A stretch of 42,564 nucleotides of DNA from NCBI GenBank assembly GCA_035764845.1, contig DASTYP010000243.1, positions 1 through 42,564 on the forward strand, given 5' to 3'. Source of the DNA: Candidatus Limnocylindria bacterium (GTDB taxonomy: Bacteria > Chloroflexota > Limnocylindria > QHBO01). Position numbers and translations under genes: made by a program. The notes beneath the pieces were generated by a model, which ran no database searches, was not told the origin of the DNA, and was given only the letters and a program-made list of their open reading frames with translations. Positions 1-42,564 of the stretch are shown piece by piece; position 1 is the first letter of the stretch, and every line of letters starts with the position of its first letter.

Positions 1-558
1 CGGCCCCGCGGCCGTCCCGGCCAGGTCGGGACCGTGGCACGACGCGCAGCCGGCGCTCGCGTACACCTCGGCGCCCGCCTCGATCGTGTTCGGGACGTCC
101 TCCGGCGGCTGGTTGGCCGCCTCCGCCGCCCAGGACTCGACCAGCGCGACGACGGCGTCGATCTGCTGCTGGTTGAGCGGTCCGCCCACTTCCGAGCTCC
201 AGGCCGGCATCTGCGAGTTGACGTTGCCCGACACCACCACGCCGCCGTAGCTCACGGCCAGGTGCACGTAGTTCGGGTTCGCCTTCAGCTTGTCCGCCAG
301 GCTGCGGGAATGCAGGTTCGGACCGATGACGGCCGCGCCCGGCTCGCCACCCGTGCCGTCCGCGCCGTGGCACTGCGCGCAGCCCGCGGCCGCCGGCTCG
401 GCCGGGTTGTTGGAGAAGATGATCTCGCCGAAGTGGAGGAGCTCCTCCTCCTGGCTGGTGGCAACCGTCTCACGACGCGGCTCGTCGGTGATCCAGTAGA
501 TCATCGTGAAGGCGGCGAGGGCAGTGACGAGCAGCACCCCCAGCGTCTTGAGTCGCAT
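1..558 (-). CDS. Dihaem c-type cytochrome subunit of the Rieske/cyt b complex. Partial: the 3' end runs off the left edge, and it is absent from the ORF track because no stop is in view.
   Basis: Hand translation of the minus strand from ATG at 556-558 gives MRLKTLGVLLVTALAAFTMIYWI..., an N-terminal TM anchor. Two haem-c motifs are present, CAQCH and CASCH. The start lies 4 nt downstream of the Rieske stop (TAG, 562-564). Confidence 0.8.
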   Translation of the reverse strand, partial: MRLKTLGVLLVTALAAFTMIYWITDEPRRETVATSQEEELLHFGEIIFSNNPAEPAAAGCAQCHGADGTGGEPGAAVIGPNLHSRSLADKLKANPNYVHLAVSYGGVVVSGNVNSQMPAWSSEVGGPLNQQQIDAVVALVESWAAEAANQPPEDVPNTIEAGAEVYASAGCASCHGPDLAGTAAGP

Positions 559-561
559 CGG

Positions 562-1221
562 CTACCCCGTGCAGTGCGCCATGTCGGTCGGCGCTCGATC
601 GTCGAAGGTCACGGTGCCGACCGGTGGGCCGGAGATGACCTCGCGGGTGACGACCACGTAGGCGCCGTCCTGGACGGTGACCGAGAAGCGGTCCATGCCG
701 CGCGGTGCGGGACCGTCGCGCTTCTCCCCCAAGACCGTGTACTTCGAGCCGTGGCAGAGGCACTCGAACCACTCGCTCTGGTCGCAGAGCTGCGGGATCT
801 GGCAGCCGAGGTGCGGGCACTTGCGCCACAGGGCCAGGACCGATCGGTCCACCGGCGCGGTGGCGTCGTCCACGTTGGCGCCCGGATCCGGGATCGGCGA
901 CGCGACCGAGCCGTTGCCCTCGACCCGTGCCTTGGACGCCGGCACGTTGACGAAGAACAGGTTGGCCTCGTTGTAGACGTACGGCACGCCCTCGGCCCAC
1001 TCCGGGAAGGCGGTGTTGATGTCGTCGGCCGTGCCGAGCGTGATGTCGGACCCCAGGCCCGAGGTCAGGTTCGGCCACATGAACGCCAGCGTGCCGCCCA
1101 GGAACTCCAGGCTGAGCAGACCGATGCCCACGCCCAGCACGCGCCGCATGAAATTGCGCCGCGTGATCTCGCCGGTCGGCGGGCCCTGGACCGCGCCGTA
1201 GGAAGCGTGCTGCGTCGTCAT
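562..1221 (-). CDS. Rieske 2Fe-2S subunit of a cytochrome bc/b6f-type complex
   Basis: ORF 562..1338 trimmed to ATG 1221 (MTTQHAS...), which overlaps the upstream stop as ATGA. It has a Tat-like motif TRRNFMRRV followed by a TM helix, and Rieske boxes CPHLGC and CLCHGS. Confidence 0.9.
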   Translation of the reverse strand: MTTQHASYGAVQGPPTGEITRRNFMRRVLGVGIGLLSLEFLGGTLAFMWPNLTSGLGSDITLGTADDINTAFPEWAEGVPYVYNEANLFFVNVPASKARVEGNGSVASPIPDPGANVDDATAPVDRSVLALWRKCPHLGCQIPQLCDQSEWFECLCHGSKYTVLGEKRDGPAPRGMDRFSVTVQDGAYVVVTREVISGPPVGTVTFDDRAPTDMAHCTG

Positions 1222-1838
1222 AGCGTGAAGAAGAGGCCCTCCCACGGCCAGACCCAGTTCCACCCGGGACCGCGGAAGAAGGAGCCGATGAAGGTCACGA
1301 TCAGGCCGCCGATCATGAGGCACAGGAAGAAGACCCACATCAGCTTGCGATCACGCGCCGCCTTGTACGGGGTCCGGTCCACGAACGGGATGATCAGCAG
1401 GCCGCCGATGTAGACGGGGATAACCAGCACGCCGGCCACCGTCGGGTTGAAGTAGCTCAGCAGCTCCTGCAGCCCGAGGAAGTACCACGGCGCCTTCGCG
1501 ACGTGGGGCGTCACCGACGGGTTCGCCATCTCCTCCAGCGGGGCGCTGATGAACACGGCCGTGACCGTGAGCAGGCCCGTGATGAGCATGGCCATCACGA
1601 ACTCGGCGCGCAGCAGGTGCGGCCAGGTCAGGACGGTCTCGTCCGGCCGCTTGTCCACCCGGACCATCGACTCCTGCTTGACGTAGGCGAGGAGCCGGAA
1701 GCGCTCGGTGCCCGGGACGCCCGGCGGGCCGGGGAGCTTCGGGCCGCCTGCCGCCGGGGCGGCGATCGGCGCGCGCTCGGGCGCCTGGGTCGGGGCGTTC
1801 TTATCGGCCGTGGCGTTCGGCCGCTTCTCGATCGTCAT
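1218..1838 (-). CDS. Cytochrome b C-terminal domain protein (b6f subunit IV-like)
   Basis: It has an APWYFLGLQELL motif of the PEWYF type, three hydrophobic helices and a P/A-rich N-terminus. It lies 18 nt downstream of the b6-like gene. Confidence 0.85.
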   Translation of the reverse strand: MTIEKRPNATADKNAPTQAPERAPIAAPAAGGPKLPGPPGVPGTERFRLLAYVKQESMVRVDKRPDETVLTWPHLLRAEFVMAMLITGLLTVTAVFISAPLEEMANPSVTPHVAKAPWYFLGLQELLSYFNPTVAGVLVIPVYIGGLLIIPFVDRTPYKAARDRKLMWVFFLCLMIGGLIVTFIGSFFRGPGWNWVWPWEGLFFTL

Positions 1839-1856
1839 CGGTCAGCGCACCTTACC

Positions 1857-2603
1857 CTACACCGGACCGGAGATGCCGCCGTCCTTCCGGATCCTCCAGA
1901 AGTGGACGATCATGAAGATGGCGGCCAGCAGCGGGAACATGATCACGTGCGCGACGTAGAAGCGCAGCAGCGTCCCCTGCCCGACCTGGATCCCGCCCAG
2001 GAGCATGAAGCTCGACTCCGAGCCGAGCAGTGGCGCGTACTGCGCCATCTGCGTCCCGACCGTGATGGCCCAGAACGCGATCTGGTCCCAGGGCAGCAGG
2101 TAGCCGGTGAAGCTCAGCGCCAGCGTCAGGAACAGCAGCAGCACGCCGACGACCCAGTTGAACTCGCGCGGCGGCTTGTAGGCGCCGTGGTAGAAGACCC
2201 GGATCATGTGCAGGAAGACGGTCAGCACCATCAGGTGCGCCGCCCACCGGTGCATGTTGCGCACGAAGGCGCCGAAGGCGACGGATGCCTCGATGGCCTG
2301 GATGTCCTGGTAGGCGCGCGTCACGCTCGGCACGTAGAAGAACATCAGGTACAGGCCGGTGACGGTCAGCGCCAGGAAGAGGAAGAAGCTGATCCCGCCC
2401 AGGCAGAACGTGTACGTGTAGCGCACCGCGTGGCGCTTGACCCGCACCGGATGCAGGTGCAGGAACACGTTGTTCATCACGGCCAGCGCGCGGGTGCGGC
2501 TGGTGGTCGGGTACGGCTGGCGGAAGAGGCTGCGCCAGACGGCCGACTCCTTGATCCAGCGAGTCACGGCGTTGCCGCCGGCACCGGGCTGTCCGTTGCT
2601 CAT
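1857..2603 (-). CDS. Cytochrome b6-like protein (N-terminal four-helix haem-binding half of cytochrome b)
   Basis: His ligand pairs are present in [22 protein letters not shown] and [25 protein letters not shown] carries a Cys at the b6 haem-ci position. The C-terminus [12 protein letters not shown] is b6-like. The start overlaps the upstream stop by 4 nt. Confidence 0.9.
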
Positions 2604-4573
2604 CGCTCCACCGCCATGCCGGCCTGCTGCCCCACCTGCCCCAGCACGTTGTCCTTGTAGCTCTCCAACAGAACCTTCCCGTCAGGCGTGAACCGCTCGA
2701 GCTCGAGCCGATCCATCGTGATGCAGTTGGTCGGACACCGCTCGACGCAGAGGTTGCAGCGGATGCAGCGCTCCTCGTCGATGATCATGGCGATCCCGCG
2801 CGGCCACGACTGGAAGAACTCCTGCTCCGGGTCGTCGCCACCGACCTGCGCCTTGTCGATCATGTAGATCACGCCCTCGGGGCACACGTCGGCGCAGAGT
2901 CCGCAGAGGATACAACGGGGACCGTCGATGTTGATGTTGTGGTTGCACTGGAGGCAGCGCGAGCCCTCCGCGATGGCGCTGCGCGTGTCGTAGCCCACCT
3001 CGACCAGGCTGGTGAAGTCGCGGCGCAGCTCCGGCGGCGCCATCGGGATCTCCTGGCGCCGCGTCGCCTCGTAGAAGCGCGGCATGTCGTGCTCGAGGCT
3101 CTGGGTGATGACCGCGCGGTTGATGACCGGCAGCTCCTCGAGCTCCTCGCCGCGCAGCCCGGCCAGCCAGCGATCGACGCTTCGGGCGCATCGGCGGCCC
3201 AGGCCGGCGGCCTCGATGATCGTGGCCGGCCCGGTGATGAAGTCGCCGACCGCGAAGACGCCATCGGCGTCGGTGCCGAAGGTGTCGCGGTTCACGCTGA
3301 CGTAGCCGCGCTTGAAGTCGAACTTGAGCGAGTTCATGGGGCGGCCGTCGGCATCCTTGGGGGTCGAGCCGTTCATCGGCGGCGTGCGCCAACTGGAGAG
3401 GCTGCCGCCGTCGACCACCGTGCGCGTGTCCGTCACGCCGACGTGGCGGTTGAGCGGGGCGCCGTACTCGCCGAGCACGTTGTTGTCCGCTGCCTGGCTG
3501 GTGCAGGGCACGACCATGTCGCACGCGATCTCGAACTCGCTGCCCGGGATCGGCTCCGCGCTGCGGCGGCCGGTGGCGTCCGGCGGCCCGAGACGGGTGC
3601 GGACGAAGCGCATGCCGCGCACGTGACCGTTCTCGTCAGCCAGCACCTCCTCGGGGGAGGCGAAGTACTCGAAGCCGACGCCCTCGAAGCGCGTCTCGTG
3701 GATCTCCTCCTCATCCACGACCATCTCCTCGGGGCCGCGGCGGTAGACGATGGTGCTCGTCTTGGCGCCCAGGCGGAGGGCCGTGCGGGCGGAGTCCATG
3801 GCGGTGTAGCCGCCGCCGATGATGACGACGTGCTCGCCGACCCACTGCGGCTGCCCCAGGTTGGCGCGCTTGAGGAAGTCGACGCCGTAGATCACGCCGT
3901 CGAGCTCCTCGCCGGCCACGTTCATGGCGACGGGGTACATGCAGCCGGTGGCGACCACGACCGCGTCGTGCCGGTCACGGAGCTGCTCCAGGGTGACGTC
4001 GCGGCCGATCTCGACGTTGTAGTGGAACTGCACGCCATGCTTCGCGACCCAGTTGGCGTCGAGCTCGATGACGTCACGCGGCAGGCGGAAGGCCGGGACG
4101 CCGATGAGGGTCGTGCCCCCCGCCGAGGGAAGCGCCTCGTAGATGTGGACCTCGTGGCCCCAGCTGGCAAGCTCCTTGGCGGTCGAGAGGCCCGCGGGAC
4201 CGGCCCCGACGATGCCGATGCTCCGACCCGTCGGCGGCTGCACCACGATGTTGTCCGGCATGTTGTTGCCGTAGTGCCAGTCGACCAGGAAGCGCTTCAT
4301 GGCGCGGATGGACAGCGGCTTGTCGATGTCGGCCCGGCGGCAGGCCTTCTCGCACGGCGCGCTGCACACGTAGCCGCAGATCGCGGCGACGGGGTTCGGG
4401 TCGCGGGCCAGGATGTAGCCCTCCTCGAACCGCCCCTCCGCGGCCAGCATCAGGTAGCCCCGGCAGTTCGTGTTCACCGGGCAGCCTTCCTGGCACTCGA
4501 TGTTGCACTGGAGCCAGTCGACGCCGACTTCGGCGGTCTGGAACCTGAGGGGTATCGCGGTATCGCTGATCAC
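2600..4573 (-). CDS. GltD/NfnB-family NAD(P)H-dependent Fe-S flavoprotein with a C-terminal 2x[4Fe-4S] ferredoxin domain
   Basis: N-terminal Cys clusters are [15 protein letters not shown] and [13 protein letters not shown]. Two dinucleotide folds are present, IVGAGPAGL and [10 protein letters not shown], plus VFAVGD. The C-terminus has CLQCNHN...[12 protein letters not shown] and [12 protein letters not shown]. The start is GTG at 4571-4573. Confidence 0.85.
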
Positions 4574-4633
4574 GACAGGTGGAGACTCTCCCGCGGCGTG
4601 GTTCGACCAAGGGCTTGAAGGAGCGGCCCGCCG

Positions 4634-4663
4634 ATGCTACCCGCTCCGCGACCGGCCGCGCAA
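4634..4663 (-). promoter_or_regulatory. Candidate promoter of the respiratory operon (TTGCGC-N18-TAGCAT)
   Basis: On the minus strand, the -35-like TTGCGC (4658-4663) and -10 TAGCAT (4634-4639) lie about 60 nt upstream of the GTG at 4573, inside a 329-nt non-coding gap. Confidence 0.3.
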
Positions 4664-4902
4664 GGCGAGCGATGGGCGAGGCGAGCGCGCAGGAACGGTT
4701 CGCGCGTCTCGACGTTGCGCGATTCTGTCATCCACGCCTGGGGGTGGTGACGGGCCGGGTCGCGGCGCGCGACGTTGCCAAGGCACGCCAGCCAGGCGTG
4801 AACGCGGCCCGGATGGCGGAGTCGAGCGGTCTCGGCGCGCCCATCACCACGGGGAGGCGTGACCGGCAATCGGGGCGACCGAGGCGGCCGGGCGCACCCC
4901 GG

Positions 4903-6942
4903 TCATCCACCGGCGAAGTGGGCCACCATCACCCGCCGGACGAGCGGGGCGGCGTCGGAGCCGCCGGTGCCGAGCGGGATGTAGGTCAGGATCGTCGCGA
5001 CGCTGATGGTCGGCGCATCGGCCGGGGCGTAGGCGGGGAACCAGGCGTGCGGATCGGGGGTGCCGGTCTCGGCCGTGCCGGACTTGCCGGCGACGGGGAC
5101 GCCGAAGCCGGCGAACGCCGCCGTGCCGGTGCCGTACGGGAGGGTGACCACGGCCTGGAGCGTATCGGTCACGTAGGCGAGGTCCTCGCGGGAGACGCTG
5201 ACCTGGCGGATCGGCTCCGGCTCGACGGACTCCACGACGGTCCCGTCCGGCAGGGTGGCCGTAGTCAGAATCCGCGGTCGCCACAGGGTGCCGCCGTTGC
5301 CGATGGTGGCGTAGGCGTTCGCCAGCTGCAGCGGTGTTCCCAGGAACGCGCCCTGGCCGATGGCCAGCTGGACCTGCTCGAAGCCGGAGTAGCCGCCGCG
5401 GCCGTTCTCGGACAGCCACTGGTCGTCCGGCACGATCCCCGTCTCCTCGACCAGGTAGCCGATGCCGCTTGCCTGGCCGAACCCGAACTCCTTGAGCAGA
5501 TCGGTGAGCGCCGTCTCATCGGCCTGGTAGACCGACAGCGCCAGGGGCATGTAGGTGGTGTTGCAGCTGAAGGCCATGGCCTGCGCCAGGCTGACGAGGC
5601 CGGGCAGCGAGTGCTCCTCGTAGTTGCGGAAGGTGAAGCTGCCGTACTGCCAGGTCGGCGGGCAGGTCACCAGCGACTGGGGCGTGACGACGCCGGTCTT
5701 GAGCGCGACGGCGAGCGTGAACGGCTTGAACGAGGAGCCGGCCGGGTAGGCGCCGAGCACCGCCTTGTTGAAGATCTGTCCCTGGCCGGCGGCATTCAGC
5801 GGCTGCCCGTCGAGGGTGGTGCCCAGCGTCATGGCGTTCGGGTTGAAGGCCGGCGTGCTGGCCAGGGCCCACACGTCGCCGGAGTTCGGATCGATGACCG
5901 CGGTCGCGGCGGCTCCGTACGGGGCGAGCGCATCCTGGGCGGTGGCCTGGATGGTCGGCCGGATGGTGATGGAGATGTCGGCGCCCGGGACCATCTCGGT
6001 CTGGAGCACGGGCGTCTCGACGCCGTTCTCGCCGATGGCCACCAGCGTCCAGCCCGGAATGCCGCGGAGGAGGTCCTCGGCCCCGGCCTCCAGGCCGCTT
6101 CGACCGATGACGTCCCCGGCGCGGTACCCGCTGGCAGGACCCAGCCGATCGAGGTCCTCGGCCGTCACCTCGCTGACGTAGCCGATGACCTGGCCGGCCA
6201 GCCACTCCTGCGGGTACACGCGGATGCCGTCGTCGCGCGTCTGGGCCCAGACCAGGCCGTCCCCACCGAGGATGCTGCCGCGGTCGCCGATCGACCGGTC
6301 AAGCCGGAAGCTGCCGGCGTCGCCGAGCTCGGGGAAGAGCAGCTCGGGCGACCAGCGGATCGCCCATCCGTCGCGGTCCTCGACGAGCGTCATCCGCCGC
6401 TCGAGGTCGACCTCGCCGAACCGGTCGGTCGCGACGTCGAGCGTGACCGGGACCGCCAGGCCGGGGACGGGGCCGGCGACGGGGGCGGTCGGGTCGAAGG
6501 AGGGTGCCGGCGTCGGCTGCGGCGTGGGCGTGGCGTTCGGGTCGCCCGATGGCGCGGTGGTCGGCACGGGAGTGGGCGAGGGGGCGGCGAACTCCGGGGG
6601 ACGGGCCTCCGGCGGCAGGGCGGTGACTTCCGGAGCGCCTGCCGAGGTCGTCATGCTGGTGAGCAGCGACAGGTCCGCGAAGGTCGCGTGCAGCTCGCGG
6701 AACTGGTCGAGCGTCACGCGTGCGCGCGTCGCGGCATCGAGCGACGCGTACATCGCGTCGTAGTCCGCCGACGCCCACGCCGCAAGGTACCCGTCGACCA
6801 CCGCGGACGCCGCTTCCTCCGGCGCGCGCGGATAGGTCGTGGGCACCGGCGTCGGCTCGGGATCGGCGGCGGAGCATGCGGCGAGCCCGATGGCGAGGAC
6901 GAGGACGAGGCCGGCGAGTGCGGCGAGCCGCGCGCGCGTCAT
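4903..6942 (-). CDS. Class B penicillin-binding protein (transpeptidase) lipoprotein with an NTF2-like (MecA_N-type) N-terminal domain
   Basis: Lipobox LAAC. Transpeptidase motifs SSFK (SxxK), SCN (SxN) and KSGT (KTG-type). The start overlaps the upstream stop as ATGA at 6939-6942. Confidence 0.9.
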   Translation of the reverse strand: MTRARLAALAGLVLVLAIGLAACSAADPEPTPVPTTYPRAPEEAASAVVDGYLAAWASADYDAMYASLDAATRARVTLDQFRELHATFADLSLLTSMTTSAGAPEVTALPPEARPPEFAAPSPTPVPTTAPSGDPNATPTPQPTPAPSFDPTAPVAGPVPGLAVPVTLDVATDRFGEVDLERRMTLVEDRDGWAIRWSPELLFPELGDAGSFRLDRSIGDRGSILGGDGLVWAQTRDDGIRVYPQEWLAGQVIGYVSEVTAEDLDRLGPASGYRAGDVIGRSGLEAGAEDLLRGIPGWTLVAIGENGVETPVLQTEMVPGADISITIRPTIQATAQDALAPYGAAATAVIDPNSGDVWALASTPAFNPNAMTLGTTLDGQPLNAAGQGQIFNKAVLGAYPAGSSFKPFTLAVALKTGVVTPQSLVTCPPTWQYGSFTFRNYEEHSLPGLVSLAQAMAFSCNTTYMPLALSVYQADETALTDLLKEFGFGQASGIGYLVEETGIVPDDQWLSENGRGGYSGFEQVQLAIGQGAFLGTPLQLANAYATIGNGGTLWRPRILTTATLPDGTVVESVEPEPIRQVSVSREDLAYVTDTLQAVVTLPYGTGTAAFAGFGVPVAGKSGTAETGTPDPHAWFPAYAPADAPTISVATILTYIPLGTGGSDAAPLVRRVMVAHFAGG

Positions 6943-7658
6943 CGGGCCAGGGTCACCCGCCGGAAACCTTCCGCCGCCCGGTAGCCGGCCCGCTCACCGA
7001 GCTCCTCGTTCCGGCGGCGCACCCAGCGGGCGATCTCGTCGAAGGCGTGGAACTGGCTCGCGTGACGGGCCAGCGCCGCGATCTTGGCATCCAGCGTGGC
7101 GCCGATGTCGACCAGCTGGTTCGCCTCGTTGGTGCTCCACAGGTACAGCTCCGCCACCTTCCATGGGCCCAGGCCCGCCTGGAGGTGCTCGTGGAAGTTC
7201 AGCGGGTCACGCGCGGTCGGGAAGACGGCGTCGACCGTGGTCATGCCCACCGCGCGGTGGTCGGGGTGGTTGACCCACTCGTTGTTGACGAAGAGGACGG
7301 TCGGATCGTGGGTCATGACGATCTCGGGCTGGAAGGCCCGGATGGCGTACGTCAGCCGTTCCCGCAGCCTGAGCGACGGCTCCACCTGGCCGTCCGGCTC
7401 GTCGAGGAAGTCCACGCCCTCGACGCCGATCTCCGCGGCGGCGGCCCGCTGCTCCTCCTCGCGGAGCCGGGCGATGCGCGCCAGGTCCGCGGCCGGATCG
7501 TCGGTGCCCTTGTCGCCGCGCGTGACCAGCAGGTAGCGGACGCGGGCGCCCTCGGCCACCCAGCGCGCCACGGTGCCCGCGGCGCCGAACTCGATGTCGT
7601 CGGGGTGCGCGGCGACGACGAGGACGCGTTCGGGGGTGGGCAGCTTGTCGTCTGGCAT
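6939..7658 (-). CDS. PIG-L/LmbE-family N-acetylglucosaminyl deacetylase
   Basis: It has VVAAHPDDIEFGAAG (the AHPDD zinc-binding motif) and HPDH. Its length of 239 aa is typical for the family. Confidence 0.85.
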   Translation of the reverse strand: MPDDKLPTPERVLVVAAHPDDIEFGAAGTVARWVAEGARVRYLLVTRGDKGTDDPAADLARIARLREEEQRAAAAEIGVEGVDFLDEPDGQVEPSLRLRERLTYAIRAFQPEIVMTHDPTVLFVNNEWVNHPDHRAVGMTTVDAVFPTARDPLNFHEHLQAGLGPWKVAELYLWSTNEANQLVDIGATLDAKIAALARHASQFHAFDEIARWVRRRNEELGERAGYRAAEGFRRVTLAR

Positions 7659-7698
7659 GGGCTGCGGCCGATCCTAGCAGTCAGCCGGGCGGCAGCCG

Positions 7699-10683
7699 TC
7701 AGCCCAGCGCCAGGGTCCGGGCGCCGCCCGGATCCAGCACCTCGGCCGTCCACGCATGGCAGGTGAAGTAGAGGACCTGGTGGCGGTCGGCCAGGTCGCG
7801 GATGGCGGCGGCCGCGCGCGCTGCGCGTTCGGCGTCGAAGTTGACCAGGATGTCGTCCATGACCACCGGGAGCGGCTCGGCGTGGATGGCGAACTGCTCG
7901 ATGAGGCCGAAGCGCAGCGCCAGGTACAGCTGCTCGCTCGTCCCGCGCGACAGCTCGTCCGTTGCGCGCATGGTGCCGCCGACCATCTCGACGCGGACGC
8001 TGGCGTCACCGGGCGGGGCGATGATTCGCGGGTATCGGCCGCCGGTGATCCGCTCGAAATGCGCTTCGGCGGACCGCACCACGTCCGGCTGGCGCTCGCG
8101 TTCGTAGCGTCTCCTCGTCTCCTCGAGCAGTCGCAGGGCGACTGCGCGGACTGCCCAAGCGCGAGCCATGGCGGCCGCCCGCCCCTCGACGATGGCGAGC
8201 TCCTGCCGCCGCGCTCCGAGCTCCTCGGCCGCCTCGAGCTGCCGCATGCGGGCGTCGAGAGCCCCGATCCGGCTGTTCGCCTCGCGCTCCTGCGCCTCGA
8301 GGCGTTCCAGCGCGTCACGCGCCTCCGCCTCGGCCGCCTCCAGACTGGCGCCGTCCGAGGCGCGCGCCTCGGCCACGAGCTCCGGTACGGCTTCGTCGTT
8401 GCCCGCGAGGACCGCGAGCTCGTTGCGCCGCGCCCGGATGGTCTCGCGCAGGCGGCGGCGGGTCTGGGCTTCCGTCGCGCGCCGGCGGAGGCCGTCGGGA
8501 TCGAGGCAGCCGGTCGCCTCGAGGTGGGCGCGCAGCGCGGCCTCTCGCTCCTCGACTGCCGCCGCCGCAACCTGGCGTCGCTCGGTGGCCTGAGCGATCC
8601 CGGCGTCCAGCTCCGCGGCGTGGCGCGCGTCCGCGCGCGCCTGGTCCAGCCGCTGCGCGAGGGTGACGATGGTGGCGTGGCGCCGCACGCCATCGGCCGG
8701 CCGCGCGCCGGTGACGCGCACGATCAGCTCGTCCGCTCGGGACGCGAAGTCGCGCTCCTCGGACCGGAGCGTCTCGAGCTCCTGCAGGGCGGCGTCCCGC
8801 TCGGCCGCGGCGCGTCGCGCGATGCCGGCGGCTGCCAGCACGTGGCGGACCGCCTCGGGCGTCTGCGCCGCCGGCAGGCCGTGGTCCGCCAGCCACGTCG
8901 CCCAGGCTTGCTCCGCCGTCGCGGCCTGCTCGCGCGCCGCCTCCACGTCGTGGAGCCGCCGCTCGACGTCCGCGCGGCGCGCGTCGAGGGCGCTCGACTG
9001 CTCCCGAACGCGCGCGTGTCGGGCGCGCTGCTGCGCGAGCTCCTCGGCCAGCGATCGCACGGCGCCGTCGAGTGCGTCGAGCGGCAGGCCCAGCCGGCGG
9101 AGGAGGTCCTCGCGCTCGCGATCCAGCGCCGTGGGATCGGCCGGCACGGAAGTGCGGGCGACGAGCCGACGCAGGACGGCCATGGTCAGCGCCGCGGTCG
9201 CTCCCCCGAGCGCGATCCCGGGAAGCGGTGCCCCGGCCAGCCAGGCCGCCAGGAAGACCGCCGCGCCGACCAGGGCCGCCATGCCGGCCAGGGCGCCGGT
9301 GCGGAATGCGGCGGCCCGACCGTGCGCGGCGACCGCAGCGGCGGCGGCGCGCCGCTCGCGGAGATCGTCGAAGGCGGCGACCAGCTGCGATCGTGCGCCC
9401 AGGGCCTCGTCGTCGCCGATCTCGACACCCCCGCCGACCTCTCGCAGGCGCACCTCCAGCTCCTCGGCCGCGGCGCGGCGGCGCTGTTCCGCCTCACCGA
9501 GCGCGGTGCGCGCCGCGGACAGCGCCCGTTCGTGCTCGCGGGTCGCCTCCACCGCACCGATGGAGTCGTCGAGGGCGACGAGGGTCGCCTCGTCCCAACC
9601 GCCAACGCGGGCCAGCTGCTCCGCGATCGCTGCGCCGTGACGCTGGAGCGCGGCGTCCAGGTCGCGGGCCCGGCCGTCGGCCGCGGTACGCCGCGTGGCC
9701 TCGGCGCTGAGCGTGACGAGCTCGTCGGCGACGGCGAGGATCGGCTCGTCGACCGTCAACGCCGCGCGCCGCCGGCAGGCGGTGTCGAGCTGCTCGTCCA
9801 GCGTGGCCAGCACCGCCCGCGCCTGCTCCAGGTCCGCGGTGCGGCGCTCGAGGACCACGAGGCCGTCATCCGGGAAGGCGTCGAGCGTCGGGTCGCCGGC
9901 CTGCAGCTCCGCCTCGAGCTGGCCGAGCTCCACGGCCAGCGGCGCGGCTCGACGCAGCGCCGCCAGGCGCGCCAGCCGCTCGCGGAGCGTGCGGAGCTCG
10001 TCGCGCAGCGCATCGGCCCGGGCACGCAGCTCGTCACGCTCGCGGCTCGCCTCGGCGTGCTCCTGGGGCTGCTTCGCCAGGTCGGCGATCTCCCGGCGCA
10101 GCTCCTCGGCGCGCGCGAGCAGCTGGTTGAGCGGCCGCTTGCTGCCCTGCGGCAGGAAGACGGCGTCCAGCTGCTGCCGCAGCCGTCGCTCGAGATCGAT
10201 GGCACTGGTGCCGCCGAGGCCGGCGCCCGCGCCGTAGATGCGGCCGCGGACCGCATCGGCGGAGAGGCTGGCCAGGGTCTGGAGCTCGCCCAGCCCGAAG
10301 GCGAAGATGTTGTTGAAGAGGTCCTTGTCGGCCCCGTGCAGCAGGCGGTCCAGCGTCTCCTGGCCGCCCTGGTTGCCGTTCGGCGCCCTGACCGCCAGGG
10401 CCCCGCCTCCTCCGCGCTCGCCGTGGCGCTCCACCGTCCAGCGTTCGCCGGACGCCGTCCGCAGTTGGAGGCGACCGCCACGGCGGCCACCGGCCAGCGC
10501 CGGGTACCAGGCGCGGCCGTCGCGGGACGATTCGAAGCCGAAGAGCAGGGCCCGGACGGCGTTCAGCAGCGTCGTCTTGCCCGCCTCGTTCGCGCCGAGC
10601 AGCACCGTCAGGCCGTCACCCAGGTCCCAGTGGGCGTCGTGGAAGCGGCCGAAGCCGTCGAGCTCCAGGCGCTCGATCCTCAC
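7699..10683 (-). CDS. SbcC/Rad50-like SMC-type ATPase, YhaN (SbcE)-like
   Basis: ORF 7699..11172 trimmed to GTG 10681-10683 (VRIERLELDGFGRF), which overlaps the SbcD-like stop as GTGA. Walker A is GANEAGKTTLL. Long R/A/E/L-rich coiled coils follow. The signature is LSRGTSEQLYLALRF and Walker B is PVVMDDILVNFD. Confidence 0.85.
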   Translation of the reverse strand: MRIERLELDGFGRFHDAHWDLGDGLTVLLGANEAGKTTLLNAVRALLFGFESSRDGRAWYPALAGGRRGGRLQLRTASGERWTVERHGERGGGGALAVRAPNGNQGGQETLDRLLHGADKDLFNNIFAFGLGELQTLASLSADAVRGRIYGAGAGLGGTSAIDLERRLRQQLDAVFLPQGSKRPLNQLLARAEELRREIADLAKQPQEHAEASRERDELRARADALRDELRTLRERLARLAALRRAAPLAVELGQLEAELQAGDPTLDAFPDDGLVVLERRTADLEQARAVLATLDEQLDTACRRRAALTVDEPILAVADELVTLSAEATRRTAADGRARDLDAALQRHGAAIAEQLARVGGWDEATLVALDDSIGAVEATREHERALSAARTALGEAEQRRRAAAEELEVRLREVGGGVEIGDDEALGARSQLVAAFDDLRERRAAAAAVAAHGRAAAFRTGALAGMAALVGAAVFLAAWLAGAPLPGIALGGATAALTMAVLRRLVARTSVPADPTALDREREDLLRRLGLPLDALDGAVRSLAEELAQQRARHARVREQSSALDARRADVERRLHDVEAAREQAATAEQAWATWLADHGLPAAQTPEAVRHVLAAAGIARRAAAERDAALQELETLRSEERDFASRADELIVRVTGARPADGVRRHATIVTLAQRLDQARADARHAAELDAGIAQATERRQVAAAAVEEREAALRAHLEATGCLDPDGLRRRATEAQTRRRLRETIRARRNELAVLAGNDEAVPELVAEARASDGASLEAAEAEARDALERLEAQEREANSRIGALDARMRQLEAAEELGARRQELAIVEGRAAAMARAWAVRAVALRLLEETRRRYERERQPDVVRSAEAHFERITGGRYPRIIAPPGDASVRVEMVGGTMRATDELSRGTSEQLYLALRFGLIEQFAIHAEPLPVVMDDILVNFDAERAARAAAAIRDLADRHQVLYFTCHAWTAEVLDPGGARTLALG

Positions 10684-12008
10684 CCCCGGTCCTCCTCGGC
10701 GGCCAGCAGCAGGTCGAGGCCAAGCGTCTCCGCCTCGTCCAGCAGCTCGCCGACCAGCACGGCGTCGTCGGGGCGGCCCTCCGCCAGGTGGCGGCGACCG
10801 CGGGGTGAATCGTCGAAGACCGGCGCGAGCGCCGACCGCAGCTCGCCCAGCCAGCGCTCGTGCTCCTCCGGATCCGTCGTCGTGCCGCTGCGCCGGGCGG
10901 CGGCCACCGTCCGCAGGAAGTCGCCGACGAAGTCCGGCGCCTCGCGCCGGGCGGTGACGTCGACGTCGGGACGGGTCGCATCGGTCAGCGACTCGACCCA
11001 GGCGAACGGCGGGGTCGCGCCCGCCTCCTCGTTGAGCAGGAGGCGAAGGTCGTCCACGTAGCCCGCGCGCCCCAGGTTCGCGTGGAGCGGGCCGCGGCCG
11101 GTGAGGCGCAGACGGACAATGAGCGAGCGGCCATCCGCCGCATCCAGCGCAGCCGCCATGGCGCTCACACACGCGCGGCGCAGCGCCTCGTCATCGGCGA
11201 GGTCGCCGGTGTCCACGTCGAGCGGCTGCCAGCGCACGACGTCGGTGACCACGAAGCGCGGCGTGACGCGGCGGGCGGCGTCGACCTCCACCAGCCAGCA
11301 GCCCCGCGCGCCGAGCTCGCCGGGGTCGCGGCCCTGAGGGATGCCCGAGTAGTAGGCGGGCGGATCGTCGAGGACGCGGCCCGGCTGGTGGATGTGGCCC
11401 AGCGCCCAGTAGTCCATGCCGGCGGCCCGAAGATCCTCGACCGAGCACGGCGCGTAGTTGTGGTGCCCGGGCCGGTCGCCGACGTTCGTGTGCAGCAGAC
11501 CGATCGAGAACGGCGCACCCGGCTCCGCGCGGAAGCCCGCGGCGTAGTTCTCCGTGACGGCGGGCCGCGGGTACGACCGGCCGTGGACGCGCGCGATCTC
11601 GCGCCCGTCGCGCAGGACCGGGACGGCCTCCACGGCGCGGGTGCCGAAGCGGTGGACCATATCCGGGAAGCGGAGCGACGGCGCCCAGCTGCGACCGTCG
11701 AGCGGATCGTGGTTGCCGTGGACCACGAAGCTCGGGATGCCCGCGGCCGCCAGCTCGGCCAGGCCGTCGCGGAAGCGGGTCTGGCCAAGCAGTGATGGGC
11801 TCGAGACCTCGAACACGTCCCCGGCGATCACGACGAGGTCCACCCGCTCGGCGATGGCCGTGCGAACGATGGCGCGCCAGGCCTCGGTGGTCGCGCCACG
11901 CAGCAAGGTCAGGACCTCGGGCGGCGCCTCCGAGCTCAGTCCCTCGACGGGGCTGTCGAGGTGGAGGTCACCGGCATGGATGAAGCGGAAGGGCTCGATC
12001 GAGGACAC
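10680..12008 (-). CDS. SbcD/Mre11-like metallophosphoesterase nuclease, YhaO-like
   Basis: Calcineurin-fold motifs are present: HAGDLHLD, IAGDVFE, HGNHD and LGHIH. The start is GTG at 12006-12008. Confidence 0.85.
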   Translation of the reverse strand: MSSIEPFRFIHAGDLHLDSPVEGLSSEAPPEVLTLLRGATTEAWRAIVRTAIAERVDLVVIAGDVFEVSSPSLLGQTRFRDGLAELAAAGIPSFVVHGNHDPLDGRSWAPSLRFPDMVHRFGTRAVEAVPVLRDGREIARVHGRSYPRPAVTENYAAGFRAEPGAPFSIGLLHTNVGDRPGHHNYAPCSVEDLRAAGMDYWALGHIHQPGRVLDDPPAYYSGIPQGRDPGELGARGCWLVEVDAARRVTPRFVVTDVVRWQPLDVDTGDLADDEALRRACVSAMAAALDAADGRSLIVRLRLTGRGPLHANLGRAGYVDDLRLLLNEEAGATPPFAWVESLTDATRPDVDVTARREAPDFVGDFLRTVAAARRSGTTTDPEEHERWLGELRSALAPVFDDSPRGRRHLAEGRPDDAVLVGELLDEAETLGLDLLLAAEEDRG

Positions 12009-12147
12009 GGCCCGGCAAGCGTAGCCGAAGGCCGTGACAGCTCATCGGTCACGAGGTGGACCGATGCGGTGGCGGGTACGACGACGCCGGCCGATCCCCC
12101 CTGAGGGTTCTCGGCCGGCGTCTGCGCAAACGGAGCGTCGGGCTCGG

Positions 12148-12294
12148 CTAGACCGTGCGCCGACCGCTCAGCAGCTGGAAGACCAGCACGATGGCCGCGA
12201 TGACCAGCAGCAGCCAGATGAGGCCACCACCGATGTTGCCGATCAGGCCAAGGAGCCAGAGGACCAGCAGGATGACGATGATCGTCCAGAGCAT
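12148..12294 (-). CDS. lmo0937-family small membrane protein (48 aa)
   Basis: The sequence is MLWTIIVILLVLWLLGLIGNIGGGLIWLLLVIAAIVLVFQLLSGRRTV. A strong SD (AAAGAGGAGAA) lies just upstream of ATG 12294. This is a trimmed version of ORF 12148..12489. Confidence 0.8.
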   Translation of the reverse strand: MLWTIIVILLVLWLLGLIGNIGGGLIWLLLVIAAIVLVFQLLSGRRTV

Positions 12295-12374
12295 CCGGTT
12301 CTCCTCTTTGTTGTCAGATCCCCTCCGTGGCCCCCTCGTATCGCATGATGCGTGCCAGCACGCTCGCCGACCGC

Positions 12375-12524
12375 TCAACCGCCGTGCGGCCGACGCTCCT
12401 CGATCACCTGGTACACGAGCAGCACCGCCGCGGCGAGCAGGAACAGGTTCACCCACTGGCCGAGCTGCAGGATCACGCCCGCCAGCCACAGCAGCAGCGC
12501 GGCCGCGGTGAGCACCCAGATCAC
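12375..12524 (-). CDS. Second lmo0937-like small membrane protein (49 aa, GTG start)
   Basis: The sequence VIWVLTAAALLLWLAGVILQLGQWVNLFLLAAAVLLVYQVIEERRPHGG shares the W..L..LLWL.G...L.LL.A.VLLV.Q....RR pattern with the neighbouring gene. The GTG overlaps the upstream peptide stop as GTGA. Confidence 0.5.
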   Translation of the reverse strand: MIWVLTAAALLLWLAGVILQLGQWVNLFLLAAAVLLVYQVIEERRPHGG

Positions 12525-12616
12525 GGGACCGGGTTGAACAGCACGGTGATGGCGAGCACCGCCAGGATGACCAGCAGGAGGACCGATGCCACGATCACCG
12601 TGGTGGCGAGGTCCAC
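12521..12616 (-). CDS. Possible 31-aa single-TM peptide
   Basis: The sequence is VDLATTVIVASVLLLVILAVLAITVLFNPVP. A GAGG lies 9 nt upstream of the GTG, directly after the bcp stop. It is translationally coupled to the next small ORF. There is no homology support. Confidence 0.3.
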   Translation of the reverse strand: MDLATTVIVASVLLLVILAVLAITVLFNPVP

Positions 12617-12627
12617 GGCGCCCGGCC

Positions 12628-13092
12628 TCACGCCGCGAGGACCTCGAGCAGCTGGTCGGTGTGCTCGGTCGGCTTGACCTGCGGCAGCACGTGCTCGATG
12701 CGGCCGTCCGCCCCGACCACGAAGGTCGTCCGCTCGTTCCCGAAGTAGTTGCGGCCCATGAAGTTCTTCTCGATCCAGACGCCGTAGGCATCGGCCAGGC
12801 GGTGCTCCTCGTCGACCAGCAGCGGGAAGGGCAGGTCGTACTTGGCGCGGAACTTCCCATGGCTCTTCGCGTTGTCCGGCGAGACCCCGTAGATGGCCAC
12901 CCCGGTCGCCGAGACATCGGTCCAGCGGTCGCGCAGGCCGCACGCCTGCGCGGTGCAGCCGGCAGTGTCGTCCTTGGGATAGAAGTAGAGGACGTAGCGC
13001 GAACCGGCCAGGCTCTCGCTGGACACCGTGCTGCCGTCGTCCGCGGTGAGGGAGAAGTCCGGCGCGCGGTCGCCGGCGGTCAATCGGCTCAT
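12628..13092 (-). CDS. bcp: Thioredoxin-dependent peroxiredoxin, BCP type
   Basis: It has YFYPKDDTAGCTAQACG, the PxxxTxxC peroxidatic Cys context with a second Cys five residues on. The 154-aa length fits. A -10 box TAGACT lies 8 nt upstream of the ATG. Confidence 0.9.
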   Translation of the reverse strand: MSRLTAGDRAPDFSLTADDGSTVSSESLAGSRYVLYFYPKDDTAGCTAQACGLRDRWTDVSATGVAIYGVSPDNAKSHGKFRAKYDLPFPLLVDEEHRLADAYGVWIEKNFMGRNYFGNERTTFVVGADGRIEHVLPQVKPTEHTDQLLEVLAA

Positions 13093-13103
13093 GGGAGGAG
13101 AGT

Positions 13104-14069
13104 CTAGCCTCCGGCGTCGCCGATCTCCTCGATGGCGACGAGCACCGGCGGCAGCTCCCGGGGCTCCATCCGGCTCACCAGCGCATCGGCGAAGGCGCCG
13201 ATGGCGCCGTCATCGACCTCCGCCAGATCGTGGCCGGCGCCCGGGATCCGCTGCACCAGCGGGTCGTTCCCGCCAGCGCGCAGCGCATCGGCCAGCAGGT
13301 CGGTCTCGTCCGGTGCCGCCCACGCGTCCTCGCTCCCGTGGGCCAGGACCACGTTGCGGCGCAGCATGGTGCCGAGGGCCAGCGGCGGCGTGTGGAACGC
13401 CTGCTCGTACGGCGCCAACATCAGCTGCACCGGCCCGTCCACGTCGATGGTCATGCTCGGCTCGCGGCGCTGCGCTCGCTCGATCAGCTCCTCCGATCGC
13501 CGATCGAGGGCGACGACGATCGGGTGCCGGAGGTCGGTCCCCGTGCGGGAGCGCGTCGCCACGCCGCGGCGCAGGACGTCGCGGAACGAACGCGCCGAGG
13601 CGCCGACCAGGCCCACGGCGCCGACCGCCGGGTCGGCGATGGCCACGCTGAGCGCGATCGCGACCCCCTCGCCGTGCCCGACGATGGCGGTGCGCCGCAG
13701 GTCGAGGTCCCGTCGCGAGCGCATGGCGCCGAGCGCATCGCGCGCGTCGTCGATGCGGGTGAAGAGGTCCGTGGCAGCCCAGTCGCCCTCCGACTCGCCG
13801 CACCCGCGGGGGTCGTAGCGCAAGCTCGCCACGCCCCGCGCTGCCAGCGCATCCGCCAGCCGGGCCAGCAGATGGGGGTCGTCGGTCGCCGGCCGCGCGA
13901 ACCAGCCGGGGTGGCCGGCCCGGTCCCACGCACCGTCACGGTCGCGCGGAAGCCAGGAGCCGACCAGCAATGCCCACGGCGCGCGACCCTCGACGCCGTC
14001 GGGCAGGGTGAGCGTGCCGGCCAGCATCAGGCTGCCGGCGCGGAAGCGGAGGTCGTCGGAGCGGGGCAT
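13104..14069 (-). CDS. Alpha/beta-hydrolase-fold protein; the nucleophile elbow reads GHGEG
   Basis: The layout is YDPRGCGESEG ... IVGHGEGVAIAL ... HGSEDAWA ... GAGHDL, which is typical of the fold. Confidence 0.7.
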   Translation of the reverse strand: MPRSDDLRFRAGSLMLAGTLTLPDGVEGRAPWALLVGSWLPRDRDGAWDRAGHPGWFARPATDDPHLLARLADALAARGVASLRYDPRGCGESEGDWAATDLFTRIDDARDALGAMRSRRDLDLRRTAIVGHGEGVAIALSVAIADPAVGAVGLVGASARSFRDVLRRGVATRSRTGTDLRHPIVVALDRRSEELIERAQRREPSMTIDVDGPVQLMLAPYEQAFHTPPLALGTMLRRNVVLAHGSEDAWAAPDETDLLADALRAGGNDPLVQRIPGAGHDLAEVDDGAIGAFADALVSRMEPRELPPVLVAIEEIGDAGG

Positions 14070-14076
14070 CGGGCCG

Positions 14077-14086
14077 ATGGTACGCT
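14077..14086. promoter_or_regulatory. Overlapping back-to-back -10 boxes for two divergent, apparently leaderless genes
   Basis: On the plus strand, TACGCT (14081-14086) lies 9 nt before GTG 14096. On the minus strand, TACCAT (14077-14082) lies 7 nt before ATG 14069. The whole intergenic gap is 26 bp. Confidence 0.35.
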
Positions 14087-14095
14087 CGCGGCCCA

Positions 14096-15418
14096 GTGAC
14101 CCCGCCGCTCCCCACCCTCGAGCCGTCGTTCGCGCCCGCGCCCGAGCCGGTGCCCTTCACGCCGGACCCGCGGACGGCGCTGCCGCCCGCCGCGGAGGTC
14201 GTCGTCGTCGGCGCCGGGATGGTCGGGGCATCGGCCGCGTACCACCTGGCCCGCGCCGGCATGCGGCCGCTGGTGATCGAGGCCAACGCGCCCGCCTGGG
14301 GTGCCTCCGGGCGCAACGCCGGGATGGCCCTGGCCGGGCTGGGCGGCCACTTCCCACGGGTGACGCGGCTGGTGCAGGAGGCCGGCGGCCGGTCGATCCT
14401 CGACTACACCATGCGCTCGCTCGACATGCTCGAGGTTTGGGATCACGAGCTGGGCGGCCACGGGATCGAGTGGGACCGCTTCGGGTCGCTGGACCTGGCC
14501 GTCACCGAGGCCGAGGAGGCGCACATCCGCCACATGGCCGGGATCCAGGCCGCGGAGGGCCTGGAGGTCGAGGTCATCGGCGCCGATGCGCTGCGCGAGC
14601 TGGCGCCCGGCCTCGCCGTCGAGGAGGTGCGCGCCGCGAAGTGGACGCCGCGCGACGCGAAGCTCAACCCGTTCCGCCTCTGCTACGCGCTGCTCGAGGA
14701 CGCCATGGCCCACGGCGCGACGGTCGCCACCGGCGTGCGGGTCGACGCGCTCCGGGCGCACGCGGGCCGCATGGCGGGCGTCGAGACGTCCCACGGCCCG
14801 GTCGACGCGGGTGCGGTGCTGGTGGCGACCAACGCCTACACGCCGGCGCTGGTGCCGTCCATCGCCGCCAACCTGACGCCCATCCGCGAGACGGTGTGCG
14901 TCACCGAGATGCTGCCGTTCTCCATCGGCCGACCCGGCTTCGAGACCAACCAGTGCAACGAGTACTGGCGCCAGATGCGCACCGGCGAGGTCGTCATCGG
15001 CGGCTTCGCGGTCGCCGACGAGGCGATGGGCATCGGCTCCTACTCGATCACCGTGCGCCCGCAGGTCCCGCCGCTGCTCGCCGGCCTGCTGGCGCGCCTG
15101 CACCCGGCCTTGACCGATGCGCGCATCGTGCGCTGCTGGGCAGGACTGCTCGACTTCGCGTCGCTGGAGATGCCGATGGCGGGGGCTCTGCCGGCGTCCG
15201 ACGGCACGGCCGTGCCGGGCGGGTACGTCGCGGCCGGGCTGACCGGCCACGGCCACCCGTACGCGCCCATCCTGGGCCTCCTCCTGGCCGAGCTCATCAC
15301 CGAGGGCGAGGCGCGAACGCTGTCCCTGGCGCCCTTCGATCCGCGCCGCTACGTCGGCGAGCGGCACGAACCAACGTGGCTGGAGCCCTTCCGGGGCGAG
15401 ACGCCGATCGAGCGCTGA
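14096..15418 (+). CDS. FAD-dependent oxidoreductase (DAO / glycine-sarcosine oxidase family)
   Basis: It has a VVVVGAGMVGASAAYHLARAG Rossmann motif followed by GASGRNAG. The start is GTG, and the N-terminal roughly 35 aa are P-rich, so the start is somewhat uncertain. Confidence 0.8.
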   Translation: MTPPLPTLEPSFAPAPEPVPFTPDPRTALPPAAEVVVVGAGMVGASAAYHLARAGMRPLVIEANAPAWGASGRNAGMALAGLGGHFPRVTRLVQEAGGRSILDYTMRSLDMLEVWDHELGGHGIEWDRFGSLDLAVTEAEEAHIRHMAGIQAAEGLEVEVIGADALRELAPGLAVEEVRAAKWTPRDAKLNPFRLCYALLEDAMAHGATVATGVRVDALRAHAGRMAGVETSHGPVDAGAVLVATNAYTPALVPSIAANLTPIRETVCVTEMLPFSIGRPGFETNQCNEYWRQMRTGEVVIGGFAVADEAMGIGSYSITVRPQVPPLLAGLLARLHPALTDARIVRCWAGLLDFASLEMPMAGALPASDGTAVPGGYVAAGLTGHGHPYAPILGLLLAELITEGEARTLSLAPFDPRRYVGERHEPTWLEPFRGETPIER

Positions 15419-15435
15419 ATTCCGGCGGCAGCGTC

Positions 15436-16239
15436 CTAGCCGATGAGCGGTCGCCAGGTCCCGAGCGCCAGGCTGACACCGATCGCGACGGCCGCCAGCG
15501 CCGCCGCGGCGGCGATCCAGCCCCAGTCGCCCGCCGTCATCCGCTGGGGCCGAGCGACGGTTCGACAGTCCTGCGCCCCGAAGCCGCGCGCCTCCATCGC
15601 GGCCGCCATCCGCGTGCCGCGGCGGATGGCCCCGACCAGCAGGGCCATGAGCTGCCCGGCGAAGAGCCGCACCGCGGCGACGGGGTTTCGACCCGAGTCC
15701 ACGCCGCGCGCGCGCCGTGCCATCGACAGCGTCTGCCACTCCTGCGCGAGGAGCGGCAGCAGCCTGACGGCGGCCAGTGCCCCGATCGCGAAGCGCGGCG
15801 AGACGCGCAGCTGCTGGACCAGCGCATGGGCCAGCTCCGTCGGCTGCGTGGTCGCGGTGGCCAGGATGCCCGCCCCGGCGATGGCCAGCAGCCGCAGCGC
15901 GAGGCCGAGGCCGTCGACCAGCGTGCCGGCGCCGATGCGCAGCGGCCCGAGCGAAACGGCCGTCGGCCCCACCTGCTCGGCGGCGAACACCACGTTGAAG
16001 ACCGCGATCGATACCGCGGCGAGCGCCACCAGCCACGCCCGCGAGGCGAGGGCCGACGGCGAGAGACCCGACATGCCGAGCGCGATGGCCAGGCCCGCCA
16101 GGATGACGAGCGCCGTGACGTGGTCGAGCGATGCGAACAGCGCGACCAGCAGCACGAGGGCGGCGGCGAGCTTGGCAACCGGATTCGCGCGCGCCAGCGG
16201 CGCCGCGGGATCGGGGACCAGCGGTGTGAGCAGCTGCAT
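15436..16239 (-). CDS. ykoC: ECF transporter transmembrane (T) component, CbiQ/EcfT family
   Basis: ORF 15436..16368 trimmed to ATG 16239 (MQLLTPLV...), which overlaps the ATPase stop as ATGA. It is a polytopic membrane protein with an ARRARG-type loop. Confidence 0.8.
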   Translation of the reverse strand: MQLLTPLVPDPAAPLARANPVAKLAAALVLLVALFASLDHVTALVILAGLAIALGMSGLSPSALASRAWLVALAAVSIAVFNVVFAAEQVGPTAVSLGPLRIGAGTLVDGLGLALRLLAIAGAGILATATTQPTELAHALVQQLRVSPRFAIGALAAVRLLPLLAQEWQTLSMARRARGVDSGRNPVAAVRLFAGQLMALLVGAIRRGTRMAAAMEARGFGAQDCRTVARPQRMTAGDWGWIAAAAALAAVAIGVSLALGTWRPLIG

Positions 16240-17705
16240 CAGCCCGGAGCCTCGAGCGTGATCACCCGATCGGCGAGGGCGCGGATGAACGGCGGGTCGT
16301 GGCTGACGACGCAGATGCCCCGCCCCTCGTCCCGCAGCCCGGCCAGCAGGTGCAGGAGCTCGGCCCACGTCCGGCGGTCCTGGCCGAAGGTCGGCTCGTC
16401 CAGCACCAGCGCGGCGGGTGCGGTCGCCAGTGCCGTGGCCACCGAGAGGCGGCGCTTCTCCCCGCCCGACAGGGTGTACGGATTGGCGCGGGCCAGCGCG
16501 GCCAGGTGGAGTCGCTCCAGCAGCTCGTCGGCACGCCTGCCGGCCGCCGCTTCGCTCACCCCGATCCGCCCGGGCCCGAGCAGCAGCTCCTCGCGCACGG
16601 AGCCAGTGAGGAACTGGTGCTCCGGGTCCTGGAAGACCGTCCCCACGTGCCGGGCGAGCTCGCGGGCCGGCCAGTCGGCCAGCGGTTCCATGCCGCGGCC
16701 GGGAGCCAGCGCCTCGGTGGCGCGAACCGACCCGGCGCTCGGCCGCAGCAGGCCGGCCAGCAGCATGGCCAACGTGGACTTGCCGCTGCCATTCGGCCCG
16801 ACCACGCCAAGCACCTCACCGGCGCGCAGCTGCACGTCCGTCGGTCGCAGCGCGTCACGGTCGGCGCCGGGGTAGCGGAACATCGCGCGCTCCGCGATGA
16901 CCAGCGGCTCGGGCCCGGGCGCTTCGCGTCGAACGGGCGGCGCCGGCGGATGGTCCGGCACCCAGACGCCCGCCTCCGCCAGCCGGGAACCCTCCGCGCG
17001 GAACACCTCGACGGGCGGCCCGTCGGCAACCACGCCTCCGCCCGCCTGGAGCACCACGACCCGGTCGACCAGCGGCAGCACGTCGTCCAGCCGGTGCTCG
17101 ACCAGGAGCAGCGTCACCCCGGTTCGCTCGAGGATGCGGGCGACGGCGCGACGGACCTCCGCCGCACCGTCGGGGTCCAGGTTCGCCGTCGGCTCGTCGA
17201 GCATCATGAGGCCGGGACGCAGCGCGAGCGTCCCGGCCAGCGCCAGCCGCTGCTGCTCGCCGCCGGAGAGGGCGTGCGTCGGGCGGTCGCGGCCGTACGG
17301 GAAGTCGACGGCCGCGAGCGCTGCATCGACGCGCGGCCAGATCTCGGGGGTCGGGACGCATCGGTTCTCGAGGCCGAAGGCCACGTCGTCGCCGGCGCGG
17401 CCCATGACGATCTGCGCCTCAGGGTCCTGGAAGAGCAGCCCCGTGCGGTCTCTCGCGTCGCCCGGGTCACGGCCGTCGACGAGAAGGGCGCCCTCGGTCT
17501 CGGCGCCCCCGGCGGGATCGATCAGGCCGGCGAGCGCGGCCAGCAGCGTCGACTTCCCGGCGCCCGATGGCCCCAGCAGCAGCACACGCTCGCCCGGCTC
17601 GACGACGAGGTCGAGCCCGCGCACCGCCCACGCCCGGCGCCCCGGGTAGCGCAGCCCCCAGCCACGCGCCTCGAACCCGGCCGCCCCCGTGGGCCCATCG
17701 GTCAC
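16239..17705 (-). CDS. ykoD: ECF transporter duplicated ATPase (fused EcfA-EcfA')
   Basis: Two ABC cassettes are present: GPSGAGKSTLL / LSGGEQQRLALAG / LMMLDEPT and GPNGSGKSTLA / LSGGEKRRLSVA / LVLDEPT. The start is uncertain: GTG 17705 (preferred) or GTG 17777 as in the ORF track. Confidence 0.85.
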   Translation of the reverse strand: MTDGPTGAAGFEARGWGLRYPGRRAWAVRGLDLVVEPGERVLLLGPSGAGKSTLLAALAGLIDPAGGAETEGALLVDGRDPGDARDRTGLLFQDPEAQIVMGRAGDDVAFGLENRCVPTPEIWPRVDAALAAVDFPYGRDRPTHALSGGEQQRLALAGTLALRPGLMMLDEPTANLDPDGAAEVRRAVARILERTGVTLLLVEHRLDDVLPLVDRVVVLQAGGGVVADGPPVEVFRAEGSRLAEAGVWVPDHPPAPPVRREAPGPEPLVIAERAMFRYPGADRDALRPTDVQLRAGEVLGVVGPNGSGKSTLAMLLAGLLRPSAGSVRATEALAPGRGMEPLADWPARELARHVGTVFQDPEHQFLTGSVREELLLGPGRIGVSEAAAGRRADELLERLHLAALARANPYTLSGGEKRRLSVATALATAPAALVLDEPTFGQDRRTWAELLHLLAGLRDEGRGICVVSHDPPFIRALADRVITLEAPG

Positions 17706-17730
17706 GGACGCGAGAGCGGGGGCAGCACGC

Positions 17731-18324
17731 TCAGACCTCGCGCTGCTCGCGGCCGACGGCGAACTCGGCGAGCACACCCGTGGCCACCAGGGCTCGAAGC
17801 AGGTACCACGACCCGATTCCGGCGATCAGGATGCCGCTGATGACCGTGGCGACCGCGAAGATGACCCAGAAGTCGACGCCCAGATCGGGGTAGTAGACGG
17901 CGATGTCGTGGATGGCGGCACCGATGCCGGCCAGCGCACCGGCCAGCATCGCGAAGGGCAGGTTCCAGTTGCGGTACATCCCCAGGGCGAAGGCGAGCTC
18001 CGCCGCCCCACCCTGGATCGCACCCGAGATCAGGACGTCGACTCCCCAGGGTGAGCCGAGCAGGACCGATACGGCCGCCGACACGAAGCCGCCGAAGAAG
18101 GCGGCCCCCGGACGGCGGACGATCAGCCCGACGAGCACGCCCGGCACCAGCCACACGCCGTAGAGAATGGCCTGGGCCGGCTTCAGGGCCGCGAAGATCG
18201 GGTCCGTCGCGGTGTAGATGGCGTTCCAGGCGAGGAAGACGACGCCGAAGGCGACGGCGACGACGGCGCCGACGACGATGTCGACGATGCGCCAGCCGCC
18301 GGCCGAGCTCGTCGTGGTGGTCAT
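17731..18324 (-). CDS. ykoE: ECF transporter S component, YkoE-like (thiamine/HMP-related)
   Basis: It is 197 aa with about 6 TM helices. It sits between thiN and the ECF ATPase under a TPP riboswitch. The start overlaps the thiN stop as ATGA. Confidence 0.7.
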   Translation of the reverse strand: MTTTTSSAGGWRIVDIVVGAVVAVAFGVVFLAWNAIYTATDPIFAALKPAQAILYGVWLVPGVLVGLIVRRPGAAFFGGFVSAAVSVLLGSPWGVDVLISGAIQGGAAELAFALGMYRNWNLPFAMLAGALAGIGAAIHDIAVYYPDLGVDFWVIFAVATVISGILIAGIGSWYLLRALVATGVLAEFAVGREQREV

Positions 18325-18974
18325 GGATTGGCTCCTTCCGTGCTGCTCTCGACGACCAGGAGCGTCCCCTCCCGCAGCCGGACCGATGCGGGCGCCGCCA
18401 CGACCTCGTTCGAGAGGCCGCGGGAGCGGCCTGCCCGCAGGGTCGCATCGGCCAGCGGCCAGCGCAGGCCGTCGGTCGTGACGCCAATGGCGTCAGCGGC
18501 GAGTGGGAGGAGGCTGACGATCGCGCCGGGCGCGCCCTCGAGGGCCAGCACCGAGTCCCCGTGCAGCACCCGCACGGTCGTCGTCCCGCGGACCAGCCGC
18601 AGGTCGACCTTCGCGAACGCCGGATCGGCGAGCAGCAGCAGGTTGGCGAGCTCGTGGTCGAGCCGCTGGCCACCCAGGGCGCCCAGGAGGATCAGCTCCG
18701 TCGCGCCGGAGGCGATCGCGGCCTCGAGGGCCAGCTCCGTGTCCGAGGCGTCCTTGTCGGCCGGGTGGCGTTCGATCCCGACGCCCCGGGCCCGAAGACG
18801 CTCGACGAGCTCCGCATCGGTCGAGTCGAGGTCGCCGACCAGGCGGTCGGGGACGCGCGCCATCCGGGCCAGCGACGACGCGCCGCCGTCGGCCGCGATG
18901 ACCAGCTCGGCCGAATCCAGCCAGGCGTCGTCCGCCGGCTCGATCGCGCCCGAGGCCACCACCACCACTCGCAT
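18321..18974 (-). CDS. thiN: Thiamine pyrophosphokinase
   Basis: It has GDLDS and KDASDTELAL motifs, and a C-terminal thiamine-binding beta domain (GLRWPL...LSN). An SD (GAGGAG) lies upstream of ATG 18974. Confidence 0.85.
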   Translation of the reverse strand: MRVVVVASGAIEPADDAWLDSAELVIAADGGASSLARMARVPDRLVGDLDSTDAELVERLRARGVGIERHPADKDASDTELALEAAIASGATELILLGALGGQRLDHELANLLLLADPAFAKVDLRLVRGTTTVRVLHGDSVLALEGAPGAIVSLLPLAADAIGVTTDGLRWPLADATLRAGRSRGLSNEVVAAPASVRLREGTLLVVESSTEGANP

Positions 18975-19064
18975 CGGCTCCTCATCGCGTGCTGTGCTGC
19001 CGAAACGACGTGCGGCGCGCTCGAACCCAGCTCGGGATTCGGGGCGCGCCGCGGACGAGTGCTG

Positions 19065-19160
19065 CGTCGACTTCCTTCGCCGGTATGACCCGGATCAGGT
19101 TCGAGGGTCTGCGGCCACGTGAGCCGCACTCTCAGCGCTGTCGCGCTCCCCTGTCGTTTC
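19065..19160 (-). promoter_or_regulatory. TPP (THI-box) riboswitch
   Basis: The minus strand reads CGACAGGGGAGCGCGACAGCGCUGAGAGUGCGGCUCACGUGGCCGCAGACCCUCGAACCUGAUCCGGGUCAUACCGGCGAAGGAAGUCG. Both the CUGAGA and ACCUGAUCCGG..AUACCGGCGAAGGAAG cores are present, and P1 is CGAC/GUCG. A -10-like GACAAT lies at 19165-19170. Confidence 0.9.
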
Positions 19161-19191
19161 GTGGATTGTCGGATCAGCCTAGCACGGGCCG

Positions 19192-19197
19192 TATGAT
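19192..19197 (+). promoter_or_regulatory. -10 box TATGAT, 6 nt before ATG 19204 (leaderless ybaK-like gene)
   Basis: The arrangement TATGAT-cggtcg-ATG leaves no room for an SD. Confidence 0.4.
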
Positions 19198-19203
19198 CGG
19201 TCG

Positions 19204-19704
19204 ATGCAGCCGACCGACGGATCCGCGCACCCCAACGTCGAGCGCGTCGTGGCCGCGGCGCGGAACGCCGGCGTCGACATCGCCGTCCAGCGCTTCCCCG
19301 AAGGGACGCGGACGGCACAGGACGCGGCGGCGGCCGTGGGCTGCGAGGTCGGGCAGATCGTGAAGTCGCTGGTCTTCGTCGCCGACGGTCGGCCGGTGGT
19401 CGCCCTCGTGTCGGGGACCAACCGGTTGGACACCACGCGGCTGGCGTCGACGCTGGGCGCCACGGCCGTGCGCCGCGCGGACGGTGACGAGGCGCGCGCC
19501 GCCACGGGCTTCGCCATCGGCGGGGTCCCGCCGTTCGGCCACAGCCAGCCGCTGGACGTGGTGATGGATCACGACCTGGCGACGTGGGAGCGGGTCTGGG
19601 CGGCCGCGGGGCTGCCCGACGCCGTGTTCGACATCAGCCCGGGGGAGCTGGAGCGGGCGTCCGGAGCCCGCCTGGCGGACATCGCGGAGCGGCCCGGGGG
19701 CTGA
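19204..19704 (+). CDS. YbaK/ProX-family aminoacyl-tRNA deacylase
   Basis: It has IVKSLVF (the conserved Lys context), GGVPPFG, and a 166-aa length. Confidence 0.8.
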   Translation: MQPTDGSAHPNVERVVAAARNAGVDIAVQRFPEGTRTAQDAAAAVGCEVGQIVKSLVFVADGRPVVALVSGTNRLDTTRLASTLGATAVRRADGDEARAATGFAIGGVPPFGHSQPLDVVMDHDLATWERVWAAAGLPDAVFDISPGELERASGARLADIAERPGG

Positions 19705-19711
19705 CGCCCGC

Positions 19712-19717
19712 TATCCT
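19712..19717 (+). promoter_or_regulatory. -10 box TATCCT, 7 nt before ATG 19725
   Basis: The arrangement is TATCCT-ccgcccg-ATG, 8 nt after the ybaK-like stop. Confidence 0.3.
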
Positions 19718-19724
19718 CCGCCCG

Positions 19725-20474
19725 ATGCCCCTCGGAACCGTCTTCGCCGTCCTGCTCGCCGCCGGCCTCCTGCTCGTCGCCGGCTGTGCCGCGCTCATCC
19801 GGATCGGTGGGGCGCAGGCCTCCCTGGCACGACGCCTGGCCGGCCCCGCCGAGGTCAAGGTCGGCCGTCTGCTCGACGCGGACGAGCTGCCGCAGCGTCC
19901 GGTCCGGGTGGTCGGCCGCATCCGCTGCCGCGATCCGCTGAACGCCGGCGATGGGGAGCGCCTGGTCGCGTACCACCGCGACGTCGAGGTGCGCATCGGC
20001 GGCCGCTGGCGCTCGATCGAACGGCTGCGCGAGACGCGCTCGTTCGACCTGTGGGACCACGACGGTTCGGTGCCGGTCGATCCCGCCCGCGCGGCGGAGC
20101 CGCTGATCACGATTCCGAAGGTGTGGCGGGGCAGCCCGGCGGAGCTCGAGGAGCCCCACGCGTCGGCCGTCGCGCGGCTGGCCGAGCGCCACGGTCCGGC
20201 GACGGAGGCACGCGCGGTCACGCGCACCGTCAACGTCACGGACCGGCTGCTGGTGATCGCGCGACCGATGCGTGACGACGCCGGGCGCCTCGCTCTGGAG
20301 CCACCGGAGGGCGGCTTCCTGGTGTCGACGCTCGACCTGCCGGACGCGATGCGCCTCCTCGGCGGCCGCCACAACCGGCTCAGCGCCCTCGCCGTCGCCG
20401 GCATGGGGGTCGGGATCGCGGTCGCCGCGATCGGCCTGGTCGGGCTCGTCGCCGCCTCGCTGATCGGGGCCTGA
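19725..20474 (+). CDS. Membrane protein with N- and C-terminal TM anchors, possibly GIDE-domain-like
   Basis: ORF 19584..20474 trimmed to ATG 19725. The N-terminal TM is VFAVLLAAGLLLVAGC and the C-terminal TM is ALAVAGMGVGIAVAAIGLVGLVAASLI. The GIDE assignment comes from overall layout only. Confidence 0.5.
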   Translation: MPLGTVFAVLLAAGLLLVAGCAALIRIGGAQASLARRLAGPAEVKVGRLLDADELPQRPVRVVGRIRCRDPLNAGDGERLVAYHRDVEVRIGGRWRSIERLRETRSFDLWDHDGSVPVDPARAAEPLITIPKVWRGSPAELEEPHASAVARLAERHGPATEARAVTRTVNVTDRLLVIARPMRDDAGRLALEPPEGGFLVSTLDLPDAMRLLGGRHNRLSALAVAGMGVGIAVAAIGLVGLVAASLIGA

Positions 20475-20605
20475 CGCCGCGGCGGGGCGGCCGCATCGGT
20501 ACGGGGTCCTTCGGGACCATCGTGGCATCGTCGCGGTGAGGGACGGTTTCTAGCATCGGCTGCACGAGACCTACCAGAAGCTCCATCCGGACCAGTGGAG
20601 ATTCC

Positions 20606-23600
20606 ATGCCGAGCGACCAGACCGATCCCGGCGACTCCCTCCTCAGCGTGGCCCAGGCGGCCGCGGTGCTCGGCGTGCACCCCAACACGATCCGGACGTG
20701 GACGGATGCCGGACGGCTGACCGCCTACCGCATCAACGCCCGCGGCGACCGCCGCGTCCGCCGTCGCGACGTCGAGCGGCTGCTCGTGGAGGATGGGATC
20801 GCCGCCATGGAGCCGACGGCTCCGGCGATCGCGGTCGACGGCGCCGTCCACGACCGCGTCACCGCCACCATCGCGCGCCTGGCGCAGAAGCTCGCCGCCT
20901 CGCAGTCGCCGGCGGGCCTCGCCCGGGCCACGGTCGAGGCGGTCCGCGCCGATCTCGGGGCTCGGGCCGCGGCCGTGTACCTCGCCGCCGACGACGGCTT
21001 CACCCTGGCGGCCCACGCGGGGTTCGACGCTCCCCCGGCGCCGCACCGATCCCTCGACGGCGCACCGCCTCCGCACGAGCCGACCGCTGGCCTGCTGGAG
21101 GCACCGATCACGGGGAGCCGAAGCGTCCTGGGCCTCGTCATCGCCGATGCCGGTGGCTCCCGCGACGTCGAGCTCCTGCTGCGGGCCGTCGCGGCCACCG
21201 CCGGCGCGACGCTCCAACACCTGCGCCTCCTGGGTCGGGCGCGCCGGCAGCTGCAGCGCTCGCGCGCGCTGCGATCCGTGACCAAGGACCTCACCGGCAC
21301 CCTGGATCTCAACTCCGTCCTCGGCGACGCCGTCGAGCTCACCCGCTCGCTGTTCGAGGCCGAGAAGGCCGGCCTGTGGCTGGTGAACGACGCGAAGCAC
21401 CCGTTCCGGCTGGCGGCGCAGCACGGGCTCTCGCCGGCGTTCCTGGGCCACGTCGCGGACCTGCGGCTGAGCGACGAGACGCTCGGCGTCCGGGCCGCGC
21501 GCGAGGGCCGCTCCTTCTGGCTCAGCAACGTCGATACCGACGCGGGCGCGGGGAGCATGCGCGAGATCTACGCCGCGGAGGGCATCGTCACTGCCTGCCT
21601 GGTGCCACTGGTCGGGCGCGACGAGACGATCGGCGTGATCGCGCTGTACCACACGAGCTCCCGGATCTGGAGCGACGACTCGCTCGAGCTGGTCCAGGCC
21701 TTCGCCGACCAGGCCGCCGTCGCCATCCAGAACGCCCGCCTCTACCGCTCCGTGGCTGACCAGGCCGCCCGCATGCGCTCGATCCAGGACCTCTCGGCGC
21801 GGCTCAACCGGCTCACCGACGTCCGCGCCATCGCGCAGGCCATCGTCGCCGAGGCGAAGACGCTGGCCGAGTACCACGACATCCGGGTCTACCGGGTCGA
21901 CTGGGAGACGGGCTGGTGCGAGCCGATCGCCTTCACCCGCGAGATGCTGGTCGGTGATCCGGCGGACGCCGAGTCGCTGCTGCGCGTGGAGATCGGTCAG
22001 GGCTTCACCGGCTGGGTCGCCGAGAACGCGGAGCCGCTCCTCATCAATGACGCCGTCGACGACCCGCGCGGGCAGACCATCGAGGGGACCGACGACGTCC
22101 CCGAGTCCATGCTGGTCGTGCCCATGATCTACGAGGGGCGCACCACCGGCGTCATCGTCCTCAGCCAGCTCGGCTACGAGCGCTTCAGCGCCGATGACCT
22201 CCAGACCATGACGATCTTCGCCGGCTACGCCGCCCAGGCGATGGCGAACGCATCGGCCTACGAGCAGCTCCGCGACCAGTCGGCGGAGCTCGCGCGCCGG
22301 GCGGACTCCCAGCGCCGACTGCTGGAGATCAACGAGCGGCTGCTGTCGACCCTCGACCAGGCCGGCGTGCTGGAGACCATCGCCGATGGCCTGCGCGACG
22401 TCGTGCGCTACGACAACCTGTCCATCTACCGCACCGACCCGCAGCAGCAGGCGATGCTGCCGGTGCTCACCCGCGAGCGCCACGCCGAGCAGGTCAGCCG
22501 CTACATCATTCCGTTCGGCCGGGGCCTCATGGGCTGGGCCGTCCAGCACGCGCAGCCGATCCTCGCCAACGACGCCCTCAGCGACCCGCGGGCGCTCCAG
22601 ATCCCCGGGACGCCGGAGGACCCGGAGGCGGTCGTGGTCGTGCCGCTCATCGCCGACGGCGAGGTGCTCGGCGCCCTCAACGTCTCGCGCGTCGGCGGTC
22701 CGGAGGTGCACTTCAGCGAGAGCGACTTCGAGCTGGTGCAGCTGTTCGCCGCCCAGGCCTCCATCGCCCTCCGCAATGCCGATACGCACCACGCGGTCAG
22801 CCGCCTGGCCGAGACCGATGCGCTCACCGGCCTCGGGAACCACGGCGCCTTCCAGCGCGATCTCGGCCGCCTGATCGAGGCACGCGGCACCGCCGCGACA
22901 CGGGGCGGAGGCCTGACCCTGCTGATGATGGACCTGGACAGCTTCAAGGCCTTCAACGACGTGCACGGCCACCCTGCGGGCGACGCGCTGCTGCACCGCG
23001 TGGCGATGGCGATCTACGGCGCGGCTCGCAGCGAGGATCGCGTCTACCGCTACGGTGGCGACGAGTTCGCGCTCATCCTGCCCGCGACCACGGCCGCGCA
23101 CGGCGCGCGCATCGGCGAGCGCATCCGGACGGCCGTGGCAGCGCTGACGGCCCACGACCCGACGCCGGTCACCATCACGGTCGGAGTGGCGACGCTGACG
23201 CCCGACGTGGCGGACCGAGCCGCGCTCGTCGCGGCGGCCGACACGGCCCTCTACTACGGGAAGCGGGCGGGGGAGGACCGGATCGTGCGCTTCGATCGGA
23301 TGCCACCCGACGTCGGCGACCTGCGAGGAACGCTCGACGACCTGGCCGCGGCGGCGCTCCGAGACGGCGACGATGCCCGCGTGGTCGAGCACCTGGTCGA
23401 GCGCGCCTCGCAGCTGGGTGCGGCCGCACACCACGATGCGGCCGCGTCGGTACGCGACGCGCTGCTGACCGTCGCCCGCGCCGTCGACGGCCGCGGCCGC
23501 ACCAACCGCGGCCACGCCGATCGGGTCGGGCGGCTGGCCGGTGCCCTCGCCATGACGCTCCACCTCGACGAGGACGTGCGCCGCACCGTGGAGCTGGCCG

Positions 23601-23977
23601 GACGGCTGCACGCGCTCGACGACCGCGGTGTCGCCGAGATCAGCAGCGTCCCGTCGCTGCACGACGTCTCGGCGCTCATCGTCGGCGCCCGGCGCCTCGC
23701 CGACGAGGGAGCGCGGCGCGCCCGTCGGACGTCCCGGATGCGCGGCCGCCTGGGCGCGCACATCGTGGCCGTCGCCAACGGCTACGACGAGCTCGTCTCC
23801 GGCGTCGGTGGCCCTCGCGTCGGCCGTCGCGAGGCGCTGGCGCGGCTGGCATCCCACCCGAGCAGCTACCGCGACGAGGTGCTCTCGGCCCTGGCCGGCA
23901 TCGTGGGCGAGCGCCGTGACTCGGGACGTCGCCGCCGAGTCTCCGATTCCGCCGGTGAGGTTCCGGGAGCCGCCTGA
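20606..23977 (+). CDS. Multidomain signalling protein: excisionase/MerR-type HTH, 3-4 GAF domains, a GGDEF diguanylate cyclase domain and a degenerate HD(-GYP)-like domain
   Basis: The HTH is LLSVAQAAAVLGVHPNTIRTWTDAGRLTAYRI. There are repeated GAF-like blocks. GGDEF is intact (RYGGDEFALIL, 23054-23068), with an RSED I-site 5 aa upstream. The C-terminus has GHADRVGRLA...LHALDD. An SD (GGAG) precedes ATG 20606. Confidence 0.85.
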   Translation: MPSDQTDPGDSLLSVAQAAAVLGVHPNTIRTWTDAGRLTAYRINARGDRRVRRRDVERLLVEDGIAAMEPTAPAIAVDGAVHDRVTATIARLAQKLAASQSPAGLARATVEAVRADLGARAAAVYLAADDGFTLAAHAGFDAPPAPHRSLDGAPPPHEPTAGLLEAPITGSRSVLGLVIADAGGSRDVELLLRAVAATAGATLQHLRLLGRARRQLQRSRALRSVTKDLTGTLDLNSVLGDAVELTRSLFEAEKAGLWLVNDAKHPFRLAAQHGLSPAFLGHVADLRLSDETLGVRAAREGRSFWLSNVDTDAGAGSMREIYAAEGIVTACLVPLVGRDETIGVIALYHTSSRIWSDDSLELVQAFADQAAVAIQNARLYRSVADQAARMRSIQDLSARLNRLTDVRAIAQAIVAEAKTLAEYHDIRVYRVDWETGWCEPIAFTREMLVGDPADAESLLRVEIGQGFTGWVAENAEPLLINDAVDDPRGQTIEGTDDVPESMLVVPMIYEGRTTGVIVLSQLGYERFSADDLQTMTIFAGYAAQAMANASAYEQLRDQSAELARRADSQRRLLEINERLLSTLDQAGVLETIADGLRDVVRYDNLSIYRTDPQQQAMLPVLTRERHAEQVSRYIIPFGRGLMGWAVQHAQPILANDALSDPRALQIPGTPEDPEAVVVVPLIADGEVLGALNVSRVGGPEVHFSESDFELVQLFAAQASIALRNADTHHAVSRLAETDALTGLGNHGAFQRDLGRLIEARGTAATRGGGLTLLMMDLDSFKAFNDVHGHPAGDALLHRVAMAIYGAARSEDRVYRYGGDEFALILPATTAAHGARIGERIRTAVAALTAHDPTPVTITVGVATLTPDVADRAALVAAADTALYYGKRAGEDRIVRFDRMPPDVGDLRGTLDDLAAAALRDGDDARVVEHLVERASQLGAAAHHDAAASVRDALLTVARAVDGRGRTNRGHADRVGRLAGALAMTLHLDEDVRRTVELAGRLHALDDRGVAEISSVPSLHDVSALIVGARRLADEGARRARRTSRMRGRLGAHIVAVANGYDELVSGVGGPRVGRREALARLASHPSSYRDEVLSALAGIVGERRDSGRRRRVSDSAGEVPGAA

Positions 23978-24008
23978 CCGACCAGCGCACTGATACCATG
24001 GCGCGCCG

Positions 24009-24791
24009 ATGACCCACCCGCGCCTCGCCCTGCCCCGCACGTCGGGAGCCGTGGGCGATGGTCGCGCGAGGACCAGGAGGCTCGGCGCCGGCCTCCTGAT
24101 CCTCGGAACCCTGCTCGCCGCCTGCTCCACCGCCGAGGTCCAGCCCACGCCGACCGGCACGGCGGCACCCACCTCCGCCACCGCCAGCGCCTCCCCAACA
24201 CCGACGGCCACCCCCTCCCCGACCCCGGAGCCGACGCCGCGCTACACGAACGAGCCGGACGAGGACCTCGCGGCCCTCATCCCGACCGAGGCGGCCGGTG
24301 TGCCGGTCGTGGTCGCCCCGTTCGACGAGTTCGCGTTGACGCCGGGAGACGTGGCCATCGCCTACGGCGAGCTGGGCAACCGCTTCGCGTCGCTGGTGGT
24401 CGCCTACGTCGAGCAGCCGCGCACGACGCTGTACGCCATGCGCCTGGACGGTGAGCCGGCCGTCACGGAGGACCTCGAGCTGTTCCTGGCGACGGCCGGC
24501 CGCTACGTCGGCATCGCGGGCCTCGACCCGGATCCGTGGACGCTGGACGACAGCGCCGGGTACCGGGTCTGGGTCCGCCCCGAGGACAACGCCACGGCGG
24601 CCGGCACCATGGTCTACACGTGGGCCGCGGAGGACTACGTCTTCCTGCTCATCGGCGTCGACGACACCGTCAACCGCGCGATCATCGAGCAGCTGCCGAC
24701 GGAGCCCGCGCCGACCCCCCGTCCGACCGCCTCACCGTCCGCATCGGCGGGGAGCAGCGCGCCCGCCAGCGCCAGTCCCTCGGGCGGCTGA
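24009..24791 (+). CDS. Secreted lipoprotein of unknown function with P/T-rich linkers
   Basis: It has a signal peptide with lipobox LLAAC. A -10 box TACCAT (23994-23999) lies 9 nt before the ATG. Confidence 0.65.
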   Translation: MTHPRLALPRTSGAVGDGRARTRRLGAGLLILGTLLAACSTAEVQPTPTGTAAPTSATASASPTPTATPSPTPEPTPRYTNEPDEDLAALIPTEAAGVPVVVAPFDEFALTPGDVAIAYGELGNRFASLVVAYVEQPRTTLYAMRLDGEPAVTEDLELFLATAGRYVGIAGLDPDPWTLDDSAGYRVWVRPEDNATAAGTMVYTWAAEDYVFLLIGVDDTVNRAIIEQLPTEPAPTPRPTASPSASAGSSAPASASPSGG

Positions 24792-24795
24792 GCCG

Positions 24796-26130
24796 ATGCG
24801 GATCCGCGAGCTGGCCGAGCGCGTCCGCCACAGTCTCTGGTTCATCCCGGCCCTCGCGGTCGTCATCGCCGTCGTCGTCGCGCTCGGCATGCTGGCGCTG
24901 TCGGACCGGCTTGACGCCAGTGGTGCACACCTGCCCCTGATCTTCGGTGCCGGGCCCGACGGCGCGCGTGCGATGCTGGGAGCGATCGGTGGGTCGGTCA
25001 TCACGGTCGCCGGCACCATCTTCTCGATCACGATCGTGGCGCTGCAGCTGACGAGCTCGCAGTTCTCACCCCGCGTCCTGCGCAACTTCCTGCGCGACCG
25101 ACCGAACCAGCTGGTGCTCGGGGTCTTCATCGGGACCTTCACGTACTGCCTGCTCGTGCTGCGGTCGATCCGCGCCGAGGCGACCGACCGCGCCGCCTTC
25201 GTGCCGAACGTGGCGGTCACCGGGGCCCTGTTGCTGGCCTTCCTCTCGATCGGGATGCTCATCTACTTCATCCACCACGTCAGCGTGCGGATCCAGGTGA
25301 CCTCGATTCTCGCCAGCGTGGCGAGCGACACCCTGCACACCATCGAGACCGTCGCTGACTGGCTCGAGGATCGGCCCGAGCGCGCGTGGCGCTCGGCCGG
25401 ATTGCTGGACCGCGTCCCGCCCGCCCCACCGACCGGCGCCATCCCGGCCGACCGGGCGCGGGTCCGGATCGCGGCGCATCACAGCGGCTACCTGCAGTTC
25501 CTGGACATCGGGCGGCTGGTTCGCGCCGCCGCCGAGGCCGAGGGCCGGCTCGAGGTCCTGGTGGCGCCGGGCGGCTGGGTGCAGCGCGACGCGCCGGTCG
25601 CCACCTTCGCGGGACCCGACGACGCCGACACCGAACGCCTGGGCGACGCCGTCAACGGCGCCCTCTCGCTGGCCGCCGAGCGCTCGACGCAGCAGGACGT
25701 GGCCTTCGGCATCCAGCAGATCGTCGACATCGGCGCGAAGGCGCTCTCGCCCGGCGTCAACGACCCGACCACCGCGATCAACGCGCTCGATCGTCTGCTC
25801 CAGATCCTGGTGGCCGCGGGTGTGGCACAGGACCCGCCCCAGGCGTTCGCGGACGCGGATGGCGTGACCCGCCTGGACGTGCCGATGCCCGGCCTTCACG
25901 AGCTGGTGGAGCTGGCGCTCGACCAGCTGCGCCACTACGGCGCCTCCACGCCGGCGGTCGCCCTGCACATGGCGCGGGTGCTCAGCCAGCTGCGTGACGC
26001 CGTCGGGGAGCGTGCCGCCCCGGCCATCAGGCGTCAGGCCGACCTCCTGGTCGAGGCCGCCGCCCGGATCCCGCTCGCGAGCGAGCGGGCGGCGATCATG
26101 GCCGCCGTCGCGCCCCTGCGATCCGCCTGA
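24796..26130 (+). CDS. DUF2254-like membrane protein
   Basis: ORF 24451..26130 trimmed to ATG 24796 (MRIRELAERVRHSLWFIPAL...). It has four N-terminal TM helices with TIVALQLTSSQFSPRVLRNF, followed by a soluble C-terminal domain. Confidence 0.7.
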   Translation: MRIRELAERVRHSLWFIPALAVVIAVVVALGMLALSDRLDASGAHLPLIFGAGPDGARAMLGAIGGSVITVAGTIFSITIVALQLTSSQFSPRVLRNFLRDRPNQLVLGVFIGTFTYCLLVLRSIRAEATDRAAFVPNVAVTGALLLAFLSIGMLIYFIHHVSVRIQVTSILASVASDTLHTIETVADWLEDRPERAWRSAGLLDRVPPAPPTGAIPADRARVRIAAHHSGYLQFLDIGRLVRAAAEAEGRLEVLVAPGGWVQRDAPVATFAGPDDADTERLGDAVNGALSLAAERSTQQDVAFGIQQIVDIGAKALSPGVNDPTTAINALDRLLQILVAAGVAQDPPQAFADADGVTRLDVPMPGLHELVELALDQLRHYGASTPAVALHMARVLSQLRDAVGERAAPAIRRQADLLVEAAARIPLASERAAIMAAVAPLRSA

Positions 26131-26176
26131 CGACCGTCGATCGCGGCTGATCGCGCCGCGCGGCACGCGGGGTGCG

Positions 26177-26182
26177 TACGAT
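26177..26182 (+). promoter_or_regulatory. -10 box TACGAT, 7 nt before ATG 26190 (leaderless CAX gene)
   Basis: The arrangement is TACGAT-gcccggc-ATG. This argues for the MFAKVAYG start rather than GTG 26172. Confidence 0.35.
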
Positions 26183-26189
26183 GCCCGGC

Positions 26190-27269
26190 ATGTTCGCCAA
26201 GGTCGCGTACGGGCTCGCCATCGGCGGCACGATCCTCACCCTCGCGCTCCGCGTCTTCGGGGCGGACGAGACGCTGACCTTCGGCGTCAGCGCCATCACC
26301 ATCCTGGGGCTGGCCTACGTGCTCGGGCACGCCACCGAGCAGCTGGGGATGGCGACCGGCCCGCGCATCGGCGGCATCATGAACGCGACCGTCGGAAACA
26401 TCGGCGAGATCATCATCGCCGCCTTCCTGATCCTGGACGACAAGATCGAGATCGTCCACGCCTCGATCACCGGGTCGATCGTCGGGAACCTGCTGCTCGT
26501 GCTGGGCGCGTCGCTGCTGGTCGGCGGCCTGAAGAACGGGGTGCAGGAGTACGACGAGCAGCTGACCGGCATGAACGCCGCGTCGCTGATCCTGGCGACC
26601 ATCGGCCTCATCGTCCCGGCGACCTTCGCGTTCGTGATCGGCGGCGGCGAGGGGACCGCGCCCGGCGACGCCGAGTTCTTCCAGATCGAGGCCCTCACCG
26701 TCGGCGTGGCGGTCCTGCTGATCCTTACCTACGCCGCCCAGACCTGGTTCTTCCTGCGGGCGCCGGAAGCGCCGGCGGCGGCGCGGCACGAAGAGGAGGA
26801 GGTCCCCGAGTGGAGCTGGAAGGTCGCCCTCGGCGTGCTCGGTGCGTCCGCGGCGGCGCTGACGTTCGCCTCCGAGGTGCTGGTCCAGACCCTCGAGCCG
26901 GCCGTCGCGTCGCTGGGCATCAGCGAATTCTTCATCGGCATCATTCTGATCCCGCTGATCGGCAACCTGGCCGAGCACGTGGTCGGCGTGACGCTGGCCT
27001 ATAAGAACAAGATGGACTTCAGCCTGATCACCTCGATCGGGTCGGCGACGCAGATCGCGCTGTTCGCCGTCCCGGTGCTGATCTTCTTCGGGCTCATCGT
27101 CGGCCATCCCGTGACGCTGGTGTTCACCCCGCTCGAGGTGGTCGCGGTCGCGGTCGGCGTGTTCATCGCCGGCTTCATCGCGCTCGACGGGCGCTCGAAC
27201 TGGGTCGAGGGGCTGCAGCTGATCAGCGTGTACTCGATCCTGGCCATCGCCTTCTTCTTCCTCACGTAG
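26190..27269 (+). CDS. cax: Ca2+/H+ antiporter (CAX family)
   Basis: It has two alpha-repeat motifs, GNIGEIIIA and GNLAEHVVG, about 11 TM helices, and an acidic central loop. Confidence 0.85.
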   Translation: MFAKVAYGLAIGGTILTLALRVFGADETLTFGVSAITILGLAYVLGHATEQLGMATGPRIGGIMNATVGNIGEIIIAAFLILDDKIEIVHASITGSIVGNLLLVLGASLLVGGLKNGVQEYDEQLTGMNAASLILATIGLIVPATFAFVIGGGEGTAPGDAEFFQIEALTVGVAVLLILTYAAQTWFFLRAPEAPAAARHEEEEVPEWSWKVALGVLGASAAALTFASEVLVQTLEPAVASLGISEFFIGIILIPLIGNLAEHVVGVTLAYKNKMDFSLITSIGSATQIALFAVPVLIFFGLIVGHPVTLVFTPLEVVAVAVGVFIAGFIALDGRSNWVEGLQLISVYSILAIAFFFLT

Positions 27270-27306
27270 CTCGGCACCCGACGGGCCGCCTTCCCGATCC
27301 GCGGCC

Positions 27307-27312
27307 TAGAAT
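27307..27312 (+). promoter_or_regulatory. -10 box TAGAAT, 6 nt before GTG 27319 (leaderless rhodanese operon)
   Basis: The arrangement is TAGAAT-cgggcc-GTG. Confidence 0.45.
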
Positions 27313-27318
27313 CGGGCC

Positions 27319-28170
27319 GTGTTGACCCTTCCGGGACCCGTCGTCGACGTCGACTGGCTGGCCGCCCACCGCGCCGATCCGTCGTTGCGGGTGGCGGACG
27401 TCCGGTGGTCGCTGGCCGGTCCGGCGGGGCGCGAGCTCTATGCGCGCGGCCACGTTCCCGGCGCGGTGTTCCTGGATGCCGAGACCGAGCTGTCGTCCCC
27501 CGGCGAGGGCCCCGGCCGCCATCCGGTGCCCGCCGCCGACAGGCTGGCGCGCGTCCTCGGCCAGCGGGGCATCGGCGACGAGCACGTCGTGGTCGCCTAC
27601 GACGATGCCGGCGGCAGCATCGCGGCCCGCCTGTGGTGGCTCTTCCGGCACTACGGCCATGACGGGCAGGCCGCCGTCCTGGACGGGGGCATCGGTGCCT
27701 GGACCTCGACCGGCCTTCCGCTCGAGACCGATCCGCCGGCCTACCCGCCGGCGACCTGGACCGTCCGGCACGTCGCCGATGACCTGGTCGGAACCGATGA
27801 GGTGGTCGGGATGCTGGACGGCGAGACGCTGCTCCTCGACGCGCGGGCGCGGGAGCGATACCGCGGCGAGACCGAGCCGATCGATCCGCGCGCCGGGCAC
27901 ATCCCCGGCGCGGTCAGCGCGCCGCACGCGGACAACCTGGGCGCCGACGGACGCTTCCTGCCGGCCGATGCGCTGCGCCGGCGATTCCGCGCGCTGGGCG
28001 TGGCGGACGACCGACCGGTGGTCGCGTACTGTGGCTCGTCGCTGACCGCGACCCATGACCTGCTGGCGCTCGAGCTCGCGGGCCTGCCCGGCGGTCGCTT
28101 GTACGAGGGATCGTGGAGCCACTGGTCGTCCGATCCGAGTCGTCCCGCCGTGACGGGAGCAGCGCCATGA
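27319..28170 (+). CDS. Tandem-rhodanese sulfurtransferase (thiosulfate/3-mercaptopyruvate type)
   Basis: It has two rhodanese domains, an active-site loop YCGSSLTA, RYRGE, and SWSHW near the C-terminus. Confidence 0.85.
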   Translation: MLTLPGPVVDVDWLAAHRADPSLRVADVRWSLAGPAGRELYARGHVPGAVFLDAETELSSPGEGPGRHPVPAADRLARVLGQRGIGDEHVVVAYDDAGGSIAARLWWLFRHYGHDGQAAVLDGGIGAWTSTGLPLETDPPAYPPATWTVRHVADDLVGTDEVVGMLDGETLLLDARARERYRGETEPIDPRAGHIPGAVSAPHADNLGADGRFLPADALRRRFRALGVADDRPVVAYCGSSLTATHDLLALELAGLPGGRLYEGSWSHWSSDPSRPAVTGAAP

Positions 28171-29204
28171 CCGGTTCGCACGACGAGTGGGATGGCTGGG
28201 ACGAGGGGGCGGCCGAGGACCGCATCGGCCGCAAGCGCGACCGCCTCGCGCGGCTGCTGAGCGTCGCCTCCATCCTCTACTCGCGTGGCTCCGGCGAGAA
28301 CGGCGTCGCGGTCAGCGAGATCGCGAAGCTGACCGGGATGACCACGCGCACCGTGTACCGCGACATCAACGCGCTCGACGAGGAGCTGGGGGTCCCGGTC
28401 TTCCAGGCCGGGCGCGGCCGCTACGGCATCGATCGCAAGTTCTTCCTGCCGCCGCTGCGCCTGAGCGTCCCGGAGGCCATCGTCCTGTTCCTGGCGTCCC
28501 GCCTGATCGCGCGCTGGAGCGACCAGTACGACGCCTCGGTCGTCAGCGCGTTCACCAAGCTGGCCGACACCTTGCCGCAGCCGATCGCGCGGCACGTCGC
28601 CGCCAGCATGCTCACCATCGGCGCCGCCGACCCGAACGAGCCGTTCAGCCGCTCCTTCTCGGCCGTCGCGCGCGGCTGGGCCGAGGGCCGGGTCGTCGAG
28701 ATCGACTACGACCCGGGGACGGCGCCGGCCAAGCGCACGCGGGTGCACCCCTACTTCCTGGAACCGGATGCCGCGCTGCGCAGCGTCTACCTCATCGCGT
28801 ACGACGAGCCGGCCGGCGGGATGCGCACCTACAAGGTCGAGCGCATCCGCTCCGCCACCCTCACGCAGGACCGATACGAGATCCCCGAGGACTTCGACCC
28901 CGACGCCTGGCTCGCCAACTCGTGGGGCATCTGGTCCCCCGATTCGACGCCGCCGGTCCACGTCCGGCTTCGGTTCGAGTCCGAGGTAGCGCACCGCGTC
29001 CGCGAGGCGGTGTGGCATCGGTCGCAGGAGCTGACCGAGCTGCCGGAGGGTCGCGTGGAGCTGGCGGTGACGGTCAACGGCATCGTCGAGATCCGGCCGT
29101 GGATCCTGTCGTGGGGCGAGTCGGTGGAGGTGCTCGAGCCGCCGGAGCTGCGCGAGGCCATCGCCGCCTCCGTCCGTGGCGCGGCGGCGCGCTATGCCGA
29201 CTGA
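28167..29204 (+). CDS. HTH-WYL-WCX transcriptional regulator (PafBC/YafY-like)
   Basis: ORF 28113..29204 trimmed to ATG 28167, which forms an ATGA overlap with the rhodanese stop. The HTH is VSEIAKLTGMTTRTVYRDINAL. The WYL block is RVHPYFLE...VYLIAYDEPAGGMRTYKVERI. Confidence 0.85.
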   Translation: MTGSHDEWDGWDEGAAEDRIGRKRDRLARLLSVASILYSRGSGENGVAVSEIAKLTGMTTRTVYRDINALDEELGVPVFQAGRGRYGIDRKFFLPPLRLSVPEAIVLFLASRLIARWSDQYDASVVSAFTKLADTLPQPIARHVAASMLTIGAADPNEPFSRSFSAVARGWAEGRVVEIDYDPGTAPAKRTRVHPYFLEPDAALRSVYLIAYDEPAGGMRTYKVERIRSATLTQDRYEIPEDFDPDAWLANSWGIWSPDSTPPVHVRLRFESEVAHRVREAVWHRSQELTELPEGRVELAVTVNGIVEIRPWILSWGESVEVLEPPELREAIAASVRGAAARYAD

Positions 29205-29841
29205 GGTCGAGGCGCGCTTTGCGGCCGACGGCCCGCTGCCCCTCGAGGCGCTCACGCGCGCCGCGCGCCTTGGCCCGGCGGTGCTCGGGCGGCCACGCAC
29301 GGCCGACGAGACCGACCGCTACCTGGACACCGACGACGGAGCCCTGGCGACGGCCCGCTGGGCCTGCCGCCTGCGCACCCGCGACGGCCTGACCCGCATC
29401 TCACTCAAGGGCCCGCCGGAGGCTGGCGACCGAGATGACTGGCACCACCGCCGTCCCGAGCTGGAGGGGCCGGCGACCGAGGAGCTGGACCCCTCCGCCT
29501 GGCCTCCCAGCTCTGCGCGCGACCTGCTCGACCGGTTGCGTGGCGGCGCTCCGCTGCGCGAGCGGCTGCGCCTGGTCCAGCGCCGCACCGAGCGCTCGGT
29601 CACGCTCGACGGCATCCCGTTCGGCACCCTGACCTGCGATCAGGTGCGCGTCGAGCGGGAGGGCTCAGCCGCGGGCGACCTCCACGTCGTGGAGCTCGAG
29701 CTCCACGACGAAGGCGGGGCAGACGCCCGCGCCGCGCTGGAGACCCTGGCCGGCGCCCTTGACTTCATGCCCGGCCTCCGGCCTGAGCCGCGGACGAAGT
29801 TGGAGCGGGCGCTGGACCTCCTCGGCGAGTCGCGGCCGTGA
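29194..29841 (+). CDS. CYTH-domain (triphosphate tunnel metalloenzyme) protein
   Basis: It begins MPTEVEARF, an ExExK-type motif with Arg in the Lys position. Alternating charged beta strands follow (CRLRTR, ISLKG, VVELELH). It overlaps the WYL gene by 11 nt. Confidence 0.7.
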   Translation: MPTEVEARFAADGPLPLEALTRAARLGPAVLGRPRTADETDRYLDTDDGALATARWACRLRTRDGLTRISLKGPPEAGDRDDWHHRRPELEGPATEELDPSAWPPSSARDLLDRLRGGAPLRERLRLVQRRTERSVTLDGIPFGTLTCDQVRVEREGSAAGDLHVVELELHDEGGADARAALETLAGALDFMPGLRPEPRTKLERALDLLGESRP

Positions 29842-32078
29842 CGGCGGTCGCGTCCTGGGTCCGGCGCCGGACCGAGGCCGAATGGGTGGCGCTGGCCGCC
29901 GCGGCTGCGACCTTCGGCTACGTCGGGTGGGACGGCGCGCTGTGGGACGCGCGCTTCCAGCTGCTGCTCCACCTGCTGGCCATCGGCGCGATCGCGGCTC
30001 TCGGCGTGCTCGCCTGGAAGGGCGGCAGCCTGCCGCGCACCCGCATCGACGCGCCGCTGCTCGCGCTGGTCGCCGCGTTCGCGCTGGCGACGACGTCGGC
30101 GCTCAACGTCGGGATGAGCCTGCGCGCCATGGGGGCGATCGTGGCGACGGCCCTGATGCTCCCGGTGGCGCTCGTCGCGCTCCGACACCGGGCGAGCTGG
30201 GTCGGCCTGATCGTGGCCGTCCCGGTCGTCGTGCTCTCGGTCCCCGCCCTCGTCGTGCTGCTGGGCCGTCGCCTGGAGTGGGTGCTGGCCGGCGCGCCGG
30301 GCCTGCCACCCATCCGGCTGCCGGGCGAGGGCACGCCGTTCGGCTCGGTGGCCGTGCCGCCGTTCGTCATCTGGCCGGCGTGGGCGATCGCGGGCGCCAT
30401 CGAGGACGACCGCCTGCGGTGGTGGGTCCGCGCGGCCCTGGTGGCCGTCGGCGTCCCGCTCACCATCCTCTCGGGCTCGCGCTCGGCGTGGCTGGCGATC
30501 GGCGTCACCCTGCTGGTCGCCGGCCTCCCGTGGGCGTGGCAGCGCCGCCATCGGCTCGACCTCAAACGCGGCTGGACTCCGCGGCGGATCGCCGTCGCCG
30601 CCGGTGGCCTCGTCGTGGTCGCCGGACTCGCGGCGGTGCTCCTGCCCCGCGTAACGGCGGTCACCTCGCTGCTCTACCGCGCCAGCCTGTGGCGCGACAC
30701 GCTGCGCGCCTGGTCGACCGATCCGCTCTTCGGCATCGGCCCGGGCTTCATGCCGTACGCGCGGCAGGCCGCCGCGCCCGACTTCAGCTTCCCGGTCCGC
30801 CAGCCGCACTCCCACAACCTGCCGCTCGGCGTGCTGGGCGACGCGGGGCTGGTCGGCCTCGCGGCGGCGATCGTGGTCGTCGTGGCGCTGGCCCTGGTGG
30901 CCGGCCCGTGGCGCAGCAGGACGCCGGTCGGACGTGCCGCCTCGCTCACGCTGCTCGGCCTCGGCATCGGGGGCCTGTTCGAGGACCTCACCTTCCTGCC
31001 GAACTTCAACCTGCTGGCGGTCCTGCTGGTCGCCCTCGCCCTGACCGATGCCGGCGCCGTCGACTGGGTGCGGCTTCCGCGCCCGCCGCTGCGTCGGGTG
31101 GCGCTGGGGCTCGGGACTCTGGCGGTGGCGGCGCCGCTCGTCACGGCGATGGTGATCGCGGACGCGGGCGCGGTCGCCTATCGGGCGGGGGTGGACACGG
31201 CCGCATCCGCGCGCTGGACCGACGCGACACGCTGGTTCGGACGGGCCACCGAGCTCGACCCGTGGCATCCCGCCAACCCCAAGGCGCTGGCCGTCGCCGC
31301 GGACGGGGCCGGGGAGACGGCGCTCGCTCGGCGTGCCGCGGAGGACGCGACGGAGCGCAACCCCGGCGACGCGCCCTCGTGGGTGAACCTCGCCCTCCTC
31401 TGCCGCGAGCTGGCCGACGAGACGTGCCAGAGCCGCGCGACGGAGCAGGCCGTTGCGACCGCGGGCTTCCTGCGCCCCGAGCTGGTCAACGCGGCGTTCA
31501 GCTACGAGTCACTCGGGTTCACCGACGAGGCCGATGACGCCTACCGCCGCTCGCTGCTGAGCCAGCTGCTCACCGCCTTCGCGACCGACTGGCCCCGCCC
31601 GATCGGCATCGGTGACGCGACCATCGAAGACCAGGCCGGCGCGCAGTTCGAGCTGAACCGCCTCGTCGCGTGGTGGGCGATGGACGAACCGATCCGCCCC
31701 GAGCTCGTCACCGACCCCGCCACGCGCGCGCTGGCGCACGCCATGCGCGGGGAGCGTGACCAGGCCGAGGAGTGGCTGAGCGTGGCCATCGACGACCATC
31801 CTGACCAGATCCCCACCTGGGACGTGGCCCTCGTCCTGCGCCGGCACTGGGGCGAGCCGATCGACGACGTCCTGCGCATCGAGGAGGCCGTCCGCGGCCG
31901 GCCGCTCACGGAGCGCGACGCTCCGCCCCCGGACCCGAACGCGTCGCCCGGGCTGACCTTCGACATCGGCTCGTTCCGCGCCTACCCGCGGGACGGGTTG
32001 ATCGGGGGTGCCATCCGGCTCGTCACCCGGCCGCCGTACCCGTGGATCCTCGAGGTGCTGCTGCCGCCGTCGGGCTGA
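29838..32078 (+). CDS. O-antigen ligase/polymerase (Wzy_C)-family membrane protein with a C-terminal TPR domain
   Basis: It has at least 10 TM helices, SGSRSAWLAIG and PHSHNLPLGVLGDAGLVGL motifs, and C-terminal TPR-like repeats. The GTG start overlaps the CYTH stop as GTGA. Confidence 0.8.
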   Translation: MTAVASWVRRRTEAEWVALAAAAATFGYVGWDGALWDARFQLLLHLLAIGAIAALGVLAWKGGSLPRTRIDAPLLALVAAFALATTSALNVGMSLRAMGAIVATALMLPVALVALRHRASWVGLIVAVPVVVLSVPALVVLLGRRLEWVLAGAPGLPPIRLPGEGTPFGSVAVPPFVIWPAWAIAGAIEDDRLRWWVRAALVAVGVPLTILSGSRSAWLAIGVTLLVAGLPWAWQRRHRLDLKRGWTPRRIAVAAGGLVVVAGLAAVLLPRVTAVTSLLYRASLWRDTLRAWSTDPLFGIGPGFMPYARQAAAPDFSFPVRQPHSHNLPLGVLGDAGLVGLAAAIVVVVALALVAGPWRSRTPVGRAASLTLLGLGIGGLFEDLTFLPNFNLLAVLLVALALTDAGAVDWVRLPRPPLRRVALGLGTLAVAAPLVTAMVIADAGAVAYRAGVDTAASARWTDATRWFGRATELDPWHPANPKALAVAADGAGETALARRAAEDATERNPGDAPSWVNLALLCRELADETCQSRATEQAVATAGFLRPELVNAAFSYESLGFTDEADDAYRRSLLSQLLTAFATDWPRPIGIGDATIEDQAGAQFELNRLVAWWAMDEPIRPELVTDPATRALAHAMRGERDQAEEWLSVAIDDHPDQIPTWDVALVLRRHWGEPIDDVLRIEEAVRGRPLTERDAPPPDPNASPGLTFDIGSFRAYPRDGLIGGAIRLVTRPPYPWILEVLLPPSG

Positions 32079-32116
32079 CGCCGTGACTCGGCGCAGCGAC
32101 GCGTCGCTCGACGCCC

Positions 32117-32812
32117 TCAGCCCAGCTCCGGGAACGGCAGCCGCTGGATCAGCGACAGCCGCGGCCGCTGCGGGACCGCGGCCGGCGTGATCGGCAGTCG
32201 CTGCCACGCGTCGCCCGCCGGACCCGCGCGGTAACGGGCGTCCAGCCGGCGGGCCGAGATCGAGACGAGGCCGAAGCGTCCCAGCGCCTCGGCCAGGAGC
32301 GTCCCCTCGCCGCGCACCGCGTGCGAGACGACGCAGCGGTCGCCGTCGAGGAGCACCGCCTCGAGGTGCTGACGCCGCGCCGAGAACCGGCGGCGCTGCA
32401 ACGACCGCCCATCGGTCCAGAGCAGGTCCGTGGCGACGTAGGCCGGCCGGCCGGCGCGCCGGTCTCCGGTGAGGCGCCGGTGCAGCAGGCTCGTGTCCAG
32501 CCAGCCGCCGTCGTCCAGGGTCAGCAGCCAGCCGTCGAGCACCACGCCGTCCTCGATGAGCCGCTCCGGCAGCTCATCGCCCAGCTCGGCGAAGGCGTCG
32601 AGCGCATCGGCCAGGCCCTCCGCGCGGAGGCGCATCAGGGTTCGGTTCTCCACCCATGCCTGGGCGCGCACGCCGGGCCACCACGGCTCGAAGAGGTAGC
32701 CGGGGTCGTCGAAGGGCGAGGCGCCCTCGGTCGGCTGCATCGGATCGATCCGAGACGGCAGCGCCGAGCGCGGCTCGGGCGGGATCGGGAGGTCGAGCTG
32801 CTCTCCGGGCAC
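32117..32812 (-). CDS. LigD/ATP-dependent-ligase adenylation-domain homologue with all catalytic motifs substituted (predicted inactive)
   Basis: Motif I reads EPWWPGVR instead of ExKxDGxR. Motif III reads VLDGW instead of LDGE. DLLWTDGRSL matches motif IIIa. Motif IV reads SISARR and motif V reads WQRLP. There is no OB domain. It lies 14 nt downstream of Ku. Confidence 0.65.
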   Translation of the reverse strand: MPGEQLDLPIPPEPRSALPSRIDPMQPTEGASPFDDPGYLFEPWWPGVRAQAWVENRTLMRLRAEGLADALDAFAELGDELPERLIEDGVVLDGWLLTLDDGGWLDTSLLHRRLTGDRRAGRPAYVATDLLWTDGRSLQRRRFSARRQHLEAVLLDGDRCVVSHAVRGEGTLLAEALGRFGLVSISARRLDARYRAGPAGDAWQRLPITPAAVPQRPRLSLIQRLPFPELG

Positions 32813-32826
32813 GGCCCGTGGCGAGG

Positions 32827-33684
32827 TCAGGCCGTCTTGCGACGGCGCTGACGCGGTGCCTTGGCGGTCGCCTCCGCCGCGGGCTCCTCGACGGCGGCCC
32901 GGCGCTCGGAGCGCGCGGCCGCGACGGACGCCTCGAGCGCGGCCATGAGGTCGGTGATGTTCGTCGGCTCGGTCCGCTGGGCCGGCTCAGGCTTCTCGCC
33001 CGCGACCTTGCGCTCGATCACCGCCATGAGGGCCTGGCGGTAGTCGTCGTGGTACTCATCGGCGCTGAAGTCGCCCGTCATGCTCGCCACCAGCTGCTCG
33101 GCCATCTTCTTCTCGGCCGGCTTGATCTCGATCTGGTCCTCGGGGAGGTTGAGCTCGTCGATCGCCCGGACCTCATCGGGCCAGTGGAGCGTGGTCAGCA
33201 GCATGGTCGAGCTGAAGGGGTTGAGCGCGGCGAGCTGCTCGCGATCCTTCAGGACGATCTTGCAGATGGCGCTCTTGTTCTGCTCGGCCAGCACCGACTT
33301 GAGCAGGTAGAAGGCCTTCGCGCCGATCTGCTCGGGCTCGAGGTAGTAGGCCTGCTTCACGAACTGCGTCCCGGCGTTGTCCCGCGACGCGTCGACGAAC
33401 ATCTCGATCTCGATGGCCCGCATCGTCTTCAGGGGGACCGAGTCGATGTCCTCCTCGGTGACGACGACGTACTTGCCCTTGCTCCACTCGTAGCCGCGAA
33501 CGGTCTCTGAGCGCGGCACCACCTCGTCGTGGTACGGGCAGTAGACCTTCATCTGGATCCGGTTCAGGCAGCTGGCATGGAGCAGGTTGAAGCCGATGCC
33601 ACCCTGCTCGGTCGCCAGGTACAGCTTGACCGGGATCGTCACCAGCCCGAACTGGATCGCCCCCCGCCACATCGATCGCGCCAT
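32827..33684 (-). CDS. ku: Ku protein (non-homologous end joining)
   Basis: ORF 32827..33885 trimmed to ATG 33684 (MARSMWRGAIQFGLVTIPVKLY...). The N-terminus is the classic bacterial Ku type and the C-terminal tail is basic. An SD (GGAGAG) lies 9 nt upstream. Confidence 0.9.
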   Translation of the reverse strand: MARSMWRGAIQFGLVTIPVKLYLATEQGGIGFNLLHASCLNRIQMKVYCPYHDEVVPRSETVRGYEWSKGKYVVVTEEDIDSVPLKTMRAIEIEMFVDASRDNAGTQFVKQAYYLEPEQIGAKAFYLLKSVLAEQNKSAICKIVLKDREQLAALNPFSSTMLLTTLHWPDEVRAIDELNLPEDQIEIKPAEKKMAEQLVASMTGDFSADEYHDDYRQALMAVIERKVAGEKPEPAQRTEPTNITDLMAALEASVAAARSERRAAVEEPAAEATAKAPRQRRRKTA

Positions 33685-33871
33685 GAAGTCGGTCTCTCCG
33701 TGCGCCGCGTTCCGCGCCGGCCGTGCCCTGCCAGCGTTCCCGATCGCGGGCGGTGATGGTACACCGGCCTCGCAAGCGACCCGCACCTGCCATCCGTACT
33801 GCACGAGTACCAGCCACCCCGGCCCATACGAGCCATGGACCGATGCGCGCGCGCCCGCGACACTCGCAGCG

Positions 33872-34261
33872 ATGAACGACGACACCGCGCTTCGCGCCTA
33901 CGTCCTCGAGGACGACCCCGACATCGCCGCCCTCGAGGCGGACCTCCTGCGTGACATGGGGTTCGCCGTGGTCACCTGCACGCGGATCGTCGAGCTCGGC
34001 GACCTGATGGAGCTCGCGCTGCCGCACCTGCTCGTCGTCGACGTGATGCTGCCCGACGGCGATGGCGGCGACATCACGGAGCTGCTTCGATCCGCGTGGC
34101 CCGGCATCCCGGTCGTCATCGTCTCGGCCGCCAGCCGCGAGCGGCTGGCCGAGCTGGCGCCGATCGGCCCGGTCGTCGCCAAGCCGTTCGACCTCGAGTC
34201 CTTCCGGAACGCCGTCGGCGAGGCGATCGAGGGCTCGCGGGAGCTGCGCAGCGTCTCGTGA
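33872..34261 (+). CDS. Single-domain response regulator (CheY-like REC)
   Basis: ORF 33587..34261 trimmed to ATG 33872. It has the acidic pocket LEDD, phospho-acceptor VVDVMLPDGDG, VVIVSA, and KPF. Confidence 0.8.
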   Translation: MNDDTALRAYVLEDDPDIAALEADLLRDMGFAVVTCTRIVELGDLMELALPHLLVVDVMLPDGDGGDITELLRSAWPGIPVVIVSAASRERLAELAPIGPVVAKPFDLESFRNAVGEAIEGSRELRSVS

Positions 34262-34273
34262 CGCGGGGGCCGG

Positions 34274-34753
34274 CTACTCGACCCGGGTCCCGGACGGGCC
34301 GGTGCGGGCCACCAGCGCCGCGTGCTCGCTGCCGTCCGCGGCCGTGAGCCGGTAACGATGCTCGATCTCCACCGACGCCGACAGCATCGCGTTGACCGGG
34401 CAGTAGCGGGTGGCCGACAGCTCGATCGAGCGGCGCAGCGCCTCCGGCTCGACCTCACCGGTGACCTGGTGCTCGATCGTGATGGCCGTGAAGACCCTGG
34501 GGTGTTCGCCGGCCGATTCGCCGCGCACGTCGATCTCGTAGGTCGCGGCCGACTGGCGCTTCTTGCGCAGGATGCTCGCCACGTCGGCGGCGGCGCACCC
34601 GGCGAGCGCGGCCAGGACCGTCTCCTTGGGTCCGGCGGCCGAGTCGCGGCCCTCCGGCGGATCGGCGTCCAGGGTGATCGGCTGCCCCTTGGGCGTTCGC
34701 GCCTCGGTCCGGCAGCCGGTCGGATCGACGATCGCGTGGATGGATTCGCTCAT
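34274..34753 (-). CDS. OsmC/Ohr-family peroxiredoxin-like protein
   Basis: It has both conserved Cys contexts, LAGCAA and ATRYCPV, and a 159-aa length. Confidence 0.85.
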   Translation of the reverse strand: MSESIHAIVDPTGCRTEARTPKGQPITLDADPPEGRDSAAGPKETVLAALAGCAAADVASILRKKRQSAATYEIDVRGESAGEHPRVFTAITIEHQVTGEVEPEALRRSIELSATRYCPVNAMLSASVEIEHRYRLTAADGSEHAALVARTGPSGTRVE

Positions 34754-34759
34754 GCGGCC

Positions 34760-34765
34760 AGCCTA
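34760..34765 (-). promoter_or_regulatory. -10 box TAGGCT, 6 nt before ATG 34753 (leaderless OsmC gene)
   Basis: On the minus strand the arrangement is TAGGCT-ggccgc-ATG. Confidence 0.4.
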
Positions 34766-34782
34766 CCGTGGGGGCCCGGCCG

Positions 34783-35541
34783 ATGCGCGTGATCCGGCCG
34801 TCCGCGCTGGCCGGCAACGGCCGGCGTCGCACGCTGCTGCTGTCCGCGACCATGCTGGCGGTGGGCGTCCTGGCGGCCCAGCTCACGCTGCTGACCCCCG
34901 CCTCCACGGCCACCGGCGTGCTCGCCGCCTCCGCCGCGCTCGGGCTGGGCGTCGGCACCGCGTGGCTGCTCCGAGCTCTCCGCCCGAACCGTGCCCGCTC
35001 CGCGGCCGAGGCGCTCGCCGGCCTGCTGGCCCCGACGCTCGACGACAGCTACACCCTGCTCCTCGCCCCGACGCTTCCGGTGCGCGACGCCGCGCGGCTC
35101 GACGGGGTGCTCGTGGGCCCTGCCGGCGTCCGCGTCCTCACCGTCCGCGACTGGGACGGTCGCTACCGCGTCCGCGGGCGGGGCTGGGAGTTCGACGCGC
35201 GCGGCCGACGCGGCTGGATCACGTGCCGCACCAACCCGAGCTTCGAGGCCGCGTCGCTGTCCGAGGGGTTCTCACGCTGGGCGAGCGACGCCGGCCTGGT
35301 CCTCCCCGACGTCGCGCTGCGACCGGCCATCGCCTTCCCGAACCGTCGATCGCGGATCGTCCTGGAGGAGCCGATCGACGAGGTCATCACCACCGACAAC
35401 GCCCCGTGGTGGGCGAACACCATCGGCCGCGTGCAGCGGCTGGACCCCTCCTCGGTCGCCCGGGTGGTCGCGGCGGTCATGGAGGCCGCCGAGGCGCGCT
35501 CGGCCGTCGGCCGTCGGCCGGCCGCGCAGGACGCCGGCTGA
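34783..35541 (+). CDS. Membrane-anchored NERD (nuclease-related domain) protein
   Basis: It has two N-terminal TM helices. The NERD-like core is YTLLLAPTLP...LDGVLVGPAGVRVLTVRDWDGRY. The start is ATG 34783, or GTG 34768 as in the track. Confidence 0.6.
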   Translation: MRVIRPSALAGNGRRRTLLLSATMLAVGVLAAQLTLLTPASTATGVLAASAALGLGVGTAWLLRALRPNRARSAAEALAGLLAPTLDDSYTLLLAPTLPVRDAARLDGVLVGPAGVRVLTVRDWDGRYRVRGRGWEFDARGRRGWITCRTNPSFEAASLSEGFSRWASDAGLVLPDVALRPAIAFPNRRSRIVLEEPIDEVITTDNAPWWANTIGRVQRLDPSSVARVVAAVMEAAEARSAVGRRPAAQDAG

Positions 35542-35542
35542 G

Positions 35543-36172
35543 CTAACCCTCCGCGCCGGGGTGGCCCTGGCCGCTGCGCAGCCAGGCCTCGGCCGTCGCC
35601 TCGTCGAGGACCTCGGCCAGCAGCTCGTCGGGCCGCTCGTCGTCGGCGACGATCAGCACCTGCGCCCGGTCGCGCGCCAGCGCCACCACCGCGCTCTCGC
35701 GGTTCAGCTGCGGGTGCGCGGCGGACGTGATGGCCGCGTCCGTCATGGGCAGGAATCGGTCGGGTACGTTCAGGAGGCCGTCCATCGGCCGGCTGCCCTG
35801 CGGGACGTAGATCGTGCCGGTCAGACGGAACGGCGGCAGGCCCAGCTGCGCGCGCACGCCGCGCTTGGGGATCCGCATGTGGTCGCCACTCCCCTGCACG
35901 GCACCCTCGCCCGGCTGGTCGGTGAGCAGGACGACGAGGACCTCGTTCAGGGGCACCAGGGCCTGGGGGACGCGCTGCGGCGGGGCGGGGTCACCGTGCT
36001 CGCCGATGGTCGCCTCGTCGATCACCAGGTGCGCGCCGGTGTTCTGGTTGAGGATGTCGGCCACGCGCGTGAAGCGGGTCTTCATGTGGCCCGACACCCG
36101 GTAGGCGCTGGTGTACGCCTCGATCGCCACGTCGTGGACGGTCCCGAACCCCTCGAACCCGAAGCCACTCAT
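35543..36172 (-). CDS. Hypothetical protein (209 aa) made of two similar ~90-aa modules
   Basis: This clean ORF lies 52 nt downstream of the DNA ligase gene. The repeat is YRVSGHMKT..RVADILNQ...HLVIDEATI...VLVVLLTD versus FRLTGTIYV..RPMDGLLNV...FLPMTDAAI...AQVLIVADD. I recognise no family. Confidence 0.6.
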   Translation of the reverse strand: MSGFGFEGFGTVHDVAIEAYTSAYRVSGHMKTRFTRVADILNQNTGAHLVIDEATIGEHGDPAPPQRVPQALVPLNEVLVVLLTDQPGEGAVQGSGDHMRIPKRGVRAQLGLPPFRLTGTIYVPQGSRPMDGLLNVPDRFLPMTDAAITSAAHPQLNRESAVVALARDRAQVLIVADDERPDELLAEVLDEATAEAWLRSGQGHPGAEG

Positions 36173-36224
36173 GGCCGATCTCCTCCGCGATGCTGACGTC
36201 CTGTCGCGCCGATCCTACCCGCCG

Positions 36225-37973
36225 CTACTCGGGCGGCGCCTCCCCGGTCGCCGCGATCTCCTCCGTCTCGCCGCGGGCGCCGGTCGCCAGCAGGATCCGT
36301 CCGGATGCCTGCTCGCCGAAGAGGGCCTCCACGGTCGCCAACGTGTCGATGTCGGCGGGCGTCTTGTCGTCGCGGATGCGGACGATCCGCGGGAAGCGCA
36401 TGGCGAAGCCGGACCGGTGCCGCCCCGAACGCATGATCCGGTCGAAGGCGATCTCGACCACCACCTCGGGCACCACGGTCCGGTAGCGGCCGAAGTCGCG
36501 CAGGGTGATGGCCTTGAAGTGCTCGGTCATCTCGGCGATCTCCGCATCGGTCAACCCGGTGTAGGCCTTGCCGATGGTGAGCAGCCGCGCGTCCGGCGCA
36601 TCGGTCTCGCGCACGGCGAAGGTGTAGTCCGAGAGGACACCGCGACGCTTGCCATGGCCCCACTCGACGCCGACCACGACGCAGTCCAGCGTGGCGAGCG
36701 CCTTCTTCAGCTTCAGCCACCCGAGCCCTCGACGCCCCGGCTGGTAGACGGAGGCGGGGTCCTTGACCATCAGCCCCTCGTTGTGGCGCTCGCGCGCGTC
36801 GTCGAAATGCCGGTCCACCTCCTTCGCGGAGGCGGCGGTGGCCAGGTGCGAGAGCAGCACGCGCTCGCCGGTCACCTCGGGAAGGCCCAGGCGCTCGAGC
36901 TCGCCACGTCGCTCGCGGAGCGGCACCTCGAGCAGGTCGCGGCCGCCGTGGTGAAGCAGGTCGAAGGCGACCAGCACCACCGGGACCTCCTCCAGGAGCG
37001 CCTGCGACGGGCGGACCCGCCCCAGCCGCGTCTGGAGGGACGCGAAGTCCAGGACGGATCCTGCCCGCCACGGGACCAGCTCGCCGTCGAGCACCAGCGG
37101 ACCGTCGCCCGTGAGCGCGGCGCCGGCCTGCGCGATCTCCGGGAACGAGCGGGTCACGTCGTTGAGGTCACGGCTGAAGAGGCGGACGGTGCCGTCAGCC
37201 TCGAGATGGAGCTGCGCGCGGATGCCGTCGTACTTGTCCTCGATCCACGCCTCGTCACCGACGCGACGCATGACCTCGGCCGCGTCGGCCACGGGCGAGG
37301 CGAGCATGAAGCGGATGGGGCGGCCCACGTGCAGCGCGGCGCCGGCCAGGCGGTCGTCGCGGGCCAGCAGCGCGGTCTCGCCGATGTCGCCGGTGAGCAT
37401 GTGCGCCCGGCGAACCGCGTCGAGGTCCCGGTCGAACGCGGCCGCCACCGCCTCCTCCAGCAGCCCCTCGCGCAGCCCGATGCGCGTCTCGCGCGAGCTG
37501 ATGCGGCCGATGAAGCGGGCCTCGTCTCCGGTGGCCCGGCGGAACAGGTCGGTGAAGCGGGTGACCCGCTCCTCGGCCGATCCCGCCGCCGCGATGGAGG
37601 CGAACCCGTCCGCCACGTCCGCCACGGTCAGCGGCGCGCCGCCCGATGGTGCGCGCTCGCCGAGCAGCTCCGCGGCGGCGTCGCCGAAGTCGGAGTGGCG
37701 CAGGTAGGCGGTACGCAGCCGCTCCTCGTCGGCGCCGCTGGCCGCCGCGAGCGCCGCCCCCTGCTGGACCCAGCCCATGCCGAGCTTGGCGGTCGGGTCG
37801 GTGAGCGGGCGGCCGGCAAAGAAGGTCGTCGCCGCCACCAGGTCGCCCGCCGGCAGGTCACGCAGGTAGCCGGCCAGCAGGTCGCGCTTGGCGTTCTTGC
37901 TGCGGGTGGCGCCGACCGCGTCGGCCGTCGCGGCCAGGCGAGCGAACGGCGTGGAGGCGGCGCGCGGCGGCAT
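36225..37973 (-). CDS. ATP-dependent DNA ligase with an N-terminal DNA-binding domain (Lig1/LigB type)
   Basis: Motif I is EDKYDGIRAQLH, motif III is LDGELV, motif IV is EGLMVK and motif V is WLKLKK. An OB domain and motif VI (RFPR) are present. Confidence 0.9.
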   Translation of the reverse strand: MPPRAASTPFARLAATADAVGATRSKNAKRDLLAGYLRDLPAGDLVAATTFFAGRPLTDPTAKLGMGWVQQGAALAAASGADEERLRTAYLRHSDFGDAAAELLGERAPSGGAPLTVADVADGFASIAAAGSAEERVTRFTDLFRRATGDEARFIGRISSRETRIGLREGLLEEAVAAAFDRDLDAVRRAHMLTGDIGETALLARDDRLAGAALHVGRPIRFMLASPVADAAEVMRRVGDEAWIEDKYDGIRAQLHLEADGTVRLFSRDLNDVTRSFPEIAQAGAALTGDGPLVLDGELVPWRAGSVLDFASLQTRLGRVRPSQALLEEVPVVLVAFDLLHHGGRDLLEVPLRERRGELERLGLPEVTGERVLLSHLATAASAKEVDRHFDDARERHNEGLMVKDPASVYQPGRRGLGWLKLKKALATLDCVVVGVEWGHGKRRGVLSDYTFAVRETDAPDARLLTIGKAYTGLTDAEIAEMTEHFKAITLRDFGRYRTVVPEVVVEIAFDRIMRSGRHRSGFAMRFPRIVRIRDDKTPADIDTLATVEALFGEQASGRILLATGARGETEEIAATGEAPPE

Positions 37974-37979
37974 CGGCCC

Positions 37980-37985
37980 AGTCTA
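37980..37985 (-). promoter_or_regulatory. -10 box TAGACT, 6 nt before ATG 37973 (leaderless ligase gene)
   Basis: On the minus strand the arrangement is TAGACT-gggccg-ATG. Confidence 0.4.
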
Positions 37986-38033
37986 CGCAGCGCCCGGCCA
38001 CGGCCGGGCTTGACCCGGAGGCAGCCGGGGCGG

Positions 38034-38648
38034 ATGCTGCCGCGCATGGTCTTCCCGTGGCAGAAGCGCAACGTGCCGGACGAGCTCGCCGCCCGCGTCC
38101 CACCGGGGCAGGTGCTGACCGAGAAGTTCCCGGTCCTGCATTTCGGGCGCGTTCCGGACTATGGCGACCTGTCGGGCTGGGACTTCCGGGTGTGGGGTGA
38201 GGTGGACGAGCCGTTCCGCCTCAACTGGGCGGAGTTCCGCAACCTTCCGGTGGCGGAGCTGACGACCGACATCCACTGCGTCACGCGCTGGTCGAAGCTC
38301 GACACGCGGTGGGAGGGCGTCGCCTTCAGCCATGTCGCCGAGGTGGCCGTCGTGCGCCCGAGCGCCCGCTTCGTGATCTTCCACGCCGAAGGCGGCTTCA
38401 CCGCCAACGTGCCGCTCGAGACGGCCATGCGCCCCGAATGCATCCTGGCGTGGTCCTACGACGGGCAACCGCTGACGGCGGAGCACGGCTACCCGCTGCG
38501 GGCGATCGTCCCCGGGACCTACTTCTGGAAGAGCGCGAAGTGGCTGCGCGGCGTCGAGTTCACCACGGACGACCGCCTCGGCTTCTGGGAGCGCAACGGG
38601 TACCACAACGACGCGGACCCGTGGAAGGAGCAGCGCTACTCGCGCTGA
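38034..38648 (+). CDS. Sulfite-oxidase-family molybdopterin oxidoreductase (small, YedY/MsrP-like catalytic domain)
   Basis: This is the C-terminal part of ORF 36111..38648. The Mo-ligand Cys context is DIHCVTRWSK, and GYPLRAIVPG and WKSAKW are present. The alternative start ATG 38046 fits TTGACC-N17-GATGCT-N7-ATG. Confidence 0.8.
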   Translation: MLPRMVFPWQKRNVPDELAARVPPGQVLTEKFPVLHFGRVPDYGDLSGWDFRVWGEVDEPFRLNWAEFRNLPVAELTTDIHCVTRWSKLDTRWEGVAFSHVAEVAVVRPSARFVIFHAEGGFTANVPLETAMRPECILAWSYDGQPLTAEHGYPLRAIVPGTYFWKSAKWLRGVEFTTDDRLGFWERNGYHNDADPWKEQRYSR

Positions 38649-38953
38649 CCGGAGTCCTCGCCGGGCTCGCCGGGCATGGTCTTGGCGCGAGCGATGAGCT
38701 CAGCGACCCGACGTCCACCCTTGCGGCCGATCTCGCGGAAGTGCTCGTTCGAGTACCGCTCGCTGACCGCCTTGCCGCCCTTGGCGCCGATCTCCTGGAA
38801 GAACTCCGGCCCGTAGCGGGCTCGCGTGGTCTTGCCACCCTTCCGCCCCGCCTCCCGAACGCTCATGTTGCCGCCGGCCTTGCCGGCCGCGGCCGTCCCG
38901 CCCGTGTTGACGGTGTTGCTGCCGTTCTGCTCGGCGCTGCCGCGCTTCGCCAT
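38636..38953 (-). CDS. KGG-repeat general stress protein (GsiB-like)
   Basis: ORF trimmed to ATG 38953, with an AGGAG SD upstream. The repeats are GRKGGKTT, GAKGGKAV and GRKGGRRV. Its 3' end overlaps the convergent Mo-enzyme gene by 13 nt. Confidence 0.8.
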   Translation of the reverse strand: MAKRGSAEQNGSNTVNTGGTAAAGKAGGNMSVREAGRKGGKTTRARYGPEFFQEIGAKGGKAVSERYSNEHFREIGRKGGRRVAELIARAKTMPGEPGEDSGQRE

Positions 38954-39075
38954 CTGGCGCTCCTGTTCTGCGTGCTTGGTGCTCCGATCCCCCCGCTCCC
39001 CAGCCGAAGCAAGTTGCGTACCTGCCGTCCCCACGGGCGAGCGGCACGCGTCGAGGGCCGGGAGCGCGACCGGGC

Positions 39076-39081
39076 TAGAAT
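39076..39081 (+). promoter_or_regulatory. -10 box TAGAAT, 9 nt before ATG 39091
   Basis: The arrangement is TAGAAT-cagccgccc-ATG. Confidence 0.35.
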
Positions 39082-39090
39082 CAGCCGCCC

Positions 39091-39402
39091 ATGCACCCGA
39101 TGCTCCGCAACACCATCATCGGCATCGTCGGCCTGATCATCGCCGGCGCGCTGGTGGCCCTCGCCCTCCTCGGCGACGATTCCGACCTGTCCGTCCTCGC
39201 CATGCTCGTGGCCGGCATCGTGGCCGTCGCCATCGGCCTGTTCGTGTACGCCCAGGGCTGGGTATGGGGCTCGCGCGCCGCGCGGCAGCGCGCCACGGGC
39301 CAGTCGCTCCTCATCGCCGTCGGCGGCGGAATCATGGTGCTGATCGCCGGCGTCGCCATGGCCGGCCTGGTCATCCTGGTCCTGCTGTTCTACCTCGGCT
39401 GA
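39091..39402 (+). CDS. Small membrane protein (103 aa, 3-4 TM), unknown function
   Basis: It is a hydrophobic ORF with a promoter-like box directly upstream. I recognise no family. Confidence 0.55.
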   Translation: MHPMLRNTIIGIVGLIIAGALVALALLGDDSDLSVLAMLVAGIVAVAIGLFVYAQGWVWGSRAARQRATGQSLLIAVGGGIMVLIAGVAMAGLVILVLLFYLG

Positions 39403-39464
39403 CCGCCACGCCTGGCCGATCGGCCGGCCGCGACGCCGCTGGTACCATGCCGATGCGCGCGCGT

Positions 39465-39541
39465 GCCCCCATCGTCTAGAGGCCTAGGACGCCACCCTTT
39501 CAAGGTGGAGATCACGGGTTCGAATCCCGTTGGGGGCACCA
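39465..39541 (+). tRNA. tRNA-Glu (anticodon UUC), CCA encoded
   Basis: The sequence is GCCCCCATCGTCTAGAGGCCTAGGACGCCACCCTTTCAAGGTGGAGATCACGGGTTCGAATCCCGTTGGGGGCACCA. It folds by hand into a cloverleaf with acceptor GCCCCCA/TGGGGGC, anticodon loop CTTTCAA and a GGTTCGAATCC T-arm. Confidence 0.95.
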
Positions 39542-39545
39542 CTCC

Positions 39546-39725
39546 TCAGATGTGGTTGATCTCGACCCGGTCCCCGCAGTTCGGGCACCACAGCAGGAGC
39601 AGCTTCGGATCCTCCGGCAACGGGCGCCACGAGTAGACGTTGGCCTCGGTGATCTGCTCGCCGCAGCGGGGGCACTCCGAGCCGAGGTCCAGCCACTGAT
39701 CGCGCGGCACGTTCTGCCGGCCCAT
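39546..39725 (-). CDS. Small zinc-ribbon protein (59 aa)
   Basis: The sequence is MGRQNVPRDQWLDLGSECPRCGEQ...LLWCPNCGDRVEINHI, with two CxxC pairs. The ATG overlaps the upstream stop as ATGA. The rest of ORF 39546..41468 is an artefact antisense to galU and pknB. Confidence 0.55.
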   Translation of the reverse strand: MGRQNVPRDQWLDLGSECPRCGEQITEANVYSWRPLPEDPKLLLLWCPNCGDRVEINHI

Positions 39726-40168
39726 CAGCGACGCTCCGGTGGTGGCGGTGGCGCCCATCCTGGCTTCGGGCCGGATGGCTCCGACCCGTCCGGCGAGTCG
39801 GCCGCGACGATGGCGGCACGCGTCTCCTCCGCCTTCGCCGACGGCCTGATGAGGGGGTACGACATGGCGGCGTAGCCGGGCCAGCTGCCGACGTCCCCGT
39901 CGCGGATCATCACCATCGTCTTGGTGAACGCGCCGGTAACGTCGCGCACGGAGCGGTCCAGGACCTGGAAGTCGCGACCCGTCACGTGGCGCAGGGCCGG
40001 CGGCAGCGTCTCGACCAGGTAGGCGGGGTTCGGGTTCTCGGCGAACGCGAGATCCAGCGCCTCGACGACCTGCTCGTCGGGCAGCGAGGTCGGCAGCGGC
40101 CGGCTGATGTAGGCCATGCGCGGATCGCGGCTGGGTCCCTTGAAGGTGCGGACGAGTGACTTGAACAT
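39725..40168 (-). CDS. Hypothetical protein (147 aa)
   Basis: ORF 39725..40624 trimmed to ATG 40168 (MFKSLVRTFKG...). A -10 box TACAAT (40180-40185, minus strand) lies 11 nt upstream. The C-terminus is a low-complexity P-rich tail. Confidence 0.5.
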   Translation of the reverse strand: MFKSLVRTFKGPSRDPRMAYISRPLPTSLPDEQVVEALDLAFAENPNPAYLVETLPPALRHVTGRDFQVLDRSVRDVTGAFTKTMVMIRDGDVGSWPGYAAMSYPLIRPSAKAEETRAAIVAADSPDGSEPSGPKPGWAPPPPPERR

Positions 40169-40376
40169 CGGCGCGGCCGATTGTAGCGCCCTCGACCGCT
40201 CCACCCGGCCGGCGCCAGCCGGCCAGCGCGGGCCTGGCCCGCGCATCGGTCCGTGCAACGCCGGTTGGTATACTGGCGTCCCCTGTGAGGAACCCAACCG
40301 CGGCCCCGCCGCGCGCAGCGATTTGGCGCGCCATCGCCGCGCATTCGACCCCGTACCAAGGAGCCCATCGATCATC

Positions 40377-41249
40377 GTGCGCGTGAGAAAGGCCGTCCTG
40401 CCGGCGGCAGGATTCGGCACCCGCTTCCTCCCAGCCAGCAAGGCCGTCCCCAAGGAGATGATGCCGCTGGTCGACCGCCCGATCATCCAGTACGCGGTCG
40501 AGGAGGCGGTCGCCTCGGGCATCGAGCAGATGATCATCGTCATCGCGACGGGGCGCAGCGCGATCGAGGACCACTTCGACTCCAACTCGGGCCTCGAGCG
40601 CTGGCTGGAGGACCGCGGCGACATCGAGATGCTGCGTCAGATCCGGCGGATCAGCGAGTTCGGCACGGTCGCGTTCGTCCACCAGCGCGAGCAGCTCGGG
40701 CTTGGCCATGCGGTGCTCATGGCCAAGGACCTGGTCGGCGACGAGCCGTTCGCCGTCCTCCTCTCGGACGACGTGATGCTCAACCCCGGCGGAGAACCGG
40801 TCACGCGACAGCTGATCGACGCGTACCTGGCGCATCGCGGCTCGGTGATCGCCGTCCAGCGGGTCGATCGCCAGGACGTCAGCCGCTACGGGATCGTGGA
40901 CCCGCTCCACGAGGAGGGGCGGCTGGTCGAGATCCGCAACCTGGTCGAGAAGCCGACCGTCGAGGAGGCGCCATCCGAGCTGGCGGTGCTGGGCCGCTAC
41001 ATCCTCACCCCGAAGATCTTCGACGTGCTGGAGCACACCACCCGCGGCGCGGGCGGCGAGATCCAGCTGACCGATGCGATCCGGACGCTGATCGGCGAAC
41101 AGCCCGTGTTCGGCTACCAGTTCGAGGGCACGCGGCACGATGCCGGCACGCGGCTCGGGTGGCTGAAGGCCAACGTGGCGGTCGCGCTCGAGTCCGACGA
41201 GGCCGACGAATTCCGAACCTACGTGCGCGGTCTCGACCTGCGAGACTGA
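40377..41249 (+). CDS. galU: UTP--glucose-1-phosphate uridylyltransferase
   Basis: It has KAVLPAAGFGTRFLPASKAVPKEMMPLVDRPIIQY and VEKP motifs. The start is GTG 40377, 13 nt after an AAGGAG. A candidate -10 TATACT lies at 40269-40274. Confidence 0.9.
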   Translation: MRVRKAVLPAAGFGTRFLPASKAVPKEMMPLVDRPIIQYAVEEAVASGIEQMIIVIATGRSAIEDHFDSNSGLERWLEDRGDIEMLRQIRRISEFGTVAFVHQREQLGLGHAVLMAKDLVGDEPFAVLLSDDVMLNPGGEPVTRQLIDAYLAHRGSVIAVQRVDRQDVSRYGIVDPLHEEGRLVEIRNLVEKPTVEEAPSELAVLGRYILTPKIFDVLEHTTRGAGGEIQLTDAIRTLIGEQPVFGYQFEGTRHDAGTRLGWLKANVAVALESDEADEFRTYVRGLDLRD

Positions 41250-41260
41250 CGTCGTGGAGA

Positions 41261-42564
<1,304 letters not shown>

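Follow-up and report, generated by a model that had tools for sequence, protein, structure and literature searches.

Gene content and boundaries of the operon

The window, a 42,564-nucleotide stretch of contig DASTYP010000243.1 from a Candidatus Limnocylindria bacterium (Chloroflexota), carries on its minus strand five co-directional genes for a flavoprotein, cytochrome b6, subunit IV, a Rieske protein and a dihaem cytochrome c. The features and the evidence for each are as follows.

4573..2600, minus strand: Fe-S flavoprotein, 657 aa, GTG start (Pfam, NCBIfam, PDB matches, AF2, alignments)
2603..1857, minus strand: cytochrome b6-type subunit, 248 aa (Pfam PF00033, NCBIfam, alignments)
1838..1218, minus strand: subunit IV-like protein, 206 aa (Pfam PF00032, alignment)
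1221..562, minus strand: Rieske [2Fe-2S] protein, 219 aa (Pfam PF00355, sequence)
558..1, minus strand, rest on contig C40:20457-20074: membrane-anchored dihaem cytochrome c, truncated (Pfam PF00034 twice, orthologue, tblastn)
4574..4902, minus strand: upstream intergenic region, 329 nt, presumed promoter region (ORF map, Pfam matches of the neighbors)

Neighboring genes of the operon overlap at ATGA or are separated by no more than 18 nt, and the ORF coordinates confirm the compact five-gene set, with 4-nt overlaps or gaps up to 18 nt, that an earlier note had read from the sequence. At the flavoprotein/b6 junction the b6 ATG (2603-2601) lies over the flavoprotein TGA (2602-2600), and the translational coupling proposed for this pair holds, with ATGA at 2603-2600. 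Gaps of 18 and 3 nt separate b6 from subunit IV and the Rieske gene from the cytochrome c gene, respectively. For the Rieske protein the most probable start is ATG 1221, overlapping the subunit IV stop (1220-1218) as ATGA, to give 219 residues; a 258-aa ORF from 1338 is not supported, as similarity to relatives sets in directly behind subunit IV. The window begins at a contig end, which truncates the cytochrome c gene. A tblastn search of the whole assembly placed the remainder at the end of contig C40, where a sixth operon gene, encoding a 193-aa protein with four transmembrane (TM) helices, abuts it.

Upstream, the 329-nt intergenic region separates the flavoprotein start from an unrelated penicillin-binding-protein gene. 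No promoter was identified, neither a sigma-70-like site nor a terminator being found within 1-5200. Metatranscriptome contigs from soil and ice, which are short, derive from relatives and may reflect DNA carry-over, span all operon genes, and two such contigs bridge the flavoprotein/b6 junction. RNA-contig coverage is about zero upstream of 4620, which is weak evidence.

Cofactor motifs and nearest relatives of the subunits

Pfam matches to the flavoprotein comprise Fer4_20 (21-103), Pyr_redox_2 with two Rossmann signatures (119-374) and Fer4_7 (553-617), bearing out the architecture first described for the 657-aa gene. The N-terminal GltD-type 2x[4Fe-4S] domain contributes eight cysteines (23, 27, 31, 37, 66, 70, 74 and 78) and is followed by an FAD fold (GAGPAG, 123-128), an NADP(H) fold (GGGYTAMD...VYRR), an RCLQC motif (539-543) and a C-terminal 2x[4Fe-4S] module ([24 protein letters not shown]). 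A family-specific insert at approximately 368-416 is of low confidence. The AF2 model has a pLDDT of 83.3 and a pTM of 0.84, and a hydropathy scan detected no TM helix or signal peptide.

Searches against the PDB matched the flavoprotein to NfnABC/StnABC, NfnB and GltD with E values from 1e-97 to 1e-63 and a Foldseek probability of 1.0. The top-ranking structures are the GltD-like NADP(H) arms of NfnABC/StnABC (9bov_A, 8oh5_C and 9n5u_A), aligned over ∼660 columns including the C-terminal FeS domain (TMq 0.66-0.67), and the nearest folds also include NfnB (4ylf_B, 5jca_L) and GltD (2vdc_G, 6s6s). All share with the window protein the FeS-helical domain, the FAD and NADP(H) Rossmann folds, VYRR, and RCLxC followed by further [4Fe-4S] clusters; the VYRR after the second Rossmann fold is common to the aligned NfnB and StnC, both NADP(H)-linked. 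In contrast to NfnABC/StnABC and GltD, the window protein is free-standing and ends after its 2x[4Fe-4S] module, lacks a NuoG/formate-dehydrogenase-like body and has neither an NfnA nor a GltB partner encoded nearby, its presumed partner being a membrane cytochrome b. In the NfnABC/StnABC structures, FAD is the entry point of NADP(H) to the FeS chain and bifurcation occurs at another flavin. Its closeness to the NADP(H)-binding arms of these enzymes suggests that the flavoprotein conducts electrons between NADP(H) and the haems of the n-side rather than housing an NfnB-type bifurcating site. The GltD/NfnB homology originally noted stands (Pfam, NCBIfam and PDB), while NfnB as the model gives way to the nearer, non-bifurcating NfnABC/StnABC arm or GltD.

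Residues 64-248 of the b6 subunit align end to end with solved b6 chains, retaining the four haem-ligand histidines (H118, H132, H219 and H234) and the haem cn cysteine (Cys67, aligned with Cys35 of b6). A split cytochrome b is shared with b6f and with Firmicute/Actinobacterial menaquinol bc complexes. However, the Qo motif in the window, on a subunit IV of approximately three TM helices, is APWY (KAPWYFLGLQE) rather than PEWY or PDWY, the b6 N terminus is 32 residues longer, cytochrome f and the small Pet subunits are absent, and a flavoprotein subunit is added. The APWY clade of cytochrome b was defined by Kao & Hunte 2014 (PMC4122944). It includes Geobacter ExtP/ExtQ (NF040969/NF040970), which share the APWY motif, a cytb_ExtP match above cut-off (300.9 bits for the window b6 versus a cut-off of 290 in NCBIfam) and the N-terminal extension (VWRSLFR...NVFLHLHP in the window), but the selenite/tellurite Ext operon context is absent here. 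The extension, as VW.S.FR...FLHLHP, is common to 80 loci from many phyla. Unlike the window, 74 of these 80 sampled clade members have no flavoprotein gene nearby.

The Rieske protein carries a Tat motif (TRRNFM), one TM anchor and the boxes CPHLGC and CLCHGSKY, in which Ser159 and Tyr161 form the “S-Y” high-potential signature (rule in PMC4122944); Kuste4569, likewise an S-Y Rieske protein, was measured at +303 mV (PMC12954380). The cytochrome c has haem motifs CAQCH and CASCH, a 266-aa orthologue in the same genus and a weak match (41.6 bits) to actinobacterial QcrC.

Distribution in Limnocylindria and other phyla

Of 61 genomes sampled from the class, 55 carry the flavoprotein gene together with this cytochrome b, and the remaining six have neither, one never being missing alone. 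In 54 of these 55 the two genes lie side by side, far more often than chance would allow. The flavoprotein family also adjoins Rieske/cytochrome b genes in Brocadiales, Terriglobia (Acidobacteriota), another Chloroflexi lineage, Nitrospinota and others, and overlaps of stop and start codons (ATGA or other) recur across these phyla despite changed gene order. The synteny on which the earlier note had staked its proposal is class-wide and recurs beyond the class. Linkage to cytochrome b clusters on the tree beyond label shuffles (2/500 as low). Family members at loci L019, L023, L026, L027 and L030 have no neighboring cytochrome b, and the nearest relatives of the window flavoprotein outside Limnocylindria, P0334 and P0378, do not lie beside one either.

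Kartal (2013) and de Almeida (2016) reportedly described Rieske/cytochrome b complexes of anammox bacteria in which one subunit is an NAD(P) oxidoreductase. The parallel with anammox bacteria drawn in the earlier note proved sound: the same flavoprotein family occurs in a Brocadiales cluster (L020) matching the published Kustd1480-1485 numbering (Rieske S114/F116; cytochrome b H62, R266/K267; PMC12954380), and the window flavoprotein groups with the Kustd1483 type in one major clade that has strong support. The note knew of no biochemical characterization of these complexes, but some exists, namely complexome co-migration, Rieske potentials and AlphaFold3 models (PMC12954380). Co-migration in Kuenenia reportedly extends to every subunit of the complex (PMC12954380, citing de Almeida 2016), and in the AlphaFold3 models the four clusters of the anammox homologues line up as a single chain running from haem to FAD (PMC12954380).

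Kustd1480-1485 and Kuste4569-4574 share with the window the split b6 and subunit IV, the haem cn cysteine, an APWY-type Qo site, a high-potential-type Rieske protein and a ∼570-660-aa flavoprotein with Fer4_20, FAD/NAD(P) and 2x[4Fe-4S] modules. By alignment, His62 of Kustd1481 is kept as His49 and R266/K267 as R240/K241. This histidine has been proposed as an extra haem b ligand in the anammox models. However, these three residues are not specific evidence for wiring to the flavoprotein because they are conserved in all 74 flavoprotein-less relatives. The systems differ on the high-potential side, where the window has a plain membrane-anchored dihaem c and the 4-TM protein, whereas anammox complexes have hexa-/octahaem cytochromes or an HAO-like protein. 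Against five TM helices in the anammox subunit IV, that of the window has about three, and the window flavoprotein is the first gene and contains an extra insert of ∼50 aa. Unlike anammox bacteria, the host respires O2 with an aa3-type oxidase, and the complex is the only complex III in many relatives.

Proposed electron routes and respiratory role

Cofactor ligands of the complex (four b-haem histidines, haem cn cysteine, Rieske boxes, two CxxCH) and of the flavoprotein (FAD, NADP(H), ∼16 cluster cysteines) are intact. In our best explanation, which we hold at roughly even confidence, the operon encodes a respiratory quinol:cytochrome c oxidoreductase with a cytoplasmic NADP(H)-binding FAD / 4x[4Fe-4S] subunit. 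Its assignment as a b6-type Rieske/cytochrome b complex of the APWY clade, with a flavoprotein homologous to the NAD(P) oxidoreductase subunits of Kustd1480-85 and Kuste4569-74, is put forward with the same balance of belief and doubt. The flavoprotein would dock on the n-side of the b6 dimer, a linear FeS chain would join FAD/NADP(H) to haems bn/cn, and an interfacial haem b may be held by His49 of each b6. The favored working mode, proposed tentatively and somewhat short of an even call, is bifurcated quinol oxidation at Qo with the second electron going to Qn or NADP+. One electron would pass from quinol through the high-potential Rieske protein and dihaem c to the aa3 oxidase and O2; the other would cross the membrane to quinone at Qn (Q cycle) or, via the flavoprotein, reduce NADP+ to NADPH, as in the Kartal-type scheme proposed for anammox. 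On standard potentials, with menaquinone assumed and the membrane potential not yet counted, electron 1 drops from -74 to approximately +300 mV and electron 2 rises from -74 to -320 mV. If menaquinone is assumed, the forward reaction is close to equilibrium, so the link should be able to run either way, depending on how reduced or oxidized the pools are. This energetic argument is weakened because neither MenB above cut-off nor MqnA/D was found.

With the same docking, electrons may instead run in reverse, which we consider unlikely though deserving weight: the flavoprotein would serve as an NADPH dehydrogenase that does not pump, passing electrons through its FeS clusters and haem cn/bn to quinone at Qn, much as FNR/ferredoxin has been proposed to feed b6f during cyclic electron flow, and the complex as a whole would be a quinol:cytochrome c oxidoreductase primed by NADPH. 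Electron transfer from NADPH to quinone is strongly exergonic and makes no particular demand on haem potentials, and NADPH is the usual electron donor to GltD and StnC modules, whose fold the flavoprotein matches. The Limnocylindria, Chloroflexi and anammox versions all keep the haem cn cysteine (Cys67) and the residues on the Qn side, although Acidobacteriota versions have the flavoprotein but lack the cn cysteine; being the only complex III, moreover, requires normal forward Q-type turnover. Such a route would waste ∼250 mV though complex I and PntAB are present, leaves the combination of the high-potential S-Y signature with the APWY motif unexplained, and was judged unlikely for Kuenenia on the same energetic ground (PMC12954380).

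Two further readings concern the flavoprotein itself. Its resemblance to NfnB in sequence and fold (4ylf_B, 5jca_L) and its two separate FeS modules on one polypeptide would suit a bifurcating or confurcating enzyme, making the complex a FixABCX-like quinone-dependent ferredoxin reductase in which hydride from NADPH reaches FAD, the C-terminal clusters feed haems and quinone (high branch) and the N-terminal clusters feed soluble ferredoxin (low branch). This is very improbable, given that the better matches are the non-bifurcating FAD entry points of NfnABC/StnABC and GltD, that no NfnA-type partner or ferredoxin gene was found in the operon and that the clusters form a single linear chain in the anammox models (PMC12954380). 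It is likewise very doubtful that the flavoprotein only shares a transcript with an ordinary bc-type complex and works apart from it, as a soluble NADPH-dependent oxidoreductase serving some other partner. Consistent with that view are the family members lacking an adjoining cytochrome b and the 74 of 80 clade loci lacking the flavoprotein; adjacency with strict co-loss in the class, recurrent overlaps despite reordered genes, the clustering of linkage on the tree and co-migration of the homologous subunit in Kuenenia (PMC12954380) argue against it.

A-type COX1 is present in all seven tested relatives with the operon, with weak matches only in the window's own assembly, and is absent from both genomes checked of the six without it. 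The NrfD/ACIII marker was not found in six genomes (G022, G058, G034, G142, G009 and G133), and in 10 of 21 family genomes the cytochrome b is the only one. The complex is the only recognizable quinol:cytochrome c oxidoreductase in several near-complete relatives, which also have A-type haem-copper oxidases, and cannot be acting instead of a plain bc complex, contrary to the earlier proposal. Every genome tested has NuoD (complex I) and PntB (transhydrogenase), so an extra source or sink of NADPH is not obviously needed. The flavoprotein-linked complex is the main, often the only, candidate for respiratory complex III in this uncultured soil Chloroflexota, and a design known from anammox is standard across a whole class of oxygen-respiring bacteria.

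Genes, cofactors and expression of the operon

The earlier note had described five co-directional genes headed by a GltD/NfnB-like Fe-S flavoprotein, and this description held for gene layout, domain architecture and homology alike. The ORF map and sequence place an ATGA overlap at 2603–2600, with the remaining junctions overlapping or no more than 18 nt apart. Every assignment in the five-gene set was backed by both Pfam and NCBIfam, with PF00355, PF00033 and PF00032 falling on three consecutive genes. ATG 1221 is the most plausible start of the Rieske gene, since the matches of relatives begin exactly there.

Genes of the operon (window coordinates unless a contig is named)
4573–2600, minus strand: flavoprotein, 657 aa; GTG start (Pfam, NCBIfam)
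2603–1857, minus strand: cytochrome b6, 248 aa; ATGA overlap with the flavoprotein TGA at 2603–2600 (Pfam PF00033)
1838–1218, minus strand: subunit IV-like protein, 206 aa; 18-nt gap after b6 (Pfam PF00032)
from ATG 1221, minus strand: Rieske protein; ATGA overlap (Pfam PF00355)
558–1, minus strand: cytochrome c with two CxxCH motifs; 3-nt gap, gene runs past the contig end
C40:19531–20457: remainder of the cytochrome c gene and a 4-TM gene

The window is the entire contig C243 of an assembly that is 85% complete (2.05 Mb, estimated contamination 1.9%), and the rest of the cytochrome c gene was found at the end of another contig of this assembly, C40. C243 encodes cytochrome c residues 1–184 and C40 residues 140–266 in the numbering of the 266-aa same-genus orthologue, an apparent overlap of ~135 nt through which the two could be joined. 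Directly next to the cytochrome c gene, C40 carries the gene of a 193-aa protein predicted to have four TM helices. This protein has no Pfam match, the homologues seen all belong to the window's family, and an unrelated aldolase-like gene comes next. Because the cytochrome c remainder and the 4-TM gene lie together on C40 and the order cytochrome c, 4-TM, aldolase-like is kept in one same-genus and one same-family genome, the operon comprises six genes. Its upstream neighbours (penicillin-binding protein, PIG-L deacetylase, SMC-like ATPase) are unrelated.

A promoter and terminator scan of window 1–5200, uninformative at 70% G+C, found neither, and no terminator-like site was seen inside the operon. 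Soil and ice metatranscriptome contigs cover all genes (~660 to 4620) and nothing upstream. These are short Logan contigs, mostly from relatives at 90–99% identity, and contain no transcript ends. One covers the flavoprotein/b6 ATGA junction (2593–2677) and a second links b6 to flavoprotein coding sequence over a diverged stretch, weakly supporting co-transcription. Elsewhere the window carries a TPP riboswitch (Rfam RF00059, 65.7 bits; 19055–19162, minus strand) with a 323-aa ORF downstream that has no Pfam match (17702–18673, minus strand), and one tRNA gene (Rfam RF00005, 66.7 bits; 39465–39538, plus strand).

Pfam and NCBIfam place Fer4_20 at flavoprotein residues 21–103 (64.1 bits), FAD and NAD(P) Rossmann folds at 119–374 (Pyr_redox_2, 88.6 bits) and a 2x[4Fe-4S] module at 547–622. 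The protein thus has the features of the GltD/NfnB/DPD-N family (PF14691 + PF07992), namely an N-terminal 2x[4Fe-4S] helical domain with FAD and NAD(P)H Rossmann domains, and it lacks a TM segment and a signal peptide. PDB sequence and fold matches agree with this homology. Among solved structures, the GltD-like arms of NfnABC/StnABC that bind NADP(H) come closest (9n5u_A, 9bov_A, 8oh5_C; E ~1e-97), followed by NfnB (4ylf_B, 5jca_L), GltD and DPD (E-values from 1e-97 to 1e-63 overall). The AlphaFold2 model (pLDDT 83.3, pTM 0.84; low confidence at 1–7, 383–403 and 640–657) matches 9bov_A, 8oh5_C and 9n5u_A over ~660 columns, including the C-terminal FeS domain. A VYRR motif follows the second Rossmann fold, and NfnB and StnC, which are both NADP(H)-linked, share the YRR where they align. 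A ~50-residue insert at ~368–416 (window ~3326–3472; 45 residues not shown) separates the NADP(H) domain from the last FAD-domain strands and is modelled at pLDDT below 50. It occurs only in the window's family and is missing from the sister family and all distant homologues.

Assignment as GltD proper was rejected: the flavoprotein scored 191–307 bits against TIGR01316/01317/01318 (cut-offs 448–483) and 412 bits against its best NCBIfam family, PRK12771 (cut-off 516), with no GltB gene adjacent. An NfnAB-type system was likewise rejected, as no NfnA-type partner ([2Fe-2S]/FAD, ferredoxin-reductase-like) is encoded in the operon or its flanking genes. In the NfnABC/StnABC arms and in GltD, electrons of NADP(H) enter at an FAD that terminates the FeS wire, and in NfnABC/StnABC bifurcation takes place at another flavin than that of the GltD-like arm. 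From the position of FAD in these relatives and the lack of an NfnA-like partner in the operon, we read the flavoprotein as a putative NADP(H)/FAD/four-cluster wire. AlphaFold3 models of the anammox homologues show a linear cluster chain, in agreement with this reading (PMC12954380).

The cofactor ligands of the membrane subunits are intact. Residues 64–248 of b6 align end to end with 32–215 of solved b6 chains; H118, H132, H219 and H234 occupy the four haem-ligand positions and Cys67 that of the haem cn Cys35. This cysteine is kept in Limnocylindria, other Chloroflexi and anammox versions and replaced in Acidobacteriota versions that still bear the flavoprotein. The Qo motif of subunit IV is APWY (KAPWYFLG), which assigns the complex to Kao & Hunte's "APWY clade"; their paper lists Chloroflexi, Planctomycetes, delta-proteobacteria, Nitrospirales and Actinobacteria as members, none of them characterised, and makes no mention of the flavoprotein (PMC4122944). 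Canonical cytochrome b6f differs in having PEWY, cytochrome f and small Pet subunits rather than APWY and a dihaem class-I cytochrome c (2 CxxCH), and subunit IV scored 19.9 bits with TIGR01156 (cut-off 127). In line with the APWY placement, b6 exceeded the cut-off of the Geobacter cytb_ExtP model (NF040969, NCBIfam; 300.9 vs 290); the Ext operon context is missing here. The Rieske protein has a Tat motif and boxes CPHLGC and CLCHGSKY, with the Ser/Tyr pair that is a high-potential signature; the S-Y Rieske protein Kuste4569 of the anammox bacterium Kuenenia stuttgartiensis was measured at +303 mV (PMC12954380).

Conservation and relatives of the complex

Limnocylindria are an abundant aerobic class of soil and freshwater, and the window DNA was found in many soil metagenomes. 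Among the matches listed, the best 120 homologues are all full-length and at least 82% identical, and come, where named, from Candidatus Limnocylindria or Chloroflexota. An even sample of 61 class genomes was searched for the flavoprotein and for Pfam Cytochrome_B. An orthologue (E ≤1e-116) occurs together with a b6-like cytochrome b of 245–270 aa in 55, and by coordinate comparison the two genes lie side by side on one contig in 53 of these; in genome G124 the b6 start is visible before the contig end, and in G232 a contig break separates the two. The remaining six genomes, of genera g11 and g12, lack a b6-like cytochrome b and have GltD paralogues only. The survey of orthologue neighbourhoods proposed in the earlier note thus found the cytochrome b linkage conserved class-wide, with joint absence where either is missing. 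The order flavoprotein, b6, subunit IV, Rieske is kept in all 12 loci fetched from the window's family.

A profile search found the flavoprotein architecture also in Brocadiales, Terriglobia and other Chloroflexota. The anammox parallel that the earlier note had drawn was confirmed here: the flavoprotein is 39% identical to the Brocadiales proteins P0325 and P0287, the same family occurs inside Brocadiales Rieske/cytochrome b clusters at loci L020 and L033, and the residue numbers in L020 are those given for Kustd1480/1481 of K. stuttgartiensis (Rieske Ser114/Phe116; cytochrome b His62, Arg266, Lys267). Genomic context was examined for eleven distant homologues. Seven adjoin Rieske/cytochrome b genes (L020, L021, L022, L024, L025, L031, L032), in varying gene order and usually with overlapping stop and start codons, three are solitary (L023, L026, L027), and one (L030) lies in a cytochrome bd-like/cytochrome c cluster. 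On the flavoprotein tree the window protein falls in the same major clade as the Kustd1483 type (support 100/98), and its nearest relatives outside Limnocylindria are Chloroflexota proteins unlinked to cytochrome b. A single clade of linked flavoproteins was rejected, with ~4 state changes on the tree and an unlinked nearest outgroup to the window protein; linkage is nonetheless clustered, only 2 of 500 label shuffles being as low as ~4 changes.

In L030 (ENA ERZ27254844 k141_55301, 1–7794) the flavoprotein is the last gene of a cluster that also encodes several cytochromes c, a cupredoxin, a proton-antiporter-like subunit and a fusion of cytochrome bd-like and cytochrome c parts; no cytochrome b lies within 6 kb. 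The tree position of this flavoprotein is nearly identical to that of the Rieske/cytochrome b-linked one of L111 (Nitrospinota), which suggests that the flavoprotein can partner with other membrane haem modules. L031 (ENA ERZ23486227 scaffold_11271, 1093–11563), from a metagenome bacterium, is a tandem: flavoprotein, Rieske, fused 534-aa cytochrome b, second flavoprotein and second 526-aa cytochrome b precede the cytochromes (a 793-aa multihaem c, then a cytochrome c), giving two flavoprotein–cytochrome b modules with one Rieske protein and one outlet.

The complex is of a kind already known from anammox bacteria, with which it shares Rieske, b6-type cytochrome b and subunit IV-like genes and a flavoprotein in the cluster; the Limnocylindria case differs at the outlet, in subunit IV, in the flavoprotein and in role. 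The anammox complex has a hexa- or octahaem cytochrome c and/or an HAO-like p-side partner, whereas here a dihaem cytochrome c and the 4-TM protein are found, subunit IV has three helices, the flavoprotein is encoded first and carries the extra insert, and the complex is the main complex III of an aerobe. Published work on the anammox complexes that bear an NAD(P) oxidoreductase covers the co-migration of subunits, Rieske potentials and models (PMC12954380). In the open-access literature, only anammox papers and the APWY-clade paper were found, and no account of the flavoprotein module in Chloroflexota or Acidobacteriota.

Residues H62, R266 and K267 of Kustd1481 have been proposed to hold an interfacial haem b (PMC12954380), and His49, Arg240 and Lys241 of the window b6 align to them. 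A GTDB scan with a cytochrome b alignment yielded 80 loci spread over many phyla, including Brocadia, Scalindua, Acidobacteriota, Nitrospinota, Planctomycetota, Binatia, Poribacteria, Omnitrophota and Marinimicrobia, and the flavoprotein was present in six (L033, L034, L035, L072, L076, L111). The His62 equivalent, Arg264, Arg266 and Lys/Arg267 are kept in 86/86 sequences, including the 74 flavoprotein-less loci, and His49 and R240/K241 were therefore rejected as marks of flavoprotein-linked cytochromes b. Flavoproteins whose context was checked are mostly linked to such a cytochrome b, and such cytochromes b are mostly without the flavoprotein. The interfacial haem b, if it exists, would accordingly belong to this cytochrome b clade as a whole, judging from residue conservation, and the flavoprotein would be an add-on to an earlier n-side feature. 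A clade-wide rather than flavoprotein-specific histidine bears directly on the published anammox models.

Respiratory context

A strong A-type COX1 was found in all seven operon-bearing relatives tested and in neither of the two operon-less genomes tested; the window's own, incomplete assembly gave weak COX1-like matches only. The NrfD family, used as a marker for alternative complex III, was not found in six near-complete relatives, and this cytochrome b is the only one in 10 of 21 genomes of the window's family. From the COX1 pattern, the absence of NrfD and the single cytochrome b, we conclude that the complex serves an aerobic chain as its housekeeping quinol:cytochrome c oxidoreductase rather than as an accessory system, and is in many relatives the sole complex III. 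The own assembly does encode an NrfD-family membrane protein (C195:6555–7484, 180 bits) with no counterpart in the six relatives, which may be strain-specific or come from the 1.9% estimated contamination. NuoD and PntB were found in every genome tested, with or without the operon; since PntB occurs in 10/10 genomes, the idea that the flavoprotein stands in for the PntAB transhydrogenase as an NADPH source was rejected as a discriminator.

Two further observations concern the chain. A very divergent COX1-like ORF (48–94 bits, ~520–580 aa) occurs family-wide besides the canonical A-type oxidase (own C85:170–1381; G009:C2:475214; G034:C2:1573353; G058:C7:113595; G022:C7:931827). A second GltD-like NADP(H)/FAD module lies ~4.4 kb downstream of nuoD in every class genome sampled:

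C121:~11–2434, minus strand: second GltD-like module in the own assembly; also at G142:C34:~245.4 kb, G034:C2:~1.697 Mb and others

The C121 ORF (~800 aa) has a NuoG-like N-terminal [2Fe-2S] motif, then the GltD module (GAGPAG, GGGFTAID, VYRR), an RCLQC motif and three further 4Fe-4S motifs, a combination that gives it an NfnABC/StnC-like architecture. As it is placed where nuoG would be, complex I of Limnocylindria may carry an NADP(H) site as well.

Electron flow and significance

With its parts, cofactor ligands, conserved coupling and co-loss, and housekeeping role established, we infer that the flavoprotein docks on the n-side, that NADP(H) exchanges electrons with haems bn/cn or the interfacial haem, and the direction in which electrons flow. 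With standard potentials of -74 mV for menaquinone and -320 mV for NADP+, the Rieske potential set at ~+300 mV by analogy and the quinone assumed to be menaquinone, Qo bifurcation towards NADP+ would release ~374 meV and cost ~246 meV per quinol, before the cost of electrogenic p-to-n electron transfer. With that transfer still unpaid, the reaction would be near equilibrium and should be reversible. Regarding the quinone, MenB was not found above the NCBIfam cut-off (best 162–179 vs 342.7 bits), nor MqnA/MqnD (PF02621) at all, in six genomes of family f1 (G000, G142, G022, G058, G034, G009); a true MenB is present in G218, one genome of a sister family.

In the forward, Kartal-type mode, NADP+ would be an alternative outlet for the low-potential electron of Qo bifurcation. 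The high-potential Rieske signature, the APWY motif and the homology to anammox complexes give this mode a slight lean, at somewhat below even chances. The rival mode, input from NADPH to quinone at Qn, is somewhat less probable.

Until now, Rieske/cytochrome b complexes that incorporate an NAD(P) oxidoreductase have been a topic of anammox research, in organisms that grow slowly and are hard to study biochemically. The function proposed for them, in which bifurcation at the Qo site lets quinol drive the formation of NAD(P)H, is still hypothetical. Here the module is a housekeeping, often sole, complex III across a class of oxygen-respiring Chloroflexota, and it recurs in Acidobacteriota and Nitrospinota, which moves the question from an anammox speciality to general respiratory-chain design. 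Natural comparisons are offered between flavoprotein-bearing and flavoprotein-less members within one cytochrome b clade, between presence and absence of the haem cn cysteine, and between dihaem and multihaem outlets. A bolder reading, which we hold improbable, is that the only complex III of Limnocylindria is a quinol-bifurcating NADP+ reductase, in which O2-linked cytochrome c would provide the pull and the second electron would move uphill onto NADP+ without proton-motive force. If true, together with the NuoG-like GltD module of complex I, NADP(H) would be wired straight into both ends of the quinone pool, and anammox-style Rieske/cytochrome b energetics would be a mainstream feature of aerobic bacteria rather than an anammox oddity.

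Follow-up and report, generated by a model that had tools for sequence, protein, structure and literature searches.

A conserved, putatively non-catalytic relative of the LigD ligase domain is encoded beside ku in Candidatus Limnocylindria

Results

Organization and conservation of the ku locus

The window (that is, the whole stretch of DNA that was analysed) comprises 42,564 nt of contig DASTYP010000243.1 from Candidatus Limnocylindria (Chloroflexota; assembly GCA_035764845.1). A first-pass annotation of this DNA reported a 231-aa open reading frame 14 nt downstream of ku and took it for a catalytically dead, OB-less paralogue of the DNA ligase adenylation domain. Such a reading frame, hereafter referred to as the pseudo-ligase gene, is indeed present and begins exactly 14 nt after the ku stop codon; moreover, all of the peptide strings quoted in that annotation were found in its translation. 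The GC3 of the gene was 0.94, which is typical for coding sequence in the window. The features of the locus are summarized in Table 1.

Table 1. Coordinates of the features discussed in this study (positions refer to the window; residue numbers refer to the pseudo-ligase)
Feature	Position	Strand	Description
Pseudo-ligase CDS	32117..32812	(-)	231 aa, GTG start; LigD-type nucleotidyltransferase (NTase) domain lacking the catalytic residues; no OB domain
C-terminal peptide RPRLSLIQRLPF	32132..32167	(-)	Residues 216-227; RP.L.LIQRLP[LF]
Motif V remnant WQRLP	32192..32206	(-)	WlKvK to WQRLP (W.K.K to W.R.P)
Motif IV remnant LVSISARR	32246..32269	(-)	EG..AK to ....AR (EGv.AK to VSISAR); Lys to Arg188
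Motif IIIa region YVATDLLWTDG	32408..32440	(-)	Partly retained
Motif III remnant VVLDGW	32528..32545	(-)	LDGE to LDGW; Trp95 in place of the ribose-contacting Glu
Motif I remnant FEPWWPGVR	32666..32692	(-)	Canonical FEgKWDGyR; Trp44 and Pro46 in 121/121
N-terminal peptide QLDLPI	32783..32800	(-)	Residues 5-10; resembles the beta-clamp-binding motif
ku-pseudo-ligase spacer	32813..32826	(-)	14 nt, CCTCGCCACGGGCC; no Shine-Dalgarno-like sequence
ku	32827..33684	(-)	285 aa; TIGR02772 Ku_bact, E = 3.3e-80; Pfam Ku, E = 7.8e-40
LigB/Lig1-type ATP-dependent DNA ligase	36225..37973	(-)	582 aa; PF04675, PF01068, and PF04679 all above cutoff

When the neighbourhoods of the pseudo-ligase gene in related genomes were surveyed, ku was found beside it and the pair was conserved. 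Among 57 related genome loci, Ku was 85-99% identical, and ku lay immediately upstream of the pseudo-ligase gene, on the same strand, in all 57 informative loci from GTDB genomes. The same was true of a branch of metagenome sequences that share only about 45% identity with the protein of the window, in which ku was upstream at 40 of 40 informative loci. The spacer measured 8-14 nt in 53 core loci; across 41 divergent loci the extremes were a 4-nt overlap and a gap of 73 nt, and the two genes overlapped in 11 cases. The genes flanking the pair in the divergent loci (CarA, urease, aldolase) were unrelated, indicating that only the ku/pseudo-ligase pair itself is conserved. Given the tight or overlapping spacing and the conserved synteny, these data suggest that ku and the pseudo-ligase gene form a translationally coupled two-gene module. 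Scans for sigma-70 promoters and intrinsic terminators between positions 31900 and 34100 returned nothing. PADLOC defence-system models gave no match to the pseudo-ligase, Ku, or two neighbours, and no relatives of the pseudo-ligase were found among IMG/VR viral contigs.

Homology of the pseudo-ligase to the LigD NTase domain

In profile searches, the pseudo-ligase was matched by the NCBIfam model PRK09632 (LigD; E = 1.7e-21, model positions 472-656 of 781) and by TIGR02779 (NHEJ ligase domain; E = 6.5e-16), and a phmmer search against the PDB retrieved the ligase domain of M. tuberculosis LigD (6nhx, 6nhz, and 1vs0; E = 1-2e-10, with 1.2e-10 for 6nhx). Its scores were below every curated family cutoff tested, with 58.4 bits against 227.75 for TIGR02779, 76.2 bits against 989 for PRK09632, and, for Pfam PF01068, 19.4 bits where the gathering score is 26.2. 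An AF2 model of the protein had a pLDDT of 92.2 and a pTM of 0.86; this model was built from a 150-sequence alignment that included a sister clade and canonical LigDs, such that a ligase-like fold was partly built in. When AF2 was instead supplied with 34 sequences that were all at least 70% identical, pLDDT was 38 and the model was unusable. In Foldseek searches with the former model, the top 50 matches were all ATP-dependent DNA ligases (TMq 0.53-0.72), and comparison with 1vs0 and 6nhx gave E of about 6e-11 and TMq of 0.66-0.68. Ligase homology stopped at about residue 207 of 231, leaving a 24-aa tail. In agreement with the first-pass annotation, OB, POL, and PE domains were not detected in the pseudo-ligase, nor was there a match to PF04679. 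Taken together, the profile and structure searches confirm that the pseudo-ligase is homologous, far beyond chance, to the LigD NTase domain, and its modelled fold is that of a ligase NTase domain. Relatives of the protein are annotated by JGI as "LigD" or "ATP-dependent DNA ligase" and by NCBI as "hypothetical protein".

Loss of the active-site motifs

Active-site motifs were placed by HMMER alignment to 1vs0 together with the 150-sequence alignment. At motif I, the reported substitutions were recovered, with Trp44 (codon 32681-32683) in place of the Lys and Pro46 in place of the Asp, while Gly47 and Arg49 were kept; both the Lys and the Asp were present in all 55 canonical LigDs of the 150-sequence alignment. 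The reported exchange of Glu for Trp at motif III also held, with Trp95 found in 121 of 121 core sequences; in divergent members the corresponding residue was T, F, V, or M. Within motif IIIa, D129, L130, L131, and G135 were conserved in both dead and canonical sequences. At motifs IV and V, the lysines were all replaced, as had been claimed; the replacements, however, were Arg188, Arg205, and Pro207, and not the Arg/Gln/Leu originally given. Motif IV carried Arg in 40/41 and 54/54 dead sequences, versus Lys in 55/55 canonical sequences, and motif V carried R205 and P207 in 41/41 core sequences, versus Lys/Lys in canonical LigD.

There was no lysine anywhere in the pseudo-ligase. We do not regard this absence as special, since Lys makes up only 1.16% of the window proteome, which gives a probability of about 0.07 that a 231-aa protein contains none, and Lys is likewise missing from five other proteins of the window; its sole relevance is that a relocated lysine nucleophile is ruled out. 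Given that the nucleophile, the Asp, Glu, and Lys residues that contact AMP, the OB domain with its motif VI, and all Lys residues are gone, the pseudo-ligase, as judged from its sequence, is incapable of forming the lysyl-AMP intermediate.

These residues also bear on whether the protein might be a cryptic enzyme with a new chemistry that dispenses with the motif I Lys, for example binding or removal of 5'-AMP at abortive ligation intermediates, or nucleotide sensing. Catalytic residues are sometimes relocated in pseudo-enzymes, and the pseudo-ligase has kept the NTase fold along with Gly47, Arg49, Asp93, Gly94, Asp129, and Arg146/147. Against this, it has no Lys, substitutions have removed the Asp of motif I, the Glu of motif III, and the Lys residues of motifs IV and V, and two invariant Trp residues are located at the AMP site. 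Divergent members do not share clade-specific candidates such as Cys160 and His164. Moreover, sister-clade proteins have S, A, W, N, R, T, or F at the motif I position, and such free variation speaks against a new catalytic residue at that site. We therefore consider a cryptic enzymatic activity to be very improbable.

Fixation and selective maintenance of the dead state

The motif I Lys was present in 118 of 119 canonical LigD sequences, versus 0 of 121 close homologues of the pseudo-ligase, 0 of 120 sister-clade proteins, and no divergent relative. Trp44, Pro46, and Trp95 were invariant among the 121 homologues from Candidatus Limnocylindria. The dN/dS ratio of the pseudo-ligase was 0.22 (1,377 pairs), as compared with 0.18 for LigB, 0.135 for Ku, and 0.36 for OsmC; the pseudo-ligase is under purifying selection.

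One might suppose that the gene is a decaying pseudogene, a sequencing error, or a spurious ORF, given that high-GC DNA contains many long spurious ORFs and that two copies from long-read MAGs (L057 and L058) are frameshifted. However, more than 1,000 homologues were found, the 121 close ones shared an identical dead signature, at least 57 species-level genomes agreed in the start, length, and termini of the gene, and the GC3 and dN/dS values were those given above. Decay or artefact is effectively refuted by these data, and we assign it almost no probability. The dead paralogue had been proposed to be retained, and the identical signature (121/121) and the low dN/dS agree with this; the pseudo-ligase thus appears to be a pseudo-enzyme, i.e., a homologue of an enzyme family that lacks the catalytic residues and is maintained by selection.

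In phylogenetic analyses, the Ku-linked clade was monophyletic with 100% bootstrap. All Lys-less clades were placed together in an NJ tree with a bootstrap of only 28-41%, by which a single origin of the Lys loss is not demonstrated.

Conserved peptides at the two termini

Two short peptides outside the ligase-like body were strongly conserved. At the N-terminus, Q5 and L6 of QLDLPI were found in 120 of 121 close homologues and I10 in 119 of 121; pLDDT was about 62 in this segment and was lower at both termini than in the domain. The pattern QL[STD]L.[LIF] occurred in 118 of 120 sister-clade proteins and was conserved in the divergent clade too, versus 0 of 119 canonical LigDs. At the C-terminus, R216, L219, L221, I222, Q223, R224, L225, and P226 were present in 121/121; this motif was confined to dead-ligase genes among the 2,753 ORFs of all fetched loci, occurring in 107-114 of 120 dead sequences and again in none of the 119 canonical LigDs. 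Both motifs are new here and, by these counts, are carried by the dead clades only.

In E. coli Hda, the structurally defined clamp-binding motif is 6-QLSLPL-11 (PMC5397184). QLDLPI agrees with it in both sequence and position and fits the QL[SD]LF/QLxLxL-type peptide class; its most likely predicted partner is the beta sliding clamp. Short motifs like QLxLx[LI] can also have other origins. In the MAFFT alignment, QLDLPI fell opposite "HWDLRLE" in the PE domain of canonical PE-LIG LigDs, and the C-terminal motif fell opposite LRHP of OB motif VI. It is possible that the terminal motifs are relics of PE and of OB motif VI; we treated both pairings as end-alignment artefacts. One Lys-less relative (P0187) has an OB motif VI-like segment in addition to the C-terminal motif.

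Lys-less relatives that are not linked to ku

The sister clade consists of Lys-less LigD-like proteins encoded in Limnocylindrales MAGs (e.g., P0269 and P0296). Like the pseudo-ligase, to which they are about 35-40% identical, these proteins are OB-less, have no motif I Lys, carry QL[ST]L.L at the N-terminus, and end in ...RLPL followed by an acidic tail. Unlike the pseudo-ligase, they retain the motif III Glu, have Gly rather than Pro after the variable motif I position, and contain a long, variable low-complexity linker ahead of the C-terminal motif. Sister-clade genes were never found beside ku but occurred in four distinct contexts, with a Tricorn/S9 peptidase gene as the conserved neighbour. 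Given that this clade has both motifs and is not beside ku, the core function of the family may require no Ku; alternatively, ku may be located elsewhere in sister-clade genomes. Among other Lys-less relatives, P0187 has kept its OB domain and carries QLTLQL together with ...LLQRLPLPED, and P0159, also with an OB domain, begins with MPQLSLFPEG, which contains a textbook QLSLF.

The presence of both terminal motifs in proteins consistently encoded next to a peptidase gene and not ku, as well as the occurrence of such motifs in the OB-keeping P0187 and P0159, would be expected if the pseudo-ligase were a sliding-clamp-associated sensor of nicks or ends in replication and repair that acts independently of Ku, its ku linkage being secondary and lineage-specific. 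In the clade of the window gene, however, ku linkage is universal, ancient, and tight, and clamp binding is itself a prediction. A Ku-independent sensor is, in our judgement, quite unlikely.

Active ligases near the pseudo-ligase gene

An intact ligase had been noted 3.4 kb away, and this enzyme, of the LigB type, was found to contain KYDG with Lys247 (codon 37233-37235) as well as DBD, NTase, and OB domains. Of 59 related loci, 48 had a LigB-type ligase at a distance of 3-5 kb from ku; the linkage was confined to the core clade and absent in divergent loci. We consider the LigB-type enzyme a candidate sealing enzyme. When seven LigD proteins (five of 794-932 aa) were used as tblastn queries, neither POL nor PE was found in the 42.5-kb window or in 58 core loci, and only one of the loci searched (L070) contained a full LigD. 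In that locus, an intact 873-aa PE-LIG-POL LigD is followed on one strand by Ku and then by the dead ligase, indicating that the dead copy is an addition to a ligase, and not a broken replacement for one. Judged from a 42-kb window, the non-canonical NHEJ set-up suggested in the first-pass annotation is only a possibility. Each of the four proteins Ku, pseudo-ligase, DnaN, and LigB is small and of the soluble type.

Coexistence with an intact LigD is also the arrangement expected of a competitor. As a negative regulator or end-capping factor, the dead domain would occupy the ligase-docking surface of Ku or the 5'-phosphate end, acting as a built-in dominant negative; in variants of this idea, it would delay or gate ligation until ends are processed or growth resumes, or would aid the removal of Ku after repair. 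The body of the LigD LIG domain, a known binder of the Ku core (PMC9638933), has been kept in a protein predicted to have no ligation capacity, and Arg in place of Lys at motifs IV and V may preserve a positive, phosphate-binding cleft. Ku also remains on the DNA after repair, so that a mechanism for its removal is required (PMC13201618). On the other hand, obligatory coupling that yields about equal amounts of Ku and of its own inhibitor across about 100 lineages would be unusual, and two conserved terminal peptides of a recruiting type suit an adaptor better than a simple blocker. We thus view a regulatory or end-capping role as unlikely.

Discussion

Our preferred interpretation, which we hold with about even confidence, is that the pseudo-ligase is a non-catalytic, Ku-associated adaptor or accessory subunit of Ku-dependent end joining, with sealing performed by another ligase. 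The LIG domain of LigD is bound directly by the Ku core and minimal C-terminus (PMC9638933, PMC13201618). From this published interaction and the synteny with ku, we infer the Ku partnership, scaffold role, and end binding that the first-pass annotation had suggested. According to this adaptor model, the pseudo-ligase would be made together with Ku from the two-gene module, and its retained ligase-domain body would dock on either Ku or the DNA end, or on the two together, in the manner of the LIG domain of a real LigD. The two flexible terminal peptides would recruit other factors, the beta sliding clamp being the most likely partner of QLDLPI. Strand sealing would be carried out by a separate active ligase, namely the LigB-type enzyme here and, at least in one further lineage, a full LigD.

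A bolder version of the adaptor model, which we advance only as a tentative possibility, is a three-part NHEJ machine in which the LigD-derived pseudo-ligase would physically connect Ku at the break with the beta clamp and, via its C-terminal peptide, with a further partner, and the POL and LIG roles would pass to polymerases bound to the clamp and to a general ligase (LigB or LigA).

Bacterial NHEJ is usually portrayed as a two-component system of Ku plus LigD. A conserved dead ligase domain coupled to Ku would represent a dedicated non-catalytic NHEJ factor in bacteria, in this case in a class of Chloroflexota that is abundant in soil and freshwater, and, if the proposed role is true, would tie Ku to the replication clamp in a concrete way. 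We found no account in the literature of a Lys-less or inactive LigD paralogue, of a pseudo-ligase with Ku, or of NHEJ in Limnocylindria. Domain-based surveys, JGI annotation, and classifications of the type "Ku + LIG = non-conventional NHEJ+" (PMC7719229) would score these genomes as NHEJ-ligase-positive despite a protein that is presumably non-ligating.

Of the known systems, the closest are the LIG domain of LigD and the stand-alone LigC. The pseudo-ligase shares a homologous NTase fold with them (about 28% identity over about 190 residues; M. tuberculosis LigD LigDom, 1VS0/6NHX/6NHZ), and has in common with the LigD LIG domain that it is encoded beside ku and that it contains the motif I Gly and Arg, the motif III Asp-Gly, and the motif IIIa Asp-Leu-Leu. 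It differs from LigD and LigC in that the Lys nucleophile, the motif I Asp, the motif III Glu, and the motif IV/V Lys are gone and OB/motif VI, POL, and PE are missing, and from 119 canonical LigDs in its N- and C-terminal peptide motifs. With E. coli Hda it shares a clamp-type hexapeptide at the extreme N-terminus, attached to a domain that has its origin in an enzyme or initiator family (6-QLSLPL-11 versus 5-QLDLPI-10). Hda, however, is an AAA+ protein that acts on DnaA and is unrelated to ligases or Ku, and clamp binding by the pseudo-ligase is a prediction.

The eukaryotic factors XRCC4, XLF, and PAXX are non-catalytic scaffolds whose short terminal motifs mediate binding to Ku and ligase IV. 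They have head-domain/coiled-coil folds with no sequence or fold kinship to the pseudo-ligase, and bacterial Ku is without the vWA domain to which the Ku-binding motifs of eukaryotes bind. What may be common to both, by analogy, is the principle of a non-enzymatic Ku partner that organizes ligation via short terminal peptides; if the three-part machine is true, the pseudo-ligase would be a bacterial functional counterpart of the XRCC4/XLF/PAXX scaffolds.

Results

The first-pass annotation had described ku as followed by a catalytically dead, OB-less paralogue of a DNA-ligase domain. The claimed 231-aa ORF, herein termed the pseudo-ligase, was recovered with a GTG start, and all peptides quoted from it were found in its translation; its third-position GC (0.94) was as in genuine genes of the 73%-GC window. 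The upstream gene encodes a genuine Ku of the bacterial type (TIGR02772, E=3e-80), whose stop codon lies, as claimed, exactly 14 nt from the pseudo-ligase GTG. The pseudo-ligase matched the ligase NTase portion (model positions 472-656) of NCBIfam PRK09632 (LigD; E=1.7e-21) and also matched TIGR02779 (E=6.5e-16). By sequence, the solved structures nearest to it were 6nhx/6nhz/1vs0 (E~1e-10), all of the ligase domain of M. tuberculosis LigD. An AF2 model from a shallow alignment had a pLDDT of 38; a 150-sequence alignment was substituted and yielded a pLDDT of 92.2 and a pTM of 0.86. In Foldseek, the top 50 matches of this model were exclusively ATP-dependent DNA ligases, including a Thermococcus ligase (E=2e-13, TMq 0.71) and Mtb LigD LigDom (E=6e-11, TMq 0.66-0.68, 28% identity). 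Because canonical LigDs were present in its alignment, the model is no independent evidence of fold; independent evidence of the predicted ligase homology and fold comes from the sequence statistics.

Coordinates of features in and around the ku/pseudo-ligase region
Feature	Position	Strand	Remarks
SbcCD/Mre11-Rad50-like pair	7699-12008	-	
AAA_27/AAA_23/SMC_N ATPase, ~994 aa	7699-10683	-	Member of pair
Calcineurin-like phosphoesterase, 442 aa	10680-12008	-	Member of pair
Thiamin pyrophosphokinase + ECF-type transporter operon	15436-18974	-	
TPP riboswitch	19055-19162	-	Rfam RF00059, 65.7 bits
HTH_17/MerR-3xGAF-GGDEF protein, 1,123 aa	20606-23977	+	Putative diguanylate cyclase regulator
WYL/WCX (PafC-like HTH) regulator	28113-29204	+	
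CYTH-domain protein	29176-29841	+	After WYL/WCX regulator
Pseudo-ligase	32117-32812	-	
Ku	32827-33684	-	
Conserved blocks 5' of ku	33685-33900	-	
Single-domain response regulator	33869-34261	+	
OsmC	34274-34753		
NERD-like protein, 257 aa	34768-35541		
DUF6812	35543-36172		
LigB-type ligase	36225-37973	-	
tRNA-Pro call, 96 nt	37584-37679	-	ARAGORN; within LigB-type ligase CDS
LEA_5/KGG-repeat protein	38636-39034		
tRNA-Glu(UUC)	39465-39541	+	ARAGORN + Rfam

Motifs were assigned by a HMMER alignment to 1vs0 and a three-group alignment, and both bore out the proposed losses in motif I (FEgKWDGyR to FEPWWPGVR, with Lys replaced by Trp44, codon 32681-32683, and Asp by Pro46) and motif III (LDGE to LDGW, Trp95). 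Motif IV was altered from EG..AK to ....AR (Arg188) and motif V from W.K.K to W.R.P (Arg205, Pro207). Ligase homology ended near residue 207, and the protein therefore lacks motif VI and, as had been noted, the OB domain; likewise, tblastn with full-length LigDs found no match to POL or PE across the window. Against the rival explanation of a cryptic enzyme stands a lysine count of zero, which rules out a relocated lysine nucleophile; Lys-free proteins are otherwise ordinary in this genome (overall Lys 1.16%). Scores fell far under every curated NCBIfam LigD-model cutoff and below the gathering score of Pfam PF01068. Four defining features of the DNA-ligase family were tested, and the protein showed none of them: no Lys nucleophile, no AMP-contact residues, no OB domain with motif VI, and no score that reached a curated cutoff. 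Judged by its sequence, the pseudo-ligase is not a ligase-family member in the functional sense.

Searching 5.8 billion proteins yielded 1,031 relatives. The best 120 were all ~230 aa, with identities of 71-99% (71-76% from the fifth onwards), and their named sources were Candidatus Limnocylindria/Chloroflexota MAGs and soil metagenomes. The motif losses held in orthologues, with Trp44, Pro46, and Trp95 invariant across 121 sequences. Over 53 orthologues, dN/dS (Nei-Gojobori) was 0.22, comparable to that of the adjoining active ligase (0.18) and lower than that of OsmC (0.36); that the gene is a pseudogene is effectively excluded. In two MAGs the gene was split by a frameshift (L057:5971-6694 and L058:6019-6685) with adjoining genes intact, which may reflect an assembly indel error or rare true inactivation.

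A one-genome-per-GTDB-species scan yielded 58 core loci, almost all of which bear a Limnocylindria or Chloroflexota label. The proposed survey of Ku neighbourhoods placed ku directly upstream on the same strand in 57/57 loci with upstream DNA, at a spacing of 8-14 nt. Divergent members (41-57% identical) from an exhaustive representative search still carried FEPWWPG, and a metagenome scan seeded with them produced 80 loci; ku was directly upstream in all 40 with at least 900 nt upstream, the two genes overlapping by 4 nt at one extreme and lying 73 nt apart at the other, and the remaining neighbours were unrelated (e.g., CarA, urease, HpcH aldolase). The Ku-linked clade was monophyletic (NJ bootstrap 100%). 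Universal ku adjacency, differing other neighbours, and monophyly together indicate that ku-pseudo-ligase is an ancient two-gene module. Taken together, these data show, at the level of sequence, that the pseudo-ligase is a catalytically dead LigD-NTase paralogue under selection and that its gene forms a tightly linked pair with ku.

A wider block (LigB-type ligase, optional methyltransferase, DUF6812, NERD-like, OsmC, response regulator, Ku, pseudo-ligase, Wzy_C) was kept in the core clade only, with OsmC to DUF6812 retained beside ku in most core loci. One metagenomic locus, L070 (contig Ga0075319_1000132, 1125-5726), encoded three proteins on the same strand, in this order: an intact PE-LIG-POL LigD of 873 aa in which every catalytic motif is present (FEIKFDGYR, DGE, EG..AK, WLKVK), Ku, and a dead ligase of 247 aa. 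The last of these starts MPMERQQLTLALD, includes FFEPWWPGTP, and carries ...LVLIERLPLED close to its C-terminus. Among ~100 loci, only this one held both an active LigD and a pseudo-ligase; the dead protein is therefore a companion of a working ligase and not its substitute. For such a companion, a gatekeeper or inhibitor of ligation is a rival explanation.

Upstream of ku, in a region common to the divergently transcribed response regulator, the window and core loci L002-L058 share conserved blocks: TTGC-N~8-TGTACCAT, preceded at a distance of ~40 nt by a TGGTAC box, and an AGGAG Shine-Dalgarno. The region yielded no sigma-70 consensus, and the blocks may be a promoter or operator. Genes of stress/dormancy type (OsmC, NERD-like, DUF6812, and LEA_5/KGG-repeat) separate ku from the LigB-type ligase or adjoin them. 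The SbcCD/Mre11-Rad50-like pair, ~20 kb from ku, gives the window a further system for processing double-strand breaks. The WYL/WCX and CYTH genes, just past the Wzy_C/TPR membrane protein convergent with the pseudo-ligase, also flank the module in core locus L001, and the HTH_17/MerR-3xGAF-GGDEF gene also occurs near it there; in Actinobacteria, PafBC-type WYL regulators control DNA-damage genes. The TPP riboswitch precedes the thiamin operon, and the tRNA-Pro call is probably a false positive because it lacks Rfam support.

The pseudo-ligase N-terminus, MPGEQLDLPI, was conserved (Q5 and L6 in 120/121, I10 in 119/121), and the C-terminal RPRLALIQRLP[LF] was nearly wholly invariant across the 121 sequences. 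Neither motif occurred in canonical LigDs (0/119), nor the C-terminal one in other ORFs of the fetched loci (2,753 ORFs). LigD-like proteins of a sister clade from Limnocylindrales/Chloroflexota MAGs (34-40% identical), likewise Lys-less and OB-less, had S/A/W/N/R/T/F at the motif I Lys position, QL[ST]L.L at the N-terminus in 118/120 (QLSLRL in loci L060-L065; L060 gene at 10001-10807), and, at the C-terminus, a variable low-complexity linker followed by the same ...RLPL and an acidic tail. These genes were always divergent from a ~720-755-aa neighbour, which had Tricorn/S9 peptidase domains in 3/4 contexts, and ku was beside them in none of four distinct contexts. Their location away from ku counts against a strictly Ku-centred function, and a Ku-independent clamp-associated sensor is a rival explanation. 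Among Lys-less relatives that retain the OB domain, P0187 has both terminal motifs and P0159 opens with MPQLSLFPEG, which holds the textbook clamp motif QLSLF. The terminal motifs may thus predate OB-domain loss. Motif I without Lys was seen in many metagenomic LigD-like representatives (P0187, P0159, P0162, P0170, P0182, and others), as in FEPSWDGLR, FEPLYDGQR, FEVWWEGLR, and FEVRWDGLR, some with an OB domain.

Discussion

Literature searches found no description of a dead LigD-type protein coupled to Ku, PADLOC gave no match for the pseudo-ligase, and no viral relatives were found. The protein would be misclassified by surveys in which 'Ku + LIG domain' counts as NHEJ-positive (PMC7719229), as well as by JGI 'LigD' labels.

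M. tuberculosis Ku, both wild type and core, binds directly to the LigD LIG domain, and B. subtilis Ku core and minimal C-terminus act on LigDom (PMC9638933, PMC13201618). Given such binding and a ku-coupled dead paralogue, we infer that the pseudo-ligase is a scaffold-like LigD offshoot, accessory in NHEJ. The dead domain would keep a surface that contacts Ku or the DNA end, with a basic cleft maintained through Arg49, Arg146/147, Arg188, and Arg205; two flexible terminal peptides would recruit partners; and the break would be sealed by another ligase, LigB in this lineage and LigD in L070. The N-terminal peptide probably binds the sliding clamp. It fits the beta-clamp-binding consensus and differs little, in either sequence or position, from 6-QLSLPL-11 of E. 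coli Hda, in which Leu7, Leu9, Pro10, and Leu11 occupy the clamp cleft (PMC5397184).
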